Source: an uncultured Candidatus Peribacteria bacterium
GTDB taxonomy: Bacteria; Patescibacteriota; Gracilibacteria; UBA1369; UBA12473
DNA: 64,000 nucleotides
Direction of reading: 5' to 3'
Assembly: GCA_964491515.1 (NCBI GenBank)
Contig: CAZBGQ010000004.1
Coordinates: 18,326 to 82,325, forward strand
Under the pieces are notes generated by a model that saw only the letters and a program-made list of their open reading frames with translations, was not told the origin of the DNA and did not search any database. This document shows, one piece after another, positions 1 to 64,000 of the stretch (position 1 is its first letter; each line of letters begins with the position of its first letter). Made by a program: the position numbers and the translations under genes.

Positions 1-333
1 GAGTAGTCGTTCACAAGTCGCGGCTCCATATTCAGCACGTGTTATGTCTTCTATCCGTGTCCAGATGTCATCCCATTCTTCGGCTTTCAGATCGGTCACA
101 ACTCGTCGAGTTGTAGTGTTTAGTTTTGAATCCAAAAACACCAAATATGAGAAAAATTGTCGACCTCGCACTCCTGGCGTGAATCCATATCCTGGGTCCC
201 CACGAGATAGATCTACAACTTTTTCTTCACCCACATTCTCTCGGGCTATTCCTTGTAAAATTCGGAAAATCCTAAATGGATTATTCTCTGCAATGGAAAA
301 TCCCCATTGATTGTCAGTGAGTCGAAGGGTCAT
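1..333 (-). CDS. N-terminal 111 aa of a CDS that continues past the window start; possibly a PLP-dependent aminotransferase-like protein
   Basis: Absent from the supplied ORF track because it has no stop in the window. Reverse-strand ATG at 333-331, followed by 111 sense codons with no stop down to position 1 (checked codon by codon). Translation: MTLRLTDNQWGFSIAENNPF...VDLSRGDPGYGFTPGVRGRQFFSYLVFL. The RGDPGY..P...FF stretch resembles the N-terminal segment of class I/II (AsdA-like) aminotransferases. The product call is weak. Confidence 0.4.
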   Translation of the reverse strand, partial: MTLRLTDNQWGFSIAENNPFRIFRILQGIARENVGEEKVVDLSRGDPGYGFTPGVRGRQFFSYLVFLDSKLNTTTRRVVTDLKAEEWDDIWTRIEDITRAEYGAATCERLL

Positions 334-413
334 GTTGAGTGGGTCAAAAATAAGCGTCGTCACTATAACGAGGCTCTGGTATCCCCGCAAAGTAATTTGT
401 CACAATAAAGGTC

Positions 414-959
414 TTAGGCCCTTAGTTTCCACCACTTTTTCTTCTTAGGCGCCTCAAGTAGCTTAATCTGATCTTCGAGCGTTAGAATACGTTTCTGGAA
501 AATTTCAAGCAATTCAAACAAACGCTTTTTATCATCACGATGTTGTTGGATAAGTTGTGTCATCACCGACTGAAAATGAGCATCTAGTTTTTCGCTCTGA
601 GCGGGTGGAGGTTTAGGAGTTGCATTAATTTCTTGACGGTACTGATTGATTTTAAACGCTGGTTGCTGAGAGGGGGGCGCTTCACGGCCGACTGAGCTTT
701 CTGGTTTAACTTCTTTTACAATGGGATCAAATTCTTCCACTAGTTCTGCTTCTTCCGCTTCCTCTGTTGCATCGTCATTTTTTTCGCTCCCGAAATAATT
801 CATCAAACTATTTTTCTCAACCAAATAAGTGAAACCTTGTGGCGTCTTATATTTACGGTATCGAAGCTTGCTACCCTTCACCAACCGACGAATTGTTTGC
901 GGCGATTTATCGGCTAAAAGCGCGGCATCTTGCAGGCTGACATATTGATTATTCCCCAT
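414..959 (-). CDS. Excisionase/MerR-type helix-turn-helix DNA-binding protein with acidic linker and coiled-coil, Lys-rich tail
   Basis: The N-terminus VSLQDAALLADKSPQTIRRLVKGSKLRYRK fits the excisionase-family HTH pattern. The C-terminal half is low-complexity and helical (LFELLEIFQKRILTLEDQIKLLEAPKKKKWW). Confidence 0.6.
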   Translation of the reverse strand: MGNNQYVSLQDAALLADKSPQTIRRLVKGSKLRYRKYKTPQGFTYLVEKNSLMNYFGSEKNDDATEEAEEAELVEEFDPIVKEVKPESSVGREAPPSQQPAFKINQYRQEINATPKPPPAQSEKLDAHFQSVMTQLIQQHRDDKKRLFELLEIFQKRILTLEDQIKLLEAPKKKKWWKLRA

Positions 960-979
960 TCAAATCTGTTATGACTAGG

Positions 980-1044
980 CGCCGACTAATCAAGAAAATG
1001 ATTAGGTAACACGATTTATAGCGCATGATCGCCGACTAATCAAG
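980..1044. promoter_or_regulatory. Two identical 15-bp direct repeats (CGCCGACTAATCAAG) exactly 50 bp apart, in the promoter region of the HTH gene; candidate operator
   Basis: Copies at 980-994 and 1030-1044 were read directly from the sequence. They lie 21-85 nt upstream of the minus-strand start at 959. Confidence 0.4.
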
Positions 1045-1166
1045 CTCGAGTTTTCCGCTTCGTAAGAACGAAAGTAGCTAATCGTGGCTTGATGCAAGCA
1101 AAGAGGAGCTTATAAGGAGCACGCCTACGCCAAACAGGCGCACAGACGATATGTCTATGATTTTAG

Positions 1167-1241
1167 TGGTGGGTCAGGTGGGATTTGAACCCACGGCTGT
1201 CGGCTTAAAAGGCCGCCGCTCTACCCCTGAGCTACTGACCC
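1167..1241 (-). tRNA. tRNA-Lys (anticodon UUU), CCA encoded
   Basis: The reverse complement folds as a cloverleaf. Acceptor GGGTCAG/CTGACCC, D-arm GCTC-AGGGGTA-GAGC, anticodon loop CTTTTAA, T-arm GTGGG-TTCAAAT-CCCAC, discriminator A plus CCA. Confidence 0.9.
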
Positions 1242-1247
1242 ACCGGC

Positions 1248-1275
1248 ATTATACAGATCAGGGCTGAAACGCCAA
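1248..1275 (-). promoter_or_regulatory. Sigma70-like promoter for tRNA-Lys
   Basis: On the minus strand: TTGGCG, a 16-nt spacer, then a perfect TATAAT ending 6 nt before the tRNA 5' end. Confidence 0.45.
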
Positions 1276-1498
1276 GAGAATTTTTTTTACCCACATTTTC
1301 ATTCGTGGCCTATTCATCGGCCGTTCATTAAATGTTCATGATCTCATGATTGAACCTTGGAGTTTTGAACAGTAGAATTCATTTGACATGACCTCGAAAT
1401 CGAACCTGGAAATATGGTCTCCCAAATTTGCAATTCTACAGTTAAAAAAACGCGACCACAAAAACATTGACGCACGGCACAAACCTCCCTCCTTCTCT

Positions 1499-2053
1499 TT
1501 ACTCCTCCTGTCCTTCCAGAAAGCTCACCACTACAAATGCGATTGCCGGCAATGAGAACCATAAACTGTGGTTTTCAATCATAAGTTGAACCAGTATTGA
1601 CTCACTTCCTAAGGTTGCCGCCGTTTGGAGGCCATCTGCAGCAATCAGGGATAGTCCGGATACATACAATAGTAGAGTGCTTACAATCAGACCTGCATTT
1701 AGCACCCCAAACAAGAATGTGATCAAAAATCGCACCATCATTTTCTGCTCATTGAGAATAGACACAACAAATCCACCTCGTACTGAAATGATTACGATCA
1801 CGGTGATAAAAATCAAAATCTTCATCATGATGAAAAACTCATCCGAATTTGGCCCATCGAGGAATTTCAAGATTGGCTGAGGCCCCCCTAAGTATTTTTC
1901 TACTAAATTCGCTAAACCATCAGCGGTAAGCGCTGCAATGTAACTTCCGATAATGATCTTGAGAGTCTGGTTGCGCCCCACAATAAAGCTGTAAGCAATA
2001 ATGATGGAGAAAAACACAACAATGAACAGGTCCCAGGAGAGTTGAACATTCAT
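1499..2053 (-). CDS. Integral membrane protein, CvpA-like (colicin V production family), putative
   Basis: 184 aa with 4-5 hydrophobic helices. The N-terminal DLFIVVFFSIIIAYSFIVGRNQTL pattern resembles the CvpA family. No search was run. Confidence 0.5.
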   Translation of the reverse strand: MNVQLSWDLFIVVFFSIIIAYSFIVGRNQTLKIIIGSYIAALTADGLANLVEKYLGGPQPILKFLDGPNSDEFFIMMKILIFITVIVIISVRGGFVVSILNEQKMMVRFLITFLFGVLNAGLIVSTLLLYVSGLSLIAADGLQTAATLGSESILVQLMIENHSLWFSLPAIAFVVVSFLEGQEE

Positions 2054-2068
2054 ATCCCTATGGTAGCC

Positions 2069-3187
2069 TTACCTAATCAACTTTTCAAGAAAACCGCCTT
2101 CACCTTTTATATCTAGCCCGGATTCTTTGACTAAGTCTGCGTAAAGCTCTTTCTCGCGTTTTGATAGTTTCTTGGGAATTTCAACACTTACCTTTACATA
2201 GTGATCCCCGTTTCCGTTTCCACGCATGTGTGGAATTCCTTTTCCTTTTACCTTGAAGACTTGATCAGACTGTGTGCCAGCAGGAATTTTGAGAGTCACA
2301 CCTCCATGTAGCGTTTCAATAGTAACCTCATCCCCCAGGACACTTTGTAGTAGGTGTAGATTTTGAGCCGAGTGCACATCGTATCCACGTCGTTCAAATT
2401 GAGCGTGTGGACGAATCTGAATATGTAGATAAAGGTCTCCATAGTTTCCTCCACGTATGCCGGCCTCTCCTTTTCCCTGGAGTCGTATGGTGGCTCCATT
2501 CTCAATCCCCGCAGGAATTTTTACGGTGACCAGGCTTTTTTGGCGTGTTCGCATTTGGCCATGGCAGCTTTTACATTTCTTTTCGGGGATTTTCCCCTGA
2601 CCTTGGCAACGTGTACAAGTACGCATGGTTTGAATCTGACCTAGGATGGTTTGACGCACTGAGCGTACTTGTCCCGTTCCTTGGCACTCTTCACACGTTA
2701 TAATGGAACTTCCTTTTTCGGCGCCAACTCCTTCACAGGGAGTACAGATATCAGCCTTGGTGAGTTCTAGTTGTTTTTCGGAGCCAAAGGCAGCCTCCTC
2801 AAATGAAAGAGTTAGAAGACTTTCTATATCATTGCCTGGCTGTGGCCCATTGGGCTTGGGGCGTGAGCTACGTCCTCCCCTCCCTCCAAAGAAAGTTTCA
2901 AATACATCTGAAAAGTCTCCACTAAAACTAGAAGGATCAAATCCAGAAAAACCACCGCCACCCCCACCGTTACCAGTAGATCCGAATTGATCATATTGTC
3001 GCCGTTTCTTATTATCTGACAATACCTCGTAAGCAAGATTTACTTCTTTGAATTTAGTTTCAGCCTCAGGTTTGTCCGCATTCACATCTGGGTGATACTT
3101 CTGGGCCAGCTTGCGGTATGATCGTTTGATGTCTGCATCAGAGGCATCTTTGGAGACACCTAAAACATCGTAAAGATTTTTTTCCAT
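2069..3187 (-). CDS. dnaJ: Molecular chaperone DnaJ
   Basis: J-domain with YDVLGV...HPD, a Gly-rich linker, and four CxxCxGxG zinc motifs ([31 protein letters not shown]). I chose the start at [11 protein letters not shown] (3187). A TTTACA-16-TATAAT promoter lies inside the longer ORF-track extension to 3280. Confidence 0.95.
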
Positions 3188-3232
3188 AGTGGACACAGTG
3201 TAGCAAAAAGATCGGAAAAGCCAACAGGTTGG

Positions 3233-3260
3233 ATTATAAAACATACAAAAGGATTGTAAA
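3233..3260 (-). promoter_or_regulatory. Sigma70-like promoter for dnaJ
   Basis: On the minus strand: TTTACA (3260-3255), a 16-nt spacer, then a perfect TATAAT (3238-3233), about 46 nt upstream of the chosen dnaJ start. Confidence 0.5.
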
Positions 3261-3392
3261 GGGGAATTAATAAATAACACAAAACCGATTTTTTGCTCAT
3301 CTGTAAGACCAGGACAGGTTGTTGGGGTATCAATAATGAGTGCATAGGGTCACTGGTGCTTGGATATGTCCTCAAAGGGATGATCCCGGGGC

Positions 3393-3738
3393 TTTGACTA
3401 GTCAAAGGGGCGTGTTGATTAACTACTAAATTTGATTCCTCTCGAAAAGTGAAAGTATATTAGGAAACATTTAGGGTTGATTAGTCAAAGAGGCAAATGG
3501 TGAATAGGCGAGAAATCCCTTCTGTTAAATAGAAATAGGGATTGGCACTAGTATGACTAGTCGGAATTAGTGACTACTACTTGTTTGAAGAATGTGCATA
3601 AGTTGTGGAAAAGATGTTGATAAGTCGAAGCCCATTTTTTTGTGAACTTTTTTGTAATTTAAAATGGCGATAATCGTTTACAAATAAACAAAAAGGTGGA
3701 CCTGAGTAGTCGACAAGTCTGACATGTTGGGTAGTCAA
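3393..3738. repeat. Cluster of TAGTC-core inverted-repeat sites in a ~590-bp non-coding region
   Basis: Perfect 14-bp palindrome TTTGACTAGTCAAA at 3393-3406. Near-copy TTGATTAGTCAAAG at 3477-3490. GACTAGTC at 3555-3562. TAGTCGA at 3707-3713. TAGTCAA at 3732-3738. Confidence 0.5.
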
Positions 3739-3875
3739 CGGGTCGATAGAAAACGTTTCGAGGTTCTATTTAGGGCTTGCGCAAGCGAAAAAGGCCTTGC
3801 TCTGGGTTTCAGGATACAGTAAGGTTCGAAAGGTAATATTTTCTCCAGGGGGCCTCAGGCAGAAGCCAAAAACAG

Positions 3876-3951
3876 GGTCCCATCGTCTAGTGGCCTAGGA
3901 CACCACCCTCTCACGGTGGAGACACGGGTTCGACTCCCGTTGGGACTACCA
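3876..3951 (+). tRNA. tRNA-Glu (anticodon CUC), CCA encoded
   Basis: Very close to the canonical bacterial tRNA-Glu layout. Acceptor GGTCCCA/TGGGACT, D-region GTCTAGTGGCCTAGGAC, anticodon stem-loop CCACC-CTCTCAC-GGTGG, T-arm ACGGG-TTCGACT-CCCGT, then A-CCA. Confidence 0.9.
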
Positions 3952-4331
3952 AGTAGTGAAGGCCAATGAAAGGCTCCCCAGAAGAGGAAATTAAAAACAT
4001 AAAAACAAATCATGTCACCAGAATGAGAGTAACGATTGTAACGGCTCCAGAGTTATCTATACACGTACGATTGAAGGATAAGACCGCACCTTGAAAACTA
4101 GTGAAAAAAGAGACCGATGAACCTGAAAAGTTCGTCCCGAATATTATGTGAATGATTGAGTTAGTTCTCATGTCTGACCTTATTGCATAGGTCAAAGTTT
4201 AATTTCAAATTACGATTCCTCTTTATGAGGCGACGCCCCCTTACCTATATATAGGCGGCGGTCCCACTAGATTGGATTCCTTATTTTTCTTAGTTAGTTT
4301 CATTATTTATTTTTTTAATACTCTCCACATT

Positions 4332-7300
4332 ATGGAAAAGTTACGCAAATTCATTGCGGGCTTGAGTGTGACTGCGCTTCTCGCATCCGTTATCGGATTC
4401 GGGGCCATCGCCTCAGCTGCTACTTTCACCGATGTTGACAGTGACCATTGGGCTTATAGCTCTGTGGAGGATCTCGCCAGCCAAGGCGTAGTCGAAGGAT
4501 TCAGCGATGGATCATTCGGTTGTGCTGCTACGGCTAACCGTGCGGAATTCTCAAAGATGGTTGCTCTCGCATTCGGTTTCGACGCTAGTACGGATTACGA
4601 TGCCGGCTTCAGCGATGTATCAAGCGATGCTTGGTATGCTGGGTACGTAAACGTGCTTGCACAAAATGGTGTCGTTGGTGGTTACACTGACGCGGACGGC
4701 GATGCTACCGGACTATTTGGTCCTGGTGACACTGTCACTCGCGCAGCTGCTGCCAAGATGCTTGTTGCTGCCGCTGGTCTTGAGACCATGTCAGGTGGTA
4801 ACTATTTCTCAGATGTCTCATCTGGAGCTTGGTACTACGATGCTGTTGAAACTCTTTACGCTAATAGCGTAGTAGACGGATACGGTGACGGACGATTTGG
4901 CCCTGGTGACGACCTACAACGTTGTGCTCTAGCCAAAATGGTTGTTGGAGCTCAGAACCCTGTCCTTCGAGACATGGGTGACGACGACGTTACTGGTGAC
5001 GACGACGAAGTTGTTGATCCAGAAGAAGAAGTTGTAGTATCTACTGGTGCTTTGTCTGTCGCTATGGGAGACACTGTTACTGGTGCCGCTGTACCTAAAG
5101 GTGCAACCGGTGTTGAAATGCTCAACGTTGAAGTCAGTGCTGCTTCCGACGCCGTTCGTTTGAACGAGTTGGTGTTTCACAGACATGGAGTTGGTGCAAG
5201 CACCGATTTCTCTAATGTTTACCTTTACGAAGGAGCTGATCGTCTCACAACTGGTCGAACAATCAGTTCAGAGACTAATAACGTTACCTTCAGTGGTTTA
5301 CGTCTAGATCTTGATGCCGGAGAAACTCGAACACTTACTGTTGTTGGTGATTTCGCTACTGGCGCTAGTGCTTCTAATACAGACGGATTTGAATTGTTGA
5401 GTGCGGATGGAGTTAGCCACAATGGCGCTTCAACCGGAGGGACTTTCCCACTCGTCGGTCCTGCCTTCTCTGTTAGTGGAGCATCTGCTGGATCTGTTAC
5501 TATTACTAAACAAGGAAGCCTTTCCAACGTAACTGTTGGTGACGAAGGCGCTCAGGTTGCTAAATTCAGACTCTCCGCTTCAGGAGAAGATGTTTGGCTA
5601 CACAATGTTGCTCTTCGATTACGTGGAAGCGTCAGTTCTTCTCTCGTATCAAACTTCACACTCTGGCAAGGTACTACCGAGCTAGCTACTGTTGATGCTT
5701 TGAACAGTCAAGACTTGATGGTCTTCGTGTTAGCTGATCCACTTGAGATCGACAACGGAAGTGATACTAACTTCACAGTGACTGCCGATATCGGCGCTGC
5801 TGATGCCAATGACACGATTCTCATCGACCTTGATGAAGATACTGACTTGGTAGCGGTTGGAGCTGTTTATGGTTACGGAGCTCAAGTTGATTCTGATGAC
5901 TCAAATGGTTATGACGGAAATACAACAAGTGCTGTAACTTCTAGTTGTTCTGGTTGGACAGATGCATCTTGTGTGACTGTGGAAGGTGGACAATTCACCA
6001 TTTCATTCAACGGTCCTTCAACATCTGATATTCCTACCAATGGTAACGACGTTGTTTTTGGTCGCTACACACTCACTTCTGAAGTGGATGTTGAAGTTCG
6101 ACAACTACAAGTTACTTTTGCAATGACAACTGTCGATGCAGCTGGAGGTCTTTATAATACAACAGCGTCTACTCCTAACTTCACCAACATTAAACTTGTT
6201 GACGAAGATACAGGAGACGTTCTTGGGTCACCTCAAGATCTTGATTCAAGTAGCGATACAAGCCAAACTTTGGATTACACAGACATCTTCTACATTGATG
6301 CAGGAGAATCTAGAAATCTTAAAGTAACAGCTGATGTTGCTAATAACTCTTCATTGGACGGACAAATCATCACAGCTACACTAGAAGAAATTAGTACTAG
6401 TGAAGGTGTTCGTGATCTATCTACTGGTGAATATGTTACGGATATTGTTCCAGCTAGCGCTGTTGCAGGTAATCCAATGACCGTTCAAACACCTACTCTA
6501 TCTGTAGCCTTGGCTTCTCCAAGTACTTCAGACACGATTGTAAAAGGAACTAACGACTTCGATGCAGGCTTCTTTGCCTTCACCGCTGGCGATGCCAGTG
6601 ACATTACTGTCACAGACATGACTGTTTCTTGTTACTTCGATGAGGATGCTGATTCAACTGCTGCAAAGGGATCTGAGAATTCTCAGCTCTGTTCTGACGT
6701 TGTAACTTCAATCACTCTATTCGATGGTGATGGTGCTCAAGTATCTACCTCAAGCAAAACCTTCTCTTCTGCAGGTGAAGCTACTTTCACTGGTATGACT
6801 TGGACTATCCCTGCTGGACAGACAGAACGTCTTGTCCCAGTTGTAAACATCGGACGAAGTGGTGTACCTACTGCAGGTACTAGCGATATCTTCGCAATTG
6901 ATTTCACTACTTTAAGTACTGATGTCACTGCTCAAGATGTGGATGGGAATAGTGTCACTTTGAGTGGAACTACTCCAAATGGAGGAACAACTCCAACACG
7001 TGAGATCACGGTTCAAACCGCCGGTCTTATCACTGTTGCTGCCTCTAACGATCCTATCCGAGATGACAAAGTTCTTGCTAACGATAACTCTGCCAACCCA
7101 ACGTTGGTAAGTCGTTTCAAGATCTATGGTCAAGACGAAGACTTCCAAGTCACTGAGCTAGCATTCGAAAACGATGCTACTGGTGCAACCCTCCTTGAAA
7201 ATGACGGAGCGGTTATGAGTGTCTACCTACAATACCCAACTTCACTTAGTGCTCCAGACGTACTTGATGGATCAGCTTCTACTATTCTAAATAGTAGCGG

Positions 7301-8135
7301 TCAAGCACTATTCACTGGTCTTGATATGATGGTTCCTGAATCAGAAACCAGTGAGAATGCTGTGAACGTTGAAGTATATGTCACTACTAATGCAGTAGGA
7401 CAAGGTAGTGTTAGTGGTGATCTAGTCGTAATGGACTTCAATGAAGGCCTAGGATTTAAAGCTGTTGGGCAAGGTTCTGGAACCACGGTAACTCATGGTT
7501 CAGCTGCTACGCTCTTCGGTACCACCTCTGATATTGCTGGAAATGCAATCGCTATCTATAAGAGTTTGCCAACCTTCGCTAAAGATACGTCAAGCACAGC
7601 CCCATGTCCTGCTTCAGGATTGGTTGCTGGTTCTGACTCAGCAGTTTACTGTTTCTCAGTCACTGCAAGCTCTGGAGGAGACGTTGCTCTTTATCAGTTG
7701 ACCTTTGATGCAACTCAAAACCTACTTAACACAGGTACATTGGGTGGAACTGCCGGATTCACGCTCTTCAAGTATGAAAGCGATGGAGGCATCATTCAAA
7801 GCTCACTCGGAAGTGGAACATGGGCTAGCAATCAAGTTGCTATCTCCTTCACCTCTGAGGAATTGGTCAGTAAGTCAGCAACTAACTACTACGTGCTTAA
7901 GGCACCGGTTACTTACACTGACAGTACTGATACATCAAGTTTGAGTGTTCGTTTGGCAGCTGAGACCGTAACGGAGCACACTGCTAACGTAGCTGCAGCC
8001 GCTGCTGCTGCTGCCGGACTACAAGCTTGGTCTGATATCTCAGCTACTACTCACTCTGTGACTAGTACTGATTGGACCAATGCTTACAAGCTTGAGAACC
8101 TACCTAGTGGATACCTACAGCTCTCTGAGTCGTAG
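4332..8135 (+). CDS. SLH-domain surface-layer (S-layer-type) protein, 1267 aa, with signal peptide
   Basis: Signal peptide MEKLRKFIAGLSVTALLASVIGFGAIASA. Three SLH repeats (FTDVDSDHWAY..., FSDVSSDAWYAGYV..., FSDVSSGAWYYDAV...GYGDGRFGPGD). An acidic linker, then degenerate Thr/Ser/Asp-rich modules of about 110-130 aa, and a C-terminal poly-Ala. Start taken at the ATG at 4332 rather than the TTG at 4272. Confidence 0.85.
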   Translation: MEKLRKFIAGLSVTALLASVIGFGAIASAATFTDVDSDHWAYSSVEDLASQGVVEGFSDGSFGCAATANRAEFSKMVALAFGFDASTDYDAGFSDVSSDAWYAGYVNVLAQNGVVGGYTDADGDATGLFGPGDTVTRAAAAKMLVAAAGLETMSGGNYFSDVSSGAWYYDAVETLYANSVVDGYGDGRFGPGDDLQRCALAKMVVGAQNPVLRDMGDDDVTGDDDEVVDPEEEVVVSTGALSVAMGDTVTGAAVPKGATGVEMLNVEVSAASDAVRLNELVFHRHGVGASTDFSNVYLYEGADRLTTGRTISSETNNVTFSGLRLDLDAGETRTLTVVGDFATGASASNTDGFELLSADGVSHNGASTGGTFPLVGPAFSVSGASAGSVTITKQGSLSNVTVGDEGAQVAKFRLSASGEDVWLHNVALRLRGSVSSSLVSNFTLWQGTTELATVDALNSQDLMVFVLADPLEIDNGSDTNFTVTADIGAADANDTILIDLDEDTDLVAVGAVYGYGAQVDSDDSNGYDGNTTSAVTSSCSGWTDASCVTVEGGQFTISFNGPSTSDIPTNGNDVVFGRYTLTSEVDVEVRQLQVTFAMTTVDAAGGLYNTTASTPNFTNIKLVDEDTGDVLGSPQDLDSSSDTSQTLDYTDIFYIDAGESRNLKVTADVANNSSLDGQIITATLEEISTSEGVRDLSTGEYVTDIVPASAVAGNPMTVQTPTLSVALASPSTSDTIVKGTNDFDAGFFAFTAGDASDITVTDMTVSCYFDEDADSTAAKGSENSQLCSDVVTSITLFDGDGAQVSTSSKTFSSAGEATFTGMTWTIPAGQTERLVPVVNIGRSGVPTAGTSDIFAIDFTTLSTDVTAQDVDGNSVTLSGTTPNGGTTPTREITVQTAGLITVAASNDPIRDDKVLANDNSANPTLVSRFKIYGQDEDFQVTELAFENDATGATLLENDGAVMSVYLQYPTSLSAPDVLDGSASTILNSSGQALFTGLDMMVPESETSENAVNVEVYVTTNAVGQGSVSGDLVVMDFNEGLGFKAVGQGSGTTVTHGSAATLFGTTSDIAGNAIAIYKSLPTFAKDTSSTAPCPASGLVAGSDSAVYCFSVTASSGGDVALYQLTFDATQNLLNTGTLGGTAGFTLFKYESDGGIIQSSLGSGTWASNQVAISFTSEELVSKSATNYYVLKAPVTYTDSTDTSSLSVRLAAETVTEHTANVAAAAAAAAGLQAWSDISATTHSVTSTDWTNAYKLENLPSGYLQLSES

Positions 8136-8178
8136 ACTAGAAACGAAGTAAGTCTCTTAGCTACTAGCTAACATTTAA

Positions 8179-8206
8179 GGGTCCCCCGAAAGGGGGGCCC
8201 TTTTTG
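8179..8206 (+). terminator. Rho-independent terminator after the S-layer gene
   Basis: GGGTCCCCC-GAAA-GGGGGGCCC hairpin (9 bp, including one G-T pair), followed by TTTTT. Confidence 0.8.
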
Positions 8207-8253
8207 TGTATAAAGAACACGCCGAAAAAGGTTTATCTGCTTAGGGACTGAGA

Positions 8254-8262
8254 TGTTATAAT
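8254..8262 (+). promoter_or_regulatory. Extended -10 promoter element (TGTTATAAT) ahead of the glycan gene block
   Basis: TGnTATAAT at 8254-8262, 30 nt upstream of the ATG at 8292. The -35 is weak. Confidence 0.4.
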
Positions 8263-8291
8263 AAAAAAGATTAATTTTTCTTTTGCTAATA

Positions 8292-9218
8292 ATGAAATAC
8301 ATAGTCACTGGAGGGGCAGGATTTATAGGAAGTCATCTTTGTACAGCACTTTTAGCTGATGGGCATAGTGTTCTATGTGTGGATGATTTCTCGACGGGAA
8401 CCAAAGAGAATATTATTGAATTGAAAGAGAGTAATGATTTTAAGTGCGTCGAGCATGATATTACAGAGCCATTGGGTGACTTAGTGGAAGAAGTAGATGG
8501 TATTTACCACTTGGCTTGTCCAGCTTCCCCTGTGGATTATGCAGCATTTCCTATAAAAACTTTATTGACCTCTTCACTGGGAACTAAAAATGTCTTAGAT
8601 TATGCCGTAAAGAAAAAAGCTCGGGTACTATTTACCTCAACTTCCGAGGTTTATGGGTCTCCCCTTGAGCATCCACAGGTGGAAACTTACTGGGGGAACG
8701 TGAATAGCGTAGGCCCGCGGTCATGCTACGATGAAGGAAAACGTTATGCAGAAAGCTTGGTTACTAATTATGGAGGGGAGCTCGGATTGGATGCAAGGAT
8801 AATTCGCATTTTTAACACGTATGGGCCGCGCATGAGAGCTTATGACGGGCGGGTGATTCCTAATTTCATAAGGCAAGCTTTAGAGGGCAAGGAAATAACT
8901 ATTTATGGAGACGGAAAGCAAACACGTTCTTTTTGTTATGTAGATGACATGGTGAAAGGGTTACGCGGGATTATGGAAGCCGACCATGTTGCTGGGCCTG
9001 TTAATTGGGGAAATCCTGAAGAGGTGACAATGTTAGAACTTGCAAACTTAATATTAGAGCTAACTAAAAGTAAGAGTAGTATTATAAAAAAGAAATTGCC
9101 GATCGACGATCCTACTCGTCGTTGCCCTGATATTTCAAAGGGAAAGGCGTTACTCGGATTTGAGCCGACAGTGTCACTAGAGGTTGGCTTGGGTCGAATG
9201 CTTGAGTCGTGGGTATAG
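8292..9218 (+). CDS. UDP-glucuronate decarboxylase (UDP-xylose synthase), SDR family
   Basis: TGGAGFIGSH Rossmann motif, YDEGKRYAESL catalytic YxxxK context, and RIFNTYGPRM...DGRVIPNFIRQAL...GDGKQTRSFCYVDD, all typical of UXS enzymes. Confidence 0.85.
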   Translation: MKYIVTGGAGFIGSHLCTALLADGHSVLCVDDFSTGTKENIIELKESNDFKCVEHDITEPLGDLVEEVDGIYHLACPASPVDYAAFPIKTLLTSSLGTKNVLDYAVKKKARVLFTSTSEVYGSPLEHPQVETYWGNVNSVGPRSCYDEGKRYAESLVTNYGGELGLDARIIRIFNTYGPRMRAYDGRVIPNFIRQALEGKEITIYGDGKQTRSFCYVDDMVKGLRGIMEADHVAGPVNWGNPEEVTMLELANLILELTKSKSSIIKKKLPIDDPTRRCPDISKGKALLGFEPTVSLEVGLGRMLESWV

Positions 9219-9240
9219 AATAAGAATAAATTAAAAGTTT

Positions 9241-10581
9241 ATGAAAATTTGTATTGTAGGTACCGGATATGTTGGTTTGGTCACAGGCGCTTGCTTGGCA
9301 GACTGGGGGAACACCGTAGTTTGTGTTGATATTAATAAGGAAAAAATTGAGCGATTGAATCAAGGGATTTTGCCGATTTACGAACCGGAGCTTGGGGCGG
9401 TTGTTGATCGGAATAAAAGGAATGGAAATTTGAGTTTTTCGATGGACATAGCATCTGCGATCAGCTCCTCAGCGGTGGTTGTTAATGCCGTAGGCACTCC
9501 ACTAGGTAAAGATGGGGAAGCGGATTTAGGTGCCGTGGAAAGTGTAGCGAGAGATTTTGGAAGATACGCCAAGGGCTACGCGCTTTTTGTCAATAAGTCG
9601 ACCATCCCCATGGGGAAAAGTGAGTATTTGAAATCTCTCATTCAAGACGAATATGATCAGAGGGAACTATCTCTACGGGAGGGGTTAGTATTTGATGTAG
9701 TCAATAATCCCGAATTCTTAAGAGAAGGAAGTGCTGTGAAAGATTTCACAGATCCTGATCGTGTAATTGTAGGAGTGGAGTCTGATCAGGCCGGGGAGAT
9801 AATGAGAAAGCTATATGAGCCCTTAATTGAGAGGGGAATTTCATACATGGAAACGTCATGTAGTAATGCGGAAGCGATTAAGTACGCATCTAATGCTTTT
9901 TTGGCTACGAAGATTTCATTTGTTAATGAGATGGCTATGCTCTGCGAAAAATACGGAGCAAATATTGAGGAGGTTGCATTGGGGATGGGGATGGATCCTA
10001 GGATTGCTCCGGCTTTTTTAAAGGCAGGAATCGGTTATGGAGGAAGTTGTTTGCCGAAGGATGTAGCTCAACTCATCGTCTCCGGTCAGAGTCAGGGGGT
10101 TGATATGCTTTTGTTAAAAGCGGTAAATGAAATAAATCAGGCTCAATCGGATCGGTTTATTGATCGGCTTAAAGAAGTTTACCCGGATCTAAGCGGGTTA
10201 ACCGTGGCGGTATGGGGTTTGACGTTTAAGCCAGAGACAGATGATATTCGCGAGGCGGCCGCTTTTCGAATTATCCCCAAATTATTAAAGAAGGGGGTCA
10301 CTGTTCAGGTTTTTGACCCGGAGGGTATGGAAAATGCTAAAGCTCAGCTTGGGGAAAGTGTGGTTTACGCAAAGACACCCTATAAGGCGTTAGAGGCTGC
10401 GGATGGATTACTCATTTTAACGGAATGGGATGTTTTTAGGAATGCAGATCTGGTGGAGGTCAAAAAACATTTAAAAAAAGCGGTAGTCATTGATGGACGA
10501 AACCTTTATGATCTGAATGAAATGGAATCAATGGAGTTTATTTACAGGAGTATTGGGCGCACACTAAAATCAATTAATTAG
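9241..10581 (+). CDS. ugd: UDP-glucose 6-dehydrogenase
   Basis: MKICIVGTGYVGLVTGACLA N-terminus, GGSCLPKD catalytic-cysteine motif, and typical length (446 aa). Confidence 0.9.
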   Translation: MKICIVGTGYVGLVTGACLADWGNTVVCVDINKEKIERLNQGILPIYEPELGAVVDRNKRNGNLSFSMDIASAISSSAVVVNAVGTPLGKDGEADLGAVESVARDFGRYAKGYALFVNKSTIPMGKSEYLKSLIQDEYDQRELSLREGLVFDVVNNPEFLREGSAVKDFTDPDRVIVGVESDQAGEIMRKLYEPLIERGISYMETSCSNAEAIKYASNAFLATKISFVNEMAMLCEKYGANIEEVALGMGMDPRIAPAFLKAGIGYGGSCLPKDVAQLIVSGQSQGVDMLLLKAVNEINQAQSDRFIDRLKEVYPDLSGLTVAVWGLTFKPETDDIREAAAFRIIPKLLKKGVTVQVFDPEGMENAKAQLGESVVYAKTPYKALEAADGLLILTEWDVFRNADLVEVKKHLKKAVVIDGRNLYDLNEMESMEFIYRSIGRTLKSIN

Positions 10582-10586
10582 TCATT

Positions 10587-11534
10587 ATGAAGTATATTAT
10601 TACCGGTGGAGCGGGATTCATTGGCTCTCATATTGTCGAAGCATTAGTCAGAGGAGGCGATAGCGTAGTGGTTGTTGATGACTTTTCAACAGGAAAGCAT
10701 GAAAATTTAGCTCCATGGAAAAATGAAATTGAAATTGTCGAGGGAAGTATCGAAAACTTAGAGCTTCTTTCTCGTGCTTTTAAAGGGGCAGATTATGTGC
10801 TTCATCAAGCGGCCCTGCCCTCGGTTCCTAGATCCATAAAGCTGCCACTTGCAACGCATAATATTAATATGACCGGAACTTTAAATGTGTTATTAGCAGC
10901 AAGAGACAATGGTGTTAAAAGGGTTGTTTGTGCAAGTTCCTCCTCTGTATATGGAAATCAAAAAGAGGATCAAGCGAAGATAGAATCTATGCGTACGCAG
11001 GCGTTATCCCCTTATGCTTTGACTAAGTTGGGAGGAGAGGAATACGCGCGTATTTTTTATGAAATGTACGGATTGGAAACGGTAAGCCTTAGATATTTTA
11101 ATGTATTTGGGCCACGCCAGGATCCTGCGTCTGCTTATGCAGCAGTGATTCCTAAGTTTATTCATGCGGCGCTTACGAATTCTCCAGCTACTATTCATGG
11201 GGATGGGATGCAAAGTCGAGATTTTACCTACGTGACCAATAATGTGTCAGCGAATTTGCTAGCATGTACTGCGCCCGCAGAAAAAGTAGCGGGAAAAGTA
11301 TTCAATATTGCCGCGGGTGATAACATCACTCTTTTGGATTTGCTCAGTGGGATAGAAAAAAATATGGGAGTTTCTATCGAGAAAGTTTTTGAAAACCCAC
11401 GGGAGGGAGATATCCATTTTTCTCAGGCCGATATTACGAAAGCCACCAAAGCACTGAATTACAAGGTCGATGTAGCTTTTGAGGAGGGGCTTATGCGGAC
11501 AATTGAGTGGTTTGAAATGGATAAAGATAAATAG
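10587..11534 (+). CDS. UDP-GlcNAc / UDP-GlcNAcA 4-epimerase, WbpP/TviC family
   Basis: TGGAGFIGSH, SSSSVYG, SPYALTK, and LRYFNVFGPRQDPASAYAAVIPKF...HGDGMQSRDFTYVTNNVSANLLA. This closely follows the WbpP/TviC pattern. Confidence 0.8.
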   Translation: MKYIITGGAGFIGSHIVEALVRGGDSVVVVDDFSTGKHENLAPWKNEIEIVEGSIENLELLSRAFKGADYVLHQAALPSVPRSIKLPLATHNINMTGTLNVLLAARDNGVKRVVCASSSSVYGNQKEDQAKIESMRTQALSPYALTKLGGEEYARIFYEMYGLETVSLRYFNVFGPRQDPASAYAAVIPKFIHAALTNSPATIHGDGMQSRDFTYVTNNVSANLLACTAPAEKVAGKVFNIAAGDNITLLDLLSGIEKNMGVSIEKVFENPREGDIHFSQADITKATKALNYKVDVAFEEGLMRTIEWFEMDKDK

Positions 11535-11538
11535 AATT

Positions 11539-14082
11539 ATGAAATTTTTAAGACAAGCCATTCTCATTTTGGTTCTGAGTAATTTATGGAATGGGGTGGG
11601 TCACGTATTGGCAAGTGAAATGGAAACGGTTACCTCTCCTCTGGGGGTATATTTAGAGGCCAAGGATTATAGAGTTGAAACTTTTCCCTGTGAAAATTTA
11701 ATCCCTTTAGATACATCTCTTGATGAGGATGAGGAGACAGGTCCTACTTGCCTGATTGAGGGAAATAGCGACGTTAATGAGGAGAGTTTTTATTTGTTTG
11801 AGAAAAGTTTCCAGGAGGGGCAAGACATGTTGATTTCAGGGCAACGGGAAGTATTAGACTTTTTTGGAGTTGATTTCTATGAAGATGATATAAAAAAGGG
11901 GGTTCAAATTGTTTCGGATAAAACAAGTGTGATATTTGTTGATGATTCTGTGGGTAAAAAAGAGTTCAGTCAGTGTATTAGTCAGGAGCTTATTTATACT
12001 AATGAAGAAGTTGGCCCGATGGCGGCACAATGGCTTTGCCTTCAAGGTGAAAGCGATAATTTGCAAAAAATCACATTCATGAGCCCCGATGTGATGTTGC
12101 TTTTAGATGCACAAAGAGATGGTATTTTTGAGGAGATTCGGCGGTCAGGGGGGAGCATAGAAGAAGGTGAATATATAGCTGAAGTATTAGGCGAAAATAA
12201 TTCCTGGGGTAAGGTGATTACGATTGTGGGCGGTGCCATTTGTTTATTTTGGATTGTTTTTATTATTCAAAAATTGATTGAGGTTAAAAAAAGAAAACCA
12301 GAAGTATTAGTTAAAATTTTTAGCTGGATATTGTTGATATGCACATTAAACATGGTGACACTTTATATGTTGGGAGTTTTACCAAGCGGGGCGTTTAGTA
12401 TCTATATTGTGATTTACATATTGGCCAGCATGGCATTAGTTAGGGGGTGGAGAATGATTTCCACTGGATCAATTTTGGGGAAATGGTTGCATGGAAGCGA
12501 TAAAGAGTTTTTGCTAAGAAAGTGGGCCTTTCGCTTATTGAGTATCTGCGGCGTAGTTTGGTTGTATACATTTTTCTTATGGCCAGAACAACAATCGATT
12601 CCAGTAATGGGTTTTTTGATTGCAGTCACTGTGCTTGTAATTACAGAGGGAGAGATTAGGGAGGATAATGAAAATTATAGAAAATTTATTCTTTCAGCTT
12701 TTAAGTGGCTTCCCGTTATTTTTATAGTTTTTGCAATGTGGAATAACTTTAATGTGAAGAACGAGCAAACTTGGAGGGCGGAGGATGTAGGCTTGAAACA
12801 AGGTGTGGAACTATCAAATATGTCTGAGGGCTCATTAGACGGACGGAGTAGTAATAATGGAATAATTCTAAGTGAGCCAACACTTATTACGGTTAAAAAT
12901 CCTAGCAGGATAATAGGGAAAAGCTTTGAGCATGCAACTATTTATGCCAAGGTCCAAAGTAATCAGGTGTTGAACTTGATAGATGATAATGGGAAAGCTT
13001 TTCAGGAAGACTCAGTTTTTACTATTCCAGATCAGGAAGAGTACAGTTTGATTGCAAGGCATAAGGTCAGTGGATTAGCATTTTACAGAGAAAAATCATC
13101 ACCACTTATTAAGATCTCACAGGAGGAAACAATACAGGAAATTTTAGATAATAAATTTGAGGAAAATAATGTTTTGAGTGATCTGTCCCAATCGGCTGGG
13201 GGGAGTAATCTCAAGAAAACTTTTGGTTTTATTGAACCGGAAGTCGAACCGGAAACGGAAGACGAAGAGAGCATTGATGAACCTATTGTAACGACAGGAA
13301 GTGTTTGGGATATCCCATTAAAGGGCGGAAAAGGTTATAGTTTTTTTATTGAAGCAGGAAAAGATCCGCTGAGTCTAGATTTAGATCTAACTAAATTTGA
13401 AAGCAATACAATTGAAGATGAATTTATCGAGATTAGTATCTTTAATGATAAAGGTGTAAATGAAAAATTTTATAATATAAAAATAGATCAAGCCCAATTA
13501 CAGGAGATTCATATTGAAGATTTATTGAGGCCAGGTATCTATCGGGTTCAAATTAATGGTATATCGGATTCACCGATTGATGATCAGAAGTACGTAAGAA
13601 CTAATCATAGGATTGATAGAATCGAAAGCAATAGTCCTATCCTGATTTTTCATGTTAAGGATATGGAAATGTTGGGAGCAGGGGACATTACCTTCTATGA
13701 TGTAGGTGATCAAACTGTTATTAAGAAAGATGGTACAGAGAGGAGGAATTATAGTAAAAAAACACTTGAGACGGTTAGTTTCCCTGAGGAGGGAGGTAGA
13801 ATTCATTCGGACTCACCATTGTTGATTGCTTCTTCTCCTGAAAGGTGGCGTTCGCCTTTTTCTGTGAATAAAATTAGAAATATAAGAAACACTACACAAT
13901 ATATCTTAGTGAAGGATGGTGCTTTGGGGACTATTACACAAAGTGAAGAAGGGCTAGTTTTCGAGAAAACATTCGAAATCCCTAGGAGTTTTGGGAATCT
14001 TCGTTGGAAGTTGATGATTGGTGATGGGCAGGAAGGGGCTGGGTTTTATGAAATCAAAGAAATTAAGATAAAATTTTCATAA
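11539..14082 (+). CDS. Large membrane protein of unknown function (signal peptide, ~210-aa acidic ectodomain, ~6 TM helices, ~430-aa C-terminal domain)
   Basis: Long ORF. Start taken at MKFLRQAILILVLSNLW (ATG 11539), just after the upstream stop. No recognisable catalytic motif. Confidence 0.7.
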   Translation: MKFLRQAILILVLSNLWNGVGHVLASEMETVTSPLGVYLEAKDYRVETFPCENLIPLDTSLDEDEETGPTCLIEGNSDVNEESFYLFEKSFQEGQDMLISGQREVLDFFGVDFYEDDIKKGVQIVSDKTSVIFVDDSVGKKEFSQCISQELIYTNEEVGPMAAQWLCLQGESDNLQKITFMSPDVMLLLDAQRDGIFEEIRRSGGSIEEGEYIAEVLGENNSWGKVITIVGGAICLFWIVFIIQKLIEVKKRKPEVLVKIFSWILLICTLNMVTLYMLGVLPSGAFSIYIVIYILASMALVRGWRMISTGSILGKWLHGSDKEFLLRKWAFRLLSICGVVWLYTFFLWPEQQSIPVMGFLIAVTVLVITEGEIREDNENYRKFILSAFKWLPVIFIVFAMWNNFNVKNEQTWRAEDVGLKQGVELSNMSEGSLDGRSSNNGIILSEPTLITVKNPSRIIGKSFEHATIYAKVQSNQVLNLIDDNGKAFQEDSVFTIPDQEEYSLIARHKVSGLAFYREKSSPLIKISQEETIQEILDNKFEENNVLSDLSQSAGGSNLKKTFGFIEPEVEPETEDEESIDEPIVTTGSVWDIPLKGGKGYSFFIEAGKDPLSLDLDLTKFESNTIEDEFIEISIFNDKGVNEKFYNIKIDQAQLQEIHIEDLLRPGIYRVQINGISDSPIDDQKYVRTNHRIDRIESNSPILIFHVKDMEMLGAGDITFYDVGDQTVIKKDGTERRNYSKKTLETVSFPEEGGRIHSDSPLLIASSPERWRSPFSVNKIRNIRNTTQYILVKDGALGTITQSEEGLVFEKTFEIPRSFGNLRWKLMIGDGQEGAGFYEIKEIKIKFS

Positions 14083-14083
14083 T

Positions 14084-14455
14084 ATGAAATCATTTTTTAG
14101 TGAATATATAGAGCGAGGGGCCTACAGTCTTCTGTTAACATCATTGATCGCATTTTTAATGCAATCAATGGCACCTTCTTTGGGTTGGGCTATCTTAGTA
14201 GGGATCGCAGCCACTGTTGGCAATGGAGTGGTATTTAAAGAAGGTTTAAGGAAGTTAAAGTTTCCTTATTTAGAAGGTTTAGCCCTTAATGATAGGTATT
14301 TACTATGGCTAGGGGGCTTGTCAATCGTGACAGGGGGGATTATGGTAAAGGTATTTATGTATCTCACAAAAGTTGAGTATGCAATCTTGTTGGGGCTACT
14401 AAGTGGGATCGCTTCATTTTTATGTTTGATTATTTTATATTATGAAAAAGATTGA
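14084..14455 (+). CDS. Small 4-TM membrane protein, unknown function
   Basis: 123 aa with four hydrophobic segments. Starts 2 nt after the upstream stop and overlaps the next gene by 14 nt. Confidence 0.6.
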   Translation: MKSFFSEYIERGAYSLLLTSLIAFLMQSMAPSLGWAILVGIAATVGNGVVFKEGLRKLKFPYLEGLALNDRYLLWLGGLSIVTGGIMVKVFMYLTKVEYAILLGLLSGIASFLCLIILYYEKD

Positions 14456-14810
14456 TTGGAAATCAGCGAATAAGAAAATAGCAATTCCAATAGGGTTGGC
14501 CTTGGTTGCATTGCTAGTAGCAACATTATTGAAATTTGATTATATTTTAGTATTGAAAGGGGCGATTGGTATCCCACTCCTTGCTATTTTGCCAGGGTGG
14601 ATATGGATTGGCATTCTTTCCCCCAAAACGACAGGAATTATTGAGAAGTTGGCACTGAGTTGGATGTTATCAATAGTATTGGTTGGTTGGTCAGTTTATG
14701 GATTGCGGTATTTAGTTTTTGAAAAAATAACAAATGTGACTATTATTATGGCGCTTACTTTGGTTGTGGGGTTAGGGTTAGTTTTACAATTTATCAAAAA
14801 AAAGAAATGA
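14442..14810 (+). CDS. Small 4-TM membrane protein, unknown function
   Basis: 122 aa with four hydrophobic segments and a KKKK tail. ATGA overlap with the downstream dehydrogenase gene. Confidence 0.6.
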   Translation: MKKIDWKSANKKIAIPIGLALVALLVATLLKFDYILVLKGAIGIPLLAILPGWIWIGILSPKTTGIIEKLALSWMLSIVLVGWSVYGLRYLVFEKITNVTIIMALTLVVGLGLVLQFIKKKK

Positions 14811-16099
14811 ACAATAAGCAACAAGTGATTTGTGTTGTAGGGCTTGGATATGTAGGAATGCCTTTGGCCGTGGCTTTCGGGCGTACGGAGCATCCGACAT
14901 ATGGGTACGATATTTCTACGGAGAAAGTGAATTCATTGAAAAACGACATAGATCTTAATAATGAAATAACTGAAGAAGAGCTAAAGAGTACAACGGTTAA
15001 TTATAGTGATGAGCCGGAGGTAATTGGACTTGCAGATGTAGTAATAGCGGCCGTCCCAACACCTATCGATAGCGAAAGAAACCCAGATTTAACACCCGTT
15101 GAAAGCGCGTCACGAACAATTGGTAAGCATATGAAAAAAGGCGTGACAGTCGTCTATGAGTCAACCGTTTATCCTGGCCTAACGGAGGAAATTTGTGTTC
15201 CTATCTTAGAAGAAGAGTCTGGGCTTAAGTTCGGGGAGGATTTTGAAATCGGGTATTCACCGGAAAGAATTAATCCTGGAGATAAAGAACACACCTTGGA
15301 ACGAATTAAAAAAATTGTAGCTGGAAGTACTCCAGAAACATTGGAAATGTTAAGTGCGCTTTATGGAGAAGTAGTCCTTGCAGGCATCCACGAAGCTCCA
15401 AGTATCAAGGTAGCAGAAGCAGCAAAGGTCATTGAAAACGTACAACGTGATTTGAATATTGCGTTGGTGAATGAACTGTCACTTATTTTTAAAAAACTAG
15501 GGATCAATACTATTGATGTGCTGAAGGCTGCAGAGACAAAATGGAATTTCCATAGTTATCGTCCAGGGTTGGTAGGTGGACATTGTATTGGCGTGGATCC
15601 TTATTATTTGACCTATAAAGCTCAAAAATCGGGATACGATCCGCAGGTTATATTGGCTGGAAGGAAGATCAACGATAATATGGCAAGTTGGGTGGTGGAC
15701 TATTTAGCAAAGGAACTGGGAAAAATGGACCGTCCGCTTGAATCAGCGAAGATATTGATGTTGGGGGTTACATTTAAGGAGAATGTGGCAGATTTAAGGA
15801 ATTCAAGAGCCAAGGATATTATTAAAATTTTAAAGGAGAGAGGGGCAGAGGTGTTTGGCTACGACCCATTATTAAGTAAGGAATCTATTGAAAGCAATTT
15901 CAGTGTGCCTGTCTTCGAAAACGTAGAGGAGCGTGAAGTATTTGATGGAATGATCTTATTTTCTCCTCATGACGAAATCGTTGATAACGTAGAAGATTTA
16001 ATCAGATGGGGGAAATCCCCTGTAGCTTTTGTTGATGTGAAATCTAAGGTGCGAGATAAATTAGAAAAAAAAGAAGCTATTTTTTATGAAACATTATAA
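14807..16099 (+). CDS. UDP-N-acetylhexosamine 6-dehydrogenase, WbpO/TviB family
   Basis: ICVVGLGYVGMPLAVAFG, the NDIDLNNEITEEEL segment, and the GGHCIGVDPYYL catalytic-cysteine motif. Confidence 0.8.
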   Translation: MNNKQQVICVVGLGYVGMPLAVAFGRTEHPTYGYDISTEKVNSLKNDIDLNNEITEEELKSTTVNYSDEPEVIGLADVVIAAVPTPIDSERNPDLTPVESASRTIGKHMKKGVTVVYESTVYPGLTEEICVPILEEESGLKFGEDFEIGYSPERINPGDKEHTLERIKKIVAGSTPETLEMLSALYGEVVLAGIHEAPSIKVAEAAKVIENVQRDLNIALVNELSLIFKKLGINTIDVLKAAETKWNFHSYRPGLVGGHCIGVDPYYLTYKAQKSGYDPQVILAGRKINDNMASWVVDYLAKELGKMDRPLESAKILMLGVTFKENVADLRNSRAKDIIKILKERGAEVFGYDPLLSKESIESNFSVPVFENVEEREVFDGMILFSPHDEIVDNVEDLIRWGKSPVAFVDVKSKVRDKLEKKEAIFYETL

Positions 16100-17014
16100 T
16101 TAGACTAATCGTTGGGCAATTTTTGTAGCAAGGTGAAAAGGCCAGCGGCCCAGGTAGGAGGTAAAAATAAGGCCATAGGTCTTTAGGCTTGGGGCATTTT
16201 GGGTCGCAAGCTTTAAGGCTTTGCGGCCTTCTACTTTGTTTCCAGAAAGAAAATATAAGTGAGCCATAACACATAGATAGTGTGCATATAATTTGGGGTT
16301 CACCCGTCTCATGTCTGTCCCAAAGGCATCTAAAAATTTCTTATAAGAACGAGCTCTTGGTTCTGCCCACTCCGGTTTCATGAGTTGGCGTGTTTGGCGG
16401 TTATTATTATCAGCTTCATAAATTCGGACCACCGTATTGTGAATCAATATTTTGTATTTCTGAAAGAGCTTAAGCCAAAAATATTTTTCAAAAGCAACCA
16501 TGTCTTCGGGAAACATTTCATCGGCAAACACTTTTCTTCGAACCATTGCTAGGAATTCTCCTTTCAAGGTTAACTCCCCCACCCATTCATCATAGGATAC
16601 AATGCCTTTTTTTTTATGGAAATGTGATTTCATTTTCCCGCTAGCTCGATCTTTTGTCCCGTAAAAGATTAGTGCAACGTCTTCACTTAATTCCGAAATA
16701 TCCCTTTTCATTACCTCAAAGGCATTTTCAGTGAGCTTATCGTCACTGTCTAATAATACAAGCCATTCTCCAGTGGCCATCTCTATGGCACGGTTTCGAG
16801 AAAAGTTAACCCCCCTATTTTTTGGGTCTCGACCTATTTTAATCCTTTTGTCTCCGATTGAGCGTACGACATCAGCCGTACCATCGGTGCTCCCATCGTC
16901 AAAAACAATAATCTCAAAATTCGATTCCTTTTGTCTTAATGCACTACGTATTGAATCTTTTATGCAATACGCACGATTGAAGGCCGGCATTATTACGCTA
17001 AATAAGGGAGGCAT
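16100..17014 (-). CDS. Family 2 glycosyltransferase
   Basis: FSVIMPAFNRAYCI...FEIIVFDDGSTDGT...LLDSDD (GT-A DxD). Confidence 0.85.
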   Translation of the reverse strand: MPPLFSVIMPAFNRAYCIKDSIRSALRQKESNFEIIVFDDGSTDGTADVVRSIGDKRIKIGRDPKNRGVNFSRNRAIEMATGEWLVLLDSDDKLTENAFEVMKRDISELSEDVALIFYGTKDRASGKMKSHFHKKKGIVSYDEWVGELTLKGEFLAMVRRKVFADEMFPEDMVAFEKYFWLKLFQKYKILIHNTVVRIYEADNNNRQTRQLMKPEWAEPRARSYKKFLDAFGTDMRRVNPKLYAHYLCVMAHLYFLSGNKVEGRKALKLATQNAPSLKTYGLIFTSYLGRWPFHLATKIAQRLV

Positions 17015-17170
17015 AGAATATGATTATAATTCTTAATTTATTTTAAGCTAAGGCGAAAGGAAGTGGAATAGCTTCTTTATAGTACATGGTATTGATGGAA
17101 TTCGAAATTTGCAGGAGTGGCACCTTCCGAGTATGATTTGTATTATACTAAATAAATATTACAATTTCTT

Positions 17171-18613
17171 GTGAAATCAGTATTCCGCACCATTGTTCAT
17201 AATAGTTTTTTCCGTACCCTTATTGAGGGGACAAAGGCAATAAGCGGAATTATTCTAGTGGTATTTCTCGCGCGAACTATTGGTCCTGAGCAGTATGGAC
17301 GACTTGCTTTTGCTTTTGCGATAACCGGTCTTGCTTCTATTGTTATGAATCTTGGATTTCCTCTTACTTTTGTAAGAGATGGTGCACGAGATATAAATTT
17401 TTTACGCAAGAATCTTGCCACTGCACTTCTATTTCAACTAATTGCCGCTTTCCTATTATTCATTACGCTGAGTGGAGCTTTGATGGTTTCTCCTCTGTTG
17501 CGCCAAGATACGTTTCTGCTGGTTGTGGCTCTTTTTTATACAATGTTTGGTATTATTACAAATTTTCTCTATAGCTCTTTTCAGGCCACTCATAGAATGC
17601 ATCTAGAGGCTATTGCTGTAGGCGCTCAGCACCTTTCGCTGATTGTTTTTGTGCTCTTCTTTATTTTTTCCATTGGGACAACGGAGGCTATTATGGTGGG
17701 GTATCTGGGGTCAAGTCTTTTGGGATTCGTGATCACACTCTTCTTGGTAAGGAGATATCTTTTTTCCTGGGTATGGAAAATTAATTGGAGTACGGGAAGG
17801 GCATTACTTGCTAAGTCGTGGCCACTTATGGCGGGTAGCGCCCTGAGTACTATTTATTTCTCCCTTGACTCTGTTATGTTGCAATTTTTTGAGGGAAGTG
17901 AAGCGGTGGGAATCTATAGTGCTATGTATAAAATCATTTTTGCATTCTATTTATTCGCCACGCTCTATGGGACTAGTATTTTCCCTGTCCTCTCCCAGCT
18001 TTTTACGCAAGCACGCTCTCAGTTCATGAATCTCTATTGTCGGTCAGTGCAGATGATGGCAAGTTTGGGTTTGCTGATTGGGCTGTTGATTACACTATTT
18101 GCTAAGCCTATCATTCAGCTGTTTTTTGGTAAGGAGTACCTGGCGGGTACTTTGACCTTACAAATTTCTATTTGGTCAATCATGATTTTCTTGGTTGGGC
18201 TGATTTTATATGACACATTGATAGTGGCTGGAAAGCAAAAAGAGCTGCTTTGGAGTGTATTAGCTAGCACGCTACTAAATGCGATTTTTAATATAATTCT
18301 TATTCCCGTCTGGGGGATGGTCGGAGCGGCTATAGCAACGGTAATTGCCCAGGCTGTGCAGTTGTTATTTAATGCGTATCTCTTAAGAAAAATCATATCT
18401 TCAAATTTCTTCCAGATTGTCGCAAAGCCATTACTAATTGCAATTAGCTGTATCTTCTTGTTTTTCTTGCTATCTATGCCCTTTGGCTTATTGGGGGCTA
18501 CCTCCTTATCTGTATTAGTATATATTATACTGTTATTTCTTAGCGGGATTGTACGTAAACAGGAAATTCATCATATGGTGCAAATTTTAATGAAAAGGAC
18601 GAAATTGATTTAA
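17171..18613 (+). CDS. wzx: Wzx-type oligosaccharide flippase (MOP/PST family)
   Basis: 480 aa with about 12-14 TM helices and a typical polysaccharide-biosynthesis-protein layout. GTG start. Confidence 0.75.
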   Translation: MKSVFRTIVHNSFFRTLIEGTKAISGIILVVFLARTIGPEQYGRLAFAFAITGLASIVMNLGFPLTFVRDGARDINFLRKNLATALLFQLIAAFLLFITLSGALMVSPLLRQDTFLLVVALFYTMFGIITNFLYSSFQATHRMHLEAIAVGAQHLSLIVFVLFFIFSIGTTEAIMVGYLGSSLLGFVITLFLVRRYLFSWVWKINWSTGRALLAKSWPLMAGSALSTIYFSLDSVMLQFFEGSEAVGIYSAMYKIIFAFYLFATLYGTSIFPVLSQLFTQARSQFMNLYCRSVQMMASLGLLIGLLITLFAKPIIQLFFGKEYLAGTLTLQISIWSIMIFLVGLILYDTLIVAGKQKELLWSVLASTLLNAIFNIILIPVWGMVGAAIATVIAQAVQLLFNAYLLRKIISSNFFQIVAKPLLIAISCIFLFFLLSMPFGLLGATSLSVLVYIILLFLSGIVRKQEIHHMVQILMKRTKLI

Positions 18614-18730
18614 TATGGTAATGGTGATTTCGTGGCAATGATTCTCTTCACCCTGGAGCAAGAACTTGCTATACTTTTAAGGAAAAATTTAGAAAGCTAG
18701 TGTCTCTTAATATTTAGAATAAACAACATT

Positions 18731-19507
18731 ATGAAAGTAGTAATACTCTGTGGTGGATTAGGGACGCGACTTAAAGAGGAAACTGAATATCGCCCAAAAC
18801 CAATGGTTCATATCGGACCTTGGCCAATATTGTGGCATATAATGAAGCTTTACGCTCACTTTGGATACAACGAATTTATCCTAGCATTGGGGTATAAGGG
18901 TGATTTTATTAAAGAGTATTTTAATAATTATGAGCTCATGAATAACGATGTAACGCTCGAGCTTGGGAGGCCTGACAATTTGGTTGTCCATCAGAAGCAT
19001 AATGATGTTGGATGGAAAATTACATTGGTGAATACCGGGGAGTCCACGCTTAAGGGTGGACGCTTAAAGCGTGTTGAGAAATATATTGATGGGGATGATT
19101 TCATGGTGACTTATGGCGATAGTGTGGCAAATGTGGATATAGGTAAGCTTGTTAAATTTCACCATGAGCACGGGAAATTGGCGACTGTGACAGCAGTAAC
19201 GCCGGCTTCACGGTTTGGGGAGTTAACGATTAAGGATAATTTAATAGAGAGTTTTGTGGAAAAGCCAAAGGTGGGTTCCGTATTAACTAATGGAGGTTAT
19301 TTTGTGTTTAAGAAGGGAATCCTTAGTCATCTCTCTGAGAAGGAAGATTGCGATTTGGAATATGGAGTTTTGGAGAAAATTGCTGGTGACTCACAGCTAA
19401 TGGCATATAAGCATGATGGTTTTTGGGAGTGTATGGATACATTTCGCGACATGGAGTATCTGAATAAGCTTTGGAATGAAGGTAAGGCTGAGTGGAAAAT
19501 TTGGTAA
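18731..19507 (+). CDS. rfbF: Glucose-1-phosphate cytidylyltransferase
   Basis: MKVVILCGGLGTRLKEETEYRPKPMVHIGPWPILWHIMKLY is near-canonical RfbF/DdhA. Confidence 0.9.
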   Translation: MKVVILCGGLGTRLKEETEYRPKPMVHIGPWPILWHIMKLYAHFGYNEFILALGYKGDFIKEYFNNYELMNNDVTLELGRPDNLVVHQKHNDVGWKITLVNTGESTLKGGRLKRVEKYIDGDDFMVTYGDSVANVDIGKLVKFHHEHGKLATVTAVTPASRFGELTIKDNLIESFVEKPKVGSVLTNGGYFVFKKGILSHLSEKEDCDLEYGVLEKIAGDSQLMAYKHDGFWECMDTFRDMEYLNKLWNEGKAEWKIW

Positions 19508-19522
19508 TGTGACGTATCCTTT

Positions 19523-20596
19523 ATGTTTAATAATATTTATAGTGGAAAGAAAATCCTTATAACCGGGCATACCGGTTTTAAGGGGGGATGGCTTGCATTA
19601 TGGCTCCATAGTTTAGGTGCGGATGTTTTAGGGTATAGCTTGGCGCCGCCGACCACTCCTAATTTATTTACAGTTGCTGGTGTTCAAGAAAAGGTAGATT
19701 CCGTAATTGCTGACGTCAGAGACAAGGAGGCGTTGTTAAAAGCCTTTCAACAGCATAAGCCAGAGATCGTTTTCCATTTGGCCGCACAGGCGCTTGTAAG
19801 GCCTTCATACGCTGATCCAGTGGGAACGTACGAAACAAACATAATGGGCACGGTGAATTTGCTTGAGGCGTGTCGTTTGACTCCTTCTGTACGTGCGGTG
19901 GTTAATGTTACAAGTGATAAATGTTATGAAAATACGGGGAAAGCAGGGGGGTATGTGGAGGATGATAAAATGGGAGGTGGGGATCCTTATAGTGCAAGTA
20001 AGGGATGTTCTGAGCTTGTAATGCAGTCTTATTTAAAGTCTTTTTTTAATCCCGATGATTATTCTGAGCATGGTGTCGCGCTCGCATCGGGAAGGGCTGG
20101 GAATGTTATTGGCGGTGGCGATTGGGCGGTCGATCGCTTGATCCCGGATTGTATCCGGGCTTTTGAGGGGAAGAAAGAAATCATTATTCGTTATCCCAAT
20201 GCAACTCGCCCATGGCAATACGTTCTGGAGCCTCTTTATGGGTACCTGCTGCTTGCTCAGTATCTTTACGAAGGCGGGGCACGTTATACGGGGGGATGGA
20301 ATTTTGGGTCAAACAATGAAAATTCAAAGCCGGTCCATTGGCTTGCTGATAAAATGGTTGAATTGTGGGGTGGAGATTCATCGTGGGCCACGGATGGAGG
20401 GCGACTGCTCGCAGAGGCGAATTCGCTTACACTTAATTGTTCAAAGGCAATCAAGCAGCTTGGATGGGAGCCCAAATATGACCTGGGAAGTACGTTGGAA
20501 AATACAATTGAATGGTACAAAGCCTTTGGAAATAAGCAGGAAATGATTAAGTATACTATTGAACAAATTCATTCCTATGAAAAAAATATTAACTAA
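19523..20596 (+). CDS. rfbG: CDP-glucose 4,6-dehydratase
   Basis: ILITGHTGFKGGWLALWL, the YSASKGCSEL YxxxK motif, and the right length (357 aa). Confidence 0.9.
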   Translation: MFNNIYSGKKILITGHTGFKGGWLALWLHSLGADVLGYSLAPPTTPNLFTVAGVQEKVDSVIADVRDKEALLKAFQQHKPEIVFHLAAQALVRPSYADPVGTYETNIMGTVNLLEACRLTPSVRAVVNVTSDKCYENTGKAGGYVEDDKMGGGDPYSASKGCSELVMQSYLKSFFNPDDYSEHGVALASGRAGNVIGGGDWAVDRLIPDCIRAFEGKKEIIIRYPNATRPWQYVLEPLYGYLLLAQYLYEGGARYTGGWNFGSNNENSKPVHWLADKMVELWGGDSSWATDGGRLLAEANSLTLNCSKAIKQLGWEPKYDLGSTLENTIEWYKAFGNKQEMIKYTIEQIHSYEKNIN

Positions 20597-20605
20597 ATTT
20601 TTACT

Positions 20606-21817
20606 ATGAACTGTCGTGCTTGTACCACTGAACTTATTCCATTTTTCTCTTTGGGGGAAATGCCACTCGTTAATAATTTCTTACGAGAAGAAGAGATCGC
20701 TAATGAGGAAAAATATAACTTAGCGGTCGGATTCTGTCCTAAGTGTTATTTAGTGCAACTTTTGGAGACAGTATCTCCTTCGGAATTATTTGTAGATTAT
20801 ATTTATCGTTCATCAACTTCTTCATCTTTCCTTGCGCATTGTAAGGAATTAGCTGCTTATTTTGCAGAGAGGTTTGATCTTGGATCGGATAGCCTAGTAC
20901 TTGAAATTGCTAGTAACGATGGATCTTTTTTGGAACAAATAAAGGCGTTAGATATTCAAATAGTGGGGGTTGACCCTGCTAAAAATATTGCCGAAATAGC
21001 GAATAAAAAGGGGATAAGAACCATGCCGGAGTTTTTTAGTTATTCATTTGCTGAAAAATTAAAAAGTCAGGAGAGTATTCAAGCCGATCTAATTTATGGG
21101 GCAAATGTTCTTGCACATGTGCCCGAAATTATTGATTTTGTAAAAGGGGTTAAAACTATCTTAAAGAATGGCGGAACCGCTATTTTTGAGTTTCCGTACA
21201 TTGCGGGATTAATGGAGAACAAATTTGATACGATATACGATGAGCATGTTTTTTACTATTCTCTTATTGCTTTGCAGAATCTTTTCCGAGAAGCGGGGTT
21301 GGAAATTTACGACGTAGAGCTGACTCCTATGCAGGGAGGCTCTTTGATGATATTTGCTGCTCACCCCGGTCAATTCTCCGTGACTGAGAATATGAAAGAG
21401 CTTAAAGAAAAAGAGATAAGCGAAGGATTCGATCGGATTGAGACTTATCGAGAAATTGAAAGGAATGTTGGTGAATTAAAAAAAGAACTTCTCAGTTTGT
21501 TGAAAAAAATAAAAGATGAGGGCAAAAAAATTGCGGCCTACAGCGCCTCTGCAAAGGGCAATGTCTTACTGAATTATTTTGGGATTGGATCTGATATCCT
21601 TGATTTCATAGTGGATAAAGCTGAATTTAAACAGGGACTCTATACGCCGGGAACTCATTTAATGGTTTATCCGCCGGGGAAAATACAAGAAGAAAAACCG
21701 GATTACCTTTTGGTTTTGTGCTGGAATATTTCGGGAGAAATTGTGAAACAATTAAGCGATTACCATGGTGCTGGCGGGAAATTTATTATTCCGATTCCTA
21801 ATATAAGAGTTTTATGA
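20606..21817 (+). CDS. NDP-hexose C-methyltransferase family protein (Zn-ribbon + class I SAM MTase + C-terminal domain)
   Basis: N-terminal CRAC...CPKC zinc ribbon, LEIASNDG SAM motif, and a ~400-aa three-domain layout like TylCIII-type sugar C-methyltransferases. Confidence 0.7.
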   Translation: MNCRACTTELIPFFSLGEMPLVNNFLREEEIANEEKYNLAVGFCPKCYLVQLLETVSPSELFVDYIYRSSTSSSFLAHCKELAAYFAERFDLGSDSLVLEIASNDGSFLEQIKALDIQIVGVDPAKNIAEIANKKGIRTMPEFFSYSFAEKLKSQESIQADLIYGANVLAHVPEIIDFVKGVKTILKNGGTAIFEFPYIAGLMENKFDTIYDEHVFYYSLIALQNLFREAGLEIYDVELTPMQGGSLMIFAAHPGQFSVTENMKELKEKEISEGFDRIETYREIERNVGELKKELLSLLKKIKDEGKKIAAYSASAKGNVLLNYFGIGSDILDFIVDKAEFKQGLYTPGTHLMVYPPGKIQEEKPDYLLVLCWNISGEIVKQLSDYHGAGGKFIIPIPNIRVL

Positions 21818-22356
21818 TTTTTCAAGAGACTAAATTAAAGGGTGTGTATGTTATTGAGCCTGAGCCATTGGTGGATGGGAGAGGTTATTTCAGTCGTGTC
21901 TTTTGTGAAAATGAATTCAGGGAAAGAGGGATGGAATTTAGTATCAAGCAAGTTAACCGTTCGGTTACAGAAAAAAAGGGTGTAATTAGGGGCATGCATC
22001 TGCAGTCTAAGCCGGTAGAGGAGGCAAAAGTGATTCAATGCACAAAGGGAGCTATCTATGATGTTGCCGTCGATCTAAGGGCAGAGTCGCCCACGTTTAA
22101 GCAGTGGGTAGCTGTTGAGCTTACCGCGGAAAATAAAAAAATGCTTTTCATCCCTGAGGGATTAGCGCATGGGTGCCAAACTCTTGTGGATGAGTGTGAA
22201 GTACTTTATTTCATGTCAGAGTTTTATGAGCCAAAATATTCAAAAGGCGTTTTATGGAATGATCCGCTTTTTGAGATAAATTGGCCAATAGATGATCCAA
22301 CCCTTTCGGATAAGGATAAAATTTGGCCATCATTTAAACCCAATGCAAATGATTAG
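21814..22356 (+). CDS. NDP-4-keto-6-deoxyhexose 3,5- (or 3-/5-) epimerase, RmlC cupin family
   Basis: GVYVIEPEPLVDGRGYFSRVF...IRGMHLQ...KVIQCTKGAIYDVAVDLR...LFIPEGLAHG. Confidence 0.8.
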   Translation: MIFQETKLKGVYVIEPEPLVDGRGYFSRVFCENEFRERGMEFSIKQVNRSVTEKKGVIRGMHLQSKPVEEAKVIQCTKGAIYDVAVDLRAESPTFKQWVAVELTAENKKMLFIPEGLAHGCQTLVDECEVLYFMSEFYEPKYSKGVLWNDPLFEINWPIDDPTLSDKDKIWPSFKPNAND

Positions 22357-23449
22357 GATTCCTATTACGGGACCATCGATTACTAACTTAGAAGTTGAGT
22401 GGATCACAAAAGCAGCGCAGGATGGGTGGGATGAAAATGCCACAAAATATGTAAACCTATTTGAGGGAGCATTTGCGAAATATGTTGGGAGGAAATATGC
22501 ATTGGCGACTTCTTCTTGTACGGGGGCCTTGCATTTGGCTTATTTAGGCTTGGGCTTGAAGCCTGAGGATGAGGTGATTGCTCCCAATGCTACCTGGATT
22601 GCAAGTGTCGAGCCGCTTTACTGGATAGGGGCAAAGGTGGTTTATGCTGATATTGATCCTAAGACTTGGTGCATTGATCCAGCGGACATTGAGAGAAAAA
22701 TCACTCCTAAGACAAAGGCGATTTTGGTTGTTAATTTGTACGGGCATGTAGCGGAAATGGATGAGATTTTGAGAATTGCGAAAAAGCATAATTTGAAAAT
22801 CATAGAGGATGCTGCTGAGTCGGTGGGGTCGGAATATAAGGGTAAAATGGCAGGGAGTTTTGGTGATGCTTCCTGTTTCAGTTTTCATGGATCAAAAACA
22901 CTCACCACGGGAGAAGGAGGCATGATTCTAACGGATGACGAAGAAGTAATCAGAAAAGCTCGTTATTACAATGATCATTGTAAGGACACGGGGAAATTTT
23001 TTTGGAATTTGGAAATTGGATATAAATACAAGATGTCCAATTTTCAAGCCGCCTGCGGGATAGCACAGCTTTCTCGTGTCGAAGAGTTAATTGCTAAGAA
23101 GAGGGAAATATTTAAATGGTATAAAGAACGGCTTGAAGGTGTTGAAGGTGTACAATTGAACACTGAGGCTCCGGAGACAAAAAACACCTTTTGGATGGTG
23201 ACCGTTGTGTTTGATAAGGGAAATGATTTTGATAAGTCGAAATTAATAAACAGTTTTGATGAATTCGGGATTCAGACACGTCCTTTTTTCTATCCGGTTT
23301 CAAGTTTGCCGGCAATAAATATTCCAGCGGAGACACCTGTTGCATTCGATATTTCGCAACGCGCTATCAATCTTCCCTGCTCTCAAAATATTACCGAGAA
23401 TCAAGTAGATTATATTTGTAAAAGCTTAGTTAAAATCTTAGAAACATGA
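22343..23449 (+). CDS. DegT/DnrJ/EryC1-family PLP-dependent sugar aminotransferase
   Basis: ATSSCTGALHLA, and FSFHGSKTLTTGEGGM with the catalytic Lys retained. This argues for a true aminotransferase rather than a dehydratase. Start taken at the ATG at 22343 (or 22349), overlapping the upstream stop. Confidence 0.85.
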   Translation: MQMIRIPITGPSITNLEVEWITKAAQDGWDENATKYVNLFEGAFAKYVGRKYALATSSCTGALHLAYLGLGLKPEDEVIAPNATWIASVEPLYWIGAKVVYADIDPKTWCIDPADIERKITPKTKAILVVNLYGHVAEMDEILRIAKKHNLKIIEDAAESVGSEYKGKMAGSFGDASCFSFHGSKTLTTGEGGMILTDDEEVIRKARYYNDHCKDTGKFFWNLEIGYKYKMSNFQAACGIAQLSRVEELIAKKREIFKWYKERLEGVEGVQLNTEAPETKNTFWMVTVVFDKGNDFDKSKLINSFDEFGIQTRPFFYPVSSLPAINIPAETPVAFDISQRAINLPCSQNITENQVDYICKSLVKILET

Positions 23450-24480
23450 AGAAAAATATTCTTATCGCCGGTATAGGGGGGGCTTCCTTGGGTACAGAGA
23501 TTTTCAAGAATCTCACAATGGCTGGATATGAAAATATTTATGGAGCGGACATCTCTCCGTACGCTTTTGGATTGTATCAATCGGGTTTTTTGGGGACCTA
23601 CGTCATTAATAGAGAAAAATATATCCAAGATCTTCTTGAGATTTGTGAAAAGATGAAAATTGAAATCATTATCCCCGGGGGAGAAGGCCCTCAAAGTTTA
23701 TTAAACGAAAACAGGAAATTATTTGAAGAAAATAATATCTTATTGGCAATGAATTCTCCGGAGGTAATTAAGCTTTGTACTGACAAAATAAAGACTTTTG
23801 ATTATTTGAGTGAGAGAGGTGTTTCGGTCCCAGTGACAAAAATAATAGATACGCTTGATGACATCGAGGGTTTTTCTTACCCGTGTATTATTAAACCCAC
23901 TAAAGATAGTGGAGGAAGTGCTTTTGTGAGTCTGGCGAATGACAAAGAAGATGCGCATATTTTCTCAGAGCAAATAATGAAAAGCGGGAGAACTCCCCTA
24001 TTTCAAGAGTATATTCCCTTAGCGGAAGGAGAATATTCATTCAGTGTGTTATCTGCTCCAGATGGAGAGATTTTTGGTGGAATTGGCATTAAAAAGAATT
24101 TTGACACAAAGCTAACATATACATTTAAGTCTGACCAAGGCATCATCTCTGGAGGTTATAGTCAGGGCTTGATTAGTGATTTTCCTGAAATATTTAGTCA
24201 AGTTTGCGAAATCTCAAAAGTTCTAAAAAGCCGTGGTCCTCTAAATATAGAAGGCAGAGTTGTAAACGGTAAGTTTTTGCCGTTCGAAGTTAACCCACGA
24301 TTTAGCGCATCGACTTATCTTTGGGCTAAGGCAGGGTTTAATGATGTAGATAATTTCATCAGATTAATGGACGACACGTCATTTGATAAAAAACCTTTGA
24401 TCACGGAAGGGTTTTGCTTGAGGTCCTTTAGTGAAATATTTATCTCTAAGGATCAGATTAAGGGGGCGCGTAATATTTAA
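23446..24480 (+). CDS. ATP-grasp ligase (amide-bond forming), substrate unknown
   Basis: Pre-ATP-grasp N-domain, then DKIKTFDYLSERGVSVP...YPCIIKPTKDSGGSAFV...FQEYI...LNIEGRV...FEVNPRFS. ATGA overlap with the aminotransferase gene. Confidence 0.7.
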   Translation: MKKNILIAGIGGASLGTEIFKNLTMAGYENIYGADISPYAFGLYQSGFLGTYVINREKYIQDLLEICEKMKIEIIIPGGEGPQSLLNENRKLFEENNILLAMNSPEVIKLCTDKIKTFDYLSERGVSVPVTKIIDTLDDIEGFSYPCIIKPTKDSGGSAFVSLANDKEDAHIFSEQIMKSGRTPLFQEYIPLAEGEYSFSVLSAPDGEIFGGIGIKKNFDTKLTYTFKSDQGIISGGYSQGLISDFPEIFSQVCEISKVLKSRGPLNIEGRVVNGKFLPFEVNPRFSASTYLWAKAGFNDVDNFIRLMDDTSFDKKPLITEGFCLRSFSEIFISKDQIKGARNI

Positions 24481-24497
24481 AATAATAGTATAAACTT

Positions 24498-25751
24498 ATG
24501 TCACATAGTAAAAGTCATAAAATTTGGGACGAACAAGGCGGATATATTCTCCCTGCAACTAAGTTTATTGAGCCAGTACTTCAGAGAGGAGAGGGTTCTT
24601 ATGTGTGGGATGTTGATGGGAATAAATATCTTGATTTAAATGGTGGGCAATTTTGTTTGTGTTTTGGGCATGCCTATCCAGCACTTACTGAGGCAGTTAT
24701 CAAGCAAATGGGAAATATTATCCATACAAATACCAATACCATCTCGAGTATTGTTTTTGACGCACTTCAGGAACTTATTGAAATTAATAACGAGGTATTT
24801 AAGGCGGGGATTTTACTATCAACTGGAGCTGAAGCGGTTGAGTTCGCGTTACGCTTTTCTAAGTCAATTAAGAAAAGTAACAAGATGATTTATTTGAATG
24901 AGGGCTACCACGGGTCGTCTCTTGGGGCTCAGAGCGTTTCTTCTTATGGGAAATGGGCTTTCCCCACGGTCGATGAAACATTCGGTGTTTCTGTCCCAAG
25001 AACAACGAGCGAGATTGGTCCTTGTGTAGAAAAAATAGAACAAATTTTCAGAGAAAATCCTAAGGAAATTGCTGCTCTAATAATGGAGCCGATTTTGGGG
25101 GCGGGCGGAATGATTTTCCCTTCTGCGGATTTCTTGAAAAAAGTTAGAGAGCTCTGCGATAAGTACAAGGCGATTTTAATTTTCGATGAATGTCAGACAG
25201 GCTTTGGTAGAACGGGGAGTTGGTTTTGTTATCAAAAGTACAATGTTTCCCCAGATATTCTTGTCTTTGCTAAGGCGGGGGGGGCAGGCATGCCTGTCTC
25301 GGGAGTATTATTTGTTGAAAATCTTGCCGAAGAGATGAGGAGTGGAAATCTCACTCATTTTGCTTCACATCAGAACGATCCTTTGTCGGCAGCTATTACC
25401 CTATTTGTTATTGAGGAAATTAAGAAGAAAAATATACTGGAGAAAGTTGGAAATTCCGGGGAAATTTTCTTAGATAAGATAACTGAAATTTCCACTCAAA
25501 GTGATGTGATAGTTAATCCTCGGGGTGTAGGTTTAATGATAGCTTTCGATATAAATGAAGACCTTTTTGATCGTGAAAAAAATCCAGGCCATGAATTGAT
25601 GAACAAATTACTCTCTCGGGGGATAATTATTCAATGTATTAATCGAGGAAGAACTTTTAGGATAATACCAAATTTTTTAATTTCCACTGAGGAAATTGAT
25701 TTTTTCATTGAGAAACTAAACGAATCTCTTAACGAATTTTTAAATGAATAA
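24498..25751 (+). CDS. Class III (omega) aminotransferase
   Basis: LDLNGGQFCLCFGHAYP, DECQTGFGRTGSWF, and FAKAGGAGMPVSG (Schiff-base Lys). Confidence 0.85.
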   Translation: MSHSKSHKIWDEQGGYILPATKFIEPVLQRGEGSYVWDVDGNKYLDLNGGQFCLCFGHAYPALTEAVIKQMGNIIHTNTNTISSIVFDALQELIEINNEVFKAGILLSTGAEAVEFALRFSKSIKKSNKMIYLNEGYHGSSLGAQSVSSYGKWAFPTVDETFGVSVPRTTSEIGPCVEKIEQIFRENPKEIAALIMEPILGAGGMIFPSADFLKKVRELCDKYKAILIFDECQTGFGRTGSWFCYQKYNVSPDILVFAKAGGAGMPVSGVLFVENLAEEMRSGNLTHFASHQNDPLSAAITLFVIEEIKKKNILEKVGNSGEIFLDKITEISTQSDVIVNPRGVGLMIAFDINEDLFDREKNPGHELMNKLLSRGIIIQCINRGRTFRIIPNFLISTEEIDFFIEKLNESLNEFLNE

Positions 25752-26901
25752 TTTTGTTTTTCACAACCCCACTAGAATTGTTTTTGGGAAAGGAACTATT
25801 GCTAGACTTTCTGAATTTATTCCTCAAGGAGCCAGGGTTTTATTGTTGTCTGGTAAAGGGTCAATGCATAAAAATGGTGTATATGAGCAAGTTATCTCGG
25901 CAATTGGGGATAAAATTGTGGTCGAATATGAGGGGATTTTACCTAATCCCACTCACGAACAATGTAGTAGCGTACAAAAAAAGATAGAGGGGGTTGGAGT
26001 GAATTTCATTCTGGCTGTGGGAGGCGGATCCGTAATTGATGCAGCAAAATATATTGCAGTCGGCTCTCAGTTGCCCCCTTCTGAGTCCTGTTGGGACTTT
26101 ATTGAGAAGAGGGTACCGATTAGTAAGGCTTTGCCAGTTGGAGTAATTTTAACAGCACCGGCTTCTGGCTCTGAGATGAATTCTAATGCTGTTATATTGA
26201 ATGTGGAGAAAAAGTCAAAACGCTCACTGAAGAGCGAAAAAGTATTTCCGTCATTTTCAATTTTAGATCCAGAAGTAACAAAAACACTCTCTCCCAGACA
26301 AATTAGAAATGGTATTATTGATTCTTATTCTCATGTGATTGAACAATATTTGACCTTCCCGTCAGATTCTCGAATTCAAGATAGGTTTTCGGAGAGTATT
26401 TTGTCGACCTTGCTTGAAATAGGACCACTTCTCATTGCAAATCCTTATGATTATGATTTGATGGCAAATTTTATGTGGGCATCTACGTGCGCTTTAAACG
26501 GATTTATTTGTTGCGGGGTTCCACAAGATTGGAGTACTCATATGATTGGGCACGAACTCACTGCTGAATATGGGCTTGTTCACGCAGAATCAATTGGGAT
26601 TGTTTTGCCCGGGGTAATGAATTACATGAAGCAGGAAAAAAGGGAAAAGCTTATTCAATACGGAAGAAGAGTTTTTGGATTGGGTGAAATGACTGATGAC
26701 GAAATTGTCCAGGAAGCTATTGATAAGACTGAAGAGTTTTTTGTGTCACTTGGTCAATCTGTCCGGTTTTCCGATTTTGGACTGACTGAAGAAGTTGCTG
26801 ATAATATTTCAAAGAAGATTGGGAGTTACCCGGTAAAAATTGGAGAGAGGAAAAATATAGGGGAGAAAGAGGTACGGGAAATTTTGCTAATGAGAGTTTA
26901 G
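25744..26901 (+). CDS. Iron-containing (group III) alcohol dehydrogenase, YqhD/BdhA-like
   Basis: FHNPTRIVFGKG...AVGGGSVIDAAKYIA...STHMIGHELTAEYGLVHAES. Confidence 0.85.
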   Translation: MNNFVFHNPTRIVFGKGTIARLSEFIPQGARVLLLSGKGSMHKNGVYEQVISAIGDKIVVEYEGILPNPTHEQCSSVQKKIEGVGVNFILAVGGGSVIDAAKYIAVGSQLPPSESCWDFIEKRVPISKALPVGVILTAPASGSEMNSNAVILNVEKKSKRSLKSEKVFPSFSILDPEVTKTLSPRQIRNGIIDSYSHVIEQYLTFPSDSRIQDRFSESILSTLLEIGPLLIANPYDYDLMANFMWASTCALNGFICCGVPQDWSTHMIGHELTAEYGLVHAESIGIVLPGVMNYMKQEKREKLIQYGRRVFGLGEMTDDEIVQEAIDKTEEFFVSLGQSVRFSDFGLTEEVADNISKKIGSYPVKIGERKNIGEKEVREILLMRV

Positions 26902-26996
26902 GGATATTCATTCCTACGAAGAATCATTAACATTGATATTAGGGTAAGTTTAAGGCATTATTATATTAAAAATAATTATCTATAAATAAGTGCCTT

Positions 26997-27734
26997 ATGG
27001 ATCCAATCGAACAGTTCAAATCACAAGTTCAGGAAAATATTTCCCTGCAAGGTAAGGATGAGGGTTTAAGTAATTTGGGCATGCAATTTATGACAAATTC
27101 CATGGCTAATAATTACTCTTACAACTTTACTTGGATGGGGCGGCCGATCATACAATTCCCTCAAGATCTGGTGGCTATGCAAGAAATCATATGGGAGGTG
27201 AAGCCTGATCTTATCATTGAGATGGGGATCGCACATGGTGGATCACTCATATTTTATGCCTCCATGTTGGAACTTTTGGGAGAAGACGGTCGTGTAGTAG
27301 CGGTTGATATTGATATTCGCGAGCATAATCGGGTTGAAATTGAAAAGCACCCCATGGCTAAGCGAATTACCATGATAGAAGGATCTGCCATTGATGAACA
27401 AATCGCAGAAAAGGTTCGCGGATTTGTTAAAGAAGGCATGAAGGTGCTTGTCGTACTCGATTCTTTTCACACGCACGATCATGTATTAAAAGAGTTAGAG
27501 CTTTATTCTCCACTTGTTACAAAAGATAGTTATTTGGTCGTATTTGACACGGTAGTGGAAGACCTACCAGAAGATTCTTATCCGGATCGTCCCTGGGGGA
27601 AAGGAAATAATCCGAAAACAGCCGCGTGGGAATTTCTCAAGCACAACGATCGATTCGTGATTGATGAAAAAATTCAAAATAAGCTGGTCATGACGGTGGC
27701 CCCAGATGGGTATCTGAAATGCATTAAAGATTAA
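26997..27734 (+). CDS. CmcI (cephalosporin hydroxylase)-family SAM-dependent methyltransferase
   Basis: YNFTWMGRPIIQFPQDLVAMQEIIWEVKPDLIIEMGIAHGGSLIFYA is characteristic of the CmcI fold found in sugar O-methylation loci. Confidence 0.75.
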   Translation: MDPIEQFKSQVQENISLQGKDEGLSNLGMQFMTNSMANNYSYNFTWMGRPIIQFPQDLVAMQEIIWEVKPDLIIEMGIAHGGSLIFYASMLELLGEDGRVVAVDIDIREHNRVEIEKHPMAKRITMIEGSAIDEQIAEKVRGFVKEGMKVLVVLDSFHTHDHVLKELELYSPLVTKDSYLVVFDTVVEDLPEDSYPDRPWGKGNNPKTAAWEFLKHNDRFVIDEKIQNKLVMTVAPDGYLKCIKD

Positions 27735-27741
27735 CACTTCA

Positions 27742-28698
27742 ATGAGTAGTCCTCCCCCTCTGATTAGTATCGGCTTGCCAACCTATAATCGGGCTTCTCT
27801 TCTTTGTGACGCCCTTGATTCTTTATTGGGGCAGACATACAAAAATATTGAATTAATCATCTCTGACAATGCGTCCATGGACGGCACGCAGGAGATTTGC
27901 AGGAAATATGCTGAAAAAGATAAGCGAATAAAGTACACAAGACAAAAGAAAAATATCGGAGCCACCGATAATTTCAATTTTGTTTTAAAGCAAGGAATCG
28001 GTGATTATTTTATGTGGGCTGCGGATGATGATTTGTGGGAGCCAGATTTTGTCAGTGAATTGGTGGAGCTTCATGTTAGAAATAAGGAGGCTGCCGTAAC
28101 ATTTTGCGCCTACGATAACATCACCTTTTCAGGGGAAGTGATCAAGACTGATCCGGTTTTATTTGAGGAAGGCGAGAATCTTAGTAAATACAAACGATTT
28201 AAGCGTTTTCTCTTGGATCGAGGCGGAAAATGTAATTATGTTTATGGGCTGGTTAATAGAGAGTATTTAATTGATGTGAAGGGTTTTAGGGAATTCAAGG
28301 GGATTCCGGATTGTTGTAGCTCTGCAGATACTTTTTTTGCACTTGAAATGTTAGTGAAGGGCTCATTTATAGCAACAGATAAATTGCTTTATCATAAGCG
28401 ATGCAATAGAGATGACTTTATGGCGGAGGAAAAAGTTCAAAATCTAAGCATATTTAGTAAAAAAGCAGTATTCTTAAAGGGCCTTATTGGTTTTGTGAAA
28501 ACACCTTATTATCATTTTTTCCATTACCGAATCATTAACGATATCATAAAAAAATCATTTACTTCTTTCTATGATCGGATTCGACTTTATTTTTTCAATA
28601 CGTATCATTTTTTAGGGTCTGTATTTAGAATAATGCCATGGGCAATGAAACTATTTTTAAGCTTTATAATAGGAATTAAAAGAAAATTAACATCATGA
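27742..28698 (+). CDS. Family 2 glycosyltransferase
   Basis: ISIGLPTYNRASLL...IELIISDNASMDGT...WAADDD. Confidence 0.85.
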   Translation: MSSPPPLISIGLPTYNRASLLCDALDSLLGQTYKNIELIISDNASMDGTQEICRKYAEKDKRIKYTRQKKNIGATDNFNFVLKQGIGDYFMWAADDDLWEPDFVSELVELHVRNKEAAVTFCAYDNITFSGEVIKTDPVLFEEGENLSKYKRFKRFLLDRGGKCNYVYGLVNREYLIDVKGFREFKGIPDCCSSADTFFALEMLVKGSFIATDKLLYHKRCNRDDFMAEEKVQNLSIFSKKAVFLKGLIGFVKTPYYHFFHYRIINDIIKKSFTSFYDRIRLYFFNTYHFLGSVFRIMPWAMKLFLSFIIGIKRKLTS

Positions 28699-29873
28699 AT
28701 AAAAAAATCTACTACTATACCGCTCGTCAGATGCACAACATTCACAAGCAGGAGGCAAAGTGCTCTCCTGAAGGATTTGAATATGTGGCATCCAATCCAG
28801 CCCTATTTCAGACCATTGGGGTAAATAAGCGAAAGGGTAAGTCCCTGTTGGGGACGATTAGTGGTTGGATTTATGCAAAAGTTGTAAAATTTTTAATTAA
28901 GTTAGCAGTTCCTAAGGTGGAATACGCTCGAAATCTGCCAGCGGGTATTGATATGATCCATAGTGGACATTTCCCCCTTCTTAATAGAAAGATTCCATGG
29001 ATGATGGAAATGGAGCAAGTCACTCAACTGACTTGGTACAATCGAAGCGCATTTGATAAGAAGCGTAATCAGCGATATTTTGAGCGGATGTTTAAGCGTA
29101 GTTCATGTCGTGGGATTTTGGCATGGACCGAGGCTGCAAAGCGTAGTGTATTAAGCGGGCTTAATTGCAAGGGGTTTGAGGACAAAATTCATGTCGTGCC
29201 GCTCACTATGGAGGCACGAAAAAATCAAATTAAACGAGATTTTAAGAAGAATCGTGTAAACCTGCTTTTCCTTTCTACTGTTTTTGATCACAAAGGGGGG
29301 ATGGAAGTCTTATTAGCTACTGAGCTTCTTGCAAAATCATATGATGTACATTTAGCGATGGCTTCCAAGGTTCCAGTCGATATTGCAAAGAGGTTTGAGG
29401 ACAATCCTAATATCCATATCAAGGAGCCATCCTCTCGGGATGAATTGATTCAAATGTACGAAGAGGCGGATATTTTTGTGATGCCTGGGCATTTTGAAGC
29501 GTACGGATTTGTTTATTTGGAGGCATTTTCTTTTGGTCTCCCATGTATTGCCGCCGGTGGCTATGCAGCTGAGGATATTATTGAGGATGGGGTACGAGGA
29601 AAAGTTATCCCCAATTATCTATCCCTGTTTGATGAAAATTACATTTCAACGCTAAAAAGTGATCAGCATAGAGAAGAATTGACAAGGAAAACTTTGTCAC
29701 CCCCAGTGGACTATGTGCAAAGATTAGCCAAGGCAATAGAAGAGCTAATCATAAATCCTAAGCTCCGAGAAGAAATGAGCTACAATGCGTATGAAAGTAT
29801 ACAGTCCGGCAAATTCTCTCAAGCACATCGTAGAAAACTTTTAAAAGAGATTTATAATAAAGCACTTAGCTAA
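28695..29873 (+). CDS. GT-B (family 4-like) glycosyltransferase
   Basis: C-terminal EAYGFVYLEAFSFGLPCIA (E-x7-E region). ATGA overlap with the upstream gene. Confidence 0.75.
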   Translation: MNKKIYYYTARQMHNIHKQEAKCSPEGFEYVASNPALFQTIGVNKRKGKSLLGTISGWIYAKVVKFLIKLAVPKVEYARNLPAGIDMIHSGHFPLLNRKIPWMMEMEQVTQLTWYNRSAFDKKRNQRYFERMFKRSSCRGILAWTEAAKRSVLSGLNCKGFEDKIHVVPLTMEARKNQIKRDFKKNRVNLLFLSTVFDHKGGMEVLLATELLAKSYDVHLAMASKVPVDIAKRFEDNPNIHIKEPSSRDELIQMYEEADIFVMPGHFEAYGFVYLEAFSFGLPCIAAGGYAAEDIIEDGVRGKVIPNYLSLFDENYISTLKSDQHREELTRKTLSPPVDYVQRLAKAIEELIINPKLREEMSYNAYESIQSGKFSQAHRRKLLKEIYNKALS

Positions 29874-29884
29874 TAACCATCCGG

Positions 29885-30553
29885 ATGATTAAGATACTTG
29901 CCCATCGTGGCTATTGGAAGGAGGAATCAGAGCAGAACACGCTTAAGTCCTTTGAGGATGCATTGGACCGGGGAGTCGGGCTAGAAACCGATTTCAGGGA
30001 CTATAACGGGCGCTTGGTGATTTCCCATGACATGCCCACTGCCAGCTCACCCTTAGCTGCTGATATATTTGAGGCACTACAAGTACATCCTAATTTTTTA
30101 AAAGTCACTTACGCGATTAATATAAAATCGGATGGGACTCAATCACTCGTTAAACAGTTCATTGATCAATTCAACTTACATGATAATAGTTTTGTTTTTG
30201 ATATGTCTGGCCCCTCTCATTTAGGGTTTACCAAAGTGATCCCTTCCAAGAATATTGGGACTCGAATCAGTGACATTGAGTATCCCCCGCTGCTTCTCGA
30301 TAAGAGTCAATGGATATGGGTGGATCAGTTTGAGGATTTCATTTTTGAACCGGAAGAACTCAGCGCATTTCAGGAACAAGGGAAAATATTAGCCTTTGTT
30401 TCTTCGGAGCTTCATAAGCGTTTACACGCATCCCTATGGGATTTCATAGAAGAACACTTTGCAACAAGTTTAATCTATTTATGCACTGACCTTGTGGATG
30501 AAGCAAAGAGCCGCTTTAATAGTGGTAACAATAATCCAATTAAATGTGATTAA
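29885..30553 (+). CDS. Glycerophosphodiester phosphodiesterase (GDPD)-like protein
   Basis: ILAHRGYW...NTLKSFEDALDRGVGLETDFRD...LVISHD matches the HRG / E.D / HD signature of the GDPD and PI-PLC-like fold. Confidence 0.6.
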   Translation: MIKILAHRGYWKEESEQNTLKSFEDALDRGVGLETDFRDYNGRLVISHDMPTASSPLAADIFEALQVHPNFLKVTYAINIKSDGTQSLVKQFIDQFNLHDNSFVFDMSGPSHLGFTKVIPSKNIGTRISDIEYPPLLLDKSQWIWVDQFEDFIFEPEELSAFQEQGKILAFVSSELHKRLHASLWDFIEEHFATSLIYLCTDLVDEAKSRFNSGNNNPIKCD

Positions 30554-31160
30554 AGCAGTTCTTTTCGACCTTGATGGAGTACTCGTGGATGCCACTGAAT
30601 GGCATTACGAGGCGCTCAACAAGGCGCTGGGTTTATTTGGTTACACGATAGACAGGCAGAGACATCTTGGGTTTTATAATGGATTACCAACTCGCGTGAA
30701 GTTGAGTCATCTAACGGAAGAGTTCGAGATGCCAGAGTCATTGCATGATTTTATATATGATATGAAACAACAGTATACGATTGATTTCATTTATAAATTG
30801 TGTCGTCCAGATTTCCAGAAGCAGCTCATGTTCAAGCACCTTAAGAAAAAGGGATTTAAGGTTGGCGTATGTTCAAACTCAATCAGTGAAACCTTGGAGA
30901 TGATGCTAAGGAAAAGCGATTTATTTAATGATTGTGATGTGGTAATTTCTAACCAGGATGTTAAGAAAAGTAAACCTGATCCGGAAATGTATTTGAAGGG
31001 GATGGAGGCGCTGGGTGTCTCTCCGGAAGAAACGATCATTGTGGAAGATTCTCCACATGGAATCGAGGCGGCAGAGGCAAGTGGCGGCCACGTATGTGTG
31101 GTAAAGGGTGTCCAAGACGTTCACCTTGGTTTGATTGAAGGCTATATATCTAAATTGTAA
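30546..31160 (+). CDS. HAD-superfamily phosphatase / phosphomutase-like hydrolase
   Basis: AVLFDLDGVLVD (DxDG motif I), CSNS (motif II), and K...EDSPHGIEAA (motifs III/IV). Start placed at the GTG at 30546 (8-nt overlap). An ATG at 30492 is an alternative. Confidence 0.75.
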   Translation: MIKAVLFDLDGVLVDATEWHYEALNKALGLFGYTIDRQRHLGFYNGLPTRVKLSHLTEEFEMPESLHDFIYDMKQQYTIDFIYKLCRPDFQKQLMFKHLKKKGFKVGVCSNSISETLEMMLRKSDLFNDCDVVISNQDVKKSKPDPEMYLKGMEALGVSPEETIIVEDSPHGIEAAEASGGHVCVVKGVQDVHLGLIEGYISKL

Positions 31161-31177
31161 ATTTTAACCCTAATAGC

Positions 31178-31915
31178 ATGCTGAATATTGTTATTCCAAT
31201 GGCGGGGAAAGGCACTCGTTTTGCAGAAAAAGGCTACACGTTCCCTAAGCCATTGATTGAAGTAAATGGGAAGCCAATGATTCAAGTGGTAATTGAGAAT
31301 CTGAGACCTAATACAGAGCACAGTTTTACTTTTATTTGCCAAAAAGAGCATTACGATAAGTATTCACTCCATGAACTACTTAATTTAGTGGCTCCCAATT
31401 GTAATATTGTGAAGTTGGAGAAATTTACAGAGGGGGCGGCCTGTACAATGCTTCTTGCCAAAGAATATATGAATAATGATGATGAGCTTTTGATCGCAAA
31501 TTCCGATCAATTTGTGGAGATGAAGATTGATGAATTCCTGAAAGACGCACGAGATGCGAATGCAGATGGCTCAATCTTGACGTTTCATGCCACTCATCCA
31601 AAATGGTCATTCGCAAAAGTAAATGAGAATGGGCGAGTGATTGAGGTCGCAGAAAAAAAACCCATAAGTAACAATGCTACTGTTGGGATTTATTATTATA
31701 AAAAGGGACGCGATTTCGTTCAAGGAGCAGAAGATATGATTAGAAAGGATATCCGCATGAATAATGAGTTTTATGTTTGTCCTGTATACAATGAGATGTT
31801 ACTAAAGGATCGTGATATTAAAATCTTTGAGATAAGCCCCGATGAAATGCATGGCATGGGAACTCCTGAGGATTTAGTAGAGTTCGAAAAAACAGAAGTA
31901 TTTAAGCGAATCTAA
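31178..31915 (+). CDS. Sugar- or alcohol-phosphate nucleotidyltransferase
   Basis: IVIPMAGKGTRF...PKPLIEVNGKPMI N-terminal signature of the NTP-transferase fold. 245 aa. Confidence 0.7.
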   Translation: MLNIVIPMAGKGTRFAEKGYTFPKPLIEVNGKPMIQVVIENLRPNTEHSFTFICQKEHYDKYSLHELLNLVAPNCNIVKLEKFTEGAACTMLLAKEYMNNDDELLIANSDQFVEMKIDEFLKDARDANADGSILTFHATHPKWSFAKVNENGRVIEVAEKKPISNNATVGIYYYKKGRDFVQGAEDMIRKDIRMNNEFYVCPVYNEMLLKDRDIKIFEISPDEMHGMGTPEDLVEFEKTEVFKRI

Positions 31916-31922
31916 GACTTTT

Positions 31923-34442
31923 ATGAGTTTTGATTTTATAAAGAAAAGTTCATGGAGCAGTTCAGTCTTTATGCTTCAACTTATTTTGGGATTAGAGTTT
32001 GTATATATTCTTTTATGGATAGCTCAGAGTTCCTTGCTCTTTATACCTGGGCTTATTCTTATCGTCTTATTAGGAGCTGGGCTTAGGAAGGCGCTTTTTA
32101 TAAGAGCTGAAGATAAGTATGAGGTTCCATGGTTTTTAATTTTTATTGTGAATTGTGCACTAGGTGTAATGGGAATTGTTTGTCTTGCGGTTCTTTTATC
32201 TCTGACATACTTCTTTAATGAAATTATTCTAAAATTAAGTTTTCTGGGGATTACATTGGGACTGTCATTGATCCCTGTCCTGAGGAGCAGGAATTTGGAA
32301 GGGAAAGGAAAATCAAAAAATAATCAAATCCTACGCGTTATCCCGTCTTTATCGGTGAAATGGACAAATATATTGGCTATTATGTCTGTTGTTTTGGCGA
32401 CTTCAATAATGGTGTATTTACGCAGCTCAGCGCCATTTCCAACGTTTGGAGGCCTTGATCATTTTCATTATATGACTAAGGTTTTTAAATTATTCGAGGA
32501 GGGGGGTCTCACGAATCTTTTTCTATCGGGCAGTAGCAGTATTATGGGAATAATTGAGCAACCTCTTAGCTATTATTCATTAATTGGTGCGTTTTTGATA
32601 TTATTGGATGTTCATTTTCTTAGTCTGTTCTTTTGGGGGCCATTTTTTGTTCTGCCGCTTTATGCGATTCTTATCTTTACCCTTGGATTGAAAATATTTA
32701 AAAATGAATGGCTTGCTTTCTTCGCCGTATTTATGGGGCTAACGATTACGGGGCAAGGTCATTTTTATGGGGCTCATGATATTTATGCTACGTCCATTTC
32801 GCAGATGCTATTTATTATAATGTGGTTCTATTTTTATCTTATTCGTGACAAATTAGGGGTAAAGGAGTTTATATTTATGGGGATGCTTTCTGGTTTATTG
32901 TTTTTGATTTATCCATTTACTTTGATCATAAATATTCCTTTGGTGGCATTTTATGTAAGGGACAAGAAAAAGCAAAAATATCTATTCTCAGCTCTCGTGA
33001 TAATGATTATTTTGGGTGTAATTTATGCTCAAGGCATTTTCCCTGAAAATTGGTCACATTCATATCAGGTTGACCGTCGTTGGAAGCTCCTTAATATTTC
33101 ATATTCATGGATACACATGGGCTTGGGAATTATTGGAATAATTCTTTTGGCTCTTAAGTCCGTGAGGGCTAAAATTAGTAGCTCCTTCCTTGTACCGGCT
33201 CTGGCATATTCTGCTTTATTAATTGGTTTTTATTGGAGCGGCCTGCCTCAGTATACGATACGATTTGAATGGTATTGGAGGATATTTTTCACATTGGCAA
33301 TTGCGATTCCCTTTTTAGGAATAACTCAGATAAAAAAGGCTCAGGTGAGAAAGTATACAATGATAGCAGTAGTTCTGTTTCTTTTCATTTGTGAGGGAAT
33401 GGGGTTTAGCCAAAAGGGATTAATGTCTCCGTGGTTGGTTTCCCGGCCGATATACGACTCACACAATGCTCAAAAATTTATGGGAGGGGCTATCTCTCAG
33501 GAGGAATTTTCAGCAATGAAGTGGCTTGAAAAAAATACAACACCTAGCGACTATATTGTGACGGATCCCTACATGGGTGATATTTTAAGAGGAACAATTA
33601 ATCGCCAGACATCATCTGCCTTAACGCTTTCCTCCGGAGAGTCCCCAAGTGTTAGTTCTCCTCGCTATTCAACTCTTAGAATTCTGAATTTTGAATTTCT
33701 GAATTTCTTTAGAGCTAAAGGGGATTATCTAAATCATACTATCGGGAAATCGGTAGAATCTAATCTTCCAGAAAATGAAGAATATTCCTTGAATAAGGGG
33801 AATGGAGCAGAAAACTTAGTAGATGGGAAGAACGGGACATCGGCCTATCCCGGATCGAAGGTTCTAGATTATACCGTGGATCTTGGGGCATATTTGCCCA
33901 TCGATCTTATAAAAATTACGTGGGGTGAATATGGCTTTCCATCAGAGGATGGAAGTTCCTATATTTCTGAATGGAAAGTCTCAGGAAAAACAGAAGAGGG
34001 ATGGAAGGATCTTGCTTTTGGGCTTATCCCGAATAAATCCTCATACGAGGGCGAGATACAACGTCAATTTGTGAGTATGTTGAGATTGTATGCATCCGGT
34101 GAGAATTGGAATGGAGTATATGAATTCTCAGGGGAGGAGCGTGTAGATAACCTTAATTTAGCTCAAGTCAAAGAGGAAATGGAAGAAGAGCTTGAGAGGA
34201 TTGAATTAAAGATAACCCCTAAGCCAAAATACCTTCTAATTACACCTAGGATGAGTTACTGGTTACAGTATAACCAACTTAAAAAGGAGGATGGCACACC
34301 AAATAAAGCATTAGGGAAATTAGCAAACTGGCCTATTGTTTCTACAGAAGTTAATACATGGGATTATGAAAAGATGGCGGAGAAGTTGAAGTGGGCGATT
34401 AGCTATCAAACAGAAAATATTTTCATTGTAGAAATACCATGA
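31923..34442 (+). CDS. Polytopic membrane protein (GT-C-like, putative) with C-terminal F5/8 type C (discoidin) carbohydrate-binding domain
   Basis: About 12 or more TM helices over about 500 aa, then a soluble region. It contains NLVDGKNGTSAYPGSKVLDYTVDLGAYLPIDLIKITWGEYG...YISEWKVSGKTEEGW...LRLYASGENWNGVYEF, which fits the discoidin pattern. Confidence 0.6.
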   Translation: MSFDFIKKSSWSSSVFMLQLILGLEFVYILLWIAQSSLLFIPGLILIVLLGAGLRKALFIRAEDKYEVPWFLIFIVNCALGVMGIVCLAVLLSLTYFFNEIILKLSFLGITLGLSLIPVLRSRNLEGKGKSKNNQILRVIPSLSVKWTNILAIMSVVLATSIMVYLRSSAPFPTFGGLDHFHYMTKVFKLFEEGGLTNLFLSGSSSIMGIIEQPLSYYSLIGAFLILLDVHFLSLFFWGPFFVLPLYAILIFTLGLKIFKNEWLAFFAVFMGLTITGQGHFYGAHDIYATSISQMLFIIMWFYFYLIRDKLGVKEFIFMGMLSGLLFLIYPFTLIINIPLVAFYVRDKKKQKYLFSALVIMIILGVIYAQGIFPENWSHSYQVDRRWKLLNISYSWIHMGLGIIGIILLALKSVRAKISSSFLVPALAYSALLIGFYWSGLPQYTIRFEWYWRIFFTLAIAIPFLGITQIKKAQVRKYTMIAVVLFLFICEGMGFSQKGLMSPWLVSRPIYDSHNAQKFMGGAISQEEFSAMKWLEKNTTPSDYIVTDPYMGDILRGTINRQTSSALTLSSGESPSVSSPRYSTLRILNFEFLNFFRAKGDYLNHTIGKSVESNLPENEEYSLNKGNGAENLVDGKNGTSAYPGSKVLDYTVDLGAYLPIDLIKITWGEYGFPSEDGSSYISEWKVSGKTEEGWKDLAFGLIPNKSSYEGEIQRQFVSMLRLYASGENWNGVYEFSGEERVDNLNLAQVKEEMEEELERIELKITPKPKYLLITPRMSYWLQYNQLKKEDGTPNKALGKLANWPIVSTEVNTWDYEKMAEKLKWAISYQTENIFIVEIP

Positions 34443-34470
34443 TAGTTTTTTATAGGTTGGATGAGTGTGG

Positions 34471-36051
34471 CTACGGATTGTATTGGTAGATCTGAGTTTC
34501 CCCATTGTCATAAATAATCTCAAACAAGGCGCTAGTCGAAAATTTCCCCTCCCCTACGAAATCATAGTCTTTGGCACGCATGATAACCCGAGAATCATGC
34601 GTTTTAGGTTTTTCACTTTCAGCGAAACGAGCAATGGCCTCTCTAGTACGAGGAGATATAATTACAAAAAGTTTATCGGCTTTAAATATTTGTTGAGATT
34701 CGGTTAAGAAATCAATGGATTCTGTGGAGAAGAAAGGGTCTGAAAAAATGCTATATATAGTCTTCATTTGGGGTGACCTAAGGTTGAGGTAGCTATGAAG
34801 GCTGGCTTCTTCGTCAGACCAATTTTTTGGCGCTTTATTTTGAAAATAGTTGGAATTGAGTGTGTTGACATGAAACATAGAAGTGAAAATAGTAGCATAA
34901 TCAGAAATGAGGAGATCATTAGATACATCTTGTTTTTCAATCCACTCAAAAGCACTTACCTCACTTGGGATCATGGTTGGAATCACTGCGATATCAGTTG
35001 CATAGGTATACCCTGCTCTGTAAAAAGCAAAAATAAAGTAGCACACCAAGAGGAAGGGCAGAGACTTTTTAAGAAGACTATTTTTAATAGTGGCGTTTGA
35101 ATAATCGTAGCCAATTCCAATCAATAAGAAGCAGGAAAGAAAGAATAGAAAAAACATACGTGTATGTATATGGGTTCCTAATATGATATAAAAGAAAAAT
35201 GAGGTAAAAAGAAGAGAAATAGCTATGCGAATAGAAGATTTAAAATGAGAATGAGAAAACTTGGGATAAAGAATAATTAGCCCAGCAAGTGCAGGTAAAT
35301 AAATGTAAAAATAGCTCCATAGAGTCGCAAGATAATCAGGAGTGTTAGAACTTGAAAAGTTGGAGACTAATAGAAAGAAGTGCGATAAATCTAGGAATGG
35401 CTGAAAGGTGAGCATTAACTTAAGAAGTACAAAGGCACCGATTGAGAGTATTAAGTGCTTTAGGGATAATGGATTAAAATAGTAAATTAGAATAAAAGCG
35501 ATTAACGGAAGAATACCCCACCAAAATAAGAGAGTACAAAGGAGTAAAACCATGAAAACTCTATTACGGTTTCTCCCTAAAAGGAGGGGGATAATGAGGA
35601 GAAGGGATAGGCTTAGGAAATGAGATGGAACCATGTAGGCCTGTCCCGGGAAAAACTGTGGAGAAAGTGAAAATCCAATTAAGATGGCCACAATCAATCC
35701 AGTAGTTTTGCTAAAGCGCTGACCTAATCGATATCCCAGGAAAATCAAAAGAAACAAAACAAATCCATGCATTAGAAGCGTTAAAGTTTCTAAGGGGATA
35801 TTGGTCAAGCTATGTACAATGCCAAGCCAATAAGAATATAATAATGGGCTTCCCTGGAAAGGGGTTAGAATAGCTTCTTTGTTTTCAAAAATAACCATAC
35901 GCCGAGCAATGCCCATATAAGCATATTCGTCGGTTCCATTAGGCAACCAAAAATTCTGGAGATTATTTGCCAAAAAGCTCATAAGCCAAACCACGCTTAA
36001 AAGAGCATAGGACAAAATTTTGCGCGAAGAAGAGGAAATGTGATTAATCAT
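34471..36051 (-). CDS. GT-C-fold glycosyltransferase, ArnT/PMT_2-like (putative)
   Basis: 526 aa, polytopic. The first external loop NGTDEYAYMGIARRMV...TPFQGSPLLYSYW matches the DE..Y...P...PL.YW pattern of GT39/GT83 enzymes. Confidence 0.6.
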   Translation of the reverse strand: MINHISSSSRKILSYALLSVVWLMSFLANNLQNFWLPNGTDEYAYMGIARRMVIFENKEAILTPFQGSPLLYSYWLGIVHSLTNIPLETLTLLMHGFVLFLLIFLGYRLGQRFSKTTGLIVAILIGFSLSPQFFPGQAYMVPSHFLSLSLLLIIPLLLGRNRNRVFMVLLLCTLLFWWGILPLIAFILIYYFNPLSLKHLILSIGAFVLLKLMLTFQPFLDLSHFFLLVSNFSSSNTPDYLATLWSYFYIYLPALAGLIILYPKFSHSHFKSSIRIAISLLFTSFFFYIILGTHIHTRMFFLFFLSCFLLIGIGYDYSNATIKNSLLKKSLPFLLVCYFIFAFYRAGYTYATDIAVIPTMIPSEVSAFEWIEKQDVSNDLLISDYATIFTSMFHVNTLNSNYFQNKAPKNWSDEEASLHSYLNLRSPQMKTIYSIFSDPFFSTESIDFLTESQQIFKADKLFVIISPRTREAIARFAESEKPKTHDSRVIMRAKDYDFVGEGKFSTSALFEIIYDNGETQIYQYNP

Positions 36052-36066
36052 GATTATATCCTAACA

Positions 36067-36780
36067 CTATGCAATCTCGTGAGAAAGGCCCATTGCTTCT
36101 AGGCATGCAACATACTTAGAGCTCTGGCACAGACGGAGGCGTAGGGGGTTCAGGAGGCGCTCTATTCGCTCAGGAGAGCCTACGGGGATCTTACATTCAA
36201 GTATGATTAAGTGGGGGAGATGATGAGCATATTTAAGACGGGGTCTGCGCGCCTGTAGTTGATTGTAATAACCAATATTATAATCAAGAGTGAGACGAAT
36301 TTTACTGTGAGGATCACGGAAATATTCTCGCTGATACTCATTGATTAGAACCGGATCGGATCGGAATAAAAATCGCTCGTATTGTTCTAGTGAAAGATGT
36401 TGGCGGAGTTGGGCTTTTAGTTCTCTGTAGGTGAGTTGATAGATTGGAGTAGTAAGTTGGATTTCGACTCGATCTTTTGAAGAGAAAATATTGGAGCGCT
36501 CTTTGAATTCGAAAAAAATGGTTTTATCTGATGAGTCATACCAGCGAATCCGTGATTTCCAACGACGAGAAATACCAGATTTGTTTTCATCATAGGAAGA
36601 AAAAGAAATATCATCAAAATAGAGTGTCCGATTGGTCGAGACTCGTTTGTGGTGAATAATCGGAAGACAGTTGGAGTTAAGAATTCTGCGTATATAGCTT
36701 AAGTCTCCTCCAATGATCTGAAATTTACGTTCAGCTCGATGGAATGTGACTTGATCCGCTTGGGTGGTGGCTTTAATCAT
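36067..36780 (-). CDS. VTC-domain protein (polyphosphate polymerase-like, CYTH/triphosphate-tunnel fold)
   Basis: FHRAERKFQI, TLYFDD, RRWKSRIRWY and FFEFKER are the basic tunnel-strand motifs of bacterial VTC-domain proteins. No TM helix. Confidence 0.8.
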   Translation of the reverse strand: MIKATTQADQVTFHRAERKFQIIGGDLSYIRRILNSNCLPIIHHKRVSTNRTLYFDDISFSSYDENKSGISRRWKSRIRWYDSSDKTIFFEFKERSNIFSSKDRVEIQLTTPIYQLTYRELKAQLRQHLSLEQYERFLFRSDPVLINEYQREYFRDPHSKIRLTLDYNIGYYNQLQARRPRLKYAHHLPHLIILECKIPVGSPERIERLLNPLRLRLCQSSKYVACLEAMGLSHEIA

Positions 36781-39479
36781 TATAGGTTGGGATTGGTTTC
36801 AACCATTTCAGCAAACACGTCATGTGAGGCGTTGCGATTAGGAGGGAGGAGTACGTCATTCAAATAAACAGTAGATCCTTCATGTACCACCATCTGATCT
36901 GTTGAAATAGTTTTATCCGTTGTGAGAGAGAGTGACGAAGCTCCAAATTCAGATTTTTTTGTATAAGCCGCCAAGTCAAAATAAGTGTTAGCGAGATTTA
37001 CGTCAGAAGCGGTAAGAGATGAAAGATCTTTACTGGTCAGGCCGATAAATGCATCAACAATAGTAGCGCCCGTAAGCGTGACGGTGCTTCCTTCTCCGGC
37101 GCTAACGCCTTTATCTCCAGTTCCTCTTACTAAGAGGTCATTGATCTCTATAACCGTTCCACTGACATCAATACTGTCGTTCCCAATATCTAAAAAGGTT
37201 ATGTCTTCGATGGTACCTTTTGAGAAATCCCCGTCAAAGGCATCTGAAAAAGTTCGAGCTAGGGTCACAGATTTTAGCGCAAATTCAGATTCGACAATAT
37301 TTAAGCCATCTTCTCCGTGCATATCTTGGATAGTTACATTGTCCATATTTACGTTGCTTCGAAAAAATGTAACGCCTCCTGTTAAATTATACGTATCATT
37401 AACTTGTTGTGAGCCACCTGAGAACTGCACATGTTCTAGGGTAGAAGGTGAGTCACCATTTAATACAATGAAAACACCCCAGGGCTCTTCTGGGTTGAGT
37501 GCCTCAATTATTATGGGAGAAGATTCAGTGCCTATAAACTCGAGTGGGGCATAGGAATAGATAGAAACAGAGGGGGCGAGCCGAAGGCGAGCGCCAGGTT
37601 CTGCTTTGAGTGTGTAGCCCGAGGGAATAATTAAGTCATCATTCAAATCCCAGCTCCCAGAGGAGATAGTTACAGTTTTAGAACGTGTATCCTTTATTAT
37701 GAATGGAAAGGATTCTATGTTGGCATTAGACTCCAAGACACGATTTTTTGGGAATGAGGGGGTTAGGGGTGTCCCAGCTACAGTCTCTTGGAAATCCGTT
37801 CCCGAAATACTAAAGTGAACCTCAACATTATGAGGGGTGTCTGTGGACGCTATGTCTAGGCAAATTGATTGATAGTTTGGTGGGGCCAGGTAAAGCGTAG
37901 GCGAAAGCTGGAACTCGTCAAAATAATTAGTGGTTCCACATTGTTGAAGTTCTCTCATTGGAAATAATTTCTCATCGACTTCAACGGAATGAATAGTAAG
38001 CGCAAGGGGAACAAAGTTACCCAGCTGAATTTCAAGGTGATCTAACCCTTCTTCAAGAGATCGAGCCTCGAAACGTGCGTGCAGAAATTGGGGAGGATTG
38101 AATAGTGATCGGATACTATATGCATTAGAGTCAATAGTGTGTCGAATATCTTTGATATTTGTGAAAGGGAATTCTCTCCATAAAAATCCCTGTAAGTGTC
38201 TAAGCTGAGGCTCATAGTGAGACCATAAAGTTTCAACATAATTTTCTTGGCTGACACGCCATAGTTCACTCTGGTAAAGAGGGGAGAATCTTTCATCTTG
38301 CAGGGCGTAGTAAATCAGCCCACGAAAATCAACGATCCCAAGGAGGACTCCTGTTGAACGCTGAACAGCATAATTATCAAAGCTAATAGGCTCAAAATGA
38401 GAAGTAATGGGATTGTAGTAAAAGCGCTCATTATGCCAAAAGTTTCCATGTTCCGCCCCAAATAGTGTTTGAAGTGAAAAATAACGTGCGTACTGTTCAC
38501 AATCAAAAACATCACAAAAGCTCATATTTTCTTGGTCGAACTCTTCTAATAGTGCATAGGCTGATTGTAGCCATTGTGCCTTTTGGGGATCTTCTTGTAT
38601 GTCGTTGAGCTCAAAGGGTTCAAGAGTGGCTGGATTGTGGAGTATGTCATCATGCCCAAAGAGAAGGGTGCTTGCAACAGTTTCTTTCTCGAGGACATTC
38701 ATGTGTGTGGCTCGATCATCCCAGAGAAAGTCTTCATTGTATTTAAAGATTATTGAATCTCGTCGTCCCATACTTTCGACAAGCTCTTTTGTGAAGAATT
38801 CAGAGGTGGCCATTACTCCGATTGATTTCCCATTGAGAATCGCATCAATAAATTCATAGCGTGGCGCAAGTATATTTTCATCTCGTAGTGCTTTGAATAG
38901 AAGCCATTCCCCAAGAAAGTTACGAGTTTTGGGGCTTTGCATTGAGAAGGTTGAAAGACCATTCCATGATTTTGAGTTGCGTATTTTTACGCGAAGAGAG
39001 GGTTTGTCTAAATCTAAGTGGTCGAGCCAGTCCCCCTTTAATCTAATTTTGGTTTTATACTCCCCTCCTTTAGAGGAGCTAATGGTAGCTTTTACATAAT
39101 CATCACTTGAGGAGATTAGAATCCCGACTTGAAGCGCCTCTTGTGCTTTCGCTTCTACTTTTTGCCAATTTTCAAAAGGAACATCTATGTAAATTGTTTC
39201 AAGCTCTTCATTGAAAAGAGGATGTATATAGGATGAAGCATAATGAATGGGGAGAAGTGCGGAATTTTGAAATTGACGAACAAAACGATCTACAAGATAA
39301 GGAAGCGCGTAGCCATACGTCGAATATACAAGGTAGCCAAAGGTTGAGAGAAGAACGAAAAAGAGGCTCAACGCTACTAATATTAGGCGCTTAAATAACC
39401 GACCACGATGACACTGTTTTAAAACAGAAAGAGCTCGGGACCACCAAGTAAAAGTAGATTCGGGGGGGGTAAGTCTCAC
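36780..39479 (-). CDS. CotH kinase-family protein with N-terminal membrane anchor and C-terminal parallel beta-helix-like repeats
   Basis: GTG start 2 nt after the upstream stop. TM anchor LILVALSLFFVLLSTFGYLVY. CotH-like core KIRLKGDWLDHL..KPSLRVKIRNS..FLGEWLLFKALRDENILAPRYEFIDAILNGKSIGVMATSEFF...HGNFWHNERFYYNP. C-terminal repeats NVTIQDMHGEDGLNIV, GNDSIDVSGTVIEINDLLV and GDKGVSAGEGSTVTLTG. Confidence 0.8.
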   Translation of the reverse strand: MRLTPPESTFTWWSRALSVLKQCHRGRLFKRLILVALSLFFVLLSTFGYLVYSTYGYALPYLVDRFVRQFQNSALLPIHYASSYIHPLFNEELETIYIDVPFENWQKVEAKAQEALQVGILISSSDDYVKATISSSKGGEYKTKIRLKGDWLDHLDLDKPSLRVKIRNSKSWNGLSTFSMQSPKTRNFLGEWLLFKALRDENILAPRYEFIDAILNGKSIGVMATSEFFTKELVESMGRRDSIIFKYNEDFLWDDRATHMNVLEKETVASTLLFGHDDILHNPATLEPFELNDIQEDPQKAQWLQSAYALLEEFDQENMSFCDVFDCEQYARYFSLQTLFGAEHGNFWHNERFYYNPITSHFEPISFDNYAVQRSTGVLLGIVDFRGLIYYALQDERFSPLYQSELWRVSQENYVETLWSHYEPQLRHLQGFLWREFPFTNIKDIRHTIDSNAYSIRSLFNPPQFLHARFEARSLEEGLDHLEIQLGNFVPLALTIHSVEVDEKLFPMRELQQCGTTNYFDEFQLSPTLYLAPPNYQSICLDIASTDTPHNVEVHFSISGTDFQETVAGTPLTPSFPKNRVLESNANIESFPFIIKDTRSKTVTISSGSWDLNDDLIIPSGYTLKAEPGARLRLAPSVSIYSYAPLEFIGTESSPIIIEALNPEEPWGVFIVLNGDSPSTLEHVQFSGGSQQVNDTYNLTGGVTFFRSNVNMDNVTIQDMHGEDGLNIVESEFALKSVTLARTFSDAFDGDFSKGTIEDITFLDIGNDSIDVSGTVIEINDLLVRGTGDKGVSAGEGSTVTLTGATIVDAFIGLTSKDLSSLTASDVNLANTYFDLAAYTKKSEFGASSLSLTTDKTISTDQMVVHEGSTVYLNDVLLPPNRNASHDVFAEMVETNPNL

Positions 39480-39481
39480 GT

Positions 39482-40162
39482 TTAGAGAAGATTATCCATA
39501 TCAACAAAAGAGATCAGCGAAGCAGGGAACTCCTTTTTAAGCAGAACGACAAGGTTAAGTAATGACTTTGAATCCTTGGCCTTAATGAGTACACGAGATT
39601 GAAGAACGTCTCCTTCGACATCAATCCGACGCAAATCTGCCACTTTTGTATGCTGATTGATCAAATCTAAGAATTTAGATTCTCCTTTTAAGATGAAATC
39701 CTTGTCTTCCCCTTCAAAAGTAATCATGAAATTATGAGAACTCCTTTTGGTTATAAATCGGTCTCGTACCGTAAGCATAACTGCGATGAATAATACGGCG
39801 ACAATCGTCGGCCAGCGCTGATCTGCTCCTAGGGAGAGTCCAACCGCGAGCGCAAGGAAAAGATAGATCAGTTCTTCCGGCTCCTTAATGGCAGAGCGAA
39901 AACGCACGATAGAAAGCGCTCCAACTAATCCCAGGGAAAGGGCTAGAGAAGATTTAACGACGGAAATGATTAAAATCGTAATTAAAGTAAGAAGCGGGAA
40001 AATGTTAGCTAGGCTCTCTTTATTTGAAAGCGTGTGAGAATAACGCAAGTAAAGCCATCGAACGACAAAGGCCAACGCGGTTCCCAGAATCAGGTTGATT
40101 AGCAAGCTCTCAATTGAGAGGTGAGCAGGTGTTGTGAGGTCTAATTGGAGTAAATCATTCAT
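39482..40162 (-). CDS. DUF4956-family membrane protein
   Basis: About 4 TM helices with SLALSLGLVGALSIVRFRSAIKEPEELIYLFLALAVGLSLGA, the hallmark DUF4956 segment. A C-terminal soluble domain of about 90 aa. Confidence 0.8.
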   Translation of the reverse strand: MNDLLQLDLTTPAHLSIESLLINLILGTALAFVVRWLYLRYSHTLSNKESLANIFPLLTLITILIISVVKSSLALSLGLVGALSIVRFRSAIKEPEELIYLFLALAVGLSLGADQRWPTIVAVLFIAVMLTVRDRFITKRSSHNFMITFEGEDKDFILKGESKFLDLINQHTKVADLRRIDVEGDVLQSRVLIKAKDSKSLLNLVVLLKKEFPASLISFVDMDNLL

Positions 40163-40180
40163 CTGAAAAAATATAGAGTT

Positions 40181-41302
40181 TTAAGGTCTATTTGTAAAGG
40201 AGGATTTCAAAAAATCGTCTAGTAAATTAATCGAATATTGAATGTCAAAAGACTCCGCAGCTTTGAGGGCATTTAGGTGCAACGTTTCTTGAAGAGATTT
40301 ATCCTGAAGAACTGTAAGTATTGCCCTTGCAAAGGCTTCCGGTTCTCTTGGGGGCGCAAGGTAGGCTTCTTTCAAATGAGTTAAGATAGCTGTGTTGCCA
40401 GGCACAGAGGTGGTAACAATAGGAGTGCCTGCCGCAAGTGATTCTAGAATGGTAGTGGACATGCCTTCTAATCGGGTGGACATAACCATGAGGTCGAGGA
40501 TACCTAATAATTCGGGGATGTCATTTCGATTACCAAGGAATAAAACTGAATCTTCCAATTTTAAGTTTTGTGCCATTTCTTGGAGAATGGATTTATCGGG
40601 GCCATCTCCGATCAGAAGGAGCCTGGCATTGGGGAATTTCGCTCTAACCATTTTGAAAGCTTTTAACAAATCATCCTGTCCTTTTTCATGCATGCGTAAT
40701 TTCGCCACACATCCGAGGATAGGGGAGTGACCAGTTAAGTTAAGAGATTTTAATTTCGCTACTTTATCTACAGGTCTTTGGAATTTTGTTATTTCTATCC
40801 CATTGGGGACCACGAGAATTCGATCTGGCTTGAAATGGTACATTTTCAAATAGCTCTCTTTAATAACGGGAGAAACCGAAAAAAATGTAGGCACCAAAAA
40901 GGAAGTTAATCGATTTGAGAAATATTGAAGCCAATACAAGCGACGGAACTTTTTATCAGGAACTGAGTGAAGATATCCATAGATTTTTTTGATTCCAAAA
41001 AGTCGTCCAAAAACCCGCCCAAATAAATCTGCATGTGGAAGATGCGTGATCATGGATTGAGGTTTGTGATGTTTAATTAATGTACGAAATTTTCTAATCG
41101 CACCTATGGATAGTACGTGCTTGGCATCTAAATAGTGGACTGGTACTCCTCGGGATTCCAGTTCTTTCCCGAGTTCTCCTCGTTCACGTAAACACACCAC
41201 ATGAGGTGTGTGTTGTGTCATTTTGGGAAGCATTTTCACTAATAAAACCTCGCAGCCTCCAATTTCTAACCCCGTTACAAAATGAAAAACAATAGGCTTC
41301 AT
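40181..41302 (-). CDS. GT-B (family 4) glycosyltransferase
   Basis: GGCEVLLV N-terminal region, and STRLEGMSTTILESLAAGTPIV E-x7-E motif. Confidence 0.85.
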   Translation of the reverse strand: MKPIVFHFVTGLEIGGCEVLLVKMLPKMTQHTPHVVCLRERGELGKELESRGVPVHYLDAKHVLSIGAIRKFRTLIKHHKPQSMITHLPHADLFGRVFGRLFGIKKIYGYLHSVPDKKFRRLYWLQYFSNRLTSFLVPTFFSVSPVIKESYLKMYHFKPDRILVVPNGIEITKFQRPVDKVAKLKSLNLTGHSPILGCVAKLRMHEKGQDDLLKAFKMVRAKFPNARLLLIGDGPDKSILQEMAQNLKLEDSVLFLGNRNDIPELLGILDLMVMSTRLEGMSTTILESLAAGTPIVTTSVPGNTAILTHLKEAYLAPPREPEAFARAILTVLQDKSLQETLHLNALKAAESFDIQYSINLLDDFLKSSFTNRP

Positions 41303-41319
41303 GATGAGAGAATATCAGA

Positions 41320-43149
41320 TTAGAACGTCTGAAGCCATTGTTCCAACATCAAGAGTGTCCACAGCCGCTGACTGTGATCCAAGTCTGTATTCAGATGCTC
41401 ATATACGAGTTTTTCGGTTTGAGCGCGATCGTAATAATCATGGAGTTTTGCGTTGGGAGACAACAGCGCATCTCGAAGGAATTCTTTCATTGGTCCACGG
41501 AACCATTCTCCGATGGGTATTTCAAATCCGCGTTTTCCTTTAAATACTCCTTCTGGGAGTTTGTTTTTAAATACTGATTTAAGGATTCGCTTCCCATTTT
41601 TATAATCTGCTGGCAATTGTGCTAAAAATTCCATCAATTGATGATCCAAGAATGGAGAGCGTCCCTCCAAGCTATAAGCCATCGTAGCCACATCCACCTT
41701 TACTAATAAATCATCTGTTAAGCGGTGGGAAATGTCCACCCACATCAATTGATCCATGGGGTCGTCCCCCTTGAATCCTGCAAATTTCGCTTCCATTAAT
41801 TCTGTTCCATTGAATTGATTTCCTGCAATCTCATCAGGAGAAAAATGAGAAGTGTATGACAAGTATCGTTCAGGTGAAGGTTTGTGAGAAGATTGAAGAA
41901 ACCGTTTCAATCGGAAAGTGAATAAGGACGGTTTAATTCCCAAAAACGGCGAAGCTGAACCTGCTAATAAGCGTTGGAGTGGTTTGGGAATAATCCCATA
42001 TTTCAATGAAAACTGAAAGTATTTGTACATACGGTACCCTAACAAGCTTTCATCTCCTCCATCACCGTTTAAGGCTACGGTCACATGTTTCCGTGTCATT
42101 TGAGCCAAGTAAAAGGAAGGGATTGCGGAGGAGTCGGCATAGGGTTCTTCGTAATGGTCTATGAGCTGAGGGAGAATCTTGAGAGCGTGAGGTTCCACAA
42201 TAAATTCTTGATGATTGGTGTTGAATGTTTGGGCTACTTGACGAGCTAGGGGCAATTCATTGAATTTTTCTTCTTTAAATCCAATGGAAAACGTATTGAT
42301 GGGCTGATCCGAAATCTGACTCATCACTGCAGTCACAGCACTTGAGTCCATTCCTCCACTTAAGAAAACTCCTAGTGGTACATCGCTTATCATGCGTAAG
42401 CGGACGGCCTCTGTGAATTTTGCAAGAAATTGCTCGCCGGCCTCCTCAAAAGAAAGAGTGGATTTTGGAGAGTAGTGAAGTTCCCAATATCGTTCCATGC
42501 GGATGTTACCTTTTTCAAACACTAGAAAATGAGCAGGTGGAAGTTTTTGGATCCCCTTAAATCCTGTGAGTGGGTGAGGGACAAACCCAAAATGCAAATA
42601 CGCCTCGATTGCTTCAGGATCAATTTCCCTCTTCACAGAGTCATCCTTAAGAATCGAACGAATGCAGGATCCAAAAACTAATTTAGTGCCATCATAAAAA
42701 TATTTAAGTGGCTTTTGGCCCACGCGATCGCGTATTAAAATCAATTTCTGTTTAGGTCGGTCCCAAATTGCAATCGCAAACATTCCACGTAAATACTCCA
42801 TGCAGCGTTCTCCATATTTTTCATATAAATAGATAATGACTTCCGTGTCGGATTCAGATTTAAATGAATATCCTTCTTTTTCCATCTCCTTACGAATTTC
42901 ACGATAATTATAAATTTCTCCATTTAGCATCACAGTCACATCGCCATCTTGGCTCTGCATTGGTTGGTGGCCTTTTTCTGACAAATCAATGATCGCCAAT
43001 CTTTTAAATGCAAACCCTGCCGGTCCATCTTTAAAAAGGCCTTCATCGTCGGGCCCCCTGTGAGTCATGGCTGTTGCCATATTCTTTAACAATTCAGAAG
43101 AAACCTCCTTGTTGTAATCGGTAAAAACTTTACCGGCAATTCCACACAT
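41320..43149 (-). CDS. asnB: Glutamine-hydrolysing asparagine synthetase-family amidotransferase (AsnB/WbpS-like)
   Basis: MCGIAG Ntn cysteine start, and SGGMDSS PP-loop. 609 aa. Confidence 0.9.
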   Translation of the reverse strand: MCGIAGKVFTDYNKEVSSELLKNMATAMTHRGPDDEGLFKDGPAGFAFKRLAIIDLSEKGHQPMQSQDGDVTVMLNGEIYNYREIRKEMEKEGYSFKSESDTEVIIYLYEKYGERCMEYLRGMFAIAIWDRPKQKLILIRDRVGQKPLKYFYDGTKLVFGSCIRSILKDDSVKREIDPEAIEAYLHFGFVPHPLTGFKGIQKLPPAHFLVFEKGNIRMERYWELHYSPKSTLSFEEAGEQFLAKFTEAVRLRMISDVPLGVFLSGGMDSSAVTAVMSQISDQPINTFSIGFKEEKFNELPLARQVAQTFNTNHQEFIVEPHALKILPQLIDHYEEPYADSSAIPSFYLAQMTRKHVTVALNGDGGDESLLGYRMYKYFQFSLKYGIIPKPLQRLLAGSASPFLGIKPSLFTFRLKRFLQSSHKPSPERYLSYTSHFSPDEIAGNQFNGTELMEAKFAGFKGDDPMDQLMWVDISHRLTDDLLVKVDVATMAYSLEGRSPFLDHQLMEFLAQLPADYKNGKRILKSVFKNKLPEGVFKGKRGFEIPIGEWFRGPMKEFLRDALLSPNAKLHDYYDRAQTEKLVYEHLNTDLDHSQRLWTLLMLEQWLQTF

Positions 43150-43152
43150 AAA

Positions 43153-43485
43153 TTACTTGTCATCAATATCTTTAAGCGCCAATGCGCGAACCAATTTTTC
43201 GACACGGTTTTGCATACGTTTCACTACTAAATAATTGTGTAGTAGGAGAAGAAAGCCAAATAGAAATGCAATCACCACCACAAAGTCCATGAGTCGAGCA
43301 AATCCCATATGTCTTACATAAGGGCTAACGAATTGAGGGAATAATGATACAAATAAAAATCCAACCCATAAAAGTAACCAGAAAAACAGTTCACGCCCGG
43401 AAAAATCTTTGCGACGATAGTTTGTATAAGAAAAAAAGATGGCCACAAGAGCGAACGCAACGGAGATGATTTGAATGCCGATCAT
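43153..43485 (-). CDS. DUF2304-family small membrane protein
   Basis: 110 aa with 3 TM helices. The YRRKDFSGRELFFWLLLW pattern is typical, and it shows the usual 4-nt-overlap pairing with a polyprenyl-phosphate GT2. Confidence 0.7.
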   Translation of the reverse strand: MIGIQIISVAFALVAIFFSYTNYRRKDFSGRELFFWLLLWVGFLFVSLFPQFVSPYVRHMGFARLMDFVVVIAFLFGFLLLLHNYLVVKRMQNRVEKLVRALALKDIDDK

Positions 43486-44141
43486 AAGCTAAAGCGCCAG
43501 AGAAAAATTTGAAAAAGTAACTTGAGTCCATCCACGACCGTCATGCCTTTGAAGTCATCATGATAGATCGTATCAATATCAATTTGTCTATATTTTAGAT
43601 GATACTTCCCCGTCCGTACAGTCATTTCTGCGTCCGCATGATAACCCTGCGAGCTCCATTTTAGTTTATCGTAGACATCGGAACGAAAGGCTCGATAACC
43701 AGATTGAATATCTTTGATTGTGATGCCAAATAAAACGTGTACCGCAACTTCGAGCGACCGATTGCCTAAGCTACGAACAAAGGGCATTTTGTGGCCGCCC
43801 TTCCGCCCGCCGATAACAATTTGAATGCCCTCATTTTCTATGGGCTTAATAAATCGGGGCATATCCTTGGGAAGATGTTGTCCGTCGCTGTCCATAAAAA
43901 TTATAATGTCAGCCTTGAGCTTGATGGCTGCCTCGGCTCCAGTCTTGAGTGCAGCTGCTTTGCCAAGGTTCACCCGATGACGTAACGCAATAGCACCGGC
44001 TTTTTTAGCAATATTGTGGCTGTCATCACGTGAGCCATCGTCCACCGTGATCACCATGTCGACATAAGCCTTAGCTTCTTGAATTAGTTTCGCTAAATAG
44101 CGAGATTCATTATAAACCGGGAGGACGAGTGCAGTGGTCAT
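43482..44141 (-). CDS. Polyprenyl-phosphate glycosyltransferase (GT2, DPM1/GtrB-like)
   Basis: LVLPVYNESRYL...ITVDDGSRDDS...NLGKAAALKTG...FMDSDGQH. Confidence 0.8.
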   Translation of the reverse strand: MTTALVLPVYNESRYLAKLIQEAKAYVDMVITVDDGSRDDSHNIAKKAGAIALRHRVNLGKAAALKTGAEAAIKLKADIIIFMDSDGQHLPKDMPRFIKPIENEGIQIVIGGRKGGHKMPFVRSLGNRSLEVAVHVLFGITIKDIQSGYRAFRSDVYDKLKWSSQGYHADAEMTVRTGKYHLKYRQIDIDTIYHDDFKGMTVVDGLKLLFQIFLWRFSL

Positions 44142-45079
44142 GCCTTATAAGATTCAAGGGTTTTCCTAAGTCCGTCGATGAGCTTGTGCTGAGGTCTGAA
44201 ATTAAGCAATCGTTGGATTTTACTTACATCTGGGAAACGGTGCTTAATGTCATTGCGAACATCATCCATGAATTCTGGTTTGATAGAATCTTCTTTACCA
44301 GTAAGTTGAATGATGTCTTCGGCCAAATCTAGGATTGTCATAGGACGTCCGGTTCCAACATTGATAACTTCTCCTGCTGTCTTGGGAGACTCCATGGTAA
44401 GAATAGCCGCTTCAATGTTGTCATCAATGAACACAAAATCACGTGTTTGTGTCCCATCTCCAAAAATAGTAGGAGCTTTGCCTTCCAGTATTTGTCGAAT
44501 GAAAATCCCAACCACAAATCCGTAGGCGCTGCTTTCTTGTCCAGGGCCATATACATTGAAGAAACGAAGAGAAGTAGTATCGAGTCCGTGCATTTGGTGA
44601 TAAGCCTCAAGTAGTTTCTCTCCAATAAGTTTAACCACCGCATAGGGAAGTTTGGCATTCACATGGCCATCTTCAACTTCGGGAATTTCTACCGGTTCTC
44701 CGTAGACTTCTGAGCTGGACGCATAAATAACTTTTTTCACATCATTCCGTCGAGAAAGTTCTAATATATTTTGAATTCCTTTTACATCATCTAAAACTGA
44801 GATAGGATCTTCCAATGTGCGTTTTACTCCTACGACCGCCGCATAGTGAAAAACAGTATCAATAGGATGGGCTTCAAACACAGCTTCTAACTGCTCCATC
44901 TTATTGCAGTTTCCTTCTACGAAAGCAATTTGGTCGGCGACATCTTTGAGATTATTTAAATTACCTGTGCTCAAGTCATCAAAACAAATAACCTCATGGC
45001 CGTCTTTTAATAGACGACGACAAAGGTGGCTTCCGATGAAACCCGCACCTCCAGTGACAAGAACGACTCTTTTATTCAT
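44138..45079 (-). CDS. NAD-dependent nucleotide-sugar epimerase (GalE-like SDR)
   Basis: VTGGAGFIGSH, SSSEVYG, YAVVKLIGEKL, and FFNVYGPGQ...GDGTQTRDFVFIDD. Start at MNKRVVLVTGG (45079), 7 nt after the upstream gene end. Confidence 0.8.
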   Translation of the reverse strand: MNKRVVLVTGGAGFIGSHLCRRLLKDGHEVICFDDLSTGNLNNLKDVADQIAFVEGNCNKMEQLEAVFEAHPIDTVFHYAAVVGVKRTLEDPISVLDDVKGIQNILELSRRNDVKKVIYASSSEVYGEPVEIPEVEDGHVNAKLPYAVVKLIGEKLLEAYHQMHGLDTTSLRFFNVYGPGQESSAYGFVVGIFIRQILEGKAPTIFGDGTQTRDFVFIDDNIEAAILTMESPKTAGEVINVGTGRPMTILDLAEDIIQLTGKEDSIKPEFMDDVRNDIKHRFPDVSKIQRLLNFRPQHKLIDGLRKTLESYKA

Positions 45080-45086
45080 GGCGACA

Positions 45087-46253
45087 TCATTGCACAACTT
45101 CATGGAAGAGATCAACGTAAGATCGAAGGATTGTGTGCCATGAGAAATCAGTATCCACCCGTTTGCGTGCAGCATTCCCTAGTTGATCGCATAAATCGCC
45201 ATTCTCCAAAAGACGGTGGAGATATCCCTCCATATCCTGTTTTTGATCAGGTTGGAAAATAAGACCACTTTTTTCATGGGAAATGATTTCAATCGTGCCT
45301 CCTACATCGCTGGCCACAATAGGAAGTCCAGCGGCTGCCGCTTCGAGAATGGAACGTGGTAATCCTTCTGAATGAGAAGGATTGATGAAGAAATCTGACA
45401 ATTGCATGCATTCAATAACTTCAGGCCCGGAGAGCAGTCCTAAGAAACGTACATGCTTGCTAAGTCCGGCTTGCTTGATTTCCGATTCTAGGGTCTCGCG
45501 ATAAACACCTTCGCCTACAATTCCAAGAACTAGATTTGGCTCTTTTTTAATCAATCCCGGCAAATAGGGAAGTACATCTTGAACTCCCTTGGCAAAAACC
45601 AGCCGACCTACAAATAGAAGAATTTTGTCGCTAGAGGAAAAACCCCATTTTTTACGGCGAGAAATCCGCCCTGAGGCAGAAAGCGTTGGAGGAAGGGCTA
45701 CACCATTAGGGATAAAACGAACATTTCGTCCATGTAGATGCTTGATAAATTCACATGCGGCCTGGGACACTCCCACATTTCGTTTAGCTCGACGCACCAC
45801 AAACCATCCCATTGTATGATCAATGAAGCGACTGGCAAGATCTACAAAGCGACTTTGCACTACACTGTGGTAGGCGCCTCGTTCGGTATGGACTAGCGGC
45901 TTGAATCGAACTGTTGCATAGAGAGCGCCCAAAAGAGAGGTTACAAAAAAGCGTGTTTGTGTACTGACCACGTCTACCTTGAGCCGCATAAGTTTGAACA
46001 ACATCCAAAGTGCTTTGGGAGTTGGTGCTACAACAGGATAAGTTCCGCCCAAAAGGTGCCAACCCGGAAGTCTTGTTACATGAACACCGTCGATGATCTC
46101 ATCGGAAGGAGCTTTGGAAACATTATTGGTCACAATCCGTACTGTATGGCCCTCTTTTACCAGTGACTTAGATAGACCATGGAGGCTTTCAACATATCCC
46201 CCACGGTAAGGTAGGTAGTATCCGGCAAAAATAAGAATGGAGAGGGGTTTCAT
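45087..46253 (-). CDS. GT-B (family 4) glycosyltransferase
   Basis: NPSHSEGLPRSILEAAAAGLPIVASDVGG. The start ATG overlaps the ahcY stop by 1 nt (TAATG). Confidence 0.85.
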   Translation of the reverse strand: MKPLSILIFAGYYLPYRGGYVESLHGLSKSLVKEGHTVRIVTNNVSKAPSDEIIDGVHVTRLPGWHLLGGTYPVVAPTPKALWMLFKLMRLKVDVVSTQTRFFVTSLLGALYATVRFKPLVHTERGAYHSVVQSRFVDLASRFIDHTMGWFVVRRAKRNVGVSQAACEFIKHLHGRNVRFIPNGVALPPTLSASGRISRRKKWGFSSSDKILLFVGRLVFAKGVQDVLPYLPGLIKKEPNLVLGIVGEGVYRETLESEIKQAGLSKHVRFLGLLSGPEVIECMQLSDFFINPSHSEGLPRSILEAAAAGLPIVASDVGGTIEIISHEKSGLIFQPDQKQDMEGYLHRLLENGDLCDQLGNAARKRVDTDFSWHTILRSYVDLFHEVVQ

Positions 46254-47557
46254 TAGTAGCGATAATGATCCGGCTTATATGGCCCGTCAACCGGGATTCC
46301 TAAGTAGTCTGCTTGTTCTTGGGAGAGTTTCTCGAGGCGAACTCCAATTTTTTCAAGATGGAGTCGTGCTACTTCTTCGTCTAATTTTTTAGGTAAAACA
46401 AACACGCCAACTTCATAGTCGTCCGGCTTGGTGAAAAGTTCGATTTGAGCCAAAACTTGATTGGTGAAAGAGTTACTCATAACAAAGGAAGGATGACCGG
46501 TGGCACATCCAAGATTGACCAAACGGCCTTGAGCTAAGAGTACAATTTCTTTCCCATCAGGGAATACATATTGATCGACTTGAGGTTTGATATTGATCAG
46601 TTTCATTCGTCCAGTTTCGGCTTCGGTATTGAGCCAATTTACATCGATTTCAAGGTCAAAGTGTCCAATGTTGCACACGATGGCTTGATCCGGCATAGAT
46701 TGAAAGTGCTCTGCTCTGATGATGTCACGACAACCGGTTGTGGTCACAAAAATATTACCTTCTTTAGCGGCATCATCCATGGGCATGACTTCAAATCCTT
46801 CCATGGCTGCTTGTAGGGCAATGATGGGATCGATTTCAGTAATAATGACACGAGCACCAAATCCGCGCATAGAGTGAGCACATCCTTTCCCAACGTCTCC
46901 ATAGCCAGCTACCACTACCACCTTTCCAGCAATCATGACGTCGGTGGCACGCTTGAGCCCATCAGCTAACGATTCTCGGCATCCATACAAATTGTCGAAC
47001 TTACTTTTTGTTACCGAGTCATTGATGTTGATGGCAGGAACTTTGAGCTCACCTTTTTCCATCATTTGGTAAAGGCGATGAACACCTGTTGTGGTTTCTT
47101 CAGTGATGCCTTTTACATCTTTGAGAAGTTCTGGGTATTTTTCATGCATCATGACAGTGAGGTCTCCCCCGTCGTCGAGGATCATGTTGGGAACCCATCC
47201 ATCCGGTCCTTTAATCGTTTGTTCGACACACCAGTTATACTCTTCTTCAGTTTCTCCTTTCCATGCAAAGACAGGAACTCCAATCACCGCAATCGCTGCA
47301 GCTGCGTGATCTTGTGTGGAGTAAATATTACAGCTAGACCAACGAACTTCCGCGCCTAATGCGGTCAAGGTTTCAATCAAAACGGCGGTCTGGATAGTCA
47401 TGTGGATACATCCAGCAATACGGGCTCCAGTTAAGGGCTTCGAATCGCCATAGCGTTCACGTAATGCCATGAGCCCCGGCATTTCTTTTTCAGCAATAGA
47501 AATTTCTTTGCGGCCGAATTCAGCCAAGGCAATGTCAGCAACTTTATAATCAGTCAT
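46253..47557 (-). CDS. ahcY: S-adenosyl-L-homocysteine hydrolase
   Basis: [37 protein letters not shown]..., and the [13 protein letters not shown] motif. Start taken at M16 of the ORF-track product. Confidence 0.95.
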
Positions 47558-47689
47558 TTTTAGGAGGATTAATTTAGGAATAAAGTGCGGATAAAATAAC
47601 ACAGATTATGGGTTGGAGCTACGTGGAATGTATTTGACATTGGCGCCTCCTGTGATAGGTTTTGTTACTAAATATATGCACTTATCGAA

Positions 47690-48370
47690 ATGCAGCCCCC
47701 ACCACTCAGCACGGAAGGATCGTTAGAACGAGCAGACGATGACTTGTTGATGCTTGCAGGTGAAAGTTACGAAGAATTATTACGAATGCGCATTCGTGCA
47801 GAAACTTTACTCAAAGATGAAAGGTTGATACCCACAAGCATTGCTAATATTCGTGCTTATTTTAGGCGATTGGCTTTGGGAGTTGAGTTCATGAGAAAGC
47901 AGGTAGGGGCGGCTAATATCCCCCGAAATTTTGTTGTATGGGGTGTCACGCCAGGGTTGAGTAGCCCCGTGAATCCTGAAATACCACAATTTTTACCAAG
48001 TTCTACTTATGACACGTTGGGAATTAGTCCCGCTGTATTGGTTAAATGTAATGTCGATTTTTATGCGCACGGGAATCATCCGAGGAGAATGCGAGCACAA
48101 TCAATGACAATCCCCGATCGGCTATGTTTAGCTTATGAATATAGAAGTTATTTGCCAGTGCAACAGGTTATGGATGAGTGTCATAGACTAGCTTTACATC
48201 GAGGGGCTACATTGCCTTCCCCTGAGAGCTTAAAAGCTAGTCTTGTCCAAGAATGGGGACTACATGGCTACGTTTTTAGAGGGAAAATAGGAGAGTCAGG
48301 AGGATTAGAGAAAGTTGAGCTCAATCCCGATGAATTCGCAGCTCATTATTTAAGAGATGAGATAAATTAA
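47690..48370 (+). CDS. Hypothetical protein, 226 aa, no recognisable domain
   Basis: Clean ORF between the divergent ahcY and the convergent metK. Arg-rich, soluble, no TM helix. I recognise no motif. Confidence 0.55.
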   Translation: MQPPPLSTEGSLERADDDLLMLAGESYEELLRMRIRAETLLKDERLIPTSIANIRAYFRRLALGVEFMRKQVGAANIPRNFVVWGVTPGLSSPVNPEIPQFLPSSTYDTLGISPAVLVKCNVDFYAHGNHPRRMRAQSMTIPDRLCLAYEYRSYLPVQQVMDECHRLALHRGATLPSPESLKASLVQEWGLHGYVFRGKIGESGGLEKVELNPDEFAAHYLRDEIN

Positions 48371-48391
48371 AAGACCCGTTAAGGGCCTTTT
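48369..48391. terminator. Possible bidirectional terminator hairpin between the hypothetical gene and metK
   Basis: AAAAGACCC-GTTAA-GGGCCTTTT, an imperfect stem flanked by A and T runs on both sides. Confidence 0.4.
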
Positions 48392-48413
48392 AATAGTGAT
48401 GATTTATTTATAC

Positions 48414-49556
48414 TTACGCGAGGCCTGCTGCTTTATTCAAAGCGTCCGCTTTATCAGTTCGTTCCCAAGAGAATGTATCTTCCTCTCGTCCGAAGTGTCC
48501 ATAGGCGGCGGTTTTTTTGTAGATAGGTCGGCGAAGGTCAAGCGTTTTAATGATGCCTTTGGGTGTGAGATCGAAATGGTCACGAACCAAAGTTTCAAGG
48601 GCGGTGTCTTCTATTTTTCCGGTGCCAAACGTATCGACATGAATGGAAACCGGTTCTACCACTCCAATGGCATAGGCAAGCTGAACTTCACATTTGTCAG
48701 CCAATCCTGCAGCCACAATGTTCTTGGCCACATAACGAGCCGCGTAGGCACCAGACCGATCGACCTTAGAAGGGTCTTTCCCGGAGAAACAACCACCACC
48801 ATGTCTTCCCATCCCACCATATGTGTCGACAATGATTTTTCGTCCAGTCAGACCACAATCCCCAGGAGGCCCCCCAATGATGAATTGTCCAGTCGGATTG
48901 ATGTGATAAATGGTGTCATCGTTTAGGTAGTCGCCACAAATAGGTTTGATCACTTGCTCGATCATGTCTTGGCGAATTTGATCCTGATCCGCTTCGGGCC
49001 CATGTTGAGTCGAAATAACCACGGTGTGAACGCGTTTTGGTTTTCCGTCTTCGTATTCCACTGTGACCTGACTTTTACCGTCGGGACGCAAATAGGGAAC
49101 GGTGCCGTCTTTTCGCACGTCAGCCAAACGTTTGACCAATTTGTGAGACAAGCTAATAGGAAGTGGCATGAGCTCAGGCGTTTCGTTGATGGCAAAACCG
49201 AACATCATTCCTTGATCTCCCGCGCCTTCACGATCCACACCCATGGCAATGTCGGGGCTTTGTTCGTCAATGGCGGTGAGAACGGAACAGGCTTTGTGGT
49301 CAAATCCATACGTTCCATCGTTGTAACCAATTTTTTCGATGGTGCCTCTGACCAATTTAGGGATATCCACATAGGCACTTGTGGTGATTTCTCCGGAGAC
49401 AAGCACAAGTCCCGTGGTGATCATAGTTTCGCACGCAACACGTGCCTTGGGATCTTGTTCGAAAATCGCATCTAAAATGGAATCAGAAATTTGATCTGCC
49501 ATTTTATCAGGATGACCTTCGGTCACTGATTCAGAGGTAAAAAGTTGTGTGGACAT
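48414..49556 (-). CDS. metK: S-adenosylmethionine synthetase
   Basis: [33 protein letters not shown], and [16 protein letters not shown]. Confidence 0.95.
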
Positions 49557-49572
49557 AAGTAGAAAAGTAAGA

Positions 49573-49713
49573 AAATAAAAAAAATCTTTCCGAGGAAAGA
49601 TTAAGGTTTTAGATTATCTTTCCCCTTTCGGGGCGGAATGAGCACCTTGCACCCGTTAGGGGCTGGTTGCTGTGGAATCATAGGGCCGTATCCCTCCTCC
49701 ACTCTTGATAATG
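49573..49713 (-). promoter_or_regulatory. SAM-I (S-box) riboswitch with intrinsic terminator in the metK leader
   Basis: The minus strand reads TTATCAAGAGTGGAGGAGGGATACGGCCCTATGATTCCACAGCAACC...GGTGCTCATTCCGCCCCGAAAGGGGAAAGATAA. The P1 arms TTATC/GATAA, the GGAGGGA..GGCCC.ATGA core and the GCAACC/GGTGC junction motifs all match the S-box consensus. A hairpin ATCTTTC-CGAG-GAAAGAT plus a T8 run follows (49573-49601). Confidence 0.9.
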
Positions 49714-49924
49714 TCGAATTGTGAAAAGACTAAGTCGATGATACGGGGATAAAAAAACAAGGTCAAGTTCTATTTTTCAGATAAAGTCCTAACATAAAAC
49801 GCCTCTAAGGAGGGACGTGATAAAAAGAAAAGAATTGTGACTTTATCAGATACCTTGGTAGAATTCTGTCACAAGAATCTAAATCTCACAGAGTATTAAA
49901 AAGCGCATCAAATACGATAAATGG

Positions 49925-51283
49925 ATGGGGGTAATTATTTTAATAGCCTTATTGAAGGGTTTGGTGTGGACCTCTGTTTTTCCATTATTTCAATCCCCTG
50001 ATGAAGAGGCTCATTTTTCCTATGTTCAATATTGGGTAGAGAATGGGGAAAGTCCTTGGTTAAGATTAAAAGAAAAAGAGAGGGAACTATCTCAAGGATT
50101 TGAAAATACCCTGAAGTATTTGGAGTTTCGTGAAGTAAGGTTTAACCAGCTTTATCATCAATCATTCCTGGATAATTCAATGGACGGGAATAATGAGTCG
50201 ATGCTTGTTGGAAATCACTGGGATTCTCGGCCCACTCATTATTATCAGGGATATAGTTACCCTCCTTTGCCGCATCTGTTAAATATTCCCGCTTACCTTT
50301 TATTTCAGGGGAGCATTTTGAGTCAGGCAATGGCTATGAGAATAACCTCCGTGTTGTTATCGATAATAACGATGGTGTTGTTTTACATTGGGGCTAAGGA
50401 AGTATTTAAAGATAAAAAATTGGCTATTGGGACAACCTTGCTGATTTTGTTTCACCCAATGTTTTCATATCTTTCTGCCGTTATTAATAATGATGTTTTA
50501 TTGAATTTGGCGTACGCAGGGTTTTTTATGACAGCTATTAAACTCCTTAAAAAGAAGTCACAGCTTACTTTGAAAGAATCGGGGAAATTATTTTTATGGG
50601 TTGCATTAGGAATTGCTTCAAAAACACAAGGGTATGCTTTACTTGGTTTATTCGGAATTTTTCTTTTGATGAAAATTAAGATCCCGATTAGGAATCGACT
50701 CAAAAAATATGTATCAGCAATGGTCGGAGGAATATTGCTTGTATTGATGGGGGTCCGTTTTTTTGCGAAAAATAAGATGGAGCTCTATAGGGATTTCCTT
50801 GGGAATCATTCTCTGGGCGATATTATAACTAGCATCGGTTTGTATTTCAGGGCGATATTTGAAAGTTTTTGGGGAAATTTTGGATGGATGGATACCTTGA
50901 TTCCAAGGAGTATATTTGCAGTGATTTCCTTAATCATCATTTTGAGTCTATTCGGATTCCTTTATTATTTATGGAAAAACCGAAAGGCACTGGATGAAAC
51001 CGTAGTATTCTTGGCCCTTTGTAGTGTGACAATAACTACTCTCTATCTTTTGTATTATCTAGATGGCTACCTCACGACAGAAATTTTAAGAAATGGGCGA
51101 GCCACACAAGGAAGGTATTATTTCATTATTATCTTCCCGTTGTTTGTTTTAGGGGTTAAGGGCTTAGTAAGTTTTGTAAAAAAAGAGACAAGACCGGTAT
51201 TAATGTTTGGTTTATGTATGCTCATGATTTTAGCTCATTTTATGGTTTTATTTAGTGTCATCATCCCTCGTTACTATGTCTAA
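49925..51283 (+). CDS. DUF2142 / GT-C-like polytopic membrane protein (putative glycosyltransferase)
   Basis: N-terminal VFPLFQSPDEEAHFSYV (PDE..H loop-1 motif). About 10 TM helices. Confidence 0.65.
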   Translation: MGVIILIALLKGLVWTSVFPLFQSPDEEAHFSYVQYWVENGESPWLRLKEKERELSQGFENTLKYLEFREVRFNQLYHQSFLDNSMDGNNESMLVGNHWDSRPTHYYQGYSYPPLPHLLNIPAYLLFQGSILSQAMAMRITSVLLSIITMVLFYIGAKEVFKDKKLAIGTTLLILFHPMFSYLSAVINNDVLLNLAYAGFFMTAIKLLKKKSQLTLKESGKLFLWVALGIASKTQGYALLGLFGIFLLMKIKIPIRNRLKKYVSAMVGGILLVLMGVRFFAKNKMELYRDFLGNHSLGDIITSIGLYFRAIFESFWGNFGWMDTLIPRSIFAVISLIIILSLFGFLYYLWKNRKALDETVVFLALCSVTITTLYLLYYLDGYLTTEILRNGRATQGRYYFIIIFPLFVLGVKGLVSFVKKETRPVLMFGLCMLMILAHFMVLFSVIIPRYYV

Positions 51284-51959
51284 GTTTCAAAAAAATAGTG
51301 TGATTATCCTGAGCGTGAGCATCTTAGCCTTAACGATTCTGGGGTTATGGGGGAGTAAGGATTTTTTATACAGTAATGGTCTCCCTATGGAGCATCGAAG
51401 CGTTGTACTAAACCAGGGCCAAACCATAGGACAAGTATTTAAAGCGACATCGAATAATTTGAAGAAAGTAGAGGTTTTGATGGAGTCTGTTGCTGCGAAG
51501 ACAAAAGGAAGCTTTACCGTGGAAGATCTGGAAGGAACAACGATTAGGGAGGGTCATTTTGTAGTTGGGAAAAATCAAAATATTATAAAATTTGAGTTTG
51601 AACCCATTGGGGAATCTGACAATGAACTATTTTATATACATTCTAAGATAGACCCGCAATATTCAGGAGCAATACGATTTTTTGTGGCGAGTGAGCCGAT
51701 GGAAGGTCATATAAAGAATAATCATAAGGAGGAAGAGGGTGATTTGGTGATGCGCTTAGGATATAAGCTAGACTTATCTTCCGGTGAATTTTTATCAATT
51801 CTTAGCCAGCGAATGAGTCAGTATAAGCCGGCATGGGTAAAAGCTCCTTATCTTTATGTTTACTGGATATCATTTATAATGAGTGTTGTATGGGTGATAG
51901 TGCTTATGGCTGAAGAGTTCTTAGGGCTTAAATCATCTAATCCATCCTTGAAAAAATAA
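51276..51959 (+). CDS. Bitopic membrane protein of unknown function (N- and C-terminal TM helices, ~150-aa ectodomain)
   Basis: The ATG at 51276 overlaps the upstream stop by 8 nt. The ectodomain LNQGQTIGQVFKATSNNLKKVEVLM...FEFEPIGESDNELFYI resembles accessory domains often fused to GT-C enzymes. This is my recollection, not a search result. Confidence 0.55.
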   Translation: MSKFQKNSVIILSVSILALTILGLWGSKDFLYSNGLPMEHRSVVLNQGQTIGQVFKATSNNLKKVEVLMESVAAKTKGSFTVEDLEGTTIREGHFVVGKNQNIIKFEFEPIGESDNELFYIHSKIDPQYSGAIRFFVASEPMEGHIKNNHKEEEGDLVMRLGYKLDLSSGEFLSILSQRMSQYKPAWVKAPYLYVYWISFIMSVVWVIVLMAEEFLGLKSSNPSLKK

Positions 51960-51963
51960 GTAC

Positions 51964-52410
51964 ATGAAACCTTTCATTGAATTAGATCCTCAGAAAATCC
52001 AAGGCTATTTTATATTTCTTGATATTGATGGAACCTTGACTCACGATAAATTGTCCTCTGTGGAGGAAGGCATCATTAAGCAAATTTCGGAACTTAAGAA
52101 GCACAACGACATTGTGCTTTGTTCCAATAGGAATGACCATAACCGTAATGGACAGGTGGCTGGATTGACGAAGGTTCCGTACCTTCACACTAATTTAAGA
52201 AAGCCAAGCAAACGAATTCTTCAGCTTATCAAAAATCAGGATAAAAAACCTCTCATGGTGATTGGCGATAAATTTCTCACTGATGGTCTGTTTGCTAGAG
52301 GTATTAAGGCTAAATTCATTAAGGTTAAGCGATTGACTTCTCATAGGGATGGGCTTTTGACTCAGTTGGTCTATGGATTAGACAATCTCGCATTTAAACT
52401 GTTTACATGA
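51964..52410 (+). CDS. HAD-IIIA (YqeG-like) phosphatase
   Basis: FLDIDGTLTHD (motif I), LCSNRN (motif II), and K...VIGDKFLTDG (motifs III/IV). 148 aa. Confidence 0.65.
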   Translation: MKPFIELDPQKIQGYFIFLDIDGTLTHDKLSSVEEGIIKQISELKKHNDIVLCSNRNDHNRNGQVAGLTKVPYLHTNLRKPSKRILQLIKNQDKKPLMVIGDKFLTDGLFARGIKAKFIKVKRLTSHRDGLLTQLVYGLDNLAFKLFT

Positions 52411-53462
52411 CATCTGTAAAACCGGTGCTTTCGATTATTCTCATTGGCTACAATAGTAAAAAATTCCTCAAGTATTGCTTGGGTGGCGTTATGGCACAAA
52501 CTGCCCAAAATATTGAAACGATTTTTATCGACAACGATTCGCACGATGATTCTGTCGCATTTGTGAAGAAAAAGTATCCCCGTGTTAAGGTCATTGCTAA
52601 CAAAGAGAATACTGGTTATGTGGGGGCTGCCAATCAAGGAATCAAGCTGAGTCATGCAAAGTATGTGATGATTCTGAATCCGGATCTCATCATGACTAAA
52701 GATTATTTGAAGCACGCGATTGCTCGCATGGAAAAAGACAAAAAGATAGGTGTTATCACGGGGAAAGTGCTCAAATATGACTTCGAAAAAGATCAGCCTA
52801 CAGATAAAGTCGACACCACCGGTCTCTATTGTTATCGAAATCGTCGTGTGATTGATCGAGGGCAAGGGCTCAAAGACGAAGGTCAGTACGATAAACCAGA
52901 AGAAGTGTTTGGCGTGTCAGGAGCGGTTCCTATCTATCGACGGGAGGCTTTGGAGGATACGAAATTACCTACATTTAGAAAGGGGGGGCCACTTGAGGAT
53001 CTTTATGAATATTTGGATGAAGATTTCTTCATGTACAAGGAAGACATAGATTTGTCATGGAGACTTCGCTTGAGGGGATGGAAATGTTTTTATGACCCTG
53101 CAGCACTCGCTCATCACGGCCGCGGAACCGGTGTTCTTAAAAGGTTTACCCATTGGGAAGTATATAAAGGTCGAAAAGGTCTGAGCCGATTTGCTAAGTT
53201 TTACGCTTACAAAAATCAAAGGCTCATGCAGATAAAAAACGAACAGTGGTCCAACGTGCTTAGAGATATTTTTTCTATCGCGATGAAGGAAATTCTCATT
53301 TCAGGGTATATACTGATTCGGGAACCTCATTTAATAAAAGCTCAGTGGGCTTTTATTCGGCAGCTTCCACGCGCATTGAAAAAGCGTCGACTCATTCAGC
53401 ATCGCGCCAAAGTGTCAGCAAAAAAGATGCATAAATGGATTGATGGCAGCGCAAGAGCATAA
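52407..53462 (+). CDS. Family 2 glycosyltransferase (WbbL/RfbF-like rhamnosyltransferase type)
   Basis: LSIILIGYNSKKFL...IFIDNDSHDDS...NTGYVGAANQG...NPD...YKEDIDLSWRLRLRGW. Confidence 0.85.
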   Translation: MTSVKPVLSIILIGYNSKKFLKYCLGGVMAQTAQNIETIFIDNDSHDDSVAFVKKKYPRVKVIANKENTGYVGAANQGIKLSHAKYVMILNPDLIMTKDYLKHAIARMEKDKKIGVITGKVLKYDFEKDQPTDKVDTTGLYCYRNRRVIDRGQGLKDEGQYDKPEEVFGVSGAVPIYRREALEDTKLPTFRKGGPLEDLYEYLDEDFFMYKEDIDLSWRLRLRGWKCFYDPAALAHHGRGTGVLKRFTHWEVYKGRKGLSRFAKFYAYKNQRLMQIKNEQWSNVLRDIFSIAMKEILISGYILIREPHLIKAQWAFIRQLPRALKKRRLIQHRAKVSAKKMHKWIDGSARA

Positions 53463-53489
53463 ATCTATCCTCCCGACACCCAGTTGCTT

Positions 53490-54866
53490 ATGAAATCTTA
53501 TCTGAAAATTCTGGATCAAAACAACCTCTCTCTATTCCTTCTTGTTTTGTCTGACTTGTTTTGGGGCGGATCCGCTTTCATTGTGGCGTATTACATCAGG
53601 AATAATCTTCTCGGAGCTAGTATCCAGCCTTTTCCAGAATACCTTCAAGCAATGCCGGTAGTGGCGATTATTTTAGTGGGAACTTTTTATTCCTTTGGTC
53701 TTTATGAGCGGCGGCAAAGAACCACTCAAATCAGTGAACTCTACAACCTATTTAGAGCGATAACATTTGTCTGGTTATTCATTATGGCCGCCTCGTTTCT
53801 TTATAAGTACGATTACTCTCGAATATTTGTAGTGATGTTTTATGCGCTTGGCATTGTTTTTATTAATTTCGGACGATACATAATTCGAAGTATTTATCGT
53901 GGTCTTCATAAAAGAGGAGTTAGTGTGACCAGGGTACTTATTATAGGTGCAGGGAAACCTGGAAAGCAGGTGGCAGAAAAACTAAAAGATTATGACGAAT
54001 TTGGTTATAGAGTCCTTGGTTTTGTTGATGATCATGCAAAGGGGAAGGGGAGCACGCAGATCCTGGGGAAATTGGACGATCTCATTGCTTTGATTAAACG
54101 CCATAACATCCAGGAAATTTTTGTAACCGATCCCAGTATTTCTCATGAGCGGATTTTAGAATTAATTCATCACTGTGAGCAGTCCAATGTGAAGTTTAAG
54201 GTGGTGTCTGATTTATTTGAAATAGTGGCTGGAGATATTGATCTCAATGAACTGGAGGGGCTGCCAAGTTTGGATTTACGCAAACATGAAACGCGGATTT
54301 TTTATCACGTGTTTAAGCGTTGTGCCGATATGGGTTTTTCTATTGTGATACTTATATTATTTTCTCCATTTTGGCTGTTGATCGTTCTAGCCATTCGTCT
54401 CGAATCTCCGGGGAAAGCTTTGTTTAGCCAGGATCGTGTGGGGAAGAATGGGAAGGTGTTTACCATCTATAAATTCAGAACCATGCGTCATGAGGTGAAT
54501 CCAAATGATTTCGCTCCCACAGATAAAAAGGACACCCGGATCACGAGAATTGGGAGATTCCTGCGAAAGACCAGTCTCGATGAATTCCCTCAGTTTTGGA
54601 ATGTAATAAAGGGAAATATGTCAGTCGTGGGGCCACGCCCGGAAATGCCATTTATTGTAGAAACATATAAAGAATGGCAGCGAAGACGACTTGATGCTAA
54701 GCCGGGAATAACTGGATTGTGGCAAATTTTAGGGAGGAAAGACCTCCCGCTTCATGAAAATATCGAGTATGATTTCTACTACATTAAGAATCAATCACTT
54801 CTTTTGGATCTTGTTATCTTAATTAAAACAGTTGCCGCGGTTTTCCGAGGTAAAGGTGCCTACTAA
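53490..54866 (+). CDS. Initiating polyprenyl-phosphate hexose-1-phosphate transferase (WbaP/bacterial sugar transferase family)
   Basis: N-terminal TM helices plus a Rossmann-like linker (VLIIGAGKPG), then KRCADMGFSIVILILFSPFWLLI...GKVFTIYKFRTM...DEFPQFWNVIKGNMSVVGPRPE. Confidence 0.9.
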   Translation: MKSYLKILDQNNLSLFLLVLSDLFWGGSAFIVAYYIRNNLLGASIQPFPEYLQAMPVVAIILVGTFYSFGLYERRQRTTQISELYNLFRAITFVWLFIMAASFLYKYDYSRIFVVMFYALGIVFINFGRYIIRSIYRGLHKRGVSVTRVLIIGAGKPGKQVAEKLKDYDEFGYRVLGFVDDHAKGKGSTQILGKLDDLIALIKRHNIQEIFVTDPSISHERILELIHHCEQSNVKFKVVSDLFEIVAGDIDLNELEGLPSLDLRKHETRIFYHVFKRCADMGFSIVILILFSPFWLLIVLAIRLESPGKALFSQDRVGKNGKVFTIYKFRTMRHEVNPNDFAPTDKKDTRITRIGRFLRKTSLDEFPQFWNVIKGNMSVVGPRPEMPFIVETYKEWQRRRLDAKPGITGLWQILGRKDLPLHENIEYDFYYIKNQSLLLDLVILIKTVAAVFRGKGAY

Positions 54867-54867
54867 T

Positions 54868-56949
54868 ATGAAATCAAAAATATCCATTCAGGATCTTATT
54901 CGCTGGTGTATCTATGCATTGGTGGTGTTCGTGCCCGCGGTCTATCACACAGGGTTTGATTCCGCATTCACGCTTCCCAAGCTCACACTTATTCGTGTTG
55001 TGACCTTGATAATTATTGGGTTGTGGGGCGTTCAGATTTTTGCGCAGGGTCATGTTCGAGTGCGGCGATCTCCTCTTAATAAATGGCTGATTGGGTATGG
55101 TCTCGTCTCGGCGCTTACAACGCTATTTTCTACTTATTTCTGGGTGAGTTTTTTTGGGGATCAGGGGCGATTTATTGGGTTGATGACATGGGTGAACCTA
55201 TTGTTTTTGATCTTTGTAGTCATCACCTTTTTCCAAAATAAGCGGGATATTCAGACTTACCTTAGATTATCTGTGTGGACAGCAATTATTTTATCTATTT
55301 ATGGGTTGCTTCAGTTTAAAGGGATTGTGGGAGCAGAAGGGTGGGATCACGATCCTACATTGCGCATATTTGGGACACTGGGACACAGTAACCATTTTGG
55401 TGCATATATTACCTTTCACATAATGTTGCTTGTGGGGATGTGGTTCAATGCCAGGACCGTTAGTAGGAAGTGGCTTTATGGCATTGCCGTGTTGCCTATG
55501 GTTACAACCATTTTTGCCACTGCTAGTAGGGGTGCCTTTTTCTCATTGGTAGCCGCAGTTTTTGTTTTTACTTGTGCGATTGCCTTTCAACACCGGAAAT
55601 GGATTCATAAGAAGCGGAAACAGTGGATAACCGTTTTTGTGATTGCCATAGTTGCGATCGGGATATTTAACAAGCCGCTCATTAATCGGTTTGAGAATTT
55701 AAGTTTAACTCAGCGAACAGTCTCCACGATGCAGTTCATTAAAGAAGGGAATGTTCCGGATCGTGTGAGTTGGTGGTACAGCGCATTGGCCATGACACGG
55801 GATAATCCGGTTTTTGGGCATGGCCTTTCAACCTTTCGAGATGTTTACAATTCATATCGGCGTACTGATTATCGCGTTCCCGGAGATATACAAGACACGT
55901 TTTCTCCCGAAACCGCACACATGGAATATCTGCACATTGCAGCCACGCAAGGATTGGCTGGTCTCTTTTTCTATCTAGGATTGATTTTTTGTTGGGCTTC
56001 ATTTCTGTTTAAGGTAATGCGTGATCCTGATGTGGGAGGGGCTAAAAAAATAACCGCTCTTTCATTATTTTCTGCCGGCATTGTTTATTTGGTTCAAGTC
56101 CTAATGAGTTTTGGTGTGATTGGAACCTTACTCCCGTTTGTCTTAATGATCGGTGTTTCTGCAAGTTTATATCACATGGAATCGGATCCACTTCCTCAAT
56201 CTAAGCAGTTTAAGACACTCCACTTAGTTCGTGGTAGGAAGGCGGCTTTTGTATTGGTAGTGCTTACATTTGTGGCATTTAGTGCTTGGTTTACATTACG
56301 TCAGGCTAAGGCTGAGTTTCAATTGAGGCAAGGTGACATTGCAAAAAGCCAAGGAGAAGTAGCGTTGATGTTGGATCATTACAAAGAAGCCACACACACC
56401 ATGCCTTGGATGTATGAGTACTGGCAAAGATTAGGGGAAGGAGCTTTCTATTTTGGAACATACGACAATGATGATCTTGATATTCTAGAAATCCTGATTG
56501 AAACATCTGTTGATGCGTATGAACAGGCATATAAACGCATGAGAACCATGCCTTCTATTCAAGGAAATTTGGCGCTTTCGATTACTGTATATGCGGATAT
56601 TTTGGAGGCAAAAGGCCAAACAGTGGGGTTGGAAGAACTTAGGGAGCGTAGCCTCGAACTTTATCGTGAAGCCATTGATGTGGCGGTTAATAACCCTATT
56701 TTCCCTTATACCTATGGGAAGTTGCTCCGCTCGCACAATCGCCTCGATGAGGCGCGTAATACATTTCTCTATGTGCTTGAGTTGCGCGACCCTTACCAAG
56801 ACACGTACACACAGTTGGCGACCATCGAAACTGATCAAAAGAATTACGAACAAGCCCGCACGTACATCCAGCAAGGTCTTCGTGTGACCCCGGGTGATGA
56901 GAATTTGAAAGCAATTCAGCAACGAGTGAATGGGGAATCAAGCTCATAA
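54868..56949 (+). CDS. O-antigen ligase/polymerase-like (Wzy_C) membrane protein with C-terminal TPR repeats
   Basis: About 11 TM helices, with GTLGHSNHFGAY, TASRGAFFS and TAHMEYLHIAATQGLAGL (Wzy_C loop). C-terminal TPR-like helices of about 230 aa (YEQARTYIQQGLRVTPGDENL). Confidence 0.8.
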   Translation: MKSKISIQDLIRWCIYALVVFVPAVYHTGFDSAFTLPKLTLIRVVTLIIIGLWGVQIFAQGHVRVRRSPLNKWLIGYGLVSALTTLFSTYFWVSFFGDQGRFIGLMTWVNLLFLIFVVITFFQNKRDIQTYLRLSVWTAIILSIYGLLQFKGIVGAEGWDHDPTLRIFGTLGHSNHFGAYITFHIMLLVGMWFNARTVSRKWLYGIAVLPMVTTIFATASRGAFFSLVAAVFVFTCAIAFQHRKWIHKKRKQWITVFVIAIVAIGIFNKPLINRFENLSLTQRTVSTMQFIKEGNVPDRVSWWYSALAMTRDNPVFGHGLSTFRDVYNSYRRTDYRVPGDIQDTFSPETAHMEYLHIAATQGLAGLFFYLGLIFCWASFLFKVMRDPDVGGAKKITALSLFSAGIVYLVQVLMSFGVIGTLLPFVLMIGVSASLYHMESDPLPQSKQFKTLHLVRGRKAAFVLVVLTFVAFSAWFTLRQAKAEFQLRQGDIAKSQGEVALMLDHYKEATHTMPWMYEYWQRLGEGAFYFGTYDNDDLDILEILIETSVDAYEQAYKRMRTMPSIQGNLALSITVYADILEAKGQTVGLEELRERSLELYREAIDVAVNNPIFPYTYGKLLRSHNRLDEARNTFLYVLELRDPYQDTYTQLATIETDQKNYEQARTYIQQGLRVTPGDENLKAIQQRVNGESSS

Positions 56950-57732
56950 TTCCTTTGCGCGATCGTAGTTCGCCTTCATTGCATCCTTGAATATTGTTTT
57001 TAAGTCAGCTTTATCAAACGTTTGGATGGCTCGTTCGGTGGTTCCGCCTTTGGAGGTGACATTCGCCCGAAGTTGCTTTAACTCGTCGAGAGAATGAACT
57101 CCTTGTGCCATCGCGGCTCCCCCCATCACTGTTTGAATGGCAAGGATGAGTGCTTGTTGTCCATCCAGTCCTAACGCTTCCCCCCCTTCGATTAAGGCTT
57201 CTAAAAAATAGAAAACATAAGCCGGTCCACTGCCTGAAAGTGGAGTCACTTTATCAATGGTTTCTTCGTCAGCAACTTCTATTTCCATGCCGAATGAAGA
57301 AAACATGGCGCTCATAAGATCCCGTTGTTTTTTGCTCACGGATTCAGAGGCAAACCAAGCGGACACCCCTTCCCCAACAGTAATGGGAGTATTGGGCATG
57401 ACGCGTACGACCGAGTCACAGTCAGCGCCTTTTTGTAGGCGTTCGACCGAAACACCGGCTGCAATAGAAACAAGCAATGAGCCTTTGACCATGCGTCCAT
57501 ATAAGGCTGCCAAGACAGGATTAAGGTCTTGAGGTTTTACAGCGACAAGCACAACTGTTTCTTCATCAATGAATCCTTCTTCTATAGAATCCACTAGAGT
57601 AACTCCTTCTAATTCATGGGATTTTTCGCTGGATCGATCATACACTTCAATATCATCAAAAAGGGCATCGCTCGATAATGCATTAACAATCGCTGAGCCC
57701 ATATTTCCGCACCCGATGAGAAAAAGTTTCAT
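56944..57732 (-). CDS. proC: Pyrroline-5-carboxylate reductase
   Basis: MKLFLIGCGNMGSAI, VRVMPNTP, and SGSGPAYVFYFLEAL...VTSKGGTT. Confidence 0.9.
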   Translation of the reverse strand: MKLFLIGCGNMGSAIVNALSSDALFDDIEVYDRSSEKSHELEGVTLVDSIEEGFIDEETVVLVAVKPQDLNPVLAALYGRMVKGSLLVSIAAGVSVERLQKGADCDSVVRVMPNTPITVGEGVSAWFASESVSKKQRDLMSAMFSSFGMEIEVADEETIDKVTPLSGSGPAYVFYFLEALIEGGEALGLDGQQALILAIQTVMGGAAMAQGVHSLDELKQLRANVTSKGGTTERAIQTFDKADLKTIFKDAMKANYDRAKEL

Positions 57733-57750
57733 GATTCTATGGTCGTCATT

Positions 57751-58725
57751 TTACTTCACGCCTTCAGCTTTTAATGCGGCTTCTAGTGCTGCAATGGCTA
57801 CCTCTTCCATGTCGTCGTCTGGTTTTTTGGTGGTGATTTTTTGAAGCCATAATCCAGGCACAGTGACCCAATGCATCCACCATTTAGTTTCATATTTTGC
57901 GCTTATTTTAAGCACCTCATAGGAAAGTCCGGCAATTAAGGGAAGCGCCGCAACGCGTTCAAGTAGTTTAATTTCAAATGAAGCATGGCTCGGCAGAAAG
58001 GTGTAAATAATCACACTTAGCAGTAGCACTAAAACAATAAAACTAGTTCCACAACGTGGATGTTCGGGGTGTTCTTTTTGTGCATTCTTAACGGTAAGTG
58101 CTTTCCCTTTCTCATATGCCCAGATGGCTTGGTGCTCCGCCCCATGATAGGCAAAAACCCGTTTGATATCTGGCAAGAGTGAGATCAAAAATATATAAGT
58201 TAAAAACACAACCACTTTTGTCATTCCATCAATTAGATTAAATAAAATGTAGTGGTCAGAAACCAGCGGAGACCATTGTTCTATTTGGGATGCCATGAAA
58301 AGCGGAACAAATTTAAACAAGAAAATCGCAAAGGCAAATATAAACACAAAGTAAGCCGCCATGCCTACTCCTTTAAAAATTGTTTTCCAGAGCGGATCTT
58401 TGAGAGTTTTCTCTTTCTTCTTTTTCTTGTCACCCTTTTTTTCTGTTTCCTCCCGATCAATGTCCTCCATCATAATTTTGTTGGAAAACATAAGCGCATT
58501 CATTCCGAGTAGGAGAGATTCGTACAAGACGGCAATTCCACGCAATAAAGGCCATTTCCAAAACCATGTTCGCTGCGTTAGGCTAATATATTTTCGTGAT
58601 TCTACTTCAATCTTTTTGTTTGAGCGTCGTACCGCCATTGAGTAATAGCGTGGAGATCGCATCATCACGCCTTCAATAATGGCTTGGCCACCAATTCCTA
58701 TTTTTTTGGGAGTTTTTTTAGGCAT
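57751..58725 (-). CDS. DUF1385 (YqhQ-like) membrane protein
   Basis: IGGQAIIEGVMMRSP...AYHGAEHQAI...HPRCGTSF are the conserved DUF1385 motifs. Confidence 0.8.
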   Translation of the reverse strand: MPKKTPKKIGIGGQAIIEGVMMRSPRYYSMAVRRSNKKIEVESRKYISLTQRTWFWKWPLLRGIAVLYESLLLGMNALMFSNKIMMEDIDREETEKKGDKKKKKEKTLKDPLWKTIFKGVGMAAYFVFIFAFAIFLFKFVPLFMASQIEQWSPLVSDHYILFNLIDGMTKVVVFLTYIFLISLLPDIKRVFAYHGAEHQAIWAYEKGKALTVKNAQKEHPEHPRCGTSFIVLVLLLSVIIYTFLPSHASFEIKLLERVAALPLIAGLSYEVLKISAKYETKWWMHWVTVPGLWLQKITTKKPDDDMEEVAIAALEAALKAEGVK

Positions 58726-58849
58726 CGCATACTACATTACACCAATCCAATCACACTTCCAAACCGACCTGCGCCTGGATTATTGACGCGTTATTTTATG
58801 CTTCCGGGGTTAGCTCTTTTGCCAGCCTTGATAGAGGGGTAATCACTAT

Positions 58850-59707
58850 TTAGCCTAGCAATTCTTGAATGGTGTAAGGGAGCCGATGCGCTAAATCAGT
58901 GGCATTGAATGCGTGTGCTTTTTGGAGGGCAAGTTCATCTCCTGCCGTTCCTACAATAAAAGCACCTAGGCGAGCACCGTCATACGGAGATAAGCCGCCA
59001 GCCAGGAGGCGACCAATCAATCCTGCTAAGACATCTCCGGTACCTCCGGACGTCAGCCCCGCATTGCCAGTTTGATTGATGCAGTAATCCCCGTTTTTGG
59101 GAGCAGCAATCACATCAGTCGGCCCTTTAAGTGAAATCGCGACATTGAACTCTCGTGCTAATTTTTTCACCATATTCACGCGTTCAATCAGTAAAATGGG
59201 TAGGCGTTTATTGAAGATAGTAAAAAATTCTTCTGCATGAGGCGTGATCACAATTTGGGAATTGTCCCGCAAAGACTGTGACGAAATAACCTGCGCTATT
59301 GCAGTATCAAGAACCATTGGAGAGTGAATTTTTTTAATCAATGCGTTCACCGCTTCTAATGTGGCGGCGGCGGTTCCCATGCCCGGGCCCATGATGACGC
59401 AGTCCTGTTCAATGGCCGTAGCGGTAACTATTTCAACGCCACGTGCATCCAATCGTTCTCCCGGAAATGATTTCACAATAAAGTCCGGATAGTAACTTCG
59501 GCTTACCTCGAAATTGCATTCCGGAACCATTAAGGTCACTAAATCCGCCCCCCCAAAGAGCGCTCCCATGGCTGTCAAAATTGGCGCACCATAATAGTCA
59601 ATGCTCCCGCCCACAATCAACACGCGCCCATTGTCACCCTTGTGAGAATCCTTATCAGGAACAGGATACAACTCACGCACCTCCGATTTTTTAACTTCGG
59701 TGAGCAT
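58850..59707 (-). CDS. nnrD: ADP-dependent NAD(P)H-hydrate dehydratase (YjeF C-terminal domain type)
   Basis: DSHKGDNGRVLIVGGS..YYGAPILTAMGA...GNAGLTSGGTGDVLAG. Start taken at MLTEVKK. Confidence 0.85.
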   Translation of the reverse strand: MLTEVKKSEVRELYPVPDKDSHKGDNGRVLIVGGSIDYYGAPILTAMGALFGGADLVTLMVPECNFEVSRSYYPDFIVKSFPGERLDARGVEIVTATAIEQDCVIMGPGMGTAAATLEAVNALIKKIHSPMVLDTAIAQVISSQSLRDNSQIVITPHAEEFFTIFNKRLPILLIERVNMVKKLAREFNVAISLKGPTDVIAAPKNGDYCINQTGNAGLTSGGTGDVLAGLIGRLLAGGLSPYDGARLGAFIVGTAGDELALQKAHAFNATDLAHRLPYTIQELLG

Positions 59708-59832
59708 GATGAAACATGTTAGGAACCCTCTGATGATCCTAATTATACACCTTTTGGGGCTCATTTGGGAATGAGCTAATCCAAATTTTTGGGGTCGTCC
59801 TGTATTCAGGAGTGATTAAACCTTGTTAAGGG

Positions 59833-59861
59833 TTGACAAAAACAGGTATAAATGTTAAATT
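59833..59861 (+). promoter_or_regulatory. Sigma70-like promoter ahead of the orphan gene, followed by a GGAGG ribosome-binding site
   Basis: TTGACA (59833-59838), a 16-17-nt spacer, then TTAAAT/TAAATT (59855-59861). GGAGG lies at 59880-59884, 3 nt before the ATG at 59888. Confidence 0.5.
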
Positions 59862-59887
59862 AATCGCCTTTCTTTAATCCGGAGGCA

Positions 59888-61120
59888 ATGCTCTCTCATT
59901 TCGAAACCGGTGGTGCTTTAGCTGCACAAGTCAGCACCCCTCTCTCCGAGGTAGCTCTGCTCAAGCGAATGCTCGAAGGAGGAGGATTAGGAATAGAGCC
60001 TATATCTGACTCTCCTATCCCAGGGTTAGTCTGTCATCAAATAAAAAATGGAGGCGGAGAACCGTTTCCGAGAATTGAACTGGCCACTATGCTCGATCGA
60101 GTTGTGGGCGCATTGTGTCGGTTCGATGAAACACGTCATTTATTTGTGCTTCGAGATCCTAAAACTGATTCAGGAGGAGTGGCCGATGCCATTCGCACGC
60201 TCCATAAAGGGCGACATGCACTAGAATTAAATAATGGTGGAGTGGAATGGGTTCAAAGTGAAGTACGTCAGCGCTTAAGGACACTCACAGAAACCACCCC
60301 GGCCCTCCAGGCCGGCCCCTCAGAACCACCTATATTCACCGTTGGGCAATGGAGTAACGAACGTATTCAAACTTTGGCCAGCCAAGATGACTCTTATGAA
60401 AAAGCAATTTGGCGCAGTCGAGGACAACGTTTAGGCTGGACTATTTTCCCGAATGGACGAGCCTCCATCCCTGACGACGAAGGATTGGTCATGATGTTTC
60501 CTGGAGATATTTCCGATGCGAAGGCACCTGTCAAAGAGTTTCTTTCATGGTCGGAACTGGGATTCATCGCACCTGATGATTTTATTTTTCTTGAGAAAAA
60601 TCCTAGAGTGCGGGGTCGTTTAGCTCGAAATTCTCTGTACAGTGATATTCCGATTGTAGGGAGAACCTTTGGGCAAACTGGTTATAAGACAGGTAAAAAG
60701 CCTAGTACACGTGTTATTTCTGAAGCTCGAAATAAAGGCCGGGCTTATTCCGTACTTAGCTTTGATCCAAATAATAATTTGTCGCGAAGTTTCATCGATG
60801 AAATTGGGTGGGTTCTAAGGTATGGAAAGATTGGAAAGGAGGCATGGGTTGGTGTGAATTTTTCAGCCGATCGGGTCGATGTGAAGAAAATCCCTCTTTA
60901 CGAAGAAATGGCTGGGGGAAGCTTAGCTGAAATGTTTCATGGAAATATAGACGCATTGCGTGAAGCAGCGATTCGAAACGTCATTCCTTCAGTGATTCCT
61001 GCGGGAATGGGTGAGGTTTCTCAGCACACTCTATCCGGAAGTTATCAGGGAAATAGTGGCAATACGCGCATGTTTTACGCCATGCATCATTTAACAAGTA
61101 ATCCATATAAATGGAGGTAA
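59888..61120 (+). CDS. Hypothetical protein, 410 aa, no recognisable domain
   Basis: Clean ORF with its own promoter and SD. The stop region overlaps the start of the downstream helicase gene by 10 nt. Confidence 0.65.
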   Translation: MLSHFETGGALAAQVSTPLSEVALLKRMLEGGGLGIEPISDSPIPGLVCHQIKNGGGEPFPRIELATMLDRVVGALCRFDETRHLFVLRDPKTDSGGVADAIRTLHKGRHALELNNGGVEWVQSEVRQRLRTLTETTPALQAGPSEPPIFTVGQWSNERIQTLASQDDSYEKAIWRSRGQRLGWTIFPNGRASIPDDEGLVMMFPGDISDAKAPVKEFLSWSELGFIAPDDFIFLEKNPRVRGRLARNSLYSDIPIVGRTFGQTGYKTGKKPSTRVISEARNKGRAYSVLSFDPNNNLSRSFIDEIGWVLRYGKIGKEAWVGVNFSADRVDVKKIPLYEEMAGGSLAEMFHGNIDALREAAIRNVIPSVIPAGMGEVSQHTLSGSYQGNSGNTRMFYAMHHLTSNPYKWR

Positions 61121-64000
61121 ATTTTACATCAGCTGCGCAAGTGCCTCCGTCGTCTATCCTGGTTCACCTGGATGAGTTGTTGAGTCGCACGAGTATAGAT
61201 ATAGAACTTATCTCGGAATTTTATCAAACGCTTCAAAGCGTGCCTGATGAAATGGCCGAAGGATTGGAAGACCGTCGTTATCAGATCCGTGCAAAGAAAA
61301 AAATCATTGAGGCTTTTTTGGAAGGTCGTCGTCGTGGTCAGCTCATCATGGGAACTGGCGGAGGGAAAACCGCGGTGGCTATGAGTATTATTGCGCAAAC
61401 AAAAGGTCGAACGCTGTGGCTTGCACCTTCTAAAATTGCGGTCAATCGTGGGATTTCAGAAGCGGAAAAATTTGCTCCTCACAAAACCTGGCATCGCCCG
61501 AAGGGAAAAGATTTTCAGGATTTTGATGACACAAAAGATATTACCTTTGGGACGTCTAGTATGTTTATTTACGGGGAAAAAGGTGCCAATGGCGGAGGAG
61601 ATGAGGAGCACGCTCGAAACGACGAAGAACTCACATCACAAGAAGAAGCAGCCATTGTACGCCGATTCAAACAATTCCCCCCTGATTATTTCGACATAAT
61701 TGTGCTTGATGAAGCACACCATTTTATGGGGAAAGTGATCAAAGAAATCGCCGAACATTTTACCGGTGCCTGTCAGCTCTACATGACCGCAACGCCAGCC
61801 AATGCAAAAAGTCATGTGGATGATATTGTCCCAGATCACTTTGATGACACCTGTAGCTCAGACTATCTCATCGATAAAGAGGGTTACCCTTCCGTTGTTT
61901 ATTATCCTATGGTGGCCGAGGGAGAACATCTCGAAAAAGCCACAGTCAACAATCGAATTCAGATTAAAGATGGGCAAGAAGGAGAGGTGCTCAATATGCC
62001 TTTCCGTTATCAAGCAACCCTTCAAGCCTTTGAAACGGCCATTGAAAAGGGTGAGAAAATTCTGGGTTTTTTGCCCTCAGTGAATTCTTCCTACAACTTC
62101 ATTCATAATGCGGCTCTTAAGGCGCATCCTGACTGGGCGGGAAAAATTGCTCATGTGGATGGAAGCATGAACGCCAAGGAAATTGAGGACATTGAGAGAA
62201 AATTTCGTAGTGGAGAAATTCTTGGTGTGACCTGTAATGCGCTCTGGGAAGAAAGTTTAGATGTGCCGGATATTCAACACATTGTATTAGCTAATCCAAC
62301 CACGTCTCCTCGCCGTATTGAGCAGGCCATTGGTCGTGGACGTCGTCCCGCTGAAGGGAAGACACATTTATACCTTTGGGATGTGGTCTCATCGTTGGCC
62401 AATCTAACCCCTGAACAGTTAGGAAACACACGAACGCCGGTGAGCATTCCGGAGCTACTCGGGTTTGAAGAAGTGGGCTATGGACAAGTTCTCGAAGGTC
62501 CAAACCGTGGTAAAAAATTGGTCACCACCGCTCCTGCAAAAAGGGGAGCTGATGTTCCTGATTTGGTCTATGCCGACTTTAAACGAGGAGAGCTTCAGTA
62601 CCTTGAATATAATGAGAGGATCAGAAACATGGCCTTCCTTCGTGATGGGAAAGTAGCCGCAAATCTTTATCGCTGTTTTGCGGAGAATGTGTTTGATACA
62701 CATCCGCTTAACCTGATTCTCTCGCCTGACTTGTTCATGGATCGCGACGAGAAGGTCCAAGTCCAAGACGAAAATACCGGTCTGGAATTCATGATCACAT
62801 TCAAAGATGCCTTTCATGCTGCCAAGTTGTACCGTGCTCTAGACAATATTCAAGAAGAAATCCTTCAGGATGTGGACGTGCTTTGTGATCAAGTTCATGA
62901 ACGTGTTGTCGACGTGTTGGCAGAAGAATTAAAATTCGAAAAGTATCGACAATCTGAAGAAGAATATTATGGATGGTTTATAGCCTTACTTGAAAATTAC
63001 TATGATGGATTGTTGGAAACACAAGGCCGAGATGAATTTGAAGATTATTTACACACCACTCAGTGGATGGATGTAGCTATGGGTATGTTGACAGAGGTAG
63101 ACAAACTAAGGCCGCATGAAATGGAAGAAGGGATGGTAACTGAACTGGCACTATGGATGGCTGGTGACTCGAGTGAATGTGCAAAGGCAAAACAAGCTTT
63201 TATACGTGCCTCACGTACTACCTTAAGATTAAAAACAAAGCCCGGGTTGCCGCCTATTCCAATGTGGCAACCAGATTATGAGGGAGCTCAAGAAGCCATC
63301 CAAGACGGACGAATTGGAGCCAGGCTGGAAGGCTACAGGCAGGCAATAGTTTTCGAAAAATACCGTTGTTCAGTAGAAGACTATGCACATTGGATAGAAG
63401 ATTTTCTTTTGTATTGTCATTGTAAGGATGAACTATTTGCACTTTTGAGAGTTGAAATTTTCGCACAGGTAGCAACTAGCATCCGAGAGGAAGAAGGAGG
63501 ATACATCACTGAAGTGAAAGATGAGGCTTTTATAGCAGGCCTTACTACTTGGTTAATGAAAGACAATAAGGAAAGAGCCAAGGCAAATGAGGCGCTTCGA
63601 GGATGTATCAAAAATATTATTTTATATGGAGATCGAGAGGCTAGATCCGCTCTTCCTAGCGAGATCAGGGGTGACGATTTTTACGTGGGAGCTGCAACTC
63701 AAGAAGAACTCAAGAAGGTTCTGGAACATGTTCATATTATCGTAAATCATCATGAGTCATCCTCGGTTACTTCATCTCCTGAAACGCTCGAATTCGAAGC
63801 TTTTCGTCCAAATCAAGAGACTTATGAAACCGCCATCTGGGAGGATGGATTTAGGGGAAATGGGATCCCCGACTATGCTCCCCCAGGATTTGATGGATGG
63901 TTAAGAAATGATCTGTTTATGATGGCAGCCATGCACGCCTATTCGGAATGGGAAAATGAGGAATTTTTAGCTGGCTTTGCTCGTTGGCTGATGTCCCAAC
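61111..64000 (+). CDS. Large SF2 DEAH-box helicase (ResIII/COG1061-like core) with long C-terminal extension; 3' end beyond the window
   Basis: Absent from the ORF track (no stop in the window). ATG at 61111 directly follows an in-frame TAA, and I read this frame through to 64000 without noticing a stop (not re-checked codon by codon). Motifs: RRYQ, I MGTGGGKT, Ia LWLAPSK, II VLDEAHH, III YMTATPA, V EESLDVPD, VI RIEQAIGRGRR. More than 500 aa follow with no motif I recognise. Confidence 0.85.
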   Translation, partial: MEVNFTSAAQVPPSSILVHLDELLSRTSIDIELISEFYQTLQSVPDEMAEGLEDRRYQIRAKKKIIEAFLEGRRRGQLIMGTGGGKTAVAMSIIAQTKGRTLWLAPSKIAVNRGISEAEKFAPHKTWHRPKGKDFQDFDDTKDITFGTSSMFIYGEKGANGGGDEEHARNDEELTSQEEAAIVRRFKQFPPDYFDIIVLDEAHHFMGKVIKEIAEHFTGACQLYMTATPANAKSHVDDIVPDHFDDTCSSDYLIDKEGYPSVVYYPMVAEGEHLEKATVNNRIQIKDGQEGEVLNMPFRYQATLQAFETAIEKGEKILGFLPSVNSSYNFIHNAALKAHPDWAGKIAHVDGSMNAKEIEDIERKFRSGEILGVTCNALWEESLDVPDIQHIVLANPTTSPRRIEQAIGRGRRPAEGKTHLYLWDVVSSLANLTPEQLGNTRTPVSIPELLGFEEVGYGQVLEGPNRGKKLVTTAPAKRGADVPDLVYADFKRGELQYLEYNERIRNMAFLRDGKVAANLYRCFAENVFDTHPLNLILSPDLFMDRDEKVQVQDENTGLEFMITFKDAFHAAKLYRALDNIQEEILQDVDVLCDQVHERVVDVLAEELKFEKYRQSEEEYYGWFIALLENYYDGLLETQGRDEFEDYLHTTQWMDVAMGMLTEVDKLRPHEMEEGMVTELALWMAGDSSECAKAKQAFIRASRTTLRLKTKPGLPPIPMWQPDYEGAQEAIQDGRIGARLEGYRQAIVFEKYRCSVEDYAHWIEDFLLYCHCKDELFALLRVEIFAQVATSIREEEGGYITEVKDEAFIAGLTTWLMKDNKERAKANEALRGCIKNIILYGDREARSALPSEIRGDDFYVGAATQEELKKVLEHVHIIVNHHESSSVTSSPETLEFEAFRPNQETYETAIWEDGFRGNGIPDYAPPGFDGWLRNDLFMMAAMHAYSEWENEEFLAGFARWLMSQ

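What the first reader, a model, noticed from the sequence alone, without database searches (positions are those of the whole stretch)
59765..64000. Orphan 410-aa protein translationally coupled to a giant SF2 DEAH helicase: candidate two-gene system of unknown function
Seen: gene 59888-61120 has a near-consensus promoter (TTGACA-17-TAAATT) and a GGAGG site 3 nt from its ATG. Of roughly 30 gene starts I inspected in this window, it is the only one with a clear Shine-Dalgarno sequence. The helicase ATG (61111) lies inside the last codons of the orphan gene (ATGGAGGTAA, a 10-nt overlap) and directly follows an in-frame stop. The helicase core carries motifs I (GTGGGKT), II (DEAH), III (TATP) and VI (QAIGRGRR), of the ResIII/COG1061 type. 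At least 530 further residues are uncharacterised, and the ORF leaves the window. By eye, the segment is more GC-rich than the adjacent glycan island. Established: pairs of an unknown effector or sensor with an SF2 helicase are a recurrent architecture of anti-phage defence systems such as Hachiman. Inference: this may be a defence-like or otherwise mobile two-gene module. I could not recognise any nuclease, protease or TIR/SIR2-type motif in the 410-aa protein, so its function is open.
Basis: partly seen in the sequence, partly recalled or inferred. Interest (0 to 1): 0.7.

Follow-up and report, generated by a model that had tools for sequence, protein, structure and literature searches.

The report
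Methyltransferase-like protein, giant helicase, AT-hook partner
The 'orphan' protein has a highly diverged methyltransferase fold and is always encoded directly upstream of a very large helicase, usually with a small DNA-binding partner downstream, in a rare gene module of tiny uncultured (Peregrinibacteria-like) bacteria that matches no known defence or housekeeping system.

Summary
ORF A (59888-61120, 410 aa) overlaps by 10 nt the start of an SF2 helicase gene B (61111 onward). On the parent contig B encodes 3485 aa.

A has no hit in Pfam, NCBIfam, PADLOC or PHROGs. Only 33 clusters match it among 1.84 billion representative proteins. A 33-sequence AlphaFold model (pLDDT 81) shows an N-terminal domain plus a class I SAM-methyltransferase fold. 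The conserved residues sit at the cofactor-binding positions.

In all 12 genomic contexts examined, A is directly followed by the same helicase subfamily. One protein fuses the two.

B consists of a ResIII/Helicase_C core, a family-specific post-helicase domain, and a fast-evolving array of ~140-aa helical modules. Total B length ranges from 1062 to 3485 aa.

In at least six relatives a convergent downstream gene C encodes a basic protein, with AT-hook motifs in most, plus one copy of that module.

The trio lies among housekeeping genes, keeps synteny in close relatives, and has moved as a unit in one. Nothing related to A turned up in phage, plasmid or viral-contig collections, and no nuclease domain was detected.

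My reading is a nuclease-less, restriction-modification-like DNA methyltransferase/translocase complex. The defence or mobile-element reading is neither supported nor excluded.

The parts
59833..59861 (+). Sigma-70-type promoter of the operon: TTGACA, 17-nt spacer with TG, TAAATT.
   Evidence: Consensus scan gives 10 of 12 matches. The same TTGAC-N17-T(A/T)AAAT element is conserved upstream of A orthologues in L008, L014, L015, L021, L023 and L024.
59881..59885 (+). GGAGG, 2 nt upstream of the ATG. It may act as a weak Shine-Dalgarno site but is probably not a conserved signal.
   Evidence: It is the only GGAGG in front of 49 gene starts in the window. It is kept in L008 only, and its spacing is shorter than usual.
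59888..61120 (+). Gene A: 410-aa two-domain protein, founding member of an undescribed family (33 clusters world-wide).
   Evidence: ORF list. No hit in Pfam, PADLOC, NCBIfam or PHROGs. A search of 1.84 billion representative proteins found 33 family members.
59945..60307 (+). A, N-terminal beta-rich domain (aa ~20-140). It is variable across the family and absent from the helicase fusion P0035, so it may be an adaptor or a target-recognition domain.
   Evidence: AF2 model with pLDDT mostly 75-93 in this region. The only structural matches are weak, to Alba/Sso10b (E about 0.1). Family alignment.
60383..61102 (+). A, C-terminal class I (Rossmann) SAM-methyltransferase-like domain (aa ~166-405). 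Conserved residues: FPG (G206 invariant) after beta1, invariant E236 at the end of beta2, D293-P294 at the end of beta4, and a terminal beta6-beta7 hairpin.
   Evidence: AF2 with a 33-sequence alignment, pLDDT 80.8. Nearly all of the top ~30 Foldseek PDB hits are SAM methyltransferases; the best is TYW2 3a27, E 6.8e-4, probability 1.0. Conserved columns.
61111..61120 (+). 10-nt overlap of the A stop with the B start (ATGGAGGTAA), giving translational coupling.
   Evidence: Sequence. The same or similar overlaps occur in L008, L014, L015, L022, L023 and the P0018 locus.
61111..64000 (+). Gene B (first 963 of 3485 codons): giant SF2 helicase.
   Evidence: Translation. Full length from the parent contig ERZ4231641 NODE_1.
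61267..62391 (+). B helicase core (aa 53-427): ResIII plus Helicase_C, with motif I at 61351-61371, DEAH at 61708-61719 and motif VI at 62323-62346.
   Evidence: Pfam. phrog_16 'DNA helicase' at 5e-44. The nearest solved structure is a type I R subunit, 3h1t, at 2.5e-16.
62401..62910 (+). B post-helicase domain (aa 431-600), the signature of this helicase subfamily, with no known family match.
   Evidence: Found in all 11 B proteins tested, including the fusion P0035 (iE 1e-41 to 1e-77 in a small database). No Pfam hit.
63010..64000 (+). First copies of the ~140-aa helical 'R module' (aa ~634-982, three copies). Up to 11 copies occur in the full protein.
   Evidence: Chunked self-BLAST and jackhmmer. 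The same module occurs once in the downstream AT-hook proteins of related loci.

Best explanation
Proposed model. A, B and (in relatives) C form a chromosomally encoded, cytoplasmic machine that most likely acts on DNA and is restricted to Peregrinibacteria-like CPR bacteria.

Components:
- A is a two-domain protein. Its C-terminal half is a diverged class I SAM-methyltransferase fold that keeps the cofactor-binding positions.
- A is made in fixed ratio with B through translational coupling, and I infer that it binds B.
- B is an SF2 ATPase of the ResIII / type I HsdR / XPB kind. I infer that it translocates on double-stranded DNA.
- B carries a family-specific post-helicase domain and a long, rapidly expanding array of ~140-aa helical modules.
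- C is a basic protein, with AT-hook motifs in most lineages, carrying one copy of the same module. I infer that it tethers the complex to AT-rich DNA or docks onto B's tail.

Functional analogy. It works like a Type III or Type ISP restriction-modification enzyme (methyltransferase subunit upstream, ATP-driven Res-type motor downstream) but has no recognisable nuclease. The likely output is therefore modification or remodelling of DNA, or marking and sensing of it, rather than cleavage.

What is shown: gene linkage, the fusion protein, the folds, the conserved residues, the promoter and the repeat architecture.

What is inferred: physical complex formation, DNA as the substrate, and methyltransferase activity.
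For: - Linkage: A is followed by the same helicase subfamily in 12 of 12 contexts. P0035 fuses the helicase, the post-helicase domain and the A core into one protein.
- Coupling: 10-nt overlap at the A/B junction. The promoter is conserved upstream of A across six related loci.
- A fold: pLDDT 80.8. Nearly all of the top ~30 PDB structural hits are SAM methyltransferases. G206 and E236 are invariant and D293-P294 nearly so, and they sit at motif I, II and IV positions.
- B is DNA-type: ResIII and Helicase_C. Its nearest relatives are phage 'DNA helicase' (phrog_16 at 5e-44; 28-30 % identity), EcoAI-type HsdR, and XPB and UvrB.
- C: AT-hook motifs (GRP cores) and one R module shared with B's tail.
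- Cytoplasmic: no TM-like segments in A or B.
- Chromosomal and vertically inherited: synteny is conserved in L001, L008 and L014. A has no hits in plasmid, phage or viral-contig collections.
- SAM supply: metK with a SAM riboswitch and an AdoHcy hydrolase lie in the same window.
Against: - No biochemical evidence exists.
- A lacks the canonical (D/N)PP(Y/F) of DNA amino-methyltransferases; it has DP(E/N)xxL instead. In the window's own subclade the motif I loop carries an insertion (FPGDISDAKAPVKE), so A could be catalytically inactive or act on RNA or protein.
- TM-scores to solved methyltransferases are moderate (0.3-0.5 normalised to the target).
- The best PDB hit is a tRNA-modifying enzyme (TYW2).
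- Gene C could not be checked downstream of B in the window's own organism, because the DNA held ends ~450 nt before B's stop.
- The taxonomic label rests on a single GTDB genome.
Confidence: 0.55

Rival explanations
1. A new anti-phage or anti-mobile-element defence system. A would mark or recognise DNA, B would translocate and block or destroy foreign DNA (possibly through an undetected nuclease in its tail), and the fast-changing tail and C would track invader counter-defences.
For: - The methyltransferase plus ResIII helicase order mirrors Type III R-M, and helicase-methyltransferase pairs recur in DISARM and BREX (established knowledge).
- A, C and the B tail diverge faster than flanking genes: 73 % against 82-93 %, and 36-38 % against 52-76 %.
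- Tail length varies from 1062 to 3485 aa.
- The trio has relocated as a unit in L021.
- In the Peribacteria MAG it sits near an integrase and an Eco57I-type methyltransferase.
- Only 33 clusters exist, which suggests patchy presence.
- A preprint notes that CPR restriction-modification-like proteins are unusually often linked to helicases.
Against: - No PADLOC model matched A. The matches to B cover only parts of its generic SF2 core, and none is a model of a specific helicase-methyltransferase system.
- No nuclease, protease, TIR or SIR2 domain was found in any A, B or C protein.
- No spread outside one lineage was seen, and none to phages or plasmids, which is unlike most defence systems.
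- The flanks are housekeeping genes and synteny is conserved in three lineages.
Confidence: 0.25
2. An RNA-directed pair. A would be an RNA (tRNA, rRNA or cap-like 2'-O or base) methyltransferase and B an RNA helicase or RNP remodeller.
For: - The top solved structural match is the tRNA-modifying TYW2, and other hits include METTL-type and mitochondrial rRNA methyltransferases.
- A K172...D293...(K/R)329 spacing is loosely reminiscent of the 2'-O-methyltransferase K-D-K-E tetrads (my reading).
- The best viral structural hits are giant-virus proteins, one annotated as an RNA polymerase subunit.
Against: - B's closest families are all DNA translocases: HsdR, Res, XPB, UvrB and phage DNA helicases.
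- Partner C carries AT-hooks, which are minor-groove DNA binders.
- The third tetrad position is not a conserved Lys, and the fourth is Gln in the window protein.
Confidence: 0.1
3. A is a catalytically dead methyltransferase-fold adaptor, and the trio is a structural or chromosome-organising scaffold: a bacterial chromatin-remodeller-like motor with a modular helical tail and an AT-hook tether.
For: - The motif I loop is disrupted by an insertion in the window, L008 and L014 subclade, and motif IV is non-canonical.
- B has a very long helical repeat tail, and C has AT-hook or (GGKK)n basic tracts resembling histone tails.
- The promoter looks strong and constitutive and is conserved.
- The genomic context is housekeeping.
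Against: - The invariant G206, E217, W221 and E236 and the near-invariant D293-P294 argue for a retained ligand pocket.
- There is no precedent in bacteria and no direct evidence.
Confidence: 0.1

Closest known systems
Type III restriction-modification systems (Mod-Res, e.g. EcoP15I)
   Same: The methyltransferase-fold gene lies directly upstream of, and overlaps, a ResIII-type SF2 ATPase gene. The implied complex is a methyltransferase subunit with a motor subunit.
   Different: - A does not match N6_N4_Mtase or any Mod model and lacks DPPY.
- B has no detectable PD-(D/E)xK nuclease.
- B carries a unique post-helicase domain and up to ~2900 extra residues of repeats.
- A third AT-hook partner is present.
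- Distribution is restricted to one CPR lineage.
Type ISP restriction-modification enzymes (LlaGI, LlaBIII)
   Same: The fusion P0035 has the order helicase, then methyltransferase-like domain, then a C-terminal region, which recalls the single-chain order of nuclease, helicase, methyltransferase and target-recognition domain. The LlaGI and LlaBIII helicase lobes are weakly hit by B (1.4e-5).
   Different: There is no Mrr-type nuclease, the methyltransferase is not of the gamma-N6A type, and sequence similarity is limited to the generic helicase C-lobe.
Type I R-M HsdR, EcoAI/FtnUII family
   Same: This is the best NCBIfam and PDB sequence match for the N-lobe of B (2.6e-23; 3h1t at 2.5e-16). 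Plasmid tblastn hits are annotated as this family.
   Different: The score of 82 bits is far below the family cut-off of 550. There is no HsdM or HsdS partner and no nuclease domain.
   Same: A two-gene unit in which a protein of unknown family precedes a large SF2 helicase.
   Different: No PADLOC Hachiman model matched either protein. A has a methyltransferase fold, not the DUF1837 nuclease fold of HamA.
Phage replication-module 'DNA helicase' (PHROG 16)
   Same: This is the best profile match to the whole B core (5e-44 over aa 51-427), with 28-30 % identity to Streptococcus prophage helicases.
   Different: The phage proteins lack the post-helicase domain, the repeat tail and the A partner. 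A has no phage homologue.
Uncharacterised giant-virus proteins (Hyperionvirus A0A3G5A855; Mimivirus AB-566-O17 'putative helicase domain protein')
   Same: These are the best structural matches to the A model overall (E 1.3e-8 to 1.4e-5, probability 1.0). One is itself joined to a helicase domain.
   Different: The evidence is similarity of predicted structures only (TM 0.3-0.46, 8-11 % identity). Their function is unknown, and I could not fetch their sequences to test homology.

Membership tests
Class I SAM-dependent methyltransferase superfamily (fold level), protein A aa 166-405 | Seven-stranded Rossmann-like alpha/beta fold ending in an antiparallel beta6-beta7 hairpin. | tested here: met
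   The AF2 model (pLDDT 80.8) has the matching secondary-structure order. Nearly all of the top ~30 Foldseek PDB hits are SAM methyltransferases, with best E 6.8e-4 and probability 1.0.
Class I SAM-dependent methyltransferase superfamily (fold level), protein A aa 166-405 | Gly-containing motif I loop after beta1, and an acidic residue at the end of beta2 that binds the SAM ribose. | tested here: met
   FPG with invariant G206 follows beta1 (aa 200-203). The invariant E236 follows beta2 (aa 232-235) in all 33 sequences. In the window's subclade the loop carries a 6-7 residue insertion.
Class I SAM-dependent methyltransferase superfamily (fold level), protein A aa 166-405 | Binding of SAM and methyl transfer. 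| not testable with these tools
   Requires biochemistry.
DNA N6-adenine / N4-cytosine amino-methyltransferases (the Mod/HsdM kind) | Catalytic (D/N/S)PP(Y/F/W) motif IV and a match to the N6_N4_Mtase, N6_Mtase or MethyltransfD12 profiles. | tested here: not met
   Motif IV is D-P-(E/N)-x-x-L, with no second Pro and no aromatic residue. There is no Pfam or NCBIfam hit at E <= 1.
SF2 helicase, ResIII/DEAH type, protein B aa 53-427 | Walker A (motif I), DEAH (II), TAT (III) and the arginine finger of motif VI, in two RecA-like lobes. | tested here: met
   GTGGGKT, DEAH, TATP and QAIGRGRR are all present. Pfam gives ResIII at 5.7e-23 and Helicase_C at 4.9e-13, both above the gathering cut-offs.
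Type III R-M Res subunit, or Type I HsdR | A PD-(D/E)xK (or other) endonuclease domain on the motor subunit. | tested here: not met
   No nuclease family was detected in seven B homologues, including the window's own B. All NCBIfam scores are far below cut-off (82 against 550 for EcoAI HsdR). A very diverged nuclease hidden in the tail cannot be excluded by sequence profiles alone.
Known anti-phage defence systems (PADLOC-DB v2: Hachiman, DISARM, Druantia, BREX, Hma and others) | Proteins match the system-specific HMMs over most of their length. | tested here: not met
   A has 0 hits. B has only partial hits to its helicase lobes, from REase_I, mREase_IV and PbeA.
Mobile genetic element cargo (phage, plasmid or integrative island) | Homologues on phages or plasmids, or flanking integrase, tRNA or direct-repeat signatures. 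| tested here: not met
   A has no tblastn hit in 50,697 phage and 72,556 plasmid records and none in IMG/VR. The window flanks are NnrD, DUF1385 and ProC. Only the L015-17 lineage has an integrase ~4 kb upstream. The 3' flank of the window locus could not be read.
   The flanks are the same in L001, L008 and L014. The trio is relocated within the same neighbourhood in L021 and sits in unrelated contexts in L015, L018, L020 and L022-24. Only 33 clusters exist world-wide and one GTDB species was found, by a narrow pattern scan. No proper presence/absence survey was possible.

The most novel reading that the evidence does not exclude
A-B-C would be a previously undescribed class of nuclease-free DNA-modification/translocation system specific to ultra-small CPR bacteria. 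It would comprise a new methyltransferase-fold family, a motor with an expandable modular tail, and an AT-hook tether. It would serve either as a new kind of epigenetic immunity or as a bacterial chromatin-remodeller analogue. Its methyltransferase-like fold would be shared with helicase-associated proteins of giant viruses.
Probability: 0.3. Interest if true: 0.75.

Novelty: new variant of a known kind. Interest (0 to 1): 0.55.

Why it matters
CPR bacteria have tiny genomes, so devoting up to ~12 kb (about 1 % of a ~1.2-1.4 Mb genome) to one conserved operon of unknown families implies an important function.

If the trio is a nuclease-less methyltransferase/translocase system, it would extend the known range of helicase-coupled DNA-modification machines. 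It would also define three new protein families: the A family, the B post-helicase domain and the R module.

The work turns a featureless 'orphan' into a testable prediction: SAM binding through G206, E236 and D293, complex formation with B, and DNA tethering by C.

The structural link to helicase-associated giant-virus proteins is a further lead.

Tried and rejected
- AF2 of A with a 3-sequence alignment gave pLDDT 43, and the Foldseek output was meaningless. It was superseded by the 33-sequence model.
- Profile searches of the A family and of the R module against PDB sequences gave only chance-level hits: ribokinase at 0.2, RFC at 0.06, aminopeptidase N at 0.015.
- The word-indexed protein search found only 2-3 A homologues and 4 B homologues. 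The exhaustive HMM search was needed to find the rest.
- Scans of IMG/VR and JGI metagenome contigs with the A alignment found no relatives.
- The GTDB scan found one locus through a single narrow peptide pattern, so it does not measure prevalence.
- I could not obtain the last ~150 codons of B or its downstream gene in the window's organism. The locus limit is 10 kb, and B itself was not returned by the protein searches.
- Chance adjacency or a spurious ORF was rejected by the 12 of 12 linkage, the fusion protein and family conservation.
- A secreted or surface giant protein, as in Omnitrophota giant genes, was rejected. There are no TM or hydrophobic segments, and that literature describes SecA-type, TM-rich proteins.
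- The GGAGG as a meaningful conserved Shine-Dalgarno site was rejected. It has 2-nt spacing, is not conserved beyond the closest relative, and is about what chance gives among 49 starts.
- A GC anomaly or recent transfer was rejected. The segment's GC equals that of other housekeeping parts of the window.

Full report
**1. The observation**

ORF A (59888-61120, +, 410 aa) and the start of ORF B (ATG at 61111) are as described.
- The B start follows an in-frame TAA (61108-61110) and overlaps the A stop by 10 nt.
- A TTGACA-17-TAAATT site with an upstream TG lies at 59833-59861.
- On count alone such sites are not enriched (5 found, 5.4 expected). However, a TTGAC-N17-T(A/T)AAAT element is kept upstream of A orthologues in L008, L014, L015, L021, L023 and L024, so it is a real conserved promoter.
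- GGAGG at 59881-59885 is the only GGAGG before 49 candidate starts in the window.
- That GGAGG lies only 2 nt from the ATG and is conserved only in the nearest relative. I regard it as incidental.
- The striking point is rather that this genome hardly uses Shine-Dalgarno sites at all.
- GC content here (0.44-0.47) equals that of other housekeeping stretches. The neighbouring glycan region is the AT-rich outlier.

**2. The locus beyond the window**

The window is identical to an ENA metagenome contig of 378 kb (L001; 0 mismatches over 4236 nt).
- On that contig B encodes 3485 aa. I read 3336 of them.
- Six other assemblies carry the same sequence at 99.98-100 % identity (L002-L007).
- Five of those contigs (L002-L006) end inside B; three of the breaks fall in B's internal ~315-aa tandem repeats.

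**3. Protein B**

- Core: Pfam places ResIII and Helicase_C at aa 53-412.
- Best profile match: phage 'DNA helicase' phrog_16 (5e-44).
- Nearest curated and solved relatives: EcoAI-type HsdR, XPB/Rad25 and UvrB, all far below family cut-offs.
- PADLOC gives only partial helicase-lobe hits.
- A post-helicase domain follows the core at aa 431-600. It is present in all 11 family members tested and matches nothing known.
- The tail has a ~140-aa helical 'R module' repeated up to 11 times. Three copies lie inside the window at aa ~634-982.
- The tail also has a ~315-aa tandem repeat in three copies.
- No nuclease or other effector domain and no TM-like segment were found.

**4. Protein A**

- A has no hit in Pfam, PADLOC, NCBIfam or PHROGs.
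- An exhaustive HMM search of 1.84 billion representative proteins found only 33 family members. None carries an informative name.
- A 33-sequence alignment gave an AlphaFold model with mean pLDDT 80.8.
- The model has an N-terminal beta-rich domain (aa 20-140), a disordered linker, and an alpha/beta domain (aa 166-405) with the strand order and terminal hairpin of class I SAM methyltransferases.
- Foldseek against the PDB returned almost only SAM methyltransferases in the top ~30: TYW2, COMT, Coq5, NovO, ArsM and others. The best E-value is 6.8e-4 with probability 1.0.
- The family-invariant residues fall where the cofactor is bound: G206 in the loop after beta1 and E236 at the end of beta2. 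The near-invariant D293-P294 sits at the end of beta4, the catalytic motif IV position.
- The canonical DPPY of DNA amino-methyltransferases is not present.
- Against predicted viral structures, the best hits are uncharacterised giant-virus proteins (E 1.3e-8 to 1.4e-5). One of these is a 'helicase domain protein'.

**5. Linkage of A and B**

- Starting from B, four homologues of 1839-2897 aa each have an unannotated ORF of 383-435 aa abutting or overlapping their start. Three of these ORFs were shown to be A homologues by alignment or profile search, at 37, 27 and 22-25 % identity.
- Starting from A, the 74 % homologue and five distant homologues (P0018, P0009, P0012, P0020, P0015) are each followed directly by a ResIII/Helicase_C gene of 1062 to 2421 aa. 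One of these is cut by the contig end.
- That makes 12 of 12 contexts with the pair intact.
- P0035 (1129 aa) fuses the same helicase subfamily with the A core domain. Its helicase part is 30 % identical over 540 aa, including the post-helicase domain.
- This is strong evidence that A and B act together, probably as a complex.

**6. A third gene, C**

A convergent gene of 235-367 aa lies just downstream of B in L008, L014, L015, L021, L022 and L024.
- These genes encode homologous proteins.
- Most have AT-hook-like GRP motifs: KRGPGRPKG, RRGPGRPPKR and NRGRPRTKPR. L014 has a (GGKK)n tract instead, and the L024 motif is degenerate.
- Each carries a C-terminal copy of the R module found in B's tail (iE down to 8e-35 in a small database). 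For C_L015 this rests on BLAST similarity to the module region of C_L022 and C_L021.
- L018 instead has a 691-aa protein with two R modules.
- I could not read this position in the window's own organism.

**7. Genomic behaviour**

- The only taxonomically labelled locus is a 'Candidatus Peribacteria' MAG, phylum Peregrinibacteriota.
- In L001, L008 and L014 the module lies in the same housekeeping neighbourhood: ProC, DUF1385, (Cu-oxidase_4, Amidohydro_2), NnrD, then A-B-C, then Aldedh and MscS.
- L021 keeps those neighbours, but A-B-C sits five genes away, between shikimate dehydrogenase and LspA. The trio therefore moves as a unit.
- Other lineages carry it in unrelated, mostly housekeeping contexts.
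- One lineage has it near an integrase and an Eco57I-type methyltransferase.
- A has no relatives in the phage, plasmid or viral-contig collections.
- Divergence between the window organism and L008: flanking proteins are 82-93 % identical, the B core 81 %, A 73 %, and the B tail 41-50 %.
- Divergence against L014: flanks are 52-73 % identical and A 38 %.
- A, C and the tail thus evolve faster than their surroundings. Tail length differs two-fold between organisms whose neighbouring genes are ~85-90 % identical.

**8. Interpretation**

The best-supported reading is a heteromeric DNA-directed machine.
- It resembles Type III / ISP restriction-modification in its logic: a methyltransferase-fold subunit coupled to a Res-type motor.
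- It differs in lacking a recognisable nuclease, in having an expandable modular tail, and in having an AT-hook partner.
- Whether it discriminates foreign DNA (defence) or acts on the cell's own chromosome is open. I put defence at about 0.25.
- RNA targeting, or a catalytically inactive adaptor role for A, remain possible.
- Membership in N6/N4 DNA methyltransferases, Res/HsdR proper, or any PADLOC system was tested and not met.

**9. Novelty and score**

Helicase-methyltransferase pairs are a known kind. This one consists of three undescribed families (A, the B post-helicase domain with the R module, and C) and is confined to a CPR lineage. I rate it a new variant of a known kind, interest 0.55. 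There is a 0.3 chance that it represents a distinct, nuclease-free modification/translocation system, which would merit about 0.75.

Noticed in passing
window, 49 candidate gene starts (whole window): Shine-Dalgarno motifs are almost absent. Only 1 of 49 starts has GGAGG and one more has AGGA. Upstream regions are A/T-rich. This suggests SD-independent initiation in this organism.
   Followed up: partly
window 49611-49714 (-), 48414-49556 (-), 46253-47602 (-): A SAM riboswitch (Rfam RF00162, 74.8 bits) lies in front of metK (SAM synthetase), with an S-adenosylhomocysteine hydrolase 1 kb further on. This is a SAM-cycle cluster ~10-13 kb from the methyltransferase-like gene.
   Followed up: partly
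window ~9000-36000: A long one-strand gene block has low GC (0.36-0.42) and strongly positive GC skew (+0.2 to +0.36). This is the 'glycan island'. It contains several large ORFs (867 and 839 aa) with no Pfam match.
   Followed up: no
window 4272-8135 (+): A 1287-aa protein with three S-layer homology (SLH) domains and an otherwise unannotated body. A related Peribacteria locus (L015, 19180 onward) also encodes an SLH/fn3 giant protein.
   Followed up: no
window 36780-39479 (-): An 898-aa protein with a weak CotH kinase domain (5e-7), unusual for a CPR-type genome.
   Followed up: no
window 59862-59880; L008, L014, L015, L021, L023 upstream of A: A short pyrimidine-rich element (CCTTT or CCTTA) directly follows the -10 box in the leaders of A orthologues. 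It may be a conserved transcription-start or leader feature.
   Followed up: no
L001 13443-16272 (inside gene B, beyond the window): Independent assemblies of the same population break inside B, three of the five breaks at the ~315-aa tandem repeats. B genes of this family are therefore likely to be truncated or missed in many MAGs.
   Followed up: partly
L015/L016/L017 1-8000 (Ca. Peribacteria MAG): Here the A-B-C trio lies ~4 kb from a tyrosine integrase and near an HsdM_N/N6_Mtase/Eco57I-type gene, with several small unannotated ORFs between them. This may be an island context, unlike the other lineages.
   Followed up: no
model of A (window 59888-61120) against BFVD: The best structural neighbours are uncharacterised giant-virus proteins from Hyperionvirus, Catovirus, Mimivirus and Pithovirus. 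They include chromo-domain, helicase-domain and RNA-polymerase-subunit fusions.
   Followed up: no
JGI sample 3300072015 (loci without DNA): The sample that holds the window's organism also holds two further, divergent A-B pairs (P0007/P0005 and a 404-aa ORF with P0006). One lies next to ~1800-2000-aa unannotated and beta-helix proteins. They may be separate organisms or paralogous copies; this is undetermined.
   Followed up: no
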